The notes under the pieces were generated by a model. The model was given only the letters and a program-made list of their open reading frames with translations. It ran no database searches and was not told the origin of the DNA. A stretch of DNA of 64,000 nt from Ascidiella aspersa (Eukaryota): contig OZ004608.1 in assembly GCA_963924565.1 (NCBI GenBank), positions 13,888,001 through 13,952,000 of the forward strand, read 5' to 3'. Numbering within the stretch: position 1 is the first letter of the stretch; each line of letters opens with the position of its first letter. The position numbers and the translations under genes were made by a program. Below are positions 1 to 64,000 of the stretch, one piece after another.

Positions 1-63
1 GAAAAGTTTGCTATTTCCGCTATCTTTAACTTCAAAAGTAACGCCCTATCTGTTATTCTACAG

Positions 64-214
64 CCTTGTCCCCAATGGTCGCCCTGGTCCGTCTGGACAG
101 ACTGTGACGTCACGTGCGACGGTGGTCTCCAGACCAGAAGTAGGACCTGTCTGTACGGCGACAACTGTGACGGCCTCCCATTCGATACGCGACCCTGCGC
201 AACCAACGACTGTC
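64..214 (+). CDS. Exon 1 of window: TSR ([29 protein letters not shown]...CATNDC), phase 0-1
   Basis: ctacag acceptor at 62-63, gtgagt donor at 215. Confidence 0.88.
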
Positions 215-3200
215 GTGAGTACCTTTTCTCCTCTATTAGGCGCGTAAATGCTGCACCCTAAAAGGGCTATATTTTCTTTGTATGAAGTTGGGCCAGTGTG
301 TGTAGTCCAGCAAAAATCTGTTCAGTCGTCTTGCTAGTCGCTCTGACGTCAGTTGAGCCAGGCATAATGACGATAAAATATTTCGTATACTTTTACAGCA
401 CATGTAAAAACTATTTTATTAAACGCAATATATAGTGTGGCTGCGCTAACTGATATTTATTTGTTTAACAAGCATACACAATATTAGCTATTTTTTTTTA
501 AAACAAATGTGTTTACAAACAAATGATTGTTCCCTTTTGATTCTGTCTTTACGCTGCATAATGCAAAATTACTAACAAAACTTGCAGTGTTATCAATATA
601 CAGGTATTTAAAATTTTGTCGACCGCCATAGTTAACGGTAACACTACCAAGTGAAAGGGCAACTCAAATATTTAAGCCTGTCCCTTCGTTTCAACAGCCT
701 TTATATCGGATTGGAACCCATGGGGATCGTGTACTGCGACGTGCGGTCTCTCGCGTCGTACCAGAACAAGAGCATGTGTAAACGGCGACTTAGGAATGGT
801 CGGTTGCGATGAAGTTCCTGAAGAGTTTGAAGATTGCGATGTGGTAGGTTGGCCGTTGCTGCTTTGGTAAAACGACGTTTGCCGTTAAGGTTGCTGGTGG
901 TTCTTGCTAACATGAACCTGTAAAGATAGAGATTTGTTTACATAATCTGTTTGGTAACAAAACACATATGTTTGGGCTTGAGCAGCGTCAATGGAACGAC
1001 GTTTAGCGGTTTTACTTCATATAGTTACGAACCAATAACGATAGTTATTTTATCGAGAGGTTAACATCTAAACTAGGGCTGTCCAACATGAGGCACATTT
1101 GGCATGCGACCTAATAAAAAATGGCACGCAAGCCCCCAAAAAATACAGCCAATCGTCAAAAAAGCTAAATTTGTTATACAGCCAATTGTCAATAACAACA
1201 CAATCCCTGCAATTACGACAACAAAGAATTACTTCTGATACTATAACACTATAAGTATAATATTAAAAAAATTGTTGCTCAACTTTAGCACGGGAAGAAG
1301 TTATAAGATAAAAATTGGCACGTCGGCATGTTTGAGTTGGACACCCCTGACTTAAACATTCCAACCCACCAATAACTCTCAATATGTCGCGTTGCTTTTC
1401 CAGGACGACTGCTACAGCTGGTCGGATTGGAGCCTTTGGGGCGCCTGCCTCGGTACATCGTTCGAGTTTGGCAACTTGCCCCTGACTTGCGGAGAGGGAA
1501 CCACAAGGCGCTTTCGCATCTGTTCCGGTGGCACCATCGGCGCCCAAGGCTGCGAGGGACCAAACGAAGAAGAAAAGTTCTGTGACGAGGGCCCGTGTGC
1601 TTCCTGGGTCACGTGGTCGCCTTGGGGTCAATGTTCGGCGAGCTGCGACGGCGGATTTCAGGTACGGCTTGTAGTGTTTACAAACTATACGCAGTATAAG
1701 TTGATTGCTATGTGTACAGTGTACCAGGTGGCCATATGGCATATGTGGTCATACACAGCGTTCTATTTTATTTGGTCACGAGAATACGTATTATGTCTAG
1801 TCTTTGACTTTTGAGGCATTTGAAAGGAATACCTTGGCAACGTAACACTATACAGATTTAATGTCATATTTTTCGTATATTTTTTGCTCTCACGTTATCG
1901 GAACACATTTAAAAAAATATCTTATGTAAACCGTCTTCCTGGGTCGCTTTTAGACCAACCAGGGCTAATTTAAAATAAGCGTGTGATCAAAACAATGCAA
2001 CAAAGACATCAAACACGGTTCGAAATAAAACTGTCGCATTTTATTGTCAGTTTTGTCACCAACAATATAGTCGGCGAAACGAGCCGGGTTTTGTTTTTCA
2101 AAAAATGACCGAACACTTATTCATAATTCTGTTTGCAGGAGAGATACAGAGATTGCCAGTATGGAATCCCCGGTGAAAAAGGATGCGATGTCGCAGGACC
2201 CAGTGAAATTAGGGAATGTAATACCCAGTTATGCGGTATGTTTACATGACTTTCTAATTCAATGTATTTAAAGCGCTTTGGTCGATTAACGACTGTTTAA
2301 CCGTGATTTAAATATGTCAAAAAACAGAATTTAAAGAACTTTTTATTTTACTTGTTTTTCATCACCAGTTTTTTAAGTTTGTAGAATTAACGGCAAACAA
2401 AAAGACACAAAAAGAGTAAAACTATTTTTAAAAACTGTTTTAATGTTTCGACATTAGATTTGGTACCCGGAGACTTATTGGACAGTAAGTTTAGTGTTAT
2501 CCCAGAACTAACCCCCATGTGCATTAGATTGGACACAATCTATTCTAACCAATTTTGCATGTTTACTAACCACTGAAATTCCTTGTCAAGCTGTCAATAA
2601 CAAAACTGTGTATTTTGCGTAAAGTACTAACAGACAATGCTTTGTTGTTGAAATGCTAATTTTGCTATTGTTTAAAGCTTTAAAATTGAGTAACTATAAC
2701 ATAAAATATCATATTCGTCTTCAACCTTGCTTCAGCATGTATAAATTTTTTTTACAAATTTATTAACATTGAACTTTACTTATAAAATAAATAAATTATA
2801 CGTCAGAAAAACGTTTTAGTTATTAGTTCGCATCTTTGCGTCCGACCAGAAACGACCCAAATGAGAGCAAACGCATTTGCAACAAATGCCTTAACACTTA
2901 CGGCAACTCTACTGTTCTAAAATGTTTCGTGTTTTGACAACCTTCTATACTTGCGATTAGATTGCACTGTGTTGGACGTGGGCTTCATCATCGATTCCAG
3001 CAGCAGCATCGGTAAAGATAATTTCCGCTTTATCAGGCAGTTCTTGCGCGCCGTGGTCCGGGAGCTTGGAGTTGGACTTAATCGAGCCAGGGTAAGTTTC
3101 CGCCAACAACTGTTTAAAACAAGACATTTGTCTAGCTCTAGGAATGCAATTTTGGAAAAAAATCGATTGCATATTTTATATTTTGTTCTCCTATCACCCA

Positions 3201-6200
3201 CCACCTACACACTTTAACCAACTGGCACTATCGCACTTAAAGTCATTTTTGTGGAATCTGTGGATACACACTTATGAAGCCCTGTTTGCCACAGCAATCT
3301 TTCATAGCCTTGAATTTTGATAGTTTTCGGGAAAAAGGGTACTGATCTCCTTCTCATTCTAGTAATGAATAAAGCAGAAAGTTAGGAGGTCCAAACGGAT
3401 TAGAGAAACCTGCTGTACATGCGCAGCAAACAATTTGTCCCGAAAACGTCTCACAAAACCTCTTCACCGCCAAATCTCATGCACCCCTCTAAACACGCTG
3501 TTTTTCCGCCCACCAGGTTGCGGCCTTGCGCTACAACAAGGAGATCTACCCTCTGTGGAGCTTCGCACAGTCGACCAGTGCCGAGGACCTTCTGATCCGT
3601 ATCAATAACATAGTCTACAACGGCACCGGTACGCTCACCGGTCAAGCGCTAACCTACGCCGCGGCCAATATGTTCACCGAGGCCGAGGGAGACCGCCCAC
3701 TGGTCAGCGATCTGGCCATCGTGTTAACCGACGGACGCGCTCAAGACAAGCCGGAATCAACTGTCGACGTAAGTCGCTTCGGTTTTTTAAGCGATTCTTT
3801 TGCGTGGAATAAAAAAGATAATTGTATTATTATAAACATTGGAGGTTGGAGACTAATGATAGAGTGTTACCAGGCGTAATTTATGGCCAGCGTTAGTTTT
3901 CAACGGCCACAGATTTGTAATTTTTATGCATGTCACAAGCACCGATACACACCATTGACCAAACTTCTGCATAGTTTTTTTTCTTCTTGTTTCGTTAGGC
4001 TTGTTTTGAAAGCACAACTACCCAAGTGACCTGGCCACTTAAATTCGCCTTGGCATTTTCAGCCAGCTATAACTTCGAACGATTTTCTGTGTATTTTACA
4101 GTTCCTCAAGCAAAGAGGCATCACGGTGGTAGTAATCGCCGTCACCAACAGAGTAGACGAGGCTGAAATCAAAGCGATCGCGTCCGATCCGGACTCCACC
4201 TACGCCTTCTTCGTTGACAACTTCGAACAACTCGCCGACGTCATAATGAATGTCTCCACGTTTGCTTGTGGCAAAGGTATAGGCCCCTTCTTCGCAACGG
4301 CTGTGGATACCCAATGGCGATACAGACGCAGCCCCGTGGCTTGTTTTCCTGTGGAATTGCTAGTGGATTTAGTTTAATATTACCTTAAATCACCGTTGTA
4401 TAAATATTAGAATGGCTTTAAATACTTTTAGCTGGTTTTGCGTTCGATGAGTAGCCTACCTATAGAGTATAGAATCATTCTATATGACTGTGCATTTTTG
4501 CGCAAATCAAAAGCGAATTTTAACTCCCTATCAAGGAAAACCTAAAACCAAGTTTAAAAGCCCGTTTTACTTTTTAGCCACCTGGGGTCAATGGGAACCA
4601 TGGACAACGTGCTCAGGCACCTGTGGAAGCAGCACCCGGTTCCGAAGCAGACTTTGCGTTGGCGGATTCGGTGATAATGCAGGAATCTGCCCTGGAGGAG
4701 ATAGAACCCAGACAGAGGTGTGGAGAAAAAATCTTGTTTACCTATACACTTACTGCTTCTTAGCTTTCAGGCATCATTCTCTTGTCTAAAACGAAAAAAA
4801 TATGAAACAAATGATTAAAACAGCTATAGCGCATCGACATAGTTAAGTATTTTGTGGTCCCATACGGTTTCAGAGAGCCCCTTTAAACGAGCTATTTTGT
4901 TGTCACGCTAACCATAAAAATATATTTCATAGTTGGGAACACTATGCACGGATCTGTAATGTAGCTTGATAATGAATTGCAAACTAAGCCAAAAAGGTCG
5001 AGTAAATCAATATCATCTTGATTAATACGTTTCGATACGAGCTTGTATCTTGTCAGTTAATGTGTTTTAACTAAAGATTTCATATAGTGAAACAAAAAAG
5101 CGTGTTACCAAACCACAGTGGTTCATAGTTACACAAAACGTTGTGTTTCTACGCTCAGCTTTCTGTTTTGCTTTAATGACAAGCTGTTTTGTTTTAATGA
5201 CAGCCGTGCAACACCACCCCATGTCCAACATGGACGCCCTGGGCGCAGCAGGACGAATGCTCGACCACTTGCGGCGGAGGTAAGATCGTCCGCTTCCGAC
5301 GTTGTTTGTTCGGTGAGCCCGGAGATGTCGGTTGCGATGGAGTGGATCAGACAGACATCGAGTGTAGCACCCAGGTACTTTGCCCTGTTGCACTACTGAA
5401 GTGTTATGAAGTAAATTGCCTGGCTATTTTAAAGATCGTAGGACCTTAGGTCATAGGGTAACATCAAGATAAAGATTTGTTAAAGCGCTTTAAAATTCTA
5501 AAAATTTAATATACGGTAGTGAACGTGGTTCGAAAACGCAATTTTTAAAAACGCAAAAAAACAATTGAAGCACAAGAAACAAAACTAACAAATCATTTGT
5601 ATTTAGCCATGCCCGTCTTGGACACCGTGGTCGCCTTGGGGAGAGTGCACCGAGTCCTGCGGAGGAGGAAACAACATCCGGACCCGAACATGTGAGAATG
5701 GTTCCCCTGGAGATTTTGGGTGCAGAGGAGAGGACATCGACATCATTACGTGCAATTCCAGGGTTTGTACTCATCTTATGACTTTTGTTTGGTCTCCGTA
5801 ATGCGAGACAATTTTAAACCGTGATCTGGGTTGCAATCGTAACGGAAATGGCCCACAAATCGATACTTCAGACGCCGAGGCGAACCGCTGGTTGTAAAAC
5901 TGAAGAGGAAACGTCAAAAGAAGAACATGGAGAAAACTCTACTAAGAAAAAGCATGGACATCAAGAAAGCCCATACTTCGGCTATTGATTTGGTCCTTTC
6001 CGTAACGATTCGCGCCCAGATTTCGGCCGCCAAGATAACGTCTTGGTTAACCAATAATTTATCGCTTATATCCTCAAACAAGAAACCGACCTAACCGGGC
6101 CGATTTTTTGTGAACTCACAATGCAGCTTTGTCCGACCTGGTCCGCCTGGACGTTCTGGTCGGAATGCAGCTTTTCTTGCGGATCCGGTAGATCATCAAG

Positions 6201-9200
6201 AAGAAGGGCTTGTCTTTATACGGCCAACCAGGCACTGTGTGTGGGATCATCAGACGAGACTGTTGTCTGCAACTCTTCGGTTAGTCTCCAACGCTTTTGG
6301 GGCGAAATACTAACCAAGGCAAATCTGTATGCTACTAACCCCGAAGATTGGCAAATATCGTCCAGGCGATTGGCTTCGATGATTAAAAAAGTCAAATTCG
6401 TTCTTCTCTCTTTCTCTTTGCTAACCCTTTTCTTTCCTCGACAATCTCGTCTTGCGCTGTCGGGGCCTTAACACTAAACTAACCATTTCAGGTACACACT
6501 AACAAAACCGCAGGTCTCTCTGCGACATTGGCGAAGTTTCAATGGAAGGTAGCTTAAAAGTGCATGGGCTGAACATATCCATAACATTGATGTCACATGT
6601 GCTATCGCGTAAATACAACGTTCCGGAGGAATAGCGTCGCCGGAAAACTAACGGTGCTTTTTGGCAAAACTTGCATGCAACTGAAGCATATTCTCGACGC
6701 TGCAGCCTCTAACAACATCAGCAACGCGGCGCAATCAACAATGCGACCATCCTCGCATCGTATTGTAACCCATTTCATCCCGACTAACACTGCATGACGC
6801 GGTGCTAGGCGTGTATCAGGTTAGGTTTGCTGTTGCTCGCTCCAACGGCGTCTCGGATGAGCCTGACAAACAAACGGGTCGTGATTGTTTCAGCCCTGTC
6901 CGCGCTGGACCGACTGGACACCGTGGAGCAACTGTCCGGTGACTTGCGGCGGAAGCAGGGTGAGCCGAACTAGGTCTTGTCAGTTTGGCGAGAACGGAGG
7001 ACCTGGATGCAGGGGACTGAGAGCCGAGACCAAGAGCTGCGCAGGAGTGGTAAGCCTACTTTGAGATAACTTTTACTATATACTTTTCTGACACCTGTCT
7101 TTTGAAAAAAAGACCATATTTATACAGCCCTCGTTAAGAAAAAAACACGAACCATACTGACATCTTATTTATTCCATTAATTCCTTTCTTCAGTAGAAAT
7201 GCGAGTTAACTAAAAACCGTTTAAATTTATGTGAGATTATAGTACATAGGTAACTTTAAAATGAATTAAACATTTTTCAGATTTATTCGTTTTTGTAAAT
7301 ATATATTATTTTCATAAAGGGAACTAAACCAGTTAAGCACATGTTCCTAATCCTAAATGTACCATGCTTTTCTTAGTTAAATTACTCAAAAGTCCTTATG
7401 AAATGCTGAAAAGCGTCAAATAAAAAAACGAGTATTTAACTTGCAATGTAAAATTCGATAGCCACAGCAAAACTACCTCCTTAACATTTTCAAGTCATTA
7501 CTTGGACAGTACACATACTTAATCCCTGTAATAATTTTAGATCTGCTCAACTTGGTCCAACTGGCAGCCGTGGAGTCCTTGCAGTCTGACGTGCGGCGAA
7601 GGTGCGCGCACCAGAAGTCGAACATGCGTTGGTGACCCCGAATCCGTACCTCAGTGCGAGGGCGAAGCTGATGACTTCGAGACTTGCACTCTGAGGGTAA
7701 GCCGCTTAACATAACCGTTTACTTGATTTGTACACAAGAAAGCGTTAATGGTAGCTGATCGCTGCTTTAGTAGTAAGTTCTACAGGCTTTGTATTAAAGC
7801 TAGCGCGCAATGCAGAACTCACAATTGATCGCGAAAAAGAAAATGCACAAATGTTACCCGAAAATATACCTTACATTTTTGTTATATTAGTTAACTGAAA
7901 AAATGTAGGTACCAGTTAGCTTCGATTAATATTTGTTTTTTAAATTAGTTAGAGCACCCTTGACTTAACATTTAGCAGTGTCTTGCTGCAACAAACTAGT
8001 CAGTTTAAAAAAAAAGAACAATAATGAAAGCTTACTCTCGAAAAACTAAAATATGACAAAAACTTATAATCCTGTCGTTGTCAAACTAAAAACAAATTAA
8101 ATTTATTGCACTAATTTACACGAACCGCCGTACTTTCGCGTTGCTGGACTTTTCATTCAACCGATTTCATTTTGTTTTAAAGGTTCAATGCCCGAGCTGG
8201 GAGCCGTGGCCCGAACCGCCGGAAGACGACGTTCCAGAATGTTCGCGAACTTGTGGTGGCGGAACCTACATTCAGCGGAGACGCTGTAGATTCGGGGTGG
8301 CCGGTGAAAATGGATGTCTCGGTAATCCGGCGCGACTTGCCGACTGCAACGTACAGGTGAGACATCGAATTTGTCCGTTCTTTTTCGCCTTGAAAGGCTT
8401 CAAAGAGATTGCTTGTCGTTTGTTCCTAGTGTTGATTCTGCGTTTTGGTACTTTTGCGATTTTCACGCAACAAACGAAACTGAAAAGATGCACGATATTA
8501 GAGAGTGACGATTACACGCTGCAGGTGGAAAAAAATGCAGCGGCTTAATGGCGTCCAAGAACAATTTTTAATGAACTGGAAAGACAAGCCAAAAATGTTT
8601 AACAGCTGAAACTATTTAAGTAATTAAGCCTTGAAAAAAGCAGGAAAAAAATCGTGACAGTGTTTTCAATACTTTTAAAGCATAGCTTATTTCGACGACA
8701 TAATATGTGAAGCGATTTTCTTTCACAATTTACATGTAAACCCCAGACATCAGACCTAAATCGATATTCTTAAATCAGTTGGATCGTGTCGAAGGTTTTG
8801 CTAAAGATTGCACGAACCGTATGTAAAACTTGATTCCCACTACAGGACTGCAGTTCATGGACACAGTGGACTTCGTGGGGAAGCTGCAGCGTGAGTTGCG
8901 GTCAGGGCATCAGGAGAACGAGCCGACGTTGCTTCCGCGGTGAGGAGGAGGTGGATGATTGCCTCGGAGCATCTCAACGCGACGAGGCCTGCTATTCCGA
9001 AGTGGTGGGTGATTCTTTCTATTTCTTATTGCCCGTTTGTTAAGACGCACGCCAAATGGTGCGAGACTTGTCACCTGCTGCGGACAATCAGTTCCGTTTT
9101 GTTAAAGCAATTAACCTTTTTAGAATTAATATTGTGGATATCCGAAGGACGTAAGTTGCTAGGATGACTGTCGGTCGCCGACATTCGCAATTCCCTATTA

Positions 9201-12200
9201 AAATTGTCAATTTTTATTTGCCTTGTTTAACAATATGTTTTACAAGTAAAGAAAACTTTCACAACAATATTAGAATCTTTTTGTAGTGAATCATAAAAGG
9301 GCGCATTTTTTGTTAGGTTTGCACACATCCGTCTTAACATTGTGGACATAATGCGTGAAAATTTAAACAGTATGTTTGTCGCCCTGTACACTCGATATTT
9401 TTACTTTTCTACTCAGTGCTAAAATATGACCCCCAAAACCAAGGATGTGCACATGTTCTTGTATAAAAGCTTCATAAATTGCGCTATCCAATTGCACTAA
9501 AATAAAATGGAAAACATTAAGGTTGTCTCTCAGAGTTTAAAAGCCGTTCACTTCCACGGTTGTTAAACGAGTATTAAAAGGTCCGGTATTTTTCGTTTGT
9601 AGCTCTGTGCATCTTGGTCCCTATGGGGAAGTTGGAGCCGCTGCAGTCGATCTTGTGGAGGTGGATCAAGGTCCCAGACGCGGGTCTGCTACAACTATGT
9701 GGAGGGCGTGTCAGAATGCCCCGGAACAGCCGAGAGTTTCGACGCTTGCAACGTTGAGGTAGGTTTGCGACTGCATTTTCAACATAGGTAAAGTGCTCAA
9801 AACAAGATCCGATATAATAAATTTTGACAAAATTATTTCGTTTGCAAATAATTTTTTCTTAGCTCAAGACATTTGTTTTACCAAATAGCAAGTTGAGTGA
9901 AAACTATACACGTTTGAGAAAAATTAGCTATTAAAAAGGTAAATGGTTTAATTGAAGTCGACTCATTTGTCTACACGATTTAAGTCAAGGGAAATATTTT
10001 AACCACAATCGTAAGATCAAGTAAACTAATTCCAAAACAGTGGCTTTAACTTTAGCCTACTTATTTCTCGGCTAAAAAGGCTATACTTACTTCGATAATT
10101 TTTTTAACATGGTGCATTTAATAGATGTAAACTATTAATATTTTTCTATTAGGCAAAATATATTTAATCTCTATTAAGGTCCGCAAACTGCTAAACTTTT
10201 ATTATTATGTTGTATATTGCATTTATGGCTTATTTAGCACTGCTATATTCACGTATATCAACAAATGGTATAATAACTCTACTTATATAGGACTGTCCAG
10301 TATGGCGGGATTGGACACTTTGGAGCGACTGTGACGCCGATTGCGGGGGTGGAAACAGATTGCGGACAAGAGCGTGTTCCGTGGACAGCGACGGCGTAAT
10401 AGGATGTCAGGGTCCTTCAAGAGAGACTTTGTACTGTAACGGACAGGTGGGAAACGGTTTTATGTAAAGCTGAACTATAAAAATAATATCGATATATATA
10501 TATATATGTTGGACATGTTAATATTAGAGAATTAAAAAAAAGGGCGAAATGTTATTTCGTCATTGTTAATTAAACTCGTAGTTTTACAGAAAAAAGAAAC
10601 GAACATCTTATAAATCTTATGTTGCCACTTACCTTTGCAACTTAAAGACGCCTTAAAGTCTTTCCTATTAAAAGTCATATCAACTTACAATCAAATATAT
10701 ATTTAAATTTGATAATTGTACTTAGTTTTAGAAATAAGTTACTCAAGTTGTATGTTTCTCTAACTGTGTATTCATTTTTAACCCAGTTACTTCTCTTTCA
10801 ATTACCAGGCCTGTCCCTTCTGGTCTCCTTGGAGTTCGTGGGGAGGCTGCGGTATGACGTGTGGAAGCGCCAGCCAATCACGACGTCGCGTGTGCGTGAA
10901 CCTCATCACAGGCGTGCAGAGCTGCGCTGGCGAAAGCACCGAAACCTCAGACTGCAATCTGCCGGTATGACGTCATGGCTTTGCGATCGCTCCTAAGACT
11001 TGCATTTTCGTTTAGGTCTAGCCATTTTAATTTCAGTCGCACAGATATAAGGTTGCCAATACCACACTATTTTTTTATCTTTATTTATCTCAAAACTTGC
11101 ATTTACCAAAAAACAAACTGGTTTATTATGTGACTAAAACGTCGCATTTTTTATGTTTTTGACCTGAAAAAAATTGTTGCCAGAAACTATTAGGCACCGT
11201 TACAAGCTTAAAAAGTTCACAAACTAATGCTTTATCTATACTCACAGGTGTGTCCAACATGGACCCCCTGGGGAAGCTGGAGCGATTGCAGTGCCGATTG
11301 TGGCCAGGGAGTGGTCAGACGCTTCAGGGCGTGCCAAAACGACGATGCAGAAGTCGGTCTATGCCCTGGAAGAAACGAGGATACCGCCTATTGCAATGTT
11401 CAGGTAAAATATAGCGATCACATCGTGAACGAAAATTATATAACAAAGCAAGCTGAGTTGCTCATAGGAATAAACCACAGTTGAAAGTCATCGAAAAACA
11501 AGGTATACCAAACCTATGGTTCGCGGGTCTTACTCGGTCCTCAAAACCCTTCGAATTGACCCGCTCATGAAATAAAAAAAATAATTTTGCAACTTGATTT
11601 TTTTTTTATCTATAGTTAAGAAGTTCAAGCTGATTAAAATTCGTTTTTGCTAATCACCCGACATTTCGATAACAATTAACATAATAATAATAGTGAAGTG
11701 GTTTGAGGATGTCTAAAGTTTATTGGGATTATTGTTTGGTCCCTAAGACTCCTTATATCTGATTCCTCTCAAAAGGTCACTATATCGACCCAATACTTGC
11801 AATACTGCTTAATTTGGCTGTTCAATTTAATAGCACTCAAAAAGGGCAGCACGGCCAGACTCGACTGGCTAGCAAGTTAACGCAAAACCACTAAAGAGAG
11901 AGTAAGAGGAGAGAGAGAAGGTGCGGACTATTACTGCGTAGCGAGGAATGGAAAAAGACAGAACGGCTACGTTTACGTCACGGCGATATTACTGATATAA
12001 TTAGTTAGATAACGTCACTACAACCTTTTCTTCCCTTTAAAAACAAATAAGAAGTATTGAATAGGTGTGATTGTCCTCAAAACAAATGTGGCTGTTGGTT
12101 AATTAAAAAAAAGTTCGACCGTAGTGAGTAAAAATTAGGAAAAACTGCACTACTCCAACATTTACTTGCATAAATCATTTGTTATTTCACAACATTTTTC

Positions 12201-15200
12201 CTACTAACTTAGTTAGATTAAAAATAATTTATGACGTCACAAAGTACCATTGTTGTTTATTCAGCAAAACTGACCATACTGCTGCTGTTTACCTATATAT
12301 CTAATTGTGCAGAACAACGTAGGTTAATTTAAGGTTGAACTGCTTATCAGGGAACGCTGTAAATGTGTGTTGTTCCAAAGGCGGTTAATGTATTTTTTGA
12401 TGTCAATCAAGAATATCACCGAGAAATTCAGCTCATCTCTTTGATATCAAGTTAGAGAAAAAAATAGCAAGAATTCGATATTTCAAAACGATTTGGCTCT
12501 TCACTGTTTACTACTTATTCCGTGACATCTTAACACAGAAAGTTTCAGCTATTGAGAGAAAACTAGTTCAAATTAACATCACAAAAAATGAAGATAGCCT
12601 GTCCCCAAGCAGAATTTACACTTGAAACTTGTTCAGGTATATTTTACAAAAATTCTGTTTAAGTCGGTTTCATGTTCTGTTAAAACATAAAGAATAAAAC
12701 AGGAAATTCAAACAATATAACGGAAAAATGTTCATTTTTTTAGACTGAGCTTGCATCAATATTAAAATTTGGTTTAACAATTCAGGTTTTTAAATTAATA
12801 TTACATTTTTGTAAAACTTGTTTGCCGACCTTTGAACATGTTAAATAATAATTGTGACACCGAATTAATCTATAGTGGTGCCACGTACGGCAACTTAACG
12901 GCAATTTTGCAGTCTAGCTGATTTGCTTACTGCATATCGGATTAATTAAGGCAATATAATGCCTCTGTAGACTGTAACCGTGGCCAAACAGTTAACTATA
13001 CCCATGTTCAGCCCACAGCCACTGTCCAACAAGAGCAGATTTAACCTTAGGTCACTCAAGCTTTCACAAACCTTGCTCATTTATAATTGTTACGAAACAA
13101 ACAAGAGCAATGCCTATTGTCACAGATAAAACTAATGCTCATGTTTTTTTGTCAGGACTGTCCCAATTGGTCGGATTGGAGTGAATACAGAGAATGCTCT
13201 CTTTCCTGCGGAGGTGGGAGTCAGATTAGGACAAGGATCTGTCTGCCACTTGGATCCGATTGTTCAGCCTATGGACCAAATGAAGAGACTCTTAAGTGTA
13301 ACGAACATGTAGGTCCCTCTTGCAATTTTCCAAGTCGTTATGTCTTTTTTTTAATTAATTTCAATGGAACACTAAGTCGGTTAATTGTAAACAATGATGA
13401 ATAAATGTTGTTCTACGGACTTGAAAAAGCGAAATTATAGTTAATTAGTTTGAGTATACTTGTCATGGTGCAAGAATATACCTGTTTTGATTTTTAAACA
13501 ATAGATAATTTAAAAATTAGGTCGATATATAAGTACGCTTGTCCGTTACAAATATAGTTCAGAAAGGAATTACGTCCTTCTGTTTAAGCCTACAAAATAC
13601 GCAGCAACCTATATTTATATATATATCGAAGGCAACAACCAATAGAGTATGCCAACCAGTTCTAACGCTCATACGATACGTGTTACTCTCCCGAGTCAAC
13701 CATTTAAGGCTTAGGCAAACATAAAAAAGGATGTTTTAACACTTTTTTGTTTTCTGTTTTTCAGAAATGCCCGACCTGGTCGCGATGGACTCCATGGGAC
13801 GACTGCTCAGTGACGTGTGGCATAGGGGAGAGGTCGCGCATGCGCATGTGCCTCAACGAGTACGGTGACGGCGGTTGCGATGGCGACGTCCTACAGTCGG
13901 AAGAATGCAACAACGGCGTAAGTTTTGTTTGTCTGTAAATCGACTAGTTGTTTTTGTATTTGGAATTTAGTTGTAAACATGTATGTGACACCAAGTTTAC
14001 AAAAAAATTGGCGTCTGAAAACTGGTGTATCCTTTAAAGTTGGGTATTTGGGCGTTGGCCGTTTAAAAATGTTTATTAAAGAAGAGTCTTAAGAGTATTT
14101 CGTAGCAGATTTGATTTAAAAAGGCGTGCTTTTGTTTCCGTGACTTTTCACAAAAACAAACAACTGGTTTATTGTATGAATAAATCATATTTTTAAAACA
14201 TGGCGGCCCGCGTTTAATGACCACTTGACTAACCCCCAAATGGTAGTTAAATAGCGAAACGTGACCTGGGCGTAGACGAATTGGTCTTAAGACTCGCCAA
14301 ATCGTAAACATAATGCGATTCAGGTCCCGAAATCAAACCGTAATAAAGTGTCCAACCTATATATATAAACTGTTTAAAATTATGTTATTATCCCCTGACA
14401 TGTGCGTTTGAATGCATTGATACTAGAAAACTACGGCGATTAATTTCGTGTTTTGTTACAAATGAATATGAATAGAAAATAGTAAACTTCCTCGCGCTTA
14501 GTGCATCGCATGTCCATAAATAGTCCAACAAAGTCCCAACAACGTTGGACCCTCTTAACAACAATAAGAAACGAATGTGCAACAACAAAGATTACTTTGG
14601 TACACTATGCACAGATCTGCAATGTAGCTTGATAATGAATTGCAAAGCCAAAAAGGTCGAGTAGATCGACATCATCTTGATTAAGACGTTTCGATACGAA
14701 CTTGCATCATCTTAAGTTAATGTCTTAATCAAGACGATGTCGATCTACTCGACATTTTTTACTTTGCAATTCATTATAAAGTTTACTTTCCATTAAACTC
14801 GATTAAACCACCTATGCGAGACCTTAACATATCCGATCACTCGCAGGATTGCCCGTTCTTCGACAACTGGACACCGTGGAGTGACTGCAGTGCAACATGT
14901 GGCGGCGGAGTTCGCTTACAAACCAGGAGCTGCACCAACGGCTATCCTGGAAGTCCCGGCTGCCTCGGAGACATACTCAATGACGACGATTGTAACATGC
15001 AGGTTCGCGGCGCTTGTGCGATGTTAAACTGTGTTCCCGGATATTTGGATGAATTTTGCAGCCTTTTAAACCGATTTGAAGTTAAATTTGACTTTTTTTC
15101 AGTTTACCCAAATTGGTTAGAATTACTGAATTCAGAATTCGCAAGCAGCATTTTAAAACTAAAATACAGTAGAATGAACCACGAAAGCAATTGCAGACTC

Positions 15201-18200
15201 ACCGAATCCGTCGATCAATGATGCATCTTTTTATTGAACAGTAGAAAAAAGTTAGAATTATCGGCACATTCCACTCAATTCGTCTGAATAGACCATGGAC
15301 CATGGTTCCAGACCATGGTTCTCTTTCTAAACCACACCAGAAACGTACACAAAAATATATTTACGTTTACTCATTAGTACCATTTGGTTGTAATTCTGAC
15401 ACGAAAGATTTTTCTCTCCTTGAAATTTAATTTACCATGGCATTAAATTAGCCCTCAGTTTACTGCACGACTTTGACGTAAAAATCACTTTCGCTGCTTA
15501 ACTAATTTCAGCATAAAACAACTAAGTGTGGACAACTGAAGCTAAAACATAAGGCAGAAAACACAGAGTCGAAAGTTGCCGTGTAATCAATGGCTAATTC
15601 CATTTTCGTTGCAGCCGTGTCCGGTCTGGACGCCGTGGGGCGAGTGGTCGGACTGCAGCAGAACTTGCGGATACGACTCCCGAAGGTCGCGGGTTCGAAC
15701 CTGCAACAACGGATCACCCGGCCAAGTTGGCTGCATCGGTGCGGACCGCGCTTCGGAATCTTGCGGCCTTGGCGTGAGTTTATATTCATTTTGGTTTGCA
15801 GCTAAGACAAAACGCGGTTTAGAATCGTACCTGACGACCAGCAGTGCATTCACACTTGACATTACACTTAAGCAACCCATTTTAAGTTTAACGCTTGGTC
15901 ACTGTATTAAAACTGAAGTCATTGGTTTCTTCAACGACGAATTACCTTTCAAAAGCGTTTTCACTATACAATTGCAACCGTAATTGACTTTGGAAGCATA
16001 AAACAGGAAACAGGAAATGGTGAATTTTCAGCAATACATAAAAAAGCTTCACATTTCGTCTTCAATAAATTCCACATTACGTTTCAGCTTTGTCCCTTCT
16101 GGGCGGCCTGGGCGTCGTGGGGCAGCTGCACGAAAACTTGCGGCGGTGGAGTGATGTCCCGAACCCGAGTGTGCATCAATAACAGGAACGGTTTCGACGA
16201 TTGTGGCCTCGACAGCTCAATGGTGGTCGGATGCAACTTGCAGGTACGTGTTTTTTGTTCCTTGTATATATGTTTTTCAATGGTTTGTTATGCCTCGAGA
16301 GAGTTGCAAGTCAGTGCATTCTGGGCGCATTTACGGTTGCGACACAACGATATAAACTTTAAAAGCATAATTATTTACCCAGCTGGTGCATTTTTGGTTG
16401 GCAGTTTTTTGCAAAGATTTATATGTAGTTTATCTAACCATTGTGTAGCAAGAAAATTTTTTCTCAGCATCAAGTATAGTACGTAGAATAAAAAAGAAAA
16501 GTTCATGCAGTTGATTCAATTAGAAAACGAATACTAACTCAATAAAACTTTATACTTTATTTAGGACGTTCAAACTTGATGTTAGCAGTCGGTATTAATT
16601 GTTCTCGTTCGCATTTTAATTAGAACTGTCCGAGCTGGAGCCCATGGGGCGACTTCGACGAGTGTAGCAACGATTGCGGCATCGGACTGCGTTCCCGAAA
16701 CCGAACATGCGTCGACGGATACCCCAACGACGACGGATGTATCGGACCTGAATCGGACACGGAGATATGCACGGGAACGGTAGGTGTTTTTGTTTACTAT
16801 ACGAGATGTGTAATCAGCGGTTGCCGGTGTGCTGTCAGGAGTAGTAAGTTTTGGTTACAACCCAGAACTTCAATTAGGGGATTTCTGGCTTGCCAAATGT
16901 ACAACCTTGACCTTCACTGAATAAAAAGCTAGAAAGCGATCGTAAATTTAGCGAAATATTTTAAAGTTTTTTTGTGAACATACGATGAATGACTTAATCT
17001 ACCAGAATTTTTGGGCTTCTTAAATTAACTTATTTTAAAATCGTAAATACAAGTGTTATATGTGCTCTTTTTTCGATAAAAGATTAATTTTAAGAAAAAA
17101 AGGCCCCAAAGCGTTTCAGCTCAAACAAACGTTGTACAAAAATCACGTTTTTCGTGCTCAATTTTTTTTTAGACTTTGCATTACTTTTGTTGCGTTACGC
17201 GTTATTTATATATATATATATATACATATTGTTATGAAACACGTAAATATATAACCAAGCTCCGGCCTTCTATAACCTTAATCACAAGTTTAATAAAATT
17301 CGTCTTAGCCTGTGTTCGAATTTTTGTCAGACCTTGCATTGCTTTTGTTGTAGGATTGCGTAACGTGGACTCAGTGGGCTTCCTGGAGCAGCTGCTCGGT
17401 GTCTTGCGGCATCGGCCTGCGTTCCCATTCGAGAATATGCCTCAGGAACGGCTTGCCCTCGGTCGGCTGCCGGGGCTACAGACAAGTTGAGGAGACCTGT
17501 TACGGCCAGGTGAGCCTGAAAAATTGATATGCATCGGCCTACAGCAAGCCAGCGGTTTATTACTTATCGTATCTTAAAACTTAAAAAAGGTTAATCTGGT
17601 AAAAACAAAAATTTAGTAATAATTTGCCTTGAAACGCCCAATATCGTGAATATTATTAAAGGCCATTAATGCTCTTAGCTTTAAAAGATTGCATTAGACA
17701 TTGCTTCCCTTCTCCATATCTTTATTTTTTTGCAATTATTATGTTAAATTTGCCAAATTACCATTCGAGTTGTTAACTACGATCTGAAATAACTCCCAGA
17801 TTAAGAACCCGGAAAGCGTTCCGATATGTTAAGTAGGATATCATTATTCCACAAAACAACAACAATAAAAACGCGAGACACAATTGTAATATCTTATTTT
17901 TAAGCGTGTAGAAAAAGCCTTGGGGGCAACGGTCTTTCAAAATAATAGTATGAGTGTAAATAAATGTTATATATATGTTAGGCACAAATGACAAAAAATG
18001 TAGTTATACAATTATAGTTGTATAAGACATTCGATCATTCGGTGTATCTTGAATGTAATAAGTTTTTCGACGAAGTTTTGTTGCACATGTGACAAGAAAC
18101 TTGATCTACGAGTATAAAGGGTTTGTACACAAAGAACGTTGTAACCTGAAAAAGCAAGTTGACACGTATGCGTACGATTTAGGCTTGTCCGACTTGGTCG

Positions 18201-21200
18201 ATGTGGAGTTACTGGACCAGTTGCTCGGAATCATGCGCGGGAGGCATTCGCAATCGAAACCGAATCTGTGTCAATGACAACGCGGAGGAAACCTTGTGCG
18301 AAGGGCCGAGGGCCGAAGCGGAAACCTGCAATCTAAATGTAAGTATTTGCTTCTCAACTCTTTTCGCGACGGCCCAAGCATTAAGCGTGTTTAGAACAGT
18401 GGCGCATTGGCGACCCTGTTTTCTTCACTGAACTATTTTAAGCGAACAAAACATAACACGTTAGCATTCATGAGCCGAATTTAATTACTGTAAGTATTTT
18501 TCCCCATTTTTTTAATATTGAAGAAATGTAGCTCAGAACCAATCTCAATAAATCTAACCATATAAAACTGTACTACAGTTGGAGACCCAACTTATTTAAA
18601 TGGCGTCACTCAACTTCGGGTTGCGGCCCATGGGTTTTGAGAAACACTGATATATATCATGCAGTTAATTAAATTTGAAGGAGCTTGGAAATAAGCCACG
18701 CAGTTTGTGTTTACCATATAAGCAGTCGTTTATTTGCTTTTAGTTTGTTTCTCACATTATATATTTTTGTTGTTCCGGTTTAAAATTGCTTTGTTAATTC
18801 AATCTAAGGGAAAATAGTGCTTTGTTCGTTTTTCCATTGCCATTGGATACTGTATCGTTTCCCCAATTGCTTTAAAAAAACATGAAGCAATATGTAAAAC
18901 TTATAAAAATTCATTTATTATGTGAAAAAATAATCAAAAACGCGCAAACAGCATTAGAATTTTAATGTCTAATCGTTTGTCTTTTTATCGGCAATGTGTT
19001 TTCACAGTGTGTTGAATTTCGTTCTCTCTCAAACTTTATCATTTTTGTTCCTCCAGGAATGTCCGTTTTGGAGCACGTGGACGGAGACGGTGTCCTGCAC
19101 TGCATCCTGTGGAGGTGGAATTCGCGTGTCGGTCAGGACTTGCGTTGGATCAACGGATGGACGCGGTTGCCGAGGTCCAACCAGGAGGGAGACCTTCTGC
19201 AACGGAAACGTAGGATTTAAGGGGAAAAAATCTATGTTTTATAATGTGAAATGAGTGGACGTGAAATTGAAGTCATTTGATTGTTGACTAATAGATTGTT
19301 ATAGTATCAAGCTTGGTTTAATATTAAGCTTTTCGAAACTCTATGCCAATTTAGTAATTGATTTTACCATCTTATCTTAAGACTTTGATTAACTTTTTAA
19401 TATTTCTCTCTTTTATTTGAATTATAATATGGTTAAATGCGACTTTCTTTTAAAAAGTGAATGCATTTTGATCGCTCAACCGACAAACTTTATATTTTTC
19501 CATTATTATAAAAAAAATCATACTCAACTCCGGCCTTCCATAACAGTTATCACTCGTTTAATAAAATAAGACTTGTAAGCAATGCCCATATGATTAACAT
19601 TGATGATTTGCGATATAAGTTCCACTTTTGAGCATTTAACTTTTCTTGCCTTTTACTCTCAATGTCACCTGAATAACGCTTTATTTCGCCTTGACAGTCG
19701 TGCCCGACCTGGTCGTTCTGGGGCCAGTGGTCGAGCTGCTCACAGTCTTGCGGATTCGGCATACGAACACACACGCGTACCTGTATGTACGGAGATGTGG
19801 GCACCGAAGGATGTGTCGGTTTAGTCTCCAATTCATCAGCGTGCTTTACAAGGGTAAGTCACCTCGTTGGTCTTTTCCAAGTGAAAGGCGCATTCGATCC
19901 TTTGGACGAGGATTTTTTTTTCGCTTGAACACTGTATACTGTAGTTTATTGATCATTATGGGAATGGATTACTTTCGGTTTATATTATATATGTATAAAA
20001 TTGAAATTTAAATATAAATTTATTTTTATTTAACATGTCTAAAACCAAAGTAAACATACGTTCAATTATTTTCTGTGCCCCCAATATAAAAATAGCAATG
20101 TGCATATACACATTTTATTTATGTTTTACATGTTTAAACAATTATTTTTAGTACAACCCCATATTAAAACCCAATTTATTTGTCAAATAATTATGCGCAT
20201 ATGAATGGTAGGACTTTTACAAATACTGCTTTTAGCTAATCGATTTGAGATTAATCACAGAAGGTAGATTAAATTACTGGTCAAGTGTTGAACTAGTTAA
20301 AACAATACAAAGCGAGCTTTACATTACCAGTGGCCACTTTTGAGTGTCAGGTTTATCATCATGTTTCGCCTTTAAAACAAAACCTGAGCATTTTTGATCG
20401 TTGAGTATAACTGCCCAATTTCAAGTCGTTGTCCGTCAACCACCGCGCAATCTGGACAGCACAAATGTACAATTCCTTGACTCCTTGTTTTGCGCAGGAT
20501 TGTCCGAGCTGGGCGACTTGGGGTGATTGGAGCAGCTGTTCGCGAACTTGCGGCGGTGGAAGCCAGAACCGCGTCCGCTATTGCCAGAACGGCGACCGCG
20601 GCATGAATGGATGTCTCGGAGACTTTGTGCAGAGCGTCGTCTGCGCCTCGCAGGTTTGTTATTTAGTGGTGATAGTGTTTAGACAAATGTGTTATAAACT
20701 ATATAAATGTTTTGTGGTGTCTTTAAATATACGTTTATCTAAAAAATAAAAAAATTGGTTTGTATTTAACGTTTTTATCATTTTAATATAAAATAGCTTG
20801 AATTGTCATCAGGTTATACGGTTTGGGTATTTTATTAGTCCGTTTAGATGTTTACTCCCAATCCTAAGATACCACCTTGAACCACCCTTTAAACATCTAA
20901 GCTAATACTACAATTTGTTCTTTTACAAGAAATTCATCAAGAAATTATATGGATACTCTAATAAACTCGCAATTTATGCACATATAGTCAGGAAATAAAT
21001 CTTTACATTGCACAATGATCTTTACATTTGCACAAGCACATGTATACTGAATTTCGCTAGCTTTTTTCGTTATAGTAAGCAAGCGATTTATTTCAACGCT
21101 TTGTACGTAAATTGTCGATCTTTTGACTACGCTTTGCGTTGATTTTATTTTCCATAGTCGATCTATTTATTTTTCTTGCTACATCGCAAAGCAGCGATAA

Positions 21201-24200
21201 AATAACGACCGCTTATACTTGCTGTTGCCGTTTTCGCAGTCTTGTCCGTACTGGAACAACTGGAGCGTGTGGAGCGAATGTTCAAGGACTTGCGGCGGCG
21301 GGGAAAGGTCCCACGTGAGAACTTGCAACAACGGCGAGCCCGGGGACGCCGGGTGCAGGGGAAGCACCTTCCAGCAGGACCGCTGCAGCGTTGAGGTGAG
21401 TTGAAGTGAAGTTGACAATGCAAAACGTTAGTCACCTCGTTTTTATTTTCGGAAAGCTGTCGGTTATTTTTTGTATTAAAATTAAGATGGTGTAAGTAGA
21501 GTTGAAAAGTGGAATGGTGTTGTTCGCATCGTGCTGACACTTGCTGTCTGTTGTGAGAAATTTACTAATTTCGGCAGATACAACTTCGCTATATGATAGC
21601 CATGTCGCTACGTCATTACTAAACTCTAAGTGTGGAAAAAAGCATCCAAACCATTTACAGCAAGGTGTTTCCGCCTTCCAATGTTAAGATTAAAAGCCAA
21701 ATACGAAGTTTTTGTTCTTTATGATAACTGTTTTGGGGAGACCAAGAGCATTTGGGAGATCTAGAGCAAATGTGTAGAAAGTTGTCTGACCTTATTAAGA
21801 TTTTATAGGTTTCATTCAATTCCTTGTTATTCGGTCAAAATTAGCAATGTCTTGTTGCAATTACGTTTGTGACTGAGCCAATTTAGCTATTTCGTATTTT
21901 ATTTGTCTCTGATTGCCGATCATTAATAAGGCCATCCTTTTCTACAGGACTGTCCTATGTTCTCGGACTGGGGCGAGTGGTCGTCGTGTACGGCTACGTG
22001 CGGTGTTGGCGTCCGTTCTCACGTGCGTACTTGCTTGTACGGAGTGTTCGGACAGGAAGGCTGCGACGGAGGCGAACTGATCGAACGCAACGAATGCTTT
22101 GCTGGCGTAAGTTCCGAATATTAGAAAGCTATACAATAGGGAAACTGTACACATTAACTAAAGACGATACAAGCTCGTATCGCAACGTCTTAATAATCAA
22201 GATGATGGCGATCTACTCGACCTTTTTGGCTTTACAATTTATTATCAAACTTTATACAATAGGGTTGTTAAAAAAACACTTTTTTTGTCGAATTTCAGCG
22301 GGGAACCCCTGGAATTGTTAGGTTGCGTCTAAGTCTAAAAAAAAAGTTAAAAATTTTTCAAGTGGAGAATAATTTTTTTCATTCGAAAAATGTAACCTCA
22401 ATTAAATTGATGTAGATCGTTAAAACTGAACTAAACGTGCCCAGATTTGGTTTGTGGGATTTTGAGACGTAGCCTAAAAATTTCACGGGGTACATACTAA
22501 AATTCGAAAAAATGCGTATTTTGGACAATCCTACTATACATTCACTGAACTCGCATCAAAAATGACGTACAAAAATTGGAAACTAAAAATAATTTTTAAG
22601 TTTTAAGTAAGATACTGATGATGCTTTCATAGAAGTAGATATATTTATATTCTTAGCAAACTAACTTTCTATTTCTAAGATATAACTTCATGACTTTGTG
22701 CAAATATATAGAATTGTTTATTTTCGCCATTCACAATTAGGCTTCAAAATAAAATAATTCAAGTCAATTTAATGACCATGTTCGTTAGAAGATGTTAGAA
22801 ATTATATTTGTTTATATAGATTTATGTTAAAGGTAATTGCAACGTAATTAAACGATGTAAATGCTTACTAGTTCGGCCAATCGTTTTCTCAAAATTCCCA
22901 GAATTTTTATTTAGAAATTACAATATTTACATCAAATTATGTAAAAGTTGATTGCAACCTGTTTAAAAGACGTAAAAGCAAAACTATTCGGCCATCAATT
23001 TTCCGAAAATTCCCAGAAACGCCTGGAATTACATATCAAGTTCAGCCATTGTTTTATTTAAGTGCTTAGACATTTCGGTCTAAACTCAACTTACTTACAA
23101 TTAATTCTGCTAAAATTGATTTGCGATTTTTTTAAAGCGACTTTAAGTCATTTCATCCATGCGTCATTCTACTAAAAAATACCCAACGTCCAACAACTTG
23201 GTTTTACAGTCTTGTCCTTCCTGGTCGTCATGGAACTCGTGGGGAGATTGCAGCTTGTCGTGTGGAGGCGGAATCCAATCCCACTCCCGCGTTTGTCTCA
23301 TAGATGGCGCCGAGGCAGGGGGGTGTCCCGGAACATCGGTCGCTTACCAGACCTGCAACTCGCCGGTAAGTTGATAGTGGCGTAAGGGTACTCCGTATAA
23401 ATTTTGTGCAGTTTAGCTTTTCTTGTAACCATGTCTTTTTATTAAATTATTTTTACTTTATAACACAACTTATGACACAACAGCGTTTTTAAAAACAAGA
23501 TTTTTCGGTGTAAGTTTGGTATAAGTTTTCGACCCTAATTTTGATCATGTTCTATTTTTGGTGGGCTTTCGTGGGTTTAACTATTCATCGCATCAAGTTG
23601 TTGGTACTTATGAAGTGCGTGTTGCTTTTTAATGTTTATTTGATTTGAATACGCTTAACTATGTCTTTTCTGACTTCGGCATTGTATCTGCTTCTTATGG
23701 ATTGTGTCTGTTCAATAAATCGAACGGCTACTACTGGATTTCATTTAATTATTTCTTAAGATGACAACTACCGCCAAAGCACTGTTTTGTTAAACCGGTT
23801 CAGTACACCCCATGGGGTACGCGGACTAGTTTTAGGAGGTACATGAAGTCCTATTTGAGTTTAAAAAGTGGAACAAATCTTATAAAATAAATAGCTTAAA
23901 AAATACACTTCGGCACTTTTTTAAACAACAAATTCAGTTTTACATTTTTTTTCTAATTTATCGATAATATCAAAAGACACAAAATCCAACTTTGCTTCAA
24001 AAAATCTAACGCTCCTCTCTTTGGTGACCCTCATCAGGCTTGCGTCTTCTGGAGCACGTGGAATCCGTGGAGAAGATGCAGTTTGACCTGTGGAGGTGGA
24101 AACAGACTCCGGACTCGCATGTGCTTCAACGGAGAACCGGGAGATGAGGGATGTTCGGGAGCACAGGCCGAGAACGAGTCCTGCAACGACCAGGTGGGAA

Positions 24201-27200
24201 CCGAGAGAAACAATCGATAAGAGTTTCGAGAACGTAATCCGAGCCCTGTGTTTTTTTATTCATGGCGTGAATTAAACCTATAGCAATCGTTAAAGAAATA
24301 AAAATATTGGACAAAGGAAAGATCTGCTGAGGGGTTATTTTACCGAAGGCCCTTGTATGGCCACTTGTTTTATAAAAAGTTATATATATGGCTATGCCTT
24401 GATTTCTTTGAAGCTAACTCTTTTAAGCACTATGACATGTTATTTAGATGCTCTATTGCCGTTGATGTACGGATACGGATACCGTTTATTGACGAGTGCG
24501 TCTTTTTTCCAGGATTGTCCATCTTGGGCGGTCTGGGGTGAATGGGCAGCTTGTAGTTCCACCTGCGGAGGAGGACGTACGTTCCGGTTCCGGAAGTGCT
24601 CTAACGGAGCTTACGGATCACCCGGATGCGAGGGATCCTATCGGGAAGCTCAGGACTGCAACTTGGAGGTTCGTCCTAAATTATAAGCCTTCCTTAGATT
24701 ATAGGTATCTATTTCTGCTACTCTCTTACTCCGACATTGCGTTGGCCTACGTAAATTATGTGATTTTCCAAAAGTCTTTAGTGAAATTAAAATCAAAATT
24801 TATCATGATCTTAGCTGGATCACTTTAAATTTTATTCAGTCTAAACCTTAACCCGATCTGCTTTTGTACGATTTATGTAAACGGACTTATAATGAAAGGC
24901 TAGAACACAACGACTAAAATAAACGAAAAAAGAAAAACTGCACTCAAAAAAACAAGTTTTATTCCATACCCTAAAAACAGGACTTATTCTTTTCCCAAAT
25001 TGAAAAAAATGTGTAAGTCAGGTGGCACTGCTAAAAAAAGCAAAATACTGTTAAATTACGGTGTACAAAAGATTGGATATTATCATAATTTGTATTTTTT
25101 CATTGCAATGTTACGACTGACGTGTCTCAATGCTTTACTAACCTTTGTCTGTCTGTCAAACGATGATATGCTGTCCTTCGCAGTTAACAAGTGCATTGTC
25201 ATGTATCGAGAGGTTCCATATCTCGCATTTTGTACCGCAATTTTATTGCGCAGTAGAAATAGTTGCTTTAAAGGGCAATGCTCGCAGTAACCAAGCGTAA
25301 GCATAGCAATGCAACGGCATAGCAACCTAGAACGGGGTCGATAAATCATTTTCCACCTGAATTGCAACAGTTATCCTGTGGTCTTGGCAGCTGTTACATT
25401 TACCATATTGTCTCCAGCCTTGCCCGACTTGGACCACCTGGAGTGAGCTGTCAGATTGCTCCGTGACTTGCGGAAGAGGAACACGTTCCCGCTCCCGATC
25501 CTGCTCCGGATCCGGATGCGGCGCGAGGTCTCTCGACACCAGCACGATCTCCTGCATCCGTGGGGTAAGGAGCTATCTCTTGGAAACCAGTCGGTTTTCC
25601 CGTAAAATTGTTCTTGTATTTGTATGATCGTTGTTTAAAGTCCTTTCTGCTCTGTAGTAGACATAATACAAAATAGAATTAAACAATTAAACATACATGT
25701 TGTGCATTGTACAGCAACATGTAGTTTAAAGCAGTGATTCTGAACTCCCACGATTAAATGCTGCTTTCAATTCACTCAAATGCAAACTGTATGACCGTAA
25801 TATCCCAATTATAACTAAGGATATTTCATCTTATTGGTAGATACATTCTACAAGATCTAGTTTAGATACATTTATTGGATACAAAACCTCCTCAATGTCT
25901 ACAGTTACGAGGATGCGAAAATCCTAAAAAATAGAAACATCAAATTATGCAAAAATAATTCCTTCATTCAACCCTATCTGTTCGTAAACCCTTCTAACAG
26001 TTTAAGAAAACATTGGTTTACATTTTTTTTCTAACAGTTTAAGAAACATTGGTTTACATCGTACGACTCTGGTAACAGCAAAAATGCCGCTTGTATAACT
26101 TTTAAAGAGTTGACTATATTTAAAGAAAAAAACAAACCTTTTAAATGGAAAAAATAAACAATCCAATCGCAGTTGGTTTATGTTTGCGTTTCCCTCTTTC
26201 GCAGGAGTGCGCCTACTGGACCGACTGGAGTCCGTGGGGCTCGTGCAGTCACAGCTGCGGGGACGTCGGTAGGCACACCAGACTCAGGCAGTGCATTGGT
26301 GGAAGCCCTGGAGATGTTGGATGCTCAGGATTGCCGATCGACCAAGACTCTTGCGGCGGACAGGTAAGGAATCGCATATAAAACGATACTGCTTCCAAAA
26401 GTTATAAAAAATAGAAATTGGGCATTAGCTTCTTTTTTTGAAGCATAACCCCACCATATGATTTTGTGGCATAAATAGGGTACTTTGCGCTTCGGAGTTG
26501 CTTTATTCTCACGGTTGAAAGGAAGTTTGTCATCATGTGCCAAACCTAGCGTACATCACATCTTGCTCTGTCACTAAATCTCTTATAGTTTTACCGAAGT
26601 ATATATGTATTGATCAATGTGTATGGTATAACTTTACTAAGGCGAACGCAATGTGAATTCAATAATTTTCTATACCAATTTTTAAAAGGCTTTTTTAATA
26701 ACTTTGGTATACACCAGCCGTTCACAGGTTTTAACTCATTGTGTATGAGTAACAACCTAACCGATACCTTTTCTCTTTTGATACCCTTGACTGTATAGCA
26801 ATCAAATGTTTTGGCTATTATCGTAGTGTAAGATCGGCGTAAGCACACACACCATCGTCATGCAATGCGTTTATATCTAGCGCCGATTGGATGATCTACT
26901 TTAGGTATTAATTGGATACAAAAACCTCCTCAATGTCTCCCCCTTATCCGTTCTTTTAGATTTGTCCAAGCTGGTCAGATTGGAGCGCTTGGTCGGACTG
27001 CAACCGCGACTGCGGCGGTGGACTGATGACGCACACTCGCGAGTGCAACAACGGAAATCCGGGTCAGCAGGGATGCACCGGGCCCTACGTCGAACAGAGG
27101 TTCTGCAACGGAAACGTAAGTTAAAAAAAAATATTCCGGTATACCTTTGCACAAATATTTCCTTTCTTTTTAGTTTAGGAAAAAATGAAATTAAAGAATT

Positions 27201-30200
27201 TCCATTTTAGCTGCGTGTTTTGTAAAACTGTTTTCGTTTCATAAAGTTGGCGACACGCTGCACTCTTTTAAGCTATTTAAAAATATTTAAGAAAAAATAT
27301 CTACCCTGTTTGAAAAAATATCATTTTAAATATCTACCCTGTTTGCAGAACGTTATTAAACCTACTATTCTGCGGTTTTATATATTCAATAATAAAACTA
27401 TTTGAACACAGTACACCCCAAAAAATTGTGCTTTAAAGCCTTGTTTAATTATTATCAACAAACTTACGAGACAATATAGCTATTGGCGGTTTTGCCTTTA
27501 ACTAAAACATATTAAACTGTCGTGCTGTACTGAGCCTTACCTTTTTACTTCAGGCTTGTCCTTTCTGGAGCATGTGGGGATTCTGGAGTTCTTGCTCGGC
27601 GCGATGCGACTCGGGACTCAGGTCCAGGAGGAGAACTTGCGTCAACGTTGGAGAAGGACTGAACTGCGGACTGGAAGACTCCGTTCAGTCGGGTGTCTGC
27701 AACACTGAGGTAAGATGCCGTTCTCTATTTTTTTTTTCTTCTCTTTTCGGTCGGAGACGGTTATTTTTTTATCGGTCGGGTACAGTGCATGGTGGCTTAA
27801 TTATTTGCGACTTTGTCGAAAAGACGTGTGTGGAGGTTTTTCGTTTATGGAGACAACTAGTGGCTTAATTATTTGCGACTTCAGGGGGCAAAGTCTTTAG
27901 GGGGCACAAGAATAACTTAAAGTAAAGGATTTTTTTCAAAATCGTGAGCAAACAGGGAACGACTCTTAAGCAAGGGGCAATGGCTATCATTTTTTATGAT
28001 TTTCGGATTAAAAAATTAGAAAAACACGGTTTTAGTGGCCAACATTACCAACCCAACATATTTATATCTTAAGCAACTGATCGTGTAATATCGCTCTCGT
28101 ATAGTATTATGGATTTAAACGTTTTGCCATCGCTGTTTTGGAACATGCAATATTAATATTATATTAAATTTGACGAATGTACAATGTGAAAACAGAAGAA
28201 TGCTGACAAGTTGCCAGTGACCTTTATTGCCCAAACATATTTTTAACCTCCAAAATAACTCAATCATTGAACTTTAAATGTTAATAAACAGCTCAAAAAT
28301 CATCTGGACAACAATTAGGACACCTTACAGATGCGATGGTTTGAATGAGATGGCCGTTAAACTCTGTCTTATGCAAAAAAAAAATGGTACATTTAAAGAA
28401 GATATATATACTGTTACAATCGACGCACGTAATTTTATTAAAGATGCTATAGTTCACAACATGTTTGTGTCGGTTGAATTGTTATTTCGGATTTTGTTTA
28501 TTCTGGGTCTTTTACTGGGTGGTCATCCTCAAGTCGGTAAACTCTCCGATTTTGGTAAGTTACTAAACTGTTTCTATAGGCAGCCAGTTCACTGTAGTTT
28601 GATTTGCAGGCCTGCCCGACCTGGACCGAGTGGTCTGTGTGGAGCGATTGCGACAAGCTGTGCGACGGTGGTCAGCGGACGAGATCTCGCACTTGCCAGA
28701 ACAGCGGAGACGGATTCTTCCTCGACTGTGGCGGTCCGTCTGACGAGTCGGTTGTCTGCAACGCAAGGGTAAGTGCTTCTGAGTTCCATTTTCTTCATTA
28801 AAAATAACGGTTGTCGTGAAATTTCTAAAATTTTGAACTTGAACTTGAGATTTATCTCGAAATTTAAGGGTAAGCACTCCTTCGTTCTATTTTGTTTATT
28901 TAAAAAAATATCGGTTGTCGTGAAATTTCTAAAATATTAAACTTGAACTTGAACTTTATCTCGAAATTTAAGGGCAAGTGCTTCTGAGTTCCATTTTCTT
29001 CATTAAAATTAACGGTTGTCGTGAAATTTCTAAAATTTTGAACTTGAACTTGAGATTTATCTCGAAATTTAAGGGCAAGCGCTTCTGAGTTCCATTTTGT
29101 TTATAGAAAAAATATCGGTTGTCGTGAAATTCGTAAAATATTGAACTTGAACTTGAGCTTTATCTGGAAATTTAGGGTTAAATAGTGTTTAAACTTAATT
29201 TGGGCAAAGCGTTCGCCATTGTGCTAACTACACCCTCTAAACAAAATGATCACGAGGTTAATGAAAGGCATTATCGAAAAGCTTTTATATATATATGCAT
29301 ATAAATATACTATATATATATATTAAATTTAATATACAATTGCGCTATGTATTGTTTAGATACTTGAAATTGTTAATAAAAGCAAGACATATTGAACTTA
29401 AACTTTACCATAAGTTTTATAGGCTCAATAACATGTGGTTATTAGAAATAACATTATACCCCATATTGTACTAACTGACCAACAGGACTTTAATGTAAAA
29501 TATTTTCCGGTTTTCTATACTTTAATCGAACGGTAATTTAGAGAGTGTCAAGATGCATTTTTGTAGCTTGTATGGCTAAGCCTGGTTAAAAAAAGAGAGA
29601 CATAATTAAATTTAAACTTTTTGCAGTAACTCTTTCTGCCATAAGTTCAATTTAAAAGTTTTGATATTTGAACTTGAGCTTCAACTTGAACTTGGCGATT
29701 TTTACAGCAAAGTTCTTTAAATAGCGAGCAGGTGAAATAAACTGCAGACAATTAATCGTCACGCCACAGCACTTTCTTTCATTTTATTCCTAAATACCGA
29801 AAGGCTACCTGCAGTGGGTTAATTCGACTTTCTGCCCGCACTTGATCCCAAAGTGGCAAACAACACAACTCACGTTGTCCGTGTACTAACGCAGGCGTGT
29901 GCTTCCTGGATGAGCTGGCAGTCTTGGTCCTCGTGCAGCATCTCGTGCGGCCGAGGATCGCGATCCAGAGGCAGGGTTTGTTCCACCAGCACCGATGATG
30001 ACGTATTTGGTACCTGTCCTGGTGATGACGAAATGGTGGAGGACTGCGTCGTAGGGGTAAGCGATAATTCTGTTTTGTTATTTTAGTTAGTTATTACCAA
30101 TGCTCAAGACGTGATTGCTTGGGAATGATAGTGTCCACAGTGGTAAAGTTGATTGTTTGTTTTCACACTTCTTGGTGACCTATATATTTATTTAATTGGG

Positions 30201-33200
30201 AAACGCATATTTTGTTTTAACCTGCTATAGTTTTAGTGTTTTTTGTTCACTCAAGTTCCTAAAGTTAAGAAATACAGAACTCTTTAAAATATTTTTGCCA
30301 ACTTTATTCAAACAACACATTATTTTTCGCTTTGCGCTGATATTTCGCGTCTTTTCAATTTTTTGTTTTATTATGTTTTGCTGTTTCTTTGACGGATTAA
30401 AGCTACATGGTAGCTACGTATCATTTAAACCTATAAAAATACACAACTTAAGTTTAACGTAAATTTGTTTGTGGTTCGCCCAAGTTGTTTTCCCTTCAGG
30501 GATTTATATTAGAATATTTAAGAAGCTAATATATAGTTAATGTCGTGTGGCTTTGGAGCTTTTCGCGGCAATATGTTACTTTGCGTTGTTTTGCCGTCCC
30601 ATTCAATTTGTTTGTACAGCCAACAAAACTATAACTTTCTCGTCTACTACAGGAATGTGCCTTCTACACCGACTGGACCGAATGGAGCAGTTGCAGTCAG
30701 AGCTGTAATGGCGGAAGGCAAAGTAGAAAGCGGAACTGTATGTACGGCTCCGCAGAGATCGACTGCCTGGGACCCAGTGACCTGTCAAGAGAGTGCAATG
30801 TAGACGTAAGTGGGGAACTTGCTTAACAATTGATTGTTGTACTAATTTTGTGTTCTACGTTAGGACAGTTGGTCTTAACTTGTGGCTGGTTAAAATGATA
30901 ATTTTCACAAAGCTATGATAGGCTATTTGAACGCCGAACAGTCACAAGTAACTATTTGAACAATCTATTATTGCTTATCCAATTATTAATTCCAGATCAT
31001 AGCTTTATACTTTCTATGTTGCTTATTCAAAAATTGATTCCAAACCATCACTTTAGATTTTCTAAAAAGTGGTAACTAGTATCGATTAAGTTAGTCCTTG
31101 CATGAACACCGAAAAACACCGAAAATACTTAAGAACCACTATGCATGGTCCCAATTCAACAACATGCACGGCACGTTTATACCAGTTGTCTTGAGTTTCG
31201 AATTTTTCGGTTTGTTACCAACAAATGAACGCAAACCATTTTCAGGCCTGTCCCATATGGAGCATCTGGAGCGATTGGAGCGCGTGTAATGCTACATGCG
31301 GTGGCGGGGTTCGGTCCCACACCAGGGTTTGCATCAACGGAGATCGAAACCAGCAGGGATGCACCGGGCCTGACAGGGAGGAGGAATACTGTAACGGACA
31401 GGTACGATTTGCCTTGCGAATTGGACGCCATTTCTGTTTTCCGTTCTATGCGCAGGGCAAGAACGCGTTTTTTTACAGTTTATCTTATCTTTGACCATTC
31501 TTTTGCTGATGGCTTCTTTTCTGTTACAAATTTCTCATTTACAATACAAGTAATCAACGTCGCGTTTGTTCTCATTATTAGGAAATCATAAATAAATAGT
31601 GCTGCAAACTTATTTTATTTGTAAAATTACTAAAATAATATCACAATGGCTGTTACTCTATAACGGATATGCATATCATATATTGAAGAAACTTGTTCAT
31701 AATTGTCCTATTTTGTTTGTGTTAAGGTAAATTGATATATGTACATATCTGCTTAAAAAATCAATAAGAAACTCTTAAACTATTTCCGAAATTCCACATT
31801 TATGTTTAAAAAATCGAGATAAAATATTTAACATACTCGAACAATCGTTAAAATCCTTACCATCATTCTTTCAACCGGCAGGCGTGTCCTTACTTGTCGC
31901 GCTGGAGTTCATGGGGAGCTTGCGGAGTGACTTGCGGAGGAGGATCGAGGATGCGAGCTCGCATCTGTGTCAACAGTGATCCAACCGGCGGAGGATGCTC
32001 TGGAGATCTGGCCGAGGACGAGTTCTGCAACGCACAGGTGGGAAGACAGACTTTTCGCACATCTCAACACCTAACCTAACCGACCTCACTAAGCCACAAA
32101 TAAGATACGTGTGATAAATAGCGCTTCTGAAATCATGATAACCAACGGCAACACTATACGCCAGGGTTTCTTAAACTGGGGTCCATGGACGCTCCACGGT
32201 ATTTCCAAGGAAAAGTGTTGTATTAAAATTGAAAAAAATGTATATTTAGATTCCATTGCGCTTTAACATTTTTCCAAAAGGAAACAGCAGATTTTTGAAG
32301 TCTATTTGCATTGTGACATATACTTACGACGTCATCTCTAAAATTTCTTGCCTATACTGGTCCACGCGAAGCGAAAATATTTTTAGGGGTGCGGAAACAA
32401 ATGTTTAGCAACTCCTGCTATTCGCCTATTATACTGCTAATATTTTACCGATTGCCCCCTGAATTGATTTATCATAGTCGTCGATTAGTGAGGCACTGTC
32501 GTACAAGCAAGGCAAGGATAGAATATTGTAGCTTGAAATCAGTTTCGAATTTAAAACGAATAAAATTGACTTCGGTATGAATATCAATAGTTGTGTGTTT
32601 CATTAGGATCTGTAAAGCCACAAAAAACAACCAGGCCGCGTCACAAGGCCCCTACAAAATATTCCTTTTTTCGAAACCATAACACGTCGTAAATCTTCCT
32701 TAGAACTGCCCGCGCTACGACGAATGGGGCTCGTGGTCGGCTTGCAGCGCCTCGTGCGGATCTGACGGCGTGTCGCGTCGCACCAGAACTTGTCGCTTCG
32801 GCTTCTTCGGAATGGTCGGCTGCACAGCATCGCCTGAAGAGAGCAGGGCTTGTAACTCGCAGGTGAGTGCGGCTTTCAGTCGCCCGTTAAAGTTTCAAGA
32901 AAGGTCTCGGCGGCGTTGCCGTTTGTTTTTTTTGTTTAACGAAAATCCTATACCCGATAGGCGGATAGATTACATTTTATGGTCATAATAAACTTATTTA
33001 TGAAATCGAAATGATTGGATGTATTGAGCTCTCGCAGTTTTTGCGCACGGTATTAACGTGTCCACTTGTAAAGTTGGGTTTTTGAATCAATATTTTACCA
33101 AGTCTGCAACATTTTTATCCTTTTGTGTAACAAATTATATAGAATTAAAAGGATCCTTGTAAAAATAATTTTTGCATACCATTGCTACCTTTCTCTGTTT

Positions 33201-36200
33201 CCTAAAGTTAAACATGCTGTTTATGTTAAAGGCCTACTACTTCCAGCGCTAATTTTGTTTGAAAGATAAAACATGTTTTCAAAAAGCAATAACTATAGCT
33301 ATTTACACACAAAAAAGCCATATTCTATATCACACTTAATTTGGTATTAAATAATGTCACACGCTTGCTCGGACTGCTAGAAGCTTTTATTGACCATGAA
33401 AATCCTGTCCAGGTCTGTCCGTCATTCCGCGAATGGTCGGAGTGGTCCGACTGCAGCGTGTCATGCGGCCAGGGCGTGCGCGAAAGGTCACGAACCTGTC
33501 AGAACGGTGACGTCGGCCAGAGAGGCTGCCTCGGCATCACGACAGACACAGACGTTTGCGTCAGAGGGGTGAGAAAAAGAAACTACACTTTTCTACTTTT
33601 AGTTTTCTGTATCCGTTTGTTGAAATTATTGATGCGGTGCTTGACACTAGCTTGACCAAGTAACAGGTGTGCGGATTACCACTAATTAAAAACTTTTCCC
33701 ACTGTATAAAGCCACGCTAAGATTAATGATTCGTTAAATTGTGTTCACTAAACGTTTAATCTTTTGCGAAATATCTACGATACGCTATAAACAATACAAA
33801 TGAAAAGACAAGTCATTCATCCCTATAAAGGACTTAAAACAGTTGTTTTGCTTGAATAGCTTCCATAAAAAGCGTTATAATGAGAAATACTTTAAGCTAT
33901 ATATTCACATTCTTTAAACTAAAATAAACATTTGACGAAACCAAACTACCTAATTTGCAATAAGGTACAAGTGTGATCGTACAACGCGATTTCACAGAGC
34001 AACTTAAAACAATAAAATACATTAATTAAATACAATCCAATTGCGTTTCAGCAATGCGCCTACTGGACGTTCTGGTCGGCCTGGAGCAGCTGTAACGCAA
34101 CCTGTGGTGTTGCTGGCAGATCCAGACAGAGAAACTGTATTAATGGAGCACAGGGAGACGTCGGTTGCCGGGGCGATCAATTTGAGCAGTCCTTCTGTCC
34201 GATTGAGGTAAGCTTGAACTTGTTGTGAACGGGTAGTATGTATCTGTATAAATAGGTGTTATTTGATCTTCTATACGTCCGACCAAATTTCTAGAAATCC
34301 TTCAAAGATACAGATTACAAAATAATCCACGGGAGTTTGCTGGTTAGTATAATTAATCTACCTAAATCACGAAACATAACACATTTTGCCCAATAATTTA
34401 ACATAATCTACACAGTAGGTGCCAGTTCCAAGCCCAGTGCGTAAAACAGTAAGCTGGTGCTATATGACGTTGAATATTATTATTTTACCCAAACAAACCG
34501 CGTTTTCAATTCATCCTTTATTTAGCCGTGTCCCTTCTGGGCCACATGGTCAGAGTACGTCTTTTTTAATTTTGGAAATCTTTCAAAGATACAGATTGCA
34601 AAATAAACCATAGGAGTTTGGTGGTCAGTATAAGTATTATACCTTAATCAAGAAACCTTACTGTATAAACTGTACACATTTTGCCAATAAATTGAACACA
34701 ATCTGCACAATAAGTACCGGTTCAAAGTAAAACGTTAAACACTAAGCTTATGCGTATTTACGTTGATTATTTTACCCAAACAAACTGTTTTTTTAACTTA
34801 TTCTGTATTCAGCCATGCCCCTTCTGGACCACGTGGTCAGGCTTCAGCGCCTGCAGCGAATTGTGCGGCGGCGGGGTCAGGTCAAGGTCACGCGCATGCG
34901 TGAACGGAGGCTCTGACGGCGGCGGTTGCTACGGTCCCAGCAGCGAAGAAATTTTCTGCAACGGAAACGTAAGGAAAAAAAATCGTTTTTGCTAAGTAGA
35001 AGGTGGGCGATCCCTGACTTGTACATGCGTTTCTTAATACTTTTGTAATTTGGACTTGTAAAGTCCCTTTTTTGTCAAAACTTATTGTATAAGGATGATG
35101 TTAAATATTTCTGAAAAGAGTAATTATAGGCTTTTCGTAGAAACTCTTTGGTCTGATCCCGGTTTGCCTTTTAAGCCATATTTACACCGTTTGGTGGCGC
35201 TAGTAAGCAATTTATGCGAATTTTAAGATCCAACAAGTAAACGAGAATACCTTTATTTGGATTTTTTTTGGGGGGGAGTTGTTTCAAACTTTGCCGAAAA
35301 AAGAGTTTATATAAAGTAGCAGTTGCAAATGAATGAATAAAAATACATCGAATGGGACTCATAAAGTCAAATCATGTCTTAAAATACGCGCGTTTTTTAG
35401 CCTTGTGCCTACTGGTCAACGTGGGGATCATGGGGAGGTTGCACAGCGCGTTGCGGAGGTGGAATAAGAATCCACTCCAGGACGTGCGTGAACGGAAACG
35501 GAGCGGTCACTTGCGAAGGCGACGAGGAAGGGTCGGAGCCTTGCGCTACAACGGTAAGTGGATATGATGGATTTGATAAAGTTTTGCCCCTAGCAAGTTG
35601 GTATACGGAGATCGGTATTAATAAAAGCTACGACTTTAAAATCCCCCATAGCTGCATTGTATTGAAACCCTGTAAGCCGGGCCGTAAAAGAGTATACTGC
35701 TCTCGTGTTAACTGAATCATGTTACACACACGTGAGAAACGTTACTATAGACGGCAAACTAAATGGTTATAAAATATCTCGCTCCGGCCTTGCAATTAAG
35801 TTACAACCATAATATAAGATCATTAAACATTTGTCTAACTGTCATTTGGTTCTTCTTACGTTGCTCTGGCCAACGATATTGAAACACGTTTTTAAGGTAC
35901 CGAAAGCATTGATGCTATTAAATTTACAAACTTTAAAAAATTGAAACGTTGAAAGGTATTTTCCAGGCTCGAAGGTTAAGCTTTTCTTGACCTCTAAAAA
36001 GTGTTTTTTTTTTTGAGAAATTTACGTTTCAAAGTAAAAAGAACTGCGTTGGGTCGCAGACCATAGCTGGCGTGTCTATGACACTTTGTCAAGGTATTTA
36101 AACTCCAGATTTAACGTTCGTGTTTATTTTAGTTTTCCAACTCCAAAATGTCGAATTTAGCATTGCAACAATTAGACAACTTTTGTGTTTCAGGCATGCC

Positions 36201-39200
36201 CGTCGTGGGCGGTCTGGCAAGACTGGGGTGCGTGCAGCGCCACATGCGGCGGAGGAACGAGTCGCCGAATGCGATCTTGCACCACGTTCGGCTCGGGACT
36301 CTTCTGCACCGGATCCAAAGACGAATACAGGGACTGCAATTCAGAGGTAAGCGGGTCTGACCTTTCTGCGATTTTAATGTGAGACACGATGTGAAATATT
36401 GTTGTTGATATAGTTTAAATAATTTATAACTTCATATACTATGACAGGGTTGCGACATTTTGTTTTAGTTTATTTGCTGGATTGCACATACATACATAAT
36501 ATAGTATGTAAGCTTCATCTGAGAAAACAAACATTATATCAATCTAGGCTTAAACCGTTATAATGTGTTTCAGAAGACATTAAACTATACAAACATATTT
36601 AACATTAACAATAATATTCCTACTTTGTTCGGGTACATGCTGTTTTATAACGTAAAATTACTAATAGTTATATCACCTCCAACAGAACACATAATGCCGA
36701 CGATAAAAGTTTTAAAATTTTATAAAAGCGTGAGAAGCACATCACTTCGAACAAAAATCAGTCAGCAAGGTGTAAAGTTTTTAATACAAATATGCATTTC
36801 GCCATATAAAGGGTGCTATCAGTTTATCTGTACAAATAAATAGTAAAAAATAATAAAATGTAAAATAATAAAAAAATAAAAAAACATCCAAGACTCACAT
36901 GGACAAAGACAGGCTGGCAAGCTGCGTTTAACGCCAACCACTAAAAATCAACTTTCTATGGTTCTTTCAATAGGTTTTCCTAACTGCAATTTAATTTTTA
37001 CGCAGAACTGTCCCAGCTGGAGCGATTGGAACAACTGGTCGGAATGCAGTCAGTCGTGTGGCCGGGGAACAAGGTCTAGGCTGAGGGATTGTGTTGACGG
37101 GCTGATCGGACCTGACGGATGCGAAGGACCGGCCCAGATGTCCAGCTCCTGCATAAGAGGGGTACGAAAAGAAGCGCACTTTGTTTTCTTTTTCTCTTCG
37201 GAGTTGTGTGATGTTCATTAAATATCGCGTAATAAGATTAGTTACAGCAATTTAGACTTTTAAAGTGACAGTGACATAAAAAATAGGTTTAAACAGCTTT
37301 TCTGTTTTCGTAAAAATATATTTTCTTTGTTTCTTAATTTTGAACTAAAGCTAGTTTTATTTTGGAAATGTTCAAGATTGTAAACACTTATCAACGCAAT
37401 TTTAAGGTCGTTAAGGGGTCGAAAATTTTAGAGTTGACCTCAATAATATAATTTAACAATTACAAGAAAAACTTTCAAAAACATCATTGCCAGTCTTATT
37501 CTTTCGGGTCAAAGATCTATAGGCGTTTCGTAGGTTTGTAGTAAAACATAAAGCTATGTTATTCTTCAGTTCTGCCCGTACTTCGACGACTGGACAAGCT
37601 GGAGTCGTTGCTCGGTGAGCTGTGGCCGCGGAATAACTTCGCGATCCCGAGTCTGCATTAACCAGGGACCTTTCCTGCAATGCTCCGGAGACACTGACTT
37701 AGTGACTCTTTGTAACCCTCAGGTAAACAAGGGACATTAAGTTGTTATATTTTACAAGATTCGGAAAGCCCACTATCCAAAATCTTGTAAAGCATCTATT
37801 AGCCCTGTTTTCTTAAAGCCGGTCTTGCATCTAATTTTTTGTTTTTTTCTGCAAATATTTGTTCAGCATTTCAGCAAAATTATTCAGAGCAGAAAATATC
37901 AGCCGAAGTATAAGTTTGTGTCCTTAATTTTGCACCCAAGCGTAATTTAAATTGCTCTAAATTTTAATTTCAAACCAAGCTACGTCAAGCAAAACTATGA
38001 GAATTTACTGGTAATAGCATACATGAAACATAAATACATGTATAATAATGTATATATTCTTTCTTGCATTTACAGATATAAATGTCATCAATAAACGAAA
38101 TGTAAAAAATCTCTTATGTTTTTTTGTGTCCTTGGCTGATACTATACATAAGGGATTTTATTGAACACTGTTTTCGTGGTTATTGTTGTGTTCGTTAAAT
38201 TCAAGCCAATCAACTCTAATTCTTTTGTGCAGTCGTGTCCATCGTGGACGGAGTGGGACGAGTGGAGCACTTGCACAGTTCGATGTGGCGGCGGAATTCG
38301 CCAGCGTCGTCGAACCTGCGCCAACGGCTTCCCAGGTGTGATCGGATGCGGTGGCGACACTTACCAGGACGACTTCTGCAACTCTCACGTAAGTTAATTA
38401 GGAAAGTTATAGTCAACATCTGATATACTGTAAAAGCGTTTTTAACCAAGATATATTTATTTGGGCATTGTATCAACCAACATTAAAGCGGTAGTTTGGT
38501 TGGTATTACCATATGTTGAAACCCCCGTAATATGGACTAAAATTAAAAATATATGGTAGCTTTTAAAAGAGCTCACACATTTTTCCTTGCGCGCCATCTC
38601 TGTATATATCCCTTGTTAGATGCTACACTCAAAATACAACAAAAAATAAAATAAAAAACTTTGAAATCAGCTCGAGAAGTGCACAACTTTAACCCAAAAT
38701 CAGTCAGCCTAGCGTTAAAAGAGCATAAAGTTTTGACACATTGCTGACTAATTTTTGTTCAAAGACTGCTCTCCCAAAGTTATTAATTCTAGGACTTTTA
38801 TCGTCCTTTAAAAAAATTATTGCTGAATTTGTTGGAGCATCACAGCAACCAATTGTCTTTAAAAAAACGTGTTTGCCATTAAAACAATTTGAAGCTTCAT
38901 GGTTGGAGGTTGTAGGAAGATGTAAAAAGGATATCAAAGCCCATACGGAAGTATAAGTAGCATTTTAAACTTTTCGAATATCTCTTTATTTATTTTCAAC
39001 ATCCCTGGTAATTAAAATGTTTTGTAACTCACTGCATTTCTTCAGCAATGTCCGACCTGGTCGGGCTGGGGCAGTTGGTCGACGTGTTCTTTTACGTGCG
39101 GCGGTGGGGTGAAGACTCGCAGCAGGCAATGCACCAACGACGATCTCAGCGAGTGCGAAGGATCGTCAGTGATGAGCCGCTTCTGCAACCAGATGGTGCG

Positions 39201-42200
39201 TTTTTACGTCTTATTTAAAGCAAACCATATACATGTTTAAAATTCATGCGTATTTACGTCCTATTTGAAACACTATACATATTTAAAAGCTTGTTTAAAT
39301 TAAAATTTGTGTTTTTAGTTAATACATACAATTTTATTTTCATTTTAAACTCTCCGCCTGTATTTTCGATTTCGTTTTATATGTGTAATAGCTCGAGTTA
39401 TTGCAAAAACTTTAAAAATATAAAAAAGTGTAGATTTTATCATTGATTTCTAATTTGGTTTTTGAATATTGAATTCAATATGAGTTTCTAATTAATTGTC
39501 TAAAAACTACTATATAACCTATGCACTTTTCACTCTTTTGCGATATTACCAGTGTTTTTTTTTTAAAGAATAAGCAACAGCATTTAACACATACAATTAC
39601 AAGGTATATTTTTTAAGACAAAAGCCAACATTATGTAAAAATTTCCAACAACAAAACTGTTAACTTTACTTCCCCTTAATTGTATTTTGTTTGCCCTATA
39701 CTTTTATGTCATGCTTGAAATCACTCACCATACGACTTTTTGATGACCAATTAACAGGAATGTCCGTTCTGGGACGAATGGGGCGACTGGACGCCATGTA
39801 GCTCACCGTGCGGTGGCGGAAATCGTCGCAGGGACAGAACTTGTCAGAACGGTTACGCGGGCGACGCCGGCTGCGACGGTTCCGACACGGAGCAGGCATC
39901 TTGCAATGGAAGGGTGAGGCGTCGATTTGTTAAAGTTTACTCAGTGTTGTAAACAAGTCATTTTAAAAAGACTTAAGTCCCAGTCAAGTCATTTCAAAAA
40001 TAACAAGTCAAGTCCCAGTCCAAGTTATCGGTTGCCCAAGTCAAGTCCCAGTCAAGTCATTATGAGACCAAGTCAATTTCAAGTCATGTTATTGGCATAA
40101 AAGTAAACTGTTAAACTATTAAAATCGGTAAACTCGTCCGATTACAAGCAACAATGTAACTAAAAAAATAACACAAACGCTTTATACAGCAATAAATTGT
40201 TTAATGTGCAAAACTTAAGATAAATTATAATGAAAAACACTTAATTGAATCCCAAGTTATCTGTCGTAAAGACTAAAGTCAAGTCATTTGTTCAAAAGGC
40301 TTAAGTCAAGTCAAGTCATTTTGGTCAAAGGACTTAAGTCAAGTTAAGTCATTTGAAAACAGTGACTTTAGTGCACTAAGTCAAGTCAATGACTTAAGTC
40401 ATTGCAACACTGAGTTTACTTTCGAGAAGTTCGAAGGATGTAAGCTTGCACTTTGGCTTGATGTGGTGCACCGGATCCACAAGCAGGATAGCTTAGTTTG
40501 ACGAATAAACCCTTTTGCTGTAAGATCAGCTGAGTCGATAACCTCACGTTCACCGTTAACAATACCCTCGCACAACTATATATGAAATCTTGAAACGAAA
40601 ATTAATATAAAACGGCAAAGTTGTGGAAAAACAAGTTTTTTTTCGAATTGGTAAAATAGCAACTGCTATAGTTTCCAAGTAAAAAGAGGTCAGATGAATC
40701 GTAAAGACTTCGCCATTTTCGTAGCTTTCGTTTTATTTTAAGTATTATAGCCAAAACAGGCCAACTGTTCTTGAGTGGCTGCTAACATCGCGCCGTTTTA
40801 TAATAGGTTCATAGACTTGAGATAGGCTCTTATGTAAGTCACACAACGACTAAAACGACAAAGAAACACAGTCGTTAGCTGGCGGTTTGCTAAACATTAT
40901 TCAGGAGCAAGTAATACTAATATCAGTGTTTTCCAAGCTTATATTAACAAGTAAAATTTACAGTTAAAAAGATAAGGAAAAACAGGATCAAACTTTTTTT
41001 TTAAAAGGAAAATATATTTCGCCACGTGGCATCGTCAGTTCCTGTAAGAGTATAAATAAATAAATAAAATCACAGCGCAGCCATCAACAAACCGATATAT
41101 TGAAAACAAAACGTCTAATCCTGTTTTTTTACTTATGGTTTTAACTATGAGTTTTACTTATTAATATACGCGTCAGCGGAGCAGTGATCGACTGGATAAA
41201 ACCGGCCGCGAAGTTTTGGGATTCTATAAAGATACACACTAGAGCTTATATTATTTTCCTTTGATCTCGTTAAAAAACTAATTAAACACTCTGTCGACAG
41301 TCAATTGTCATTGTTACTTTTTTGCCCGCAGCTTTGCACCTACTGGAGCGAGTGGCAGAACTGGTCGGATTGCAGTATCACGTGCGGTAGAGGAGCCAGA
41401 AGAAGGGAGCGATCTTGCGTGAACGAGGTCGTCGATCTCTTCACATGCCCCGGGGCCGGCTCACAAACCGAGGACTGCATCAGAGGAGTAAGTCGAGTTT
41501 TGCGTTTTTGAATGGCGGCGGGACTGCATTGTACACTGTCGTCTCTGGTGTTCTGTCTTGGAAGGCTAAAAGCGTTGTTTACCCTTGTTAAAAATTTCTT
41601 AGCTGCATTTTACATTGGCAACATGTACTCCATTAAGACCTTCTCAACGGAATTTTACGGGGTTAATACAATTCCACATTAAATATTAATACTACCTTTG
41701 CAATATAAAAATAGATACTAGATTACGTTTGACAGGCTACAAGATGGACCAACAGGGCTAGAATGTTTCTTAAAATTATATAAACAAAATATTTATAAGT
41801 TATTTAAGTAAATGCATTTTCCAAATGAGGCTTGAATATATTCCAGTCACACTAATTAATGATGAAAGAAAAGGTCGAGTAGATCAACATCATCTTGATT
41901 AAGACGTTTCGATACGAGCTTGTATCATCTTAAAAATGTGACTGACAAGTAAATTTAAGCATCAGTTATAAAAAGCGGGACTCAATTGCTATCATTCGTA
42001 CGAGCTCGTATCGAAACCTATTACTTTTTTTGGCTTTGCAATTCATTACCAAGCTACATTACAGATCCGTGCGTAGTGTACGCAACTAAAATTTTCCCGT
42101 TTTGCAGAGCTGCCCATTCTGGAACAATTGGAGCCAGTGGGGCGATTGTTCCTTGACTTGCGGTGGAGGAACACAGGGCAGGAGTAGAAATTGCGTTGGA

Positions 42201-45200
42201 GGACAAGCCGGAGATGATGGATGCGAGGGACTAATAAGAGACACCAGGAGATGTTCGCTTGAGGTAGGTTTTCTCTTTTTTTAATTTTATTCATTGTTTA
42301 GCCGCAAGTAGCCTATCTCTCACTAATGCACGGTTAAATAATATCTGTTTTGAAATATGTTCTGCTGTGTTTTGTTCTAAACCTATTTTACAGTTTTTTC
42401 TTTCATAAAAATTTATTGGGCCACGGAATTTTTTTGCAACGAAAATGGGCCACAAAAGAAAAAAAGGGTTGAGAACCACTGCATTAGAACGAGCAAAACA
42501 AACAGTTGGTAAAGTCTTGTCGTTTATTGTTTTTTGATTCGTATCCTTATTCTGCGTGAATCTCATATCAGTATGTTATCCTGCGTCGAGTTATTTTATC
42601 CCATATCATGTGGGCGTGATGCAATTCAAAGCCTGCGAGTAACTTTCGAATAAATCAGTATTTTCATGGAGTTGTGCGCCGCATGATAGCCGCACATTCA
42701 TTGCACTTTATTTTAAAAGTTAGCGTGGTAGAGAAATTTAAAATTAGCTCAGCTTAGAAAGGCCCACGTACCAAATGTGGTCCTGAGAGCTTGTCAAACT
42801 ATATGTAAACGAAGAATTTTTCGCGCCTTGCGCGTAAATTTTTGTTTTATAGTATGTTTCACATTACGGTATGGCCGTGTTTTAGGCATCAAGGCGCTGT
42901 GTAATATTTCACCTTAAAATCAAATATCCTTAATCCGCCACTGTTTTCGTAGTGGTTTTACGTAGTTGACTTTCAATAGCTATGAAAAGAGTGCTTTGGG
43001 CCGCGACAAAAAAATCTGGCCGAACACTGGCGTAAGATAAAAATTGAGCAATGTTTTCCTCCAGCTGTGTCCATCGTGGTCCTCCTGGGGCAACTGGACG
43101 GAGTGCTCGGCTCCTTGTGGAGGAGGAATCAGATCCCACATCCGCGTCTGCAACAACGGAAGACCCAACGACTACGGATGCCAGGGTCCTGTCAGAGCCC
43201 AGGAATTCTGCAACGGACAGGTAAGACAGTATACCGAGAAACGAATAAATGCACACTCAATGTGAGTGTTATTTTACAGTATGCTTTTTGAGAGAAACGC
43301 GCTGTAAAAACATTGATTTATTTGTCTCGAAATATTTTACAACGTGAGAAAAATGTACAGGCGACAAAACTTGTTCGTCGAATTATGTATTCTTACTTAT
43401 GTATTGTTTAATGAATAGAACGTTGAATTTTATTCCGTGAGATTAATAGAACAACTGGTAAACTAAAGGGAAGTCGCCTCACTATATTATAAAACCTTTA
43501 GACTATAGTGGTTCAAACTAAATACATTGATGAAAAAAGTAAATCAACAGTGTATACAGATGCAAAACTAACAAATATATGCGCAATCTACTGTTGGTTT
43601 TCAGTTCAACCAGCAGTCACTACCATTGTTTCGTAACCCGCTATCATAAATAAAATAGTGTGCATAAACCGCGCGTTTGGTGCGTTAAAGTTAACATTTT
43701 AGTGTCCAACTGATGGTCAATTGCTCGGAGATTTTTCATCTAATACAGATAAGACAAAAAGCCCCTGTACAATACAGGCACACTTTTAGGCGTTTCTTTT
43801 ACCGTATATATATACGCTTGCGTACTCGCAAAATTTCAAAAATCCTGCACGTTCGTTTTTTCACGCAGGCCTGTCCCTTCTTTGGCAACTGGAACCTCTG
43901 GAGCGCCTGCTCGAGATCTTGCGGCAGCGGAACCACGACCCGGACCCGGCTGTGCGTCAACGGCGTCGAGGGAGAAACGGGATGTTTGGGATCCACCAGT
44001 GTTAGCGCTGTGTGCAACGATAGGGTAAGACGCCGCAATATCTTTATATAGTCATTTTACTGACTTGAATCGGGAATTGGCGAACATTATTCAAGAAAGT
44101 ATTACCATGTTTTGTCGTGTAAAACGAGAATAAACACAGGCCACTGGTTCACATGTTACTGGCGACGCGTCGAACATTGCTTAGTTTAACGTCGCCCTAT
44201 ACTTTTGAATTGTATGCCATCGGGAGGTTTAGTATAGGGTTGGCATGTCAGAAAAAACAAGGGAAATCTTAATATGAAGAAAGTAAACAATATAGGTTAA
44301 TCATACATTAAAAGCTGAGAAACGAGAATCTTTAGAAATATCGAGAATCCATAGAAAAATATAAGCCCGTATAGAAATAGCAAGTAGGCCTAGGTAGCAT
44401 TAGCTATGTGTACATTTAGAGTTAGTGTTGAGACGAGCGAGCAATATTTTGTTGAATAACGGGGTTTTATATTTTTAGTATGGTAGAATAGCAAAACAGA
44501 TAAAATAAGATTTTGGGTAATGCCAATTTGATCTGAACAGAAATGGGTAATAAGGGAAAAAAAGGTTAAGAAACCCTGCTCTAGAGAGTCCATAGCCGAT
44601 AGTGTTTGGCTAGCGAAAAACATACAAAAAAACTTATTTAGGACCATATAGCTGGCAATCTTGGACCACTCTGGTGTAGAACTTTACTAAAAAATAAATT
44701 TCTAAATCCATTTTTTTTCGCAGGCATGTCCGCAGTGGCAGCAGTGGGACGAGTGGTCTTCGTGCAGTCGGTTGTGCGGAGGAGGATTCCAGTCCCGATA
44801 CCGCTCCTGCTCCAACGGACGTCCGGGACACCCCGGATGCGACGGAAGCGACTTTGAGGAGATTCGCTGTAACGAGCAGGTTCGCCCGATCATTTTATTG
44901 CTGCCTTCTTCTTTTGTGTGTGATGCGCAGTTCTTTGTTATTAGAGAGAGGCGTTTTGTGTGTATGTTCGATTTTATTTCAGCGTTTACGTTTTTTGACC
45001 CTCAGTTACAAGAGACAGGGCTTTTTTGTTTGTCTCGTAAAACTCTGTTTGATCGCATTATAATGAACATCGTAGCCTGATGTTGACGCTCTATTTCCGT
45101 ACAGCCCTTTTATATATTTTATTTAAGGAAATAAATGCTCCTAATTCGAAACCAAGGATCGTATCCTTTTTGATTTTTTGTCTATCGTAAAATTAAGATG

Positions 45201-48200
45201 CTTTAGTTTTTTTTCATTTTAGACCTAAATTTCACATTTAAATATACAATCCCGGATTCCCGCCCTTTATTAGTAGCTTAAACACGAATCCACGGTTTCC
45301 ATTGTTTCGGCATAACGCCGTTTCATTTTTTTCTTCAGGCTTGCCCGACTTGGAGCGAGTGGGTTGGCTGGTCGATTTGTGACGCCTCGTGCAACGGAGG
45401 CACGCGGGTCAGGTCGAGGACTTGCAGCGTGTTCGAGGCTTGCACTGGCCGCGCCACCGTTGCTGAAGGCTGCAACAGACAGGTGAGTGATAGTTCAGAC
45501 AGGAATTCTACTCGTGACTCGGAACTCCACGGAGTCGGTTTGTTTCAATTTAGTCGGACTCGAAGTTCGGGAATTGATTTAGACTTCATAAGGCTACCCG
45601 AAAGTCCGACGTGCGCATGTGCAATTCCAAATTTCGACACTACAAAGACCGCAAACTGTAAATTAGTTATTTCAAAACCGACTCCGCAGCCCTGAGTTGA
45701 GATAGCGCTGTGGATGACATGTCAACTGCTGAACAGTGTTCTTAAACTGTTTTTTGTTAGTCCTTGAACCATAGATAACTGTGTTAAACCCTACGGATAC
45801 CCGAAACATAAGTAATAGGTGTGCCATCCCAACCAAAACCACCGTTATTTGCAGACATTGTTGTCGCACTTCAAATAATAACTATGAGTGATCGGCTTTT
45901 GGCCGTTCTTTAGTTGCGCTCTTTTTCAATCCTTTTAACACACACTCTTCGAAAATTTTCTGATAGCTTGAAATACTTGTATGACTTGATACTTACAAAC
46001 ATGGTGCTGTCTAATAAACCAAACAACACTGTGCGTATATTGTCCAAACACAGTAATAAGACAAATTTGATAATTTTGATCTATCGTTATATTTGGACAT
46101 ATAAACGTTGCACCGCAAATACTGCTAAATAAGAGTGTATAGAAGATGCATTTAGGAGCATAAAGCGACAGCAGAGTCGCCAGCTAACAAGTATTAGTTT
46201 ATCCTTGGTAAAAACGAAAATGAGTTATACACACGGTACATATTTACTTGGCACAGCTTTCCACTGCAAATTAAAACCTGTTCCCTTCTCGCTTACAGCC
46301 TTGCCCGTCGTGGAGCCACTGGTCAGCGTACGACGCTTGTAGCGTATCGTGCGGCGGCGGAACGCAGAGTCGCTCGAGGACTTGCTACAACTCGGACGGC
46401 GACGATACTTGCGATGGACTTGACGTTTTAATTTTGAATTGCAACACCAAGGTAGGTTCGGCGGTGGACTGACGATGTGTAGCGTGTTGTGTAGAAAGAT
46501 TAACGGCAACACTTCGAAGAACTTAGTTTTTAATTGTGATAGAAATAGCCACCATTTAATGTTAGTTTTCAATTAAGCTAATCGTATGATGGATATAAAC
46601 CCAGGTTTGGAACACAATAGACGTTTTTTTTAATAATTTCAAGAAAATATATAAAATCCATAATATTCGATAAAATCGACATTTCGCCATTTACGACGGT
46701 TCAGCAATACCCCGTTTTGAGTGTTAATTTTTACACTGATGATGGCATGAGGTATTGCTAAAACGTCTGTAAATTGCGAAATGTCGACTTTCCCAGCTAT
46801 TGTCTAAAAAACATAAAATGAGCTGAAATATCTTAGTTGGAACACAGTTTTATTCTGGAAAACAAAATTTATTCTAAAAACAAAAATGTGGATGGCAAAA
46901 ATATTAAGCAAGCCAATTAAGACACACCCCTCGTGTACAACCGCGTAAACTCACTACAATTGTAGAATTTTATCTCATGTAGAACAGCGAAATTAAAACG
47001 TGCTATGTGTGCCATGCATTTTTTTGGCTTTCGTTATTAAATAGGAATGATCACAGTATGTGGACGTGTGTTTAAGGCTTCGATTTGTTTTTTTCATTCT
47101 TGCGAAAAGATAACCAAGATTTTACAAATGCGAACTCAGCGAAAGGATCACCAAAAACATAAAATGCAACGAAGAATGTTTCAACCCCTTTTCTTCTTTC
47201 AGGCTTGCCCCGTCTGGACTTTCTGGCAGGAATGGTCATCGTGCAGCAAGACGTGCGGTAACGGTCAGCGCACTCGCGAGCGTATTTGCCAGAACGGCAT
47301 CATGGGAATGGATGGCTGCATCGGGTCAACAAAGGCCTTCGAAACTTGCAACGCACAGGCATGTCATTCAATATCGCATGCGAGAGTGTCCGATAGATGA
47401 TATCGTATAGGCCTTATAGTGTATACAGAGCAAATAGTATGACCGTCCCTACCGAAATTGACGTTATTTTTATAGTCTTATAAGCAAAATTGTTGAAATT
47501 GATACGTGGGACAGCTGATGTTTTGCAGGCTATAAATCCCTTACTTGCTTAAGAATATTTTAAAAATCTTAGATAATTTACCATGTTTTTGGATATTTAC
47601 ATTCAAAAGTAAACTAAGCTGCGTTTTATCGCTAGAAACGAATGAAATACCCAAATATAGGTTTTATAATCTGCTGTCTGATATTGTATTCTGACAATAT
47701 GTGATTGTGACACCCTATAAATCACCAAATGATTTATTAAAAACACTGCCGATTCTTGCCAGGCCCATATAACAATCGTTATTAAATTGTTTATTTTTTA
47801 CCATTTACATGTAAAACCGAACCGCTAAAAAGACGCCTATACGTTATATTTGCAGGACTGCCCCTCATACGGGCCGTGGACTCCGTGGAGCGCTTGTTCT
47901 TCTTCTTGCGGATACGGAACCACTTCCAGATCCAGGCAGTGTTCCAGCTTTGCCGGAGGATGCCAAGGACCAGCCGAAGAATCGGACGTTTGCGAAACCG
48001 GAGTAAGTTGGGAACATTTGGGGTGCCAAAACGAAATTTGGGGTGTCAAAAAAAAAATTCGGGTGCCCAAATAAAATTTGGGTTGCCAAATGTAATTTGG
48101 GCTGCCAAAAATTTAGTCTTCATTTATGACCACCATTTACCCCGACTACATCCGGCAGCTGGTGGTTAAATATATTTTGTGTTCGAAAAAACGTGCATAA

Positions 48201-51200
48201 GCAGATGACGGGAAATGTTTAACTGAAATAAATAAGTTTGATTTAATAAAAAAGACGCAAACCTAAAGAGTTTGGGGATTGCCTTTCCTAGAGAACTCAT
48301 TTGCTGAATATGTACTTTCACCATTAACATATTTGACAAGTGTTGTTTAAAAAAGTAATGGATATGAAAAAATATATATATGTAATGGATATATAATTGG
48401 ATAAGACAAGTAAAAACATTAAAAAATATACGCAGTCATCGCACGTTGTTACAGCAGTATTCCCGGTAATAAACTTGTCTAGTTTGTGGGTGAAAAAAGC
48501 GCGGGTTTGTTCCGAACATCAGCAAACCATGCACGAGCCTCTTAAACCTCCTTTTTCTTTAGAATTGTCCGTACTGGAGCCACTGGGGCTCGTGGTCGCA
48601 ATGTAGCGCGTCGTGTGGCGAAGGAAGCTACACCAGAGACCGCGTGTGCGTAAACGGTGAGGCCGGACTCGACTGCGAGGGTCAGGACAACGAACTCGAC
48701 AACTGCCAAATCAAGGTGGGTTCGACGTTTATTGTGGACATTCTTTAGCGATAATTTAACACAAGAAAAGCAACTTTCGATAGCGAAATGTAATTAAACT
48801 CGCTGTTCGAGTAAGGTCAAAAATGACAAACTTTTTAACAGTTTCGTTTGAGCATATAACCTCTTGGAATCTTTTCAGGCGTTACAGAGATCTTTGTGTT
48901 GTAATTTCGCGATTTTAGGGAAAAAATACCTTTCACACTTTCCTCAAAAATAATTAAAAGGTTTAAGAAGATTTGATAAAAGTGGGACCGATACCTGACA
49001 TCTTATGTTGTACCAATAAAATAACCTTTTCGGTAAATACCGATACATACATTATGTTTTCAATAGGTGAGTGAGCCAACATGTGATAACACCCCTATAG
49101 CTAAACTATATATACATATTACAACAGACTATTTTCGGCCTATACGTTAAAAATCTTTCCGTTTTCCGAAAGTAATAAACGTTCAAGAAGGCAACAGCCG
49201 GCTACGAAAAAAGCTGTGCCGCGTTTAAGGCGCAGCCCCTATCTTCTAAAGTCACCCGTGTCCGTTGCAGGTTTGTCCCTTGCTGTCGGACTTTGGCGAA
49301 TGGAGCGGCTGCAGCGCGACGTGCGGAGGAGGCACCAGGTTCAGGAGCCGTGCTTGCTTGGGAGGAGAATGTCAGGGATCGTTACAGGACGAAGAGACCT
49401 GCAACGCCAACGTGAGTCCAGTGGATGGTAGTTTCGGAAAGGCCGAAGACTAAATGTGCCCCAAACAAGCTTGATCATTGTTTTTTTTTTTTTTTGGGGG
49501 GGGGGGGCGGGAGTTTTATTTTGTTTGTTTTACTGTGTTTGAAAAGCAGCCAATAGTTTTTGAACATTATTGTTCGACCTTATTTTTGTGTTAAGGCGAC
49601 TAACAGTTAATGTTGATAGTTAGATATTAATTTAATTTTTAAACACAAAAAAAGATTTCAATATGTTGCACAAATCTAAAAATATTTTTATAAGGGTCGT
49701 GCTTTAAGTTTAACGTTGCCAAATTCCTGAAAAACATCACTAATAAAATTAAAACGATTCTCTCCGCCAAAAGGCGAGTTTTCGAAACCACCAATAGACC
49801 CGTAACACTTATTCCACAGCCCTGCCCGTCTTGGTCGCCCTGGTACGACTTCGGCCCCTGCTCTGCATCGTGCAACGGAGGACGCAGAGTCCACTACAGG
49901 AGCTGCCTCAACGGCGATCCCGGACCGGGCGGCTGCCTGGGATCCAACAGCGAGGAGCAGGATTGCAACGTCGACGTGAGTTTTTCGAATGATTTGACGG
50001 GGCGGTGAAGACTGGTGCAACACGACGATTTGTTTGATTAGTCGGGGGAGTTTTTCCATGGACACATGTTTTTATATTCCGGTTGCAACTTAGAAGAACA
50101 ACTGGGGTTAAAGCATAATAATTTATCAACATTAGTGTAATTAATGATAATTTACCTTCGAATAAAATATTCTGTCTGAATTTCAATGGTGAAAAACAAA
50201 CGATTTTGCATATAAATTAATAACTATAAGAAAAAAATGAAAATCAGTTTGGTGTTGACGTCATACAATAAATATATTTCACTCCTATAAGCACCATCAG
50301 TATTTTGAAACACACAAAATATAAAACAAGAAGTACGCAAATATAAAATGAAAACTCAAATCACTTTTCTAGCCAAGTGGCATGGTATCATAAATATTAA
50401 TATTCTTGGCACAAATTTTGTTACACTTTATGACGAAATATGCGAATTGTCCTAATTTGTGAAAAAAATTGTAACGCACAATTGGCCCAAATTAGTCCAC
50501 AGTGAATACACATTACTTGCTGAAAACTGAAGATCCTCATAATTTTGTTCTTTGTCAGGCGTGCCCTGTGTTCGGTGAATGGAACCCATGGGGAGAATGC
50601 AGTGTTTCTTGCAACGGTGGAGTTCAGGCGAGGACCAGATCGTGTCTTACTACCGGGTGCGCCGGATCCACTCTGGAACAGCGACCGTGCGCTTTGGACG
50701 TAAGTTGAGTCAAGTTAGCTAGAATACTCTTCACTTGCCTTGTACTAAGTAAAATACCGTCGCGTCGTTTTATTGTCTGCAGAAAGATTGCTTGAAAGCA
50801 CAAGAGTTTTTATTTAAAGTACCTTATACTGGCCATATTCGTGTTAGGTTTATTGTTTATTTGAATCTAGATCCAATAATAACACTGCGTACCAACCTAA
50901 CGCCGAAAAACGCAAAGTTTTTCAAGTTTCATCTGTCACATTTCTCCACCATAAAATTAACATCAAACAAAAATTATTCGTCAAACAAAATTTAATCAAC
51001 CACAGCGTTTTGTGGAGTCTTTTGAGCGCTTCGTGAAAAACTGGGCATAAATGTCAGCTTAATGTTGATTTTATAAAGACACTGTAATAGACTGCGATTA
51101 AATTTCAAACAGATTCACTGTTTTAAACCGTTTACTTCTTATACACATATATACGCGTTAACGTTAAGTACAGTACAGTTTTTGCTAAAACGAATGACTG

Positions 51201-54200
51201 AGTCGTGTCAATATGTGTTTTGTGTGTGAGTACATAAATAAATCGTTTTGATTTATGTTGTCTAGTCTCTGTATCACATAGAAACAACTTATTTATTGTT
51301 TAATCATTTATCTCACAGTTTTATTATCGTATAATTTCAATTTTTATGTATGTATAACTGCATATTATTACTTTTCGTAGCTTCGTTTGCAAAATTAGGC
51401 CCTTTTCTAGTACACAGCCTTAGGCCTACAGTACCTTTAATCCGGTCCTAGCTATGCGTGGCAGTTATTCCCTAACCTTAATGTCCAATTGTTTTCCGCC
51501 AGGCTTGTCCGTACTTGTCACAATGGTCACAGTGGTCAGCCTGCAACGCAACTTGCGGATTCGGCGTCCGGACCCACACCAGGGTTTGCTTGAACGGAGT
51601 CTTCGGCCTTATCGGCTGCCTTGGATCCGACAGTGAAACACAGAACTGCAACAACGGGGTGAGTTCAATTGAAAAGTGTCGCAAACTGCGATACCAAAAT
51701 AACACTTTGCTAAAGACAACAGCCATTTCAAGTGCAAAGTCAAATTAAAAGGAAAATACCGAATTAACTCTATATCAAATGTGTTATTCTATATTTGTTT
51801 GTTTTTACAATTTTTTTAAACTTTTTTTTAGTCGTTTAATACATTTTTAACAGCGTTAACGTTTTGCTTATTTTTGGAATAAAAACTAAAAAGCGCACTT
51901 TATTTCTTCTTTTTTTCGTTTTCGTATATGATTTTAAAACATATCAAAACCTATATGGCTTTAAGATATGATTACATTTGGCGCTCATCTTTGTATTTAT
52001 CTTATGGTCTCACTTTATCAATCCTACCTGTGTATATTTTTACTGAAATTCTGACATACTCCTGATATCGGCCCTTGACAAGCTTATCTTCACCTTCTTC
52101 CTAAAGGCATGCTCTTATTGGACGAACTGGGACGGATGGAGCGGATGTTCCAGAACTTGCGGAGGAGGAGAGAGATCGCGCTCCCGATCCTGCAGAGACG
52201 GACTCCAGGACGCTTCTGGATGCAGCGGATCGAGTTCCGTCTCCATCACTTGCAACCTCAACGTATGTGGCGTTTTTGCTTTCAGTGTTTTTTGAAGTGC
52301 CATTTGGTTATGGATTTCGCTTTTTGTGTTGCGAGCAGGGAAATTTCTAAATCGCACATTATTTTTGTAAGATATCGGCTCGTTGAAATTCTCAGGACTT
52401 TTTAACGGCAAACTTTTCAATATAAACGATTGAAACTAGATATAATGGCATTTCTCTCAAACATTTTTTTCAATTCTTGGAAAAATCATGTATTGCTACA
52501 ATTTGCCGAATCCACATCCGAAAAACGTCGAATAGTCAGCCTACTGCAATTAAAACACATACAATACCTTCTAATTTTTGATGCGTATTTACAGGCTTGT
52601 CCCTTCTGGGACGTGTGGGGTAGTTGGGTCGGTTGTTCCGTCTCCTGTGGGGGAGGTCGCAACCGTCGATACCGCGCATGCGTCAATGGTCTCCATGGCG
52701 ACATCGGTTGTCACGAAGGCGGATCTATGGACGAGCTGGAATGCAATACTCAGGTTGGGTTTGAGATGCAGCATATGGCGTGTTTTAACATAACTCCGAT
52801 AATTCTAAAAATAATATTAGTCAGTCGTTTATAAGATATAGTGTCGCCATTTACTTGCAAGGGCATTAGCTCTATTTTTTACAAACATCTAGTTTTCCAT
52901 TAGTTAAACAAATGCACTTTACTCGTCACTTGATCAAGTCAGGATTCTTAAACTTGTTTTATAATCAAGTATCTAACACTTTTTTCTCTTTAAACTAATA
53001 TAAAATACTATGTTGTGTAGTTTTGGTCAAATATAAAAACATCTTTAAAGTACAAGCAAACAAAACACATTTATTAGATACAGGCGTGTTCATATCGTCA
53101 AATTATTCAAACATATCCTCAGATGGCGCCTGACAAAGTTAGCTTAATGCGCCGCTCCTAATGCGCAATCCATTTATTCTTACGTACGTCTCGCCTCCAG
53201 GTGTGTCCGTCGTGGTCCTCTTGGACCTTGTTGTCGGGATGCAGTGTGACGTGCGGAAGAGGATCGAGGACCTACAGGAGGGTTTGCGTCGACGGGGAGC
53301 TGGGAGACGTCGGATGCTCAGGAGACGACTTCAAGTCTACTTCTTGTGTGGAAGGCGTAAGTTCAACATTGGAGGCGTATACGTGATGTGGTTGTATTGG
53401 CTGTCCTTGGTTTCAAAATTTCAAACGATATAGGTTTCTAAAATTAGCCAAGCTTGCAAAACATGACTCCCGGCCTAAAATGACAGATATTGAGTTTGAT
53501 TTCGATTTCTCTTACTGCGGTGATTTTATTTTATCCGTTATAGTCCCAGTCACTTGCAAAACAAGTCCAAATTGATTACCATTTAAATAATATGCTAGGC
53601 TTTATAAAAATAATAGAAAACTCGTCTGATCCTTTACAAAATTTTAAAGAAATAAAAAAAATATATATTGTTTACGTAATTATAGTGAATAACGCAATTT
53701 TAACATTTTTTTTCACAAAAATCCGAATAACCAAGTCACGTCGTTTAAGTACATCAAGGGCGATTAATCTATTGATTTTTATTGTCATAACAGCACTGCG
53801 AATTACTCCTGTCCATATGTAAAACCTTCGGTAAATGTCCGTAAAACTAAGAACGACATAAACAAAAATAAGAAGTTATGTGTATCTATCATACAGTATT
53901 TTACATACACTAACATAAAAAAACTTTGCGGACTTAAAAACTTTTGTCTATGCCGCCCACCCCAATTTATAGCAAGATGTTCCCCTCCGCAGGTCTGTCC
54001 GTTCTGGTCCGACTGGACCACGTGGTCCTCGTGTAGCGAGCGTTGCGGCGGCGGAACTACGTCACGATACCGGAACTGCGTCAACGGCGAGCAGGGCGAC
54101 GGGGGGTGCCTGGGACCTGTGCTCGTCCAAGATACCTGCAATAATGTGGTAAGCATTATGGCCTTGGCAAACACCGGGTTTTTCTAATCACGTTTTATTT

Positions 54201-57200
54201 TAGCGGGTTGAACGCTGTCTAGGCCAGTGTTTTTAACCAGTGTTCCGCAATAAGTTCATTAGTTTGACAAATGTTCAACGGGAACACTGATCGACTATCA
54301 CTGGATAACACGATGGGCGTCAATTGCTTTTGTTTTATGAAACTATTTACCACAAGTTTAAATAGTTTGTCGTAGTTTATTTAATTAGCTGATGTGTAAT
54401 ATAAAGACCAGGTAAACATATAACAGTATGATTGTAATTTTGTTTTCTTGTTGGTTTAGGTATATTAATACAGCCCGAATATCAATTTTGTGCTCATCCG
54501 AATAGGCCGAGATATTAAAAATAACAAAAAATTGCAGTTAATAAATTGTTGTGTTATTGATTTTATTTCGCCATTATAAACTTTCGTTTGGTGTTTCGCA
54601 AAATCATTTTAATGCATAAAGTGTCCCGTGGTTAAAAAAAGCTAGAAAACACTAGTCTGGCATCAAACAGTATGCGCCAAAAACGGTAAGCGAATTGCGT
54701 CATTCTTTCTTTTTGAAAAAATTTAACATTTTTGCCAAGGTACAGGTGCATAGTAAATCTCCCAATCTTATCAGAAAAGTCATGTGATTTTTCTTTCTTA
54801 ACCGATTTCTCTTTTTCTTAAAGCCATGCTCGAACTGGGCACCGTGGGTAGAGTGGTCAGCGTGTACTCAATCTTGCGCCGGTGGACGAAGATCTCGCGC
54901 CCGAGTGTGCGTCAACGGTGACGTGGGCAGCCAGGGATGCAGGGGAGCCTCAACTATGGAGGATTACTGCAACGCACTGGTGAGCTATCCGAGATGGTTG
55001 CCTTGCCTTCGATACTTTTTGCTGCTAGCTGTATTTTTCCAGTTTGGCTTTAAAAATATTTGTTTTGAAAAACTGATTCTAACCACTTGGATATTTAATA
55101 ACAATACTTCACACTTAATCAAGGATACAACAAAAACAAAAAAATTGAATCGTATTCTTAAAATGATCATTGTGTGGCCGCAAAACCGGAGTGTAAGTGG
55201 AACACAGTCGCGTCAGTCGCACATGTATAGAGATATAAAGTCACACTTATATTGACCAAAAAGGCACAAGAACCCAAAGTTAAACGATATAACGGCTTCA
55301 TATGATTTGAGGCTTTTTAATGTGTTCTATATGCAGACATCGAAACCTTACCTATCAATAAATCATACGCCGTGCGATTGATACGTCAGTAATTTATCTT
55401 TCATTTTACTAGTAGTACCTTGCTTTGCCAAAAGTGCATAGTGATAGGAAGTAACCATACCTACCCGTTCAATCGCCAGCCCTGTCCAAGCTGGTCGACG
55501 TGGTTCACCTGGACTCAGTGCAGTGAGCGCTGCGACGGGGGTCAGAGGTCACGGTCACGCGTCTGTCTGAACGGCGAGGAAGGCATGGACGGGTGCGCCG
55601 ACGGCGAGCTCAAACAGAACGAACTCTGCAACGACATTGTAAGTGAATCCAGAATTTTTTCCCACCAATCGTATCAACCTACTAATATTTTTTGTGTAAA
55701 AATAATTAATAATTCAAATTTGCGGATAAGGGTTAGCGTCGCGGGGTTTACGCTGTAGGAATAAATTGGCTTCTAAAATTGGGACCTTTCATTTACTTTG
55801 GTTGTACGTTTTCTAAGCTTTTGGAAAGCAATTAGTATTTTTTACCTAAAACAAGTGATTCCACCGGGAAGTAGTTATCGATTTTTTAGGATGAAATATT
55901 GTAAATTGAAACCACCCAGAAAGTTCACATCGAATTAAATTGAACGATTTTTTGCATATTAGTTTGTTTTGCATAAATGTTTTATATTTTCATACCATTT
56001 TTATTTAAACGTGAATTTTGAAATATTTCTTTGCTTTGACAACAAATTAAAAATTTGAAGGCTTTGGGGCATTTATTTTAAATCTGAGAGTAAGTTAGAG
56101 AAAAAAGCGGGGAACGCACAATGAAGAGGGAAACACTAGGAACTGTTTGGTGTTACCATGACACTATAACTAATTGTTGGTTTTCTTTTTATTACTGTGT
56201 ATAATAATATCAGTTAATAGCTATTTCAGATATTTAGGTTGTCAACTGTACTATTGTAACATGGTAATTGATCACCACTTGAGTCTTACTATACGCCTTT
56301 ATTACAATTCCAGTCGTGCCCTACGTGGTCATCGTGGGGTCAGTGGGGTGCTTGCTCGGCGTCTTGCGGCAGCGGAATCCAATCGAGGGGACGCGTTTGC
56401 TTCAACACAACCGACTCGGGACTTCACTGTTCGGGAGACTTGATGGACTACGCCCAGTGCAATACACAGGTATAAGAATAAGTGTTATTATTTGACCAAC
56501 AAAGGCGAGGCGAAACGGCTAGTAATTGACTATCGGATGATAATGAATAAGGGATTTAGTAGACTGGAAGCAAAACCAAAGTGCTGCATTTCAAAATCGT
56601 GACAGGGGTGTAACTTGAAATAAGAATGGACAAATTTTGAAGCATATATATACTGTTTTGGTAGTTGAAGTATAGACTGAATATTAAAGTCTCCATATTT
56701 TTTTCCTAAATTTAACCCATAAAATATTTCAAACCTGGATAAAATGCTGGCTTGTTTTTTTACTCGTTATGGTAAACAAATTTCTAACAAGCCTTTCTGG
56801 ATGGTTGGCTACCGACATCATTTTAAAGCGCAATTACCACTTAAAACATTAAACACCAAATTCCTAACAGATATATGCTTTCTGCTAATATTTATCACTT
56901 TCAGGACCATTTAGTTTATTTTGTTCATTAATTTTATCTAATAACCGTCACCACGACCTTAATTTTTCCACAAATACGTCCGTTCTGCGCAGGATTGCCC
57001 GAGATGGGACGGTTGGAGCAGCTGGTCGCCTTGCTCGATCACGTGTGGCCGAGGCGTGACGTCACGGGAGCGCGTATGTATTGATGGCGTGATCGGCGAT
57101 CGGGGATGCGGCGGGGACGCTGTGGCCATTGTCACCTGCATCAGAGGGGTGAGTTGCCTTTTTGTAAGATCGAATTTTTTGCGCGCAGATGCTTGTTGTT

Positions 57201-60200
57201 AAGTGTATTTCCTTTATAGAAGAAATGAATCGCATTCTAAATTTAAAATCACTCAAAAAATTTTTTTTAAATGTATAGAAGCATTGTCCATGTCTGGTTG
57301 TTGCTGTTTCTTGTATTTTTTTATGATAACCGGAATTCTAAGCTTTTTGTTTTAACGCTTAAGTATATATTAGTATTTCAAACCAACACAGTGGCCTTGC
57401 CTCTACTTAACGCTATAACGCAAGTTTTTTTAAGTGTGCAAACTTTTTAAATTTTGTAAAACGAGCCTCAAAGTAAACAAATGCAAAGTTTGGATCGAAT
57501 TAAACAAGAAACGGCACAATTAATTAACAAAAAAACGGTTGGTTCAACAACCTTCTGCTTGTTTTATCGCCAAGGTCTTTGTAAATCTGCCCGGAATATA
57601 CCCTTGCGACTATTTTTATGAGTGCGAATGAAAAAGATAGGCGAGATAAAACACATGTCAGAAAGCGAAGATTCAACAGGGATTCGGAGTTACTTGTACT
57701 GAGCTTAAAAATCCTATAAAAAATAAATATTAATCCAAATAACGTTTTTGCGATTAGAACAAAATAATGCAGTTTTATGTATTTTGTTTTTGCTCTAAAA
57801 TTTACCTAAACCTTTACAAAACGTTTTTTTTTTTCGGTATTTACGAACCAGTGGTTTATATTTTTTGAAACAGCTTTACGAAACCCTGATTTGGCTTATT
57901 TCAACCTAAAATGTTTTCATTTTTCATCAGCAATGCGCCTTCTGGAGCGAGTGGGCACCGTGGAGCGGTTGTAGCGCCTCGTGCGGCGGCGGCGAGCAAC
58001 GTCATACCCGGCGTTGCATGAACGGACGAGCAGGAGACTCTGGATGCGAGGGAAGCGACGTGGAACTGCAGACTTGCAACTTCGACGTAAGTGTGACGGA
58101 TAGGCTTTCTTGCGAGGGGTTTGTTTTGGGTGGCCGTAGCCGAGATTTAGTTCTACTTGTGTTGCAGGCGTGAACTGAGTATAAAACAGACAGCTACGAC
58201 AATATTCAGTAAATTGGAAATGAGATAAAGCGATAATGACGTCATAACAAAGTTGCTATCTGTATAACGAACATCAAAGCTTATACAGACATAGGTAGTA
58301 GGTATTGGCTCTAAAATATGTTCTACGTCTTGCTACAACTTCCAGCCATTAGACCAAATTGTTTTTTTTTCGATGTTAATGTGTTTGAAATATTTTGCTG
58401 TACAATGCACTGTTTGCGTTAAAAAAAACGTAGGCTTTAAGGATATATATCGAAGATATATACCGACTATTTTTTTTTTGCAAAGAAAGATATGTAAGGC
58501 GTCAGAAGGAAACTTTACAAGCAGTTAAAGGTAGTAAAGATATAATAATGATGCTTGAAAATGTTGCAGTAGCGAGTTAGTCAACCGACAGCATACTCAT
58601 AAACGCTATTTTTCAAAATAGCCGTAACGAAAGAAGAACTGCAGCTATTCTGCATCGGCTAAGCTTTACGAAGAATTGCCAGAAACACTGACGAGTGATG
58701 CGCAGATAAGTTCGGATATGCAGGCAGTATTTAGATAGCTATAGTTATTATGATTTTACTGATTTTGCTTTTTTCCTATCAAAAGCCCAAAATATGGGTG
58801 GCAGACTAGAATTCAGAAACTATAGAAGCAGTCGTGAGAAGGATACAGCTTTTTATCGCCCCCTTTTACTGCACACAGGTGACTTTTGGCGAAGAAGTTC
58901 GCTAGTTTAGCTCAAGTTCTTCAAGTAAAGATGCATTTTTTCAGGCCTGTCCAAGATGGACGGACTGGGGCAACTGGACCGACTGCAGTGTCACGTGCGG
59001 TGGTGGTTTACGGACAAGAGGACGCTTCTGTGCCTTTGGTGAAATCGGCCAACCAGGATGCTACGGCAAAAACATCGAAAACGACTTCTGTAACGCCCAC
59101 GTAAGTCGAAATCTACCAGGAAATAGTCGTGCGTTAAAGGCTTTTAGGTGTCATTTATATGTAATAGTTAATTATTTGTCGCGCTACACGCGAAAATATT
59201 TGTATAGAAATGTGAAATATTTTTCTTGTCGATTTACTGGCGAAATATTATTTGGCGTATACGTCGGTTTGTGAAGTAGTTAATAAGGTATACTTTCTTG
59301 ACTTTGAATCTTTAAAAGTACATAACTGTCTTTGAATTGATTTGATTTGTGTATTGAAACGTCTTTGACAAACACTATGTTTTTCCCAAATTCTTTGAAT
59401 ATTCTTTGAAAATAATGTAAGTCCAGATTTAAGTTAGGTATTAAAATAAGTGCGGTTAAAAAAACAGCTTTTAGTTAGTTTTTATTGTTTGACCATAGCA
59501 TTTATATTGTTACATTAACAAATTATACTGAAAAATCGTCAAGCGATCCAATTTTTGGTCTTTGAAAGTGTATAAATTTTATTGGAAAAGTCTTTGAATG
59601 TCTTTGAATTTTTTTATGAAACTGTGAGTGAACCCTAAATAACGACCTTACCTTTACTGGAAACTCCGTGATTTTTTTATATTTATTTACTGGTGCCATA
59701 TACGTCTTGGGTGACTTAAACTCTAATAAATTAAAAGTAAGTTAAAAACTCGAAAGGACAGTGCCCACTATAGTGCCTTCTCTCGGCTGTAACCCCTTTT
59801 CGCCTTTCCAGCCATGTCCCAGCTGGACCCCGTGGACCTCCTACAGTGATTGTGACGTCACTTGCGGCGGAGGGGTTCGCTCGAAGACGCGATCGTGCCT
59901 GAACGGGGACCTGGGTGACGAGGGGTGCACCGGACTCCCGATACAGGCCTCTTCATGCGCGGACAAAGTATGTATTCAAAGGCCTAAATTGCACAATGTT
60001 GCGTGCAACAGATATTTTCTTGACTTCGATAGCGGACCGGATATGCAATTGCGTGTTTCCCCTTTTTGTCTTAATGATTATGAAAGAACGAAAGCGTTAT
60101 ATAACTATTAATATGTGCAATTTGCATTTTAGCTTCATTAACGCAATGTAATGCAGGCGGAAAGCAGAAGACACATATTTTCTTACAAGAGCGATTATTC

Positions 60201-63200
60201 TCTATGGACTAAGCACAGCTAGCCGAAAATAAATACAATTTTGTATACAATTTTTTTGACCTAATTGTTATCAACAAAGATCTAAATTTAGCTTAGTTTT
60301 GCGTTTTCGGAAAATAAATTATAAAATAAATTTTTATGTGCAATTTAGTATCATTTAAGAAATATGCCGCGGTCAGGATCAGTTCTTACAGTTATCCGGC
60401 CCTTTTTGCAAGTCAATTTTTTTTCCTTACAAAACAAGTTTGTCCGTTTTTAGTCGTTTTAAGAACCTCCGTTTTTAATCGCGTTATGAAAACTTAGTCA
60501 ACAAAACGCAAACCGACTGTGATTTTTTATCGACAGGAATGCCCGGTGTGGGACAACTGGCAAGAATGGACGGAGTGCAGTCGCAGATGCGGCGGTGGCA
60601 GGAGAAGCCGTGGACGCATTTGCCTCAACGGGCTGCCCGGGGATCAGGGCTGTTTGGGTGACGTCATCGATGTGCAAATTTGCAACAGCTTGGTAAATAA
60701 TATCTCTGGCGTTTTGTCGTTTTGTAATTTAAACGATATAGTCGTGTTTGATTTAGTTCTGGGTATTTATAGAACCTGTTAGGGAATGAGATAATAAACC
60801 TATCAAAAAAATACTACTTTCTAAAAAAGATAAAGTTTAACAAACCGAAATCAGATGTTCATTATTTAAGGTCTTTAAAACTTTTTCAATTGGATGATCC
60901 TTCATGGTAGAATTTATAACTAATTTGTTTTTTTCTTAAGTGCCAAGTAGTCAATTTTACTAAGTATTGCACACCCATGACGAACCCCAAACCAAAAAGC
61001 ACAAAAGCAAAAGACGTATCGCATCGCCAACTACATCTCATCAACTTCATTTATTGCTTTCTCATGATAGCCCCGTACCACATTGAAGGCTAACTGTTAT
61101 GAAACGTTCTCCGCAGAACTGTCCATACTGGGACTCTTGGGGACCATGGACTCCATGCAGCATTACATGCGGTCGCGGCGTCCGTAGTCATGAAAGGTCG
61201 TGTATTTTCGGCACGGTCGGAGATCCAGGCTGCACCGGACCATCAACACAGAACGCCGAATGCATCGAAGGGGTTAGCGATTATACTTTTCTGTTTTTGT
61301 GTTAACCAAACGTTAAATTTCTAGTGTGTGTTTTTTAAATATCTGTTTTTAAGTGTGTTTTGTTAAATAGCTGCTTGTGCTGGAACTAAAGGTGCCAAAT
61401 AATTGTGATCTGTCGACAATTCGAGTGTTGTTAAATGGCCCGCAAAAATGGTTCATAAAAATTAATAACGTTGGACATTTAGGCAATCTTATAATATTTA
61501 AACAACGAATTGCTCAACCATTAACTGCACAGACGCTTTATCCCCGATTTATCGTGTCAAAAATAATAAAATAAAAAAGTTACACTAAATTTCTCTTCAT
61601 TACCTATCGGCACACTTACGCGCCATTCCGCCTGAAAAGTTACGAAACGGCACACTCTCTTCGACAGAATTGCGCCTTCTGGACCGAGTGGAGCCAATAC
61701 AGCGACTGTTCGTTGTCGTGCGGAGGCGGAGAGAGGAGCAGATACCGAAGGTGTGTGAACGGACAGGCTGGAGTCGACTGCGAAGGGGATGACATTGACA
61801 CGGATATTTGCAACGCCCAGGTAAGACCGACTTTGGTTTGTTTCTCTCGATACAAAACCGTATTTTAGCTGGGTCACCAATTAAAAAGGAGCGTTTAAAG
61901 GCACCTCAACAACGCAACATGGTACCACGCCTAAATACAAGAACGCGTTGCTGTGGTAAAGATCGACTGCCATAAGTTTGTCAAGACCACTATTAGCTTG
62001 AAAACATATAATTCTCGAGTTATTTTTTGTGTTAAAAATTGTATTTGTTGATGCTACTTACAGGAACTATTTTAACAACAAAACTAGTACTTTAAAGTTT
62101 TGTGAAACAGTTTGACGTGTATTTTGCGTGTTAACGGTAATCGCCAATTGTCCTCTGTTTTAGGTGCTTCATGCCCGCAACAATGCATACTTTATCAATC
62201 AGGAACAGGTTTAAAAAATAAACAAACATCACATACTCTTAATATAAACTGTTGCATAGTAATCCCATCTTCTTGTTAAGCCTAATTAAAGAAACTAGCG
62301 AAACAACACTATACACATATACACACATTACACATACAGTATAAATAGGCCGGTACATATTTTGCCAACCCCGGCGTTTTTCAACCCGAAGTTGTTTTTC
62401 TGACGATTTCTTTCGCACGGTAGGATTGCGTGTCCTGGGCCTCTTGGACCCAGTGGTCTTCCTGCTCACAAGATTGCGGCAGCGGAACTGTCAGACGAAG
62501 CAGGACCTGCGTCAATGGAGAACCGGGCGACGTCGGTTGTAACGGTCTGTCCGTCGTGATTCGTGATTGCTACCTTCGGGTGAGATTATAATCAGTCCAA
62601 GTTTTGGCGCCGGTCGTTTTGTCAATTTGAAACAAAGGTCGTTTTGCTTGCTTGAAAAAAAAACGGTTTTGAGAAAGCTGTACGAAAATAAAGCGCCTAC
62701 ATATGTATAATGGTTTTCAATAAAGCTATATAATTTAAACTGTCTGTTCAAAAAAGGCTATTGCGATTTACAGTTTAAGCTTTTTAAATATCATTTAGTG
62801 TAAAACGTATACTTAAGACCAAATAACAAATTGTTTAAGTTTAGAGTTTTCTCCTGTAAAATTGTTTTTTACGAATATCTATGTTTGTTCTTTCGTTTAG
62901 TTTTAAACGTATTTTAACCTCCCCAAAAATGGTTAAGATTAAATTTTTCTATAGAGTAAGTTTTTACGACTATCTGTGCTTAAAATTTTACCCGGATCAG
63001 GCCGCAAGTCAATCGCTAGTAAACCTCGCCACTTTTAAACCGTCTATACCGCTTTATCCCATTGCAGGCGTGCCCCTACTACGGCGAATGGGGCGAGTTT
63101 TCGTCGTGTGCTGTGTCGTGCGGCGGCAGTTCGAGGACCAGAAGCCGGGTTTGCCACAACAGCTTCGGCGTAAACGACTGCGGCGAAGCGCTGCAAGAGA

Positions 63201-63946
63201 CAATCGCTTGCAACACGAGGGTAGGAATGCCACGTATAGTTGTTTGGTTCTTTAAAAACAGTCGATGGTTTTGGGGCGTATTCTGATTTAGACGGTACCG
63301 CGACTATTAGGCATTAGTAATATGTTGGTCTTATTCCGAAATGCCCTTTTTTCGACGTTGATGTTGTTCCTTTCTTAGTTTTATGGCTGGAGTCTGTATA
63401 TACATTATTCGACGCTTTTTTACTTTTCTTTAAAATCGGGTGACCAGTTCAAAGACGCAAGTAAAACGTTTTCCATCTGTAGTTTCGAATCGTGAAAATC
63501 GAAACGTCAAGGTAAAAAAGGCCAAGCGAATATAAGTTGCCTGGTTCATTTAAAAACAGTTTATTTTCTTAAAGTAATAAAGACCACGCACGAGAAAACT
63601 TGTTTTTACCATGATTTGCAAAAACTCCACTAAAAGCAAAGGTAGATTTCAAACATAACCCTGAAAAAAAGGTTAACTCCAATAGGTAAATTTATCTTAC
63701 TTTTGGAACGCTATCCTAGTTGTCCTGTACATACAATTGTCCCACTTTAAAAACAAATGGTATCACCTAAACATATTGTGATGTCTTCAGGTTTGCCCAT
63801 CTTGGTCCAACTGGTCTGAAGAGGGAGATTGCTCCGTCACTTGTGGCACTGGACTCACACAGAGGACCAGGACTTGCCTCAACGGGGTTCACGGAGTTTT
63901 GGGATGCAGGGGAGTCAGAAGAGAGTACTCGGTCTGCAATAGCGGA
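64..63946 (+). CDS. Partial multi-exon gene (87 exons in window, open at both ends): giant extracellular protein, TSR x4 - VWA - TSR x~79 (~4,500 aa visible)
   Basis: Every GC-rich island is bounded by AG and GT (one GC). Phases are compatible exon to exon and no in-frame stop appears in the spliced product. Translations match the TSR pattern WxxWxxWxxCSxxCGGGxxxRxRxC...CxG...CxxxxC and a VWA domain. No signal peptide, TM segment or stop codon in the window. Confidence 0.93.
698..843 (+). CDS. Exon 2: TSR ([26 protein letters not shown]...DCDV), phase 1-0
   Basis: caacag acceptor, gtaggt donor at 844, phase fits exon 1. Confidence 0.87.
1074..1349. mobile_element. hAT-type non-autonomous element (MITE), intronic
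   Basis: Imperfect TIRs tagggctgtccaac / gttggacacccctg; flanking 8-mers atctaaac / acttaaac (decayed TSD). Confidence 0.6.
1404..1661 (+). CDS. Exon 3: one TSR with an insertion plus first half of the next TSR, phase 0-0
   Basis: ttccag acceptor, gtacgg donor; [32 protein letters not shown]...[23 protein letters not shown]. Confidence 0.87.
2139..2235 (+). CDS. Exon 4: second half of TSR ([16 protein letters not shown]...CNTQLC), phase 0-1
   Basis: ttgcag acceptor, gtatgt donor; completes the TSR begun in exon 3. Confidence 0.86.
2458..2484 (+). CDS. Candidate 27-nt microexon, linker (D)LVPGDLLD, phase 1-1
   Basis: cattag acceptor, perfect gtaagt donor at 2485, frame-preserving, GC-richer than flanks. 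Confidence 0.6.
2961..3091 (+). CDS. VWA exon A ([43 protein letters not shown]), phase 1-0
   Basis: DxSxS MIDAS motif DSSSS; gattag acceptor, gtaagt donor at 3092. Confidence 0.9.
3517..3768 (+). CDS. VWA exon B (VAALRYNKE...[12 protein letters not shown]...[11 protein letters not shown]), phase 0-0
   Basis: MIDAS Thr loop (GTLTGQA) and LTDG Asp; caccag acceptor, gtaagt donor. Confidence 0.9.
4102..4276 (+). CDS. VWA exon C ([14 protein letters not shown]...[22 protein letters not shown]...ACGK), phase 0-1
   Basis: Typical matrilin/collagen-type VWA C-terminal half; ttacag acceptor, gtatag donor. Confidence 0.88.
4578..4717 (+). CDS. Exon 9: TSR ([26 protein letters not shown]...TQTE), phase 1-0
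   Basis: ttttag acceptor, gtgtgg donor; TSR completed by next exon. Confidence 0.83.
4939..5063 (-). repeat. Interspersed repeat family A, copy 1 (degenerate hammerhead-like core; probable Penelope-derived)
   Basis: Shares aaaaaggtcgagta(a/g)atc...atcatcttgattaa(t/g)acgtttcgatacgagcttgtatc with copies at ~14.6, 22.2 and 41.9 kb. Confidence 0.75.
5204..5374 (+). CDS. Exon 10: end of previous TSR (PCNTTPC) plus next TSR, phase 0-0
   Basis: tgacag acceptor, gtactt donor. Confidence 0.85.
5607..11403 (+). CDS. TSR cassette exons 1-10 (phase 0-0)
   Basis: Exons 5607-5762, 6127-6279, 6894-7049, 7541-7696, 8183-8356, 8846-9004 (donor could be 9001), 9603-9758, 10291-10446, 10809-10964, 11248-11403; each AG|xCxxW...Cxxx|GT. 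Confidence 0.9.
13156..24668 (+). CDS. TSR cassette exons 11-26 (phase 0-0)
   Basis: 13156-13308, 13765-13917, 14847-15002, 15615-15773, 16088-16243, 16624-16779, 17354-17509, 18183-18338, 19057-19209, 19698-19853, 20498-20653, 21240-21395, 21948-22106, 23210-23365, 24038-24193, 24513-24668. Confidence 0.9.
14602..14777. repeat. Repeat family A, copy 2, with ~55-bp inverted arms (hairpin)
   Basis: Arm ~14629-14687 is the reverse complement (few mismatches) of ~14722-14776. Confidence 0.8.
22150..22250 (+). repeat. Repeat family A, copy 3 (opposite orientation to copy 1)
   Basis: acattaactaaagacgatacaagctcgtatcgcaacgtcttaat...atctactcgacctttttggc. Confidence 0.75.
22260..22533. mobile_element. 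MITE-like element with ~30-bp imperfect TIRs
   Basis: tagggttgttaaaaaaacac...tcgaattt vs aaattcgaaaaaatgcgtattttggacaatccta; flanks ttatacaa / ctatacat. Confidence 0.5.
25418..36346 (+). CDS. TSR cassette exons 27-41 (phase 0-0)
   Basis: 25418-25564, 26205-26363, 26960-27115, 27554-27709, 28610-28768, 29895-30056, 30653-30805, 31246-31401, 31882-32037, 32704-32862, 33413-33568, 34052-34207, 34813-34968, 35401-35553, 36194-36346. Confidence 0.9.
28765..29177 (+). repeat. Tandem repeat, 4 x ~101-104 bp, beginning at the splice donor of cassette 31
   Basis: Units start 28765, 28866, 28970, 29071; shared cggttgtcgtgaaattt...aacttgaacttga...ttatctcgaaatttaaggg. Confidence 0.9.
32162..32417. mobile_element. 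hAT/Charlie-like MITE
   Basis: Ends cagggtttcttaaac / tttagcaactcctg; 8-bp flanks ctatacgc / ctattcgc. Confidence 0.65.
34286..34840 (+). repeat. Diverged tandem duplication (~2 x 280 bp) of intron 3' end + acceptor + first ~28 nt of cassette 39
   Basis: gaaatc(c/t)ttcaaagatacagatt...acacattttgcc...ttattttacccaaacaaac...agcc(g/a)tg(t/c)cccttctgg(g/a)ccac(a/g)tggtcag occurs twice. Confidence 0.88.
34526..34554 (+). pseudogene. Truncated duplicate TSR exon fragment (PCPFWATWS)
   Basis: tttag acceptor at 34524-25; paralogous to 34813 PCPFWTTWS; homology stops after 28 nt. Confidence 0.75.
37006..44879 (+). CDS. TSR cassette exons 42-51 (phase 0-0)
   Basis: 37006-37161, 37570-37722, 38233-38388, 39046-39195, 39758-39913, 41332-41487, 42108-42263, 43065-43220, 43869-44024, 44724-44879. 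Confidence 0.9.
39942..40412. mobile_element. hAT-type MITE with internal (CAAGT)n arrays
   Basis: TIR cagtgttg / caacactg; perfect 8-bp TSD agtttact at 39934-39941 and 40413-40420. Confidence 0.85.
41856..42080. repeat. Repeat family A, copy 4 (one arm plus partial inverted arm)
   Basis: aaaaaggtcgagtagatcaacatcatcttgattaagacgtttcgatacgagcttgtatcatctt, then ttggctttgcaattcattaccaagctacattacagatccgtgc (reverse complement of copy 1 start). Confidence 0.75.
45339..52753 (+). CDS. TSR cassette exons 52-62 (phase 0-0)
   Basis: 45339-45482, 46299-46451, 47203-47358 (GC donor), 47856-48002, 48563-48715, 49271-49411, 49820-49975, 50559-50699, 51503-51658, 52107-52262, 52595-52753. Confidence 0.9.
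45500..45694. mobile_element. Decayed hAT-like MITE with gagtcg/cgactc subterminal motifs
   Basis: Ends cagg / cctg; flanks agttcaga / agttgaga; ggagtcggttt vs aaaccgactcc inverted. Confidence 0.45.
46676..46787 (+). ncRNA. Palindromic element containing a near-complete minimal type I hammerhead ribozyme motif (46730-46773), probably inactivated
   Basis: tttaca-CTGATGA-t-ggca(tgaggtat)tgct-aAAAc-GTC-tgtaaa: 6-bp stem I, stem II, GAAA mutated to AAAA; flanked by inverted arms tcgacatttcgc / gcgaaatgtcga. Confidence 0.5.
48016..48110 (+). repeat. Minisatellite, ~5 x 19-22 bp (atttggggtgccaaa...)
   Basis: Five degenerate copies directly after the donor of cassette 55. Confidence 0.75.
53201..63946 (+). 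CDS. TSR cassette exons 63-77 (phase 0-0); array continues past window end
   Basis: 53201-53356, 53993-54148, 54824-54979, 55480-55638, 56314-56469, 56993-57148, 57931-58086, 58945-59100, 59812-59967, 60537-60692, 61117-61272, 61668-61820, 62424-62579, 63068-63220, 63791-63946; last exon ends in a gtaagt donor. Confidence 0.9.
54225..54654. mobile_element. hAT/Charlie-like MITE
   Basis: Ends cagtgtttt / aaaacacta; flanks gtctaggc / gtctggc; inverted subterminal gtgttccgc / gtgtcccgtgg-type motifs. Confidence 0.55.
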
Positions 63947-64000
63947 GTAAGTATATACTGCTCGCTATTTTGCGAGTCAAACATCCACATTTTTGGTTAT

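Follow-up and report, generated by a model that had tools for sequence, protein, structure and literature searches.

A five-exon period in the TSR array of a giant predicted matrix protein of the ascidians Ascidiella and Ciona

Our analysis identified an undescribed giant ascidian protein whose array of thrombospondin type-1 repeats (TSRs), among the longest found in these searches, is organized in part with a period of five exons. This period is real and is common to Ascidiella aspersa and Ciona. The explanation that we favor, with moderate confidence, is that tandem duplications of a five-exon block (ABCDE), likely ancient, generated the period in what is predicted to be a secreted, rod-like matrix protein, and that selection on a few residues at the predicted joint between domains A and B likely kept it visible. 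The window referred to below is the whole stretch of 64,000 nucleotides that was analyzed; positions are given within it unless stated otherwise.

The product of the Ascidiella gene is a huge protein, predicted to be secreted, of roughly 9,000 residues and about 145 TSRs in total. Its domain order is a signal-peptide-like start, a C-type lectin, EGF repeats, about two dozen TSRs, a VWA domain (Pfam match at 3517-3768, E = 2e-17), 119 TSR exons, a sushi domain and two VWA domains. Beyond the window, the TSR array extends to contig position 13983346. Although the original prediction had counted 77 cassettes in the window, we count 78, and the numbering used here is its numbering plus one. No VWD/TIL/LDLa, Ig or protease domains were seen in the exons scanned. 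A limited literature search turned up no paper that describes this gene or any TSR super-repeat.

Each cassette carries x-C6 of the preceding domain followed by W..W..W-C1-C2-R.R-C3-C4-C5. The TSR hallmarks (WxxWxxW, CxxxC, RxR and six cysteines) were found, with the C, W and R columns invariant across 40 aligned exons and 6 to 7 cysteines in each of the 119 exons. Pfam TSP_1 scored 42.5 bits on exon 48 (cut-off, 21.6), and the best PDB sequence matches of the TSR were properdin and thrombospondin-1. Every exon length is divisible by 3 and every exon is phase 0; one cassette (47203-47358) has a GC donor. The TSP-1 disulfide pattern is C1-C5, C2-C6 and C3-C4, which would place the exon boundary between C5 and C6. 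Identity between array exons ranges from 26 to 62%, and no intron similarity is left between units except dispersed repeats. These two observations rule out a recent duplication or an assembly artifact.

Table 1. Positions of the features in the window
Feature	Positions	Strand	Remarks
Final TSR exons of the upstream TSR stretch	64..2236	+	Introns at mixed positions
VWA domain, three exons immediately 5' of the array	2961..4276	+	Outer ends read by eye
TSR array, 78 phase-0 symmetric exons, one TSR each	5204..63946	+	41 further exons downstream
Exons 1-27, TSR exons without detectable period	5204..24668	+	One-to-one with Ciona
Periodic block 1, exons 28-52, five ABCDE units	25418..44879	+	Lag tests; same range as the original prediction
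Class A exon 28, CGRG ... CIRG	25418..25564	+	
Class A exon 33, CGRG ... CVVG	29895..30056	+	
Class A exon 38, CGQG ... CVRG	33413..33568	+	
Class A exon 43, CGRG ... CIRG	37006..37161	+	
Class A exon 48, CGRG ... CIRG	41332..41487	+	
Register slip, 11 exons (53-63), inferred best parse 3+5+3	45339..52753	+	Class scores, two species
Periodic block 2, exons 64-78, first three units	53201..63946	+	Runs on beyond the window as far as exon 98-100
Class A exon 64, CGRG ... CVEG	53201..53356	+	Absent from the original prediction
Class A exon 69, CGRG ... CIRG	56993..57148	+	Absent from the original prediction
Class A exon 74, CGRG ... CIEG	61117..61272	+	Absent from the original prediction

Does similarity among the exons recur at a fixed interval? 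The period was first proposed from 15 motifs in block 1, all of which are present at the places given: CG[R/Q]G and the C-[I/V]-x-G ends in the five class A exons, the starts of the exons that follow them (ECAYW, ECAFY, QCAYW, FCPYF and SCPFW) and the ends of the third exons of those units (FCNGN, YCNGQ, FCNGN, FCNSH and FCNGQ). We computed autocorrelation from normalized BLOSUM scores, with 10,000 permutations and correction for 20 lags. The lag-5 peak over the permutation background that had been predicted was present across all 119 exons (z = 4.2, corrected P = 0.0012), together with a lag-10 peak (z = 3.6, 0.0086). Among the 78 exons of the window, the corresponding values were z = 2.9 (P = 0.002; corrected, 0.040) and z = 3.2 (0.014), and by plain identity both peaks failed correction (0.19 and 0.13). 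Block 1 taken separately gave z = 3.2 at lag 5 and z = 3.9 at lag 10.

The held-out exons 53 to 119 also revealed a lag-5 peak (z = 3.6, 0.0043); exons 79 to 119 alone gave a nonsignificant value (z = 2.7, 0.067). When compared with exons 79 to 119, the block of the original prediction favored one register, shifted by +1 (z = 4.9, P = 1e-4 with 5-phase correction), and the offset was likewise +1 against exons 64 to 78 (z = 4.0, P = 2e-4). Lag 5 reached z = 5.4 in exons 64 to 99, a range picked after the data had been seen. Chance or a post hoc range as the source of the period is ruled out by the held-out exons and by Ciona. The period extends from exon 28 to about exon 100, as thirteen five-exon units plus, in a parse that we infer, two three-exon units, and block 1 covers only the first 5 of these about 15 units. 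Exons were 44.4% identical within classes versus 41.3% between classes. As in a super-repeat, the peaks stand at one lag and at multiples of it (5 and 10 here; 5, 10 and 15 in Ciona).

The orthologue is Ciona intestinalis LOC100179634 isoform X6 (XP_026691406.1, "uncharacterized protein," 7,564 amino acids), and in a profile search with 170 stored proteins only this gene matched at an identity of at least 62%. Word-index protein searches that started from the VWA and lectin exons yielded no orthologue. Fragments of the same Ciona protein are filed as "Hemicentin-1" (H2Y3E3) and "semaphorin-5B-like" (XP_078487990.1), names that look like automatic labels. Hemicentins are marked by a long Ig array and G2F, and SCO-spondin by VWD, TIL and LDLa; no hallmark domain of either was found in 12 stretches under Pfam or on visual inspection of the Ciona sequence. 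We found no paper naming these Ciona accessions.

Our comparison, of these two species only, revealed that the repeats after the VWA domain are colinear with Ciona, gapless and one-to-one, in 101 of 101 cases. Aligned repeats were 53% identical, compared to 41 to 43% at offsets of 1, 2 or 5, and 52 of the 101 were reciprocal best hits. Ciona's own array peaked at lags 5, 10 and 15 (z = 3.9, 4.0 and 3.6), and its orthologues of exons 28 to 52 gave z = 5.9 at lag 5. The two proteins have the lectin-EGF-TSR-VWA-TSR order, the period and the register slip in common, whereas the Ciona model breaks off at repeat 101, lacks the final 18 TSRs and the terminal sushi-VWA-VWA part, and has early on four near-identical Pro/Thr-linked TSRs. 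A period shared with Ciona and a counterpart there for each of the 101 repeats mean that the array is old and that its number and order are unchanged.

How did the period arise? Multidomain duplication is a known, common route of repeat growth. Here, blocks would have been copied by recombination in introns; any block keeps the reading frame because all exons are phase 0. Duplication would have been complete before the split from Ciona, and a crude model dates it at about twice the age of that split. Two later losses of two exons each may have left the three-exon units. The original prediction offered either old duplications of a five-exon block or selection for a five-domain spacing. The first is borne out by the lag-5 and lag-10 peaks, the clustering in the tree, the lack of intron similarity and the colinearity with Ciona. 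Against the second stand the slip at exons 53 to 63 in both species and the equal conservation of exons 1 to 27.

What keeps the period visible? Residues specific to a position were found for classes A, B and C. The site after C5 holds I/V/L/T in 11 of 12 class A exons versus 0 of 48 others in each species, and Asn in 0 of 12 versus 37 and 41 of 48 others in the two species. The R/Q loop occurs in 11 of 12 class A exons (others, 3/48 and 1/48), an F/Y start in 12 of 12 class B exons (15/48 and 17/48), and F/Y before C5 in 10 and 9 of 12 class C exons (4/48 and 1/48). Classes D and E were indistinguishable (P = 0.10). Leave-one-out assignment placed 44 of 60 exons in their correct class. Clustering by class in a tree of cassettes, also foreseen, was seen overall (21 label changes versus a shuffled mean of 37.0, with 0 of 200 shuffles as low) but not for B and D, and only 2 of the 57 branches of the tree were well supported. 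The period signal persisted without class A (z = 8.9) and without A and C (z = 5.4).

These data have to be weighed against a pure relic, in which generic TSR constraints act equally on all repeats and the period is no more than inherited similarity still undecayed. The excess is small and weakly spread across many columns, how well a column is retained in classes correlates with its retention in orthologues (Spearman 0.45, P = 0.002), and a crude test finds apparent periodicity in 18 of 65 other TSR-rich proteins surveyed. An A-type tail and an aromatic start go together within exons 28 to 100 but show no such link outside them (2/10 versus 8/34; Ciona, 2/7 versus 4/19; P = 1.0). A general joint rule is therefore rejected, and the link may be inherited. 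However, 54% of the class excess falls in just five of the 43 variable columns, slightly above the 95th percentile (50%; mean model value, 41%) of a crude homogeneous simulation with equal constraints on all repeats (star tree, F81 per column, age fitted to the mean). Moreover, at the site after C5, 6 of 12 orthologous class A pairs differ, yet the consensus Asn occurs in none of the 24 class A sequences. We judge a pure relic decidedly unlikely; were it correct, the array would be an ordinary multidomain repeat expansion.

The period signal is thin and sits in few columns, mostly around the predicted A-to-B joint, and selection on class-specific residues is modestly supported by the sequences. 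Around one C2-C6 bond, the class A loop Arg after C2, the C5-[IV]-x-G tail and the starting aromatic of class B would come together, with only two residues from C6 to the first Trp of the next domain, so that every fifth joint may have its own twist or stiffness. Exon 53, a single case, is the sole A-position exon without an aromatic start next, and its tail Gly is lost in both species; exons 56 and 61 keep theirs. The rod would be roughly 0.5 micrometer long, and its lectin and VWA ends are predicted to bind matrix partners. An AlphaFold model of a 594-amino-acid Ciona fragment (P0028; 32-row alignment; pLDDT 67.7, pTM 0.28) was uninformative on the joints.

Alternatively, the period itself may be selected, the five-domain unit (259 amino acids) acting as a ruler that spaces binding patches, such as the class C F/Y before C5, or lateral packing in a fiber or net, by analogy with the titin C-zone super-repeat on the thick filament. 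Going by usual TSR lengths, such a unit would be perhaps 20 to 25 nm long. About 13 units in register are unchanged across two species, despite rapid single-exon amplification in a tail-to-tail paralogue (11 copies, 65 to 98% identical), and the class marks outlast substitutions. However, the register slips at exons 53 to 63 in both species, and these exons showed no significant register against block 1. The slip region contains weakened A-type exons at 45339, 47856 and 51503. Lag tests found no period in exons 1 to 27 or 100 to 119. Aperiodic exons, located at both ends of the array, make up 46 of the 119, and exons 1 to 27 are as well conserved in order as exons 28 to 52, with the same orthologue identity (52%). 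The classes also lack a periodic charge difference (means, -0.5 to -1.9), and a frozen order is usual among protein tandem repeats (PMC3995336). With the period broken in both species, selection on the period itself is no more than possible, and we regard this ruler as doubtful.

Could the exons instead be interchangeable, alternatively spliced cassettes (Dscam-like or length tuning), with the period incidental? Since all are phase 0, any skip would rebuild a six-cysteine domain under the disulfide pattern above; the Ciona record is an isoform X6, so several isoforms were modeled somewhere in that locus; and no RNA read fell in 3 of the 19 repeat-free exon bins. Nevertheless, the predicted Ciona isoform strings 101 repeats consecutively, 16 of the 19 bins were covered, with three zeros expected at the about 2x depth of this one raw run, and the frozen number and order would be unlike a diversifying array. 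The original prediction took a maintained period as an argument for constitutive splicing; no exon-exon joint that would bear on it was present among the 15 RNA matches listed (416 others). We consider this explanation very unlikely.

The array, with its likely block duplications, resembles the titin A-band and nebulin, which have a higher-order repeat from block duplication, conserved at particular positions and interdomain linkers, best preserved mid-array and decaying toward the ends (PMC10665226, PMC1553488). Those are intracellular Ig/Fn3 or nebulin modules fitted to a known filament, whereas here a single kind of extracellular-type TSR, one exon per domain, has a broken register and no known partner lattice. 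An "extracellular titin," a matrix rod in which a selected five-TSR ruler, with its special A-B joint and an exposed aromatic every fifth domain, would set the mesh or banding of, e.g., a feeding net or the tunic, seems to us unlikely. With a titin-like super-repeat unchanged in order since the Ciona split, each domain in an exon of its own, about 13 natural replicates per position and two truncated units, the array is a clean test bed for duplication relic versus selected ruler, and our analysis names candidate residues for mutation.

The same domain occurs in SCO-spondin, properdin, thrombospondin-1, ADT-1-like proteins and marine invertebrate TSP1-plus-VWA adhesives, the last combination being found in byssus and ascidian stolon proteins (PMC12817120). 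Unlike these TSR-rich secreted proteins, the Ascidiella protein has very short C-x-x-W linkers and far more repeats, about 145 versus 57 in the next highest among the proteins surveyed.

Six-frame translation revealed that a single plus-strand gene of short exons fills the window (G000:C2:13888001-13952000). On this strand, a few exons encoding thrombospondin type-1 repeats (TSRs) and a three-exon VWA domain precede an array of 78 exons, each of 141-174 bases, bounded by AG and GT, in phase 0 and carrying one TSR, with one GC donor among them. The downstream flank holds 41 further exons of the same type with one more GC donor, giving an array of 119 exons and 6,159 amino acids, followed by a sushi and then two VWA domains. 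The upstream flank encodes a C-type lectin domain, EGF repeats, and roughly two dozen TSRs whose introns lie at mixed positions. By eye, the hydrophobic start of the gene looks like a signal peptide, and we estimate ~9,000 amino acids for the whole, unassembled protein. The gene is transcribed: in one raw RNA run, of which 6% was read (exon depth ~2×), RNA covered 16 of 19 repeat-free bins holding an exon and neither of the two without one, with the first mate over exon bins always on the minus strand (sense in the usual stranded library). At this depth, no exon-exon joint appeared among the 15 RNA matches listed (416 further matches; repeats dominate).

The original prediction placed a five-exon super-repeat in exons 28-52, and all of its motifs were found; we call the five positions of the unit classes A to E. 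The expected lag-5 peak was present among the 78 window exons by BLOSUM score (z 2.9, corrected p 0.040), as was one at lag 10 (z 3.2, corrected p 0.014); by plain identity, these lags were without significance in the window once corrected (0.19 and 0.13). All 119 exons gave z 4.2 at lag 5 (corrected p 0.0012) and 3.6 at lag 10 (0.0086). Exons 53-119, which the prediction had not used, peaked at lag 5 (z 3.6, corrected p 0.0043), and exons 79-119 by themselves reached z 2.7 (0.067). The predicted 25 exons matched exons 64-78 (z 4.0) and 79-119 (z 4.9) in a single register, offset by one exon; they showed no register match to exons 1-13, 14-27, 53-63, or 100-119. The super-repeat is real, but it is longer than proposed and is also conserved in Ciona.

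Is the unit visible in individual exons? A-type exons are 28, 33, 38, 43, and 48, then 64, 69, and so on to 94, with 99 weaker; the 11 exons between the two series (53-63) scored A D E, A B ? D E, A B E, averaged over both species. From these weak scores, exons 28-98 may comprise thirteen five-exon and two three-exon units. Identity was 44.4% within classes versus 41.3% between them, and the class signal remained without A and without both A and C; D and E were not separable. A tree of 60 periodic exons, colored by position in the unit, required 21 label changes against a shuffled mean of 37.0 (0 of 200 shuffles as low), although only 2 of 57 branches were well supported. Clustering held for A, C, and E (2, 6, and 8 changes) but not for B and D, which each needed 10 changes and so did not improve on shuffled labels. 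Introns compared between units had nothing in common but dispersed repeats.

When 1.84 billion representatives were searched with a profile built from 40 exons, one match of 2,401 bits stood far ahead of all others. It belongs to Ciona intestinalis, and its cluster includes XP_026691406.1 (LOC100179634 isoform X6, 7,564 amino acids). The 101 Ciona repeats after the VWA domain aligned without gaps to exons 1-101, with a mean identity of 53% in register versus 41-43% when offset by 1, 2, or 5, and 52 of 101 were reciprocal best hits. The Ciona repeats alone peaked at lags 5, 10, and 15 (z 3.9, 4.0, and 3.6). The gapless alignment and Ciona's own period indicate that the array was complete before the lineages split, and they make an ascidian source of the window probable. 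For the Ciona accessions we found no naming paper in the literature searched; the gene may appear under another identifier in Ciona proteome or expression tables.

One possibility is that the five-domain period is itself selected, as a ruler. The order has been kept in both species; however, orthologue identity was 52% in exons 1-27, 52% in 28-52, 53% in 53-63, and 55% in 64-98. Exons outside the periodic region are thus conserved to the same degree, and the kept order does not point to the period in particular. We regard a selected ruler as doubtful. Ancient duplication of a five-exon block with position-specific constraint is the most likely reading, and we favor it with some reserve. Protein repeats often expand several domains per step, in the middle (PMC1553488), their unit number and order are mostly conserved over long times (PMC3995336), and in titin super-repeats conservation falls on certain positions and on the linkers (PMC10665226).

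Could the period instead be a pure relic? A simple model with equal constraints across all repeats matched the mean class excess with units about twice the age of the species split, but it then concentrated 41% of the excess (95th percentile, 50%) where 54% was observed in 5 of 43 variable columns; at older ages concentration rose and the signal became too small. A pure relic seems unlikely. Numbering the domain cysteines C1 to C6, class A carries R/Q two residues after C2 and I/V/L/T-x-G after C5, class B has F/Y two after C6, at its start, and class C has F/Y before C5. Asn after C5 occurred in 0 of 24 class A sequences versus 78 of 96 in other classes, and this site differed in 6 of 12 orthologous A pairs. 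The pairing of an A-type tail with an aromatic start was absent outside exons 28-100, which counts against a general joint rule. Given the TSP-1 disulfide pattern, the exon boundary is predicted to separate C5 from C6; at the A-B joint, the class A and class B marks would then come together around the C2-C6 bond. A fold prediction for a 594-amino-acid Ciona fragment (pTM 0.28) was too uncertain for joint geometry.

TSP1 and VWA domains are known from marine adhesives and Ciona matrix proteins (PMC12817120, PMC6109156, PMC5612238); in the available parts of these papers, no protein matches the array gene. No report of a TSR super-repeat was among those listed by the literature searches. Among 65 proteins with at least 20 TSRs (six near-duplicate rows excluded; relatives may remain), a crude test marked 18 as apparently periodic, with lag 5 in two of them; the Ciona orthologue was not scored as periodic, owing to a lag-1 cluster. 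TSR exons of a tail-to-tail paralogue match array exons 104, 105, and 114-119, and it carries a cassette resembling exon 110 in 11 recent copies, with 65-98% amino acid identity; upstream of it, neither a TSR nor a clear start was found. Genes of this family can therefore amplify single exons, and against that background the unchanged array stands out. An intronless open frame elsewhere had a mean identity of 0.45 at lag 4 versus 0.28-0.30 at odd lags, with imperfect domain splitting.

Features of the array gene and of other TSR loci (window positions unless a contig or an extracted outside stretch, L, is named)
Feature	Position	Strand	Observation
Exon 6	8183-8356	+	Unusual acidic Pro-rich insert replaces third Trp, kept in Ciona (WPEPPVDDTPGC); candidate binding loop; top-scoring orthologous pair with Ciona
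Exon 32 donor	28765-29177		Local tandem copies repeat the site several times; possible cryptic splice sites
Exon 40 acceptor region	34286-34840		Duplicated once by local tandem copy; possible cryptic splice sites
Introns 47-49	39942-40412, 41869-42085, 42318-43030		Dispersed repeats of high copy number (DNA depth very high in two runs); inverted ends on some; small transposons probable
Exon 55	47203-47358	+	GC donor apparently used
Exon 99	L006 6250-6405	+	GC donor apparently used
Cys-rich exons	L003 1799-3085		Between putative signal peptide and lectin domain; no Pfam match
Tail-to-tail paralogue (L009-L010)	G000:C2:13990300-14004206	-	Same sushi-VWA-VWA end
Intronless open frame (L026-L027)	G000:C3:33861000-33872000	+	3,380 amino acids, ~50 TSR-like domains, clear period-4 super-repeat (nested period-2)
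TSR exon run (L022-L023)	G000:C1:40371000-40381000		Near-identical exons in a row, same peptide at 40372935 and 40375915; recently amplified, in another TSR gene
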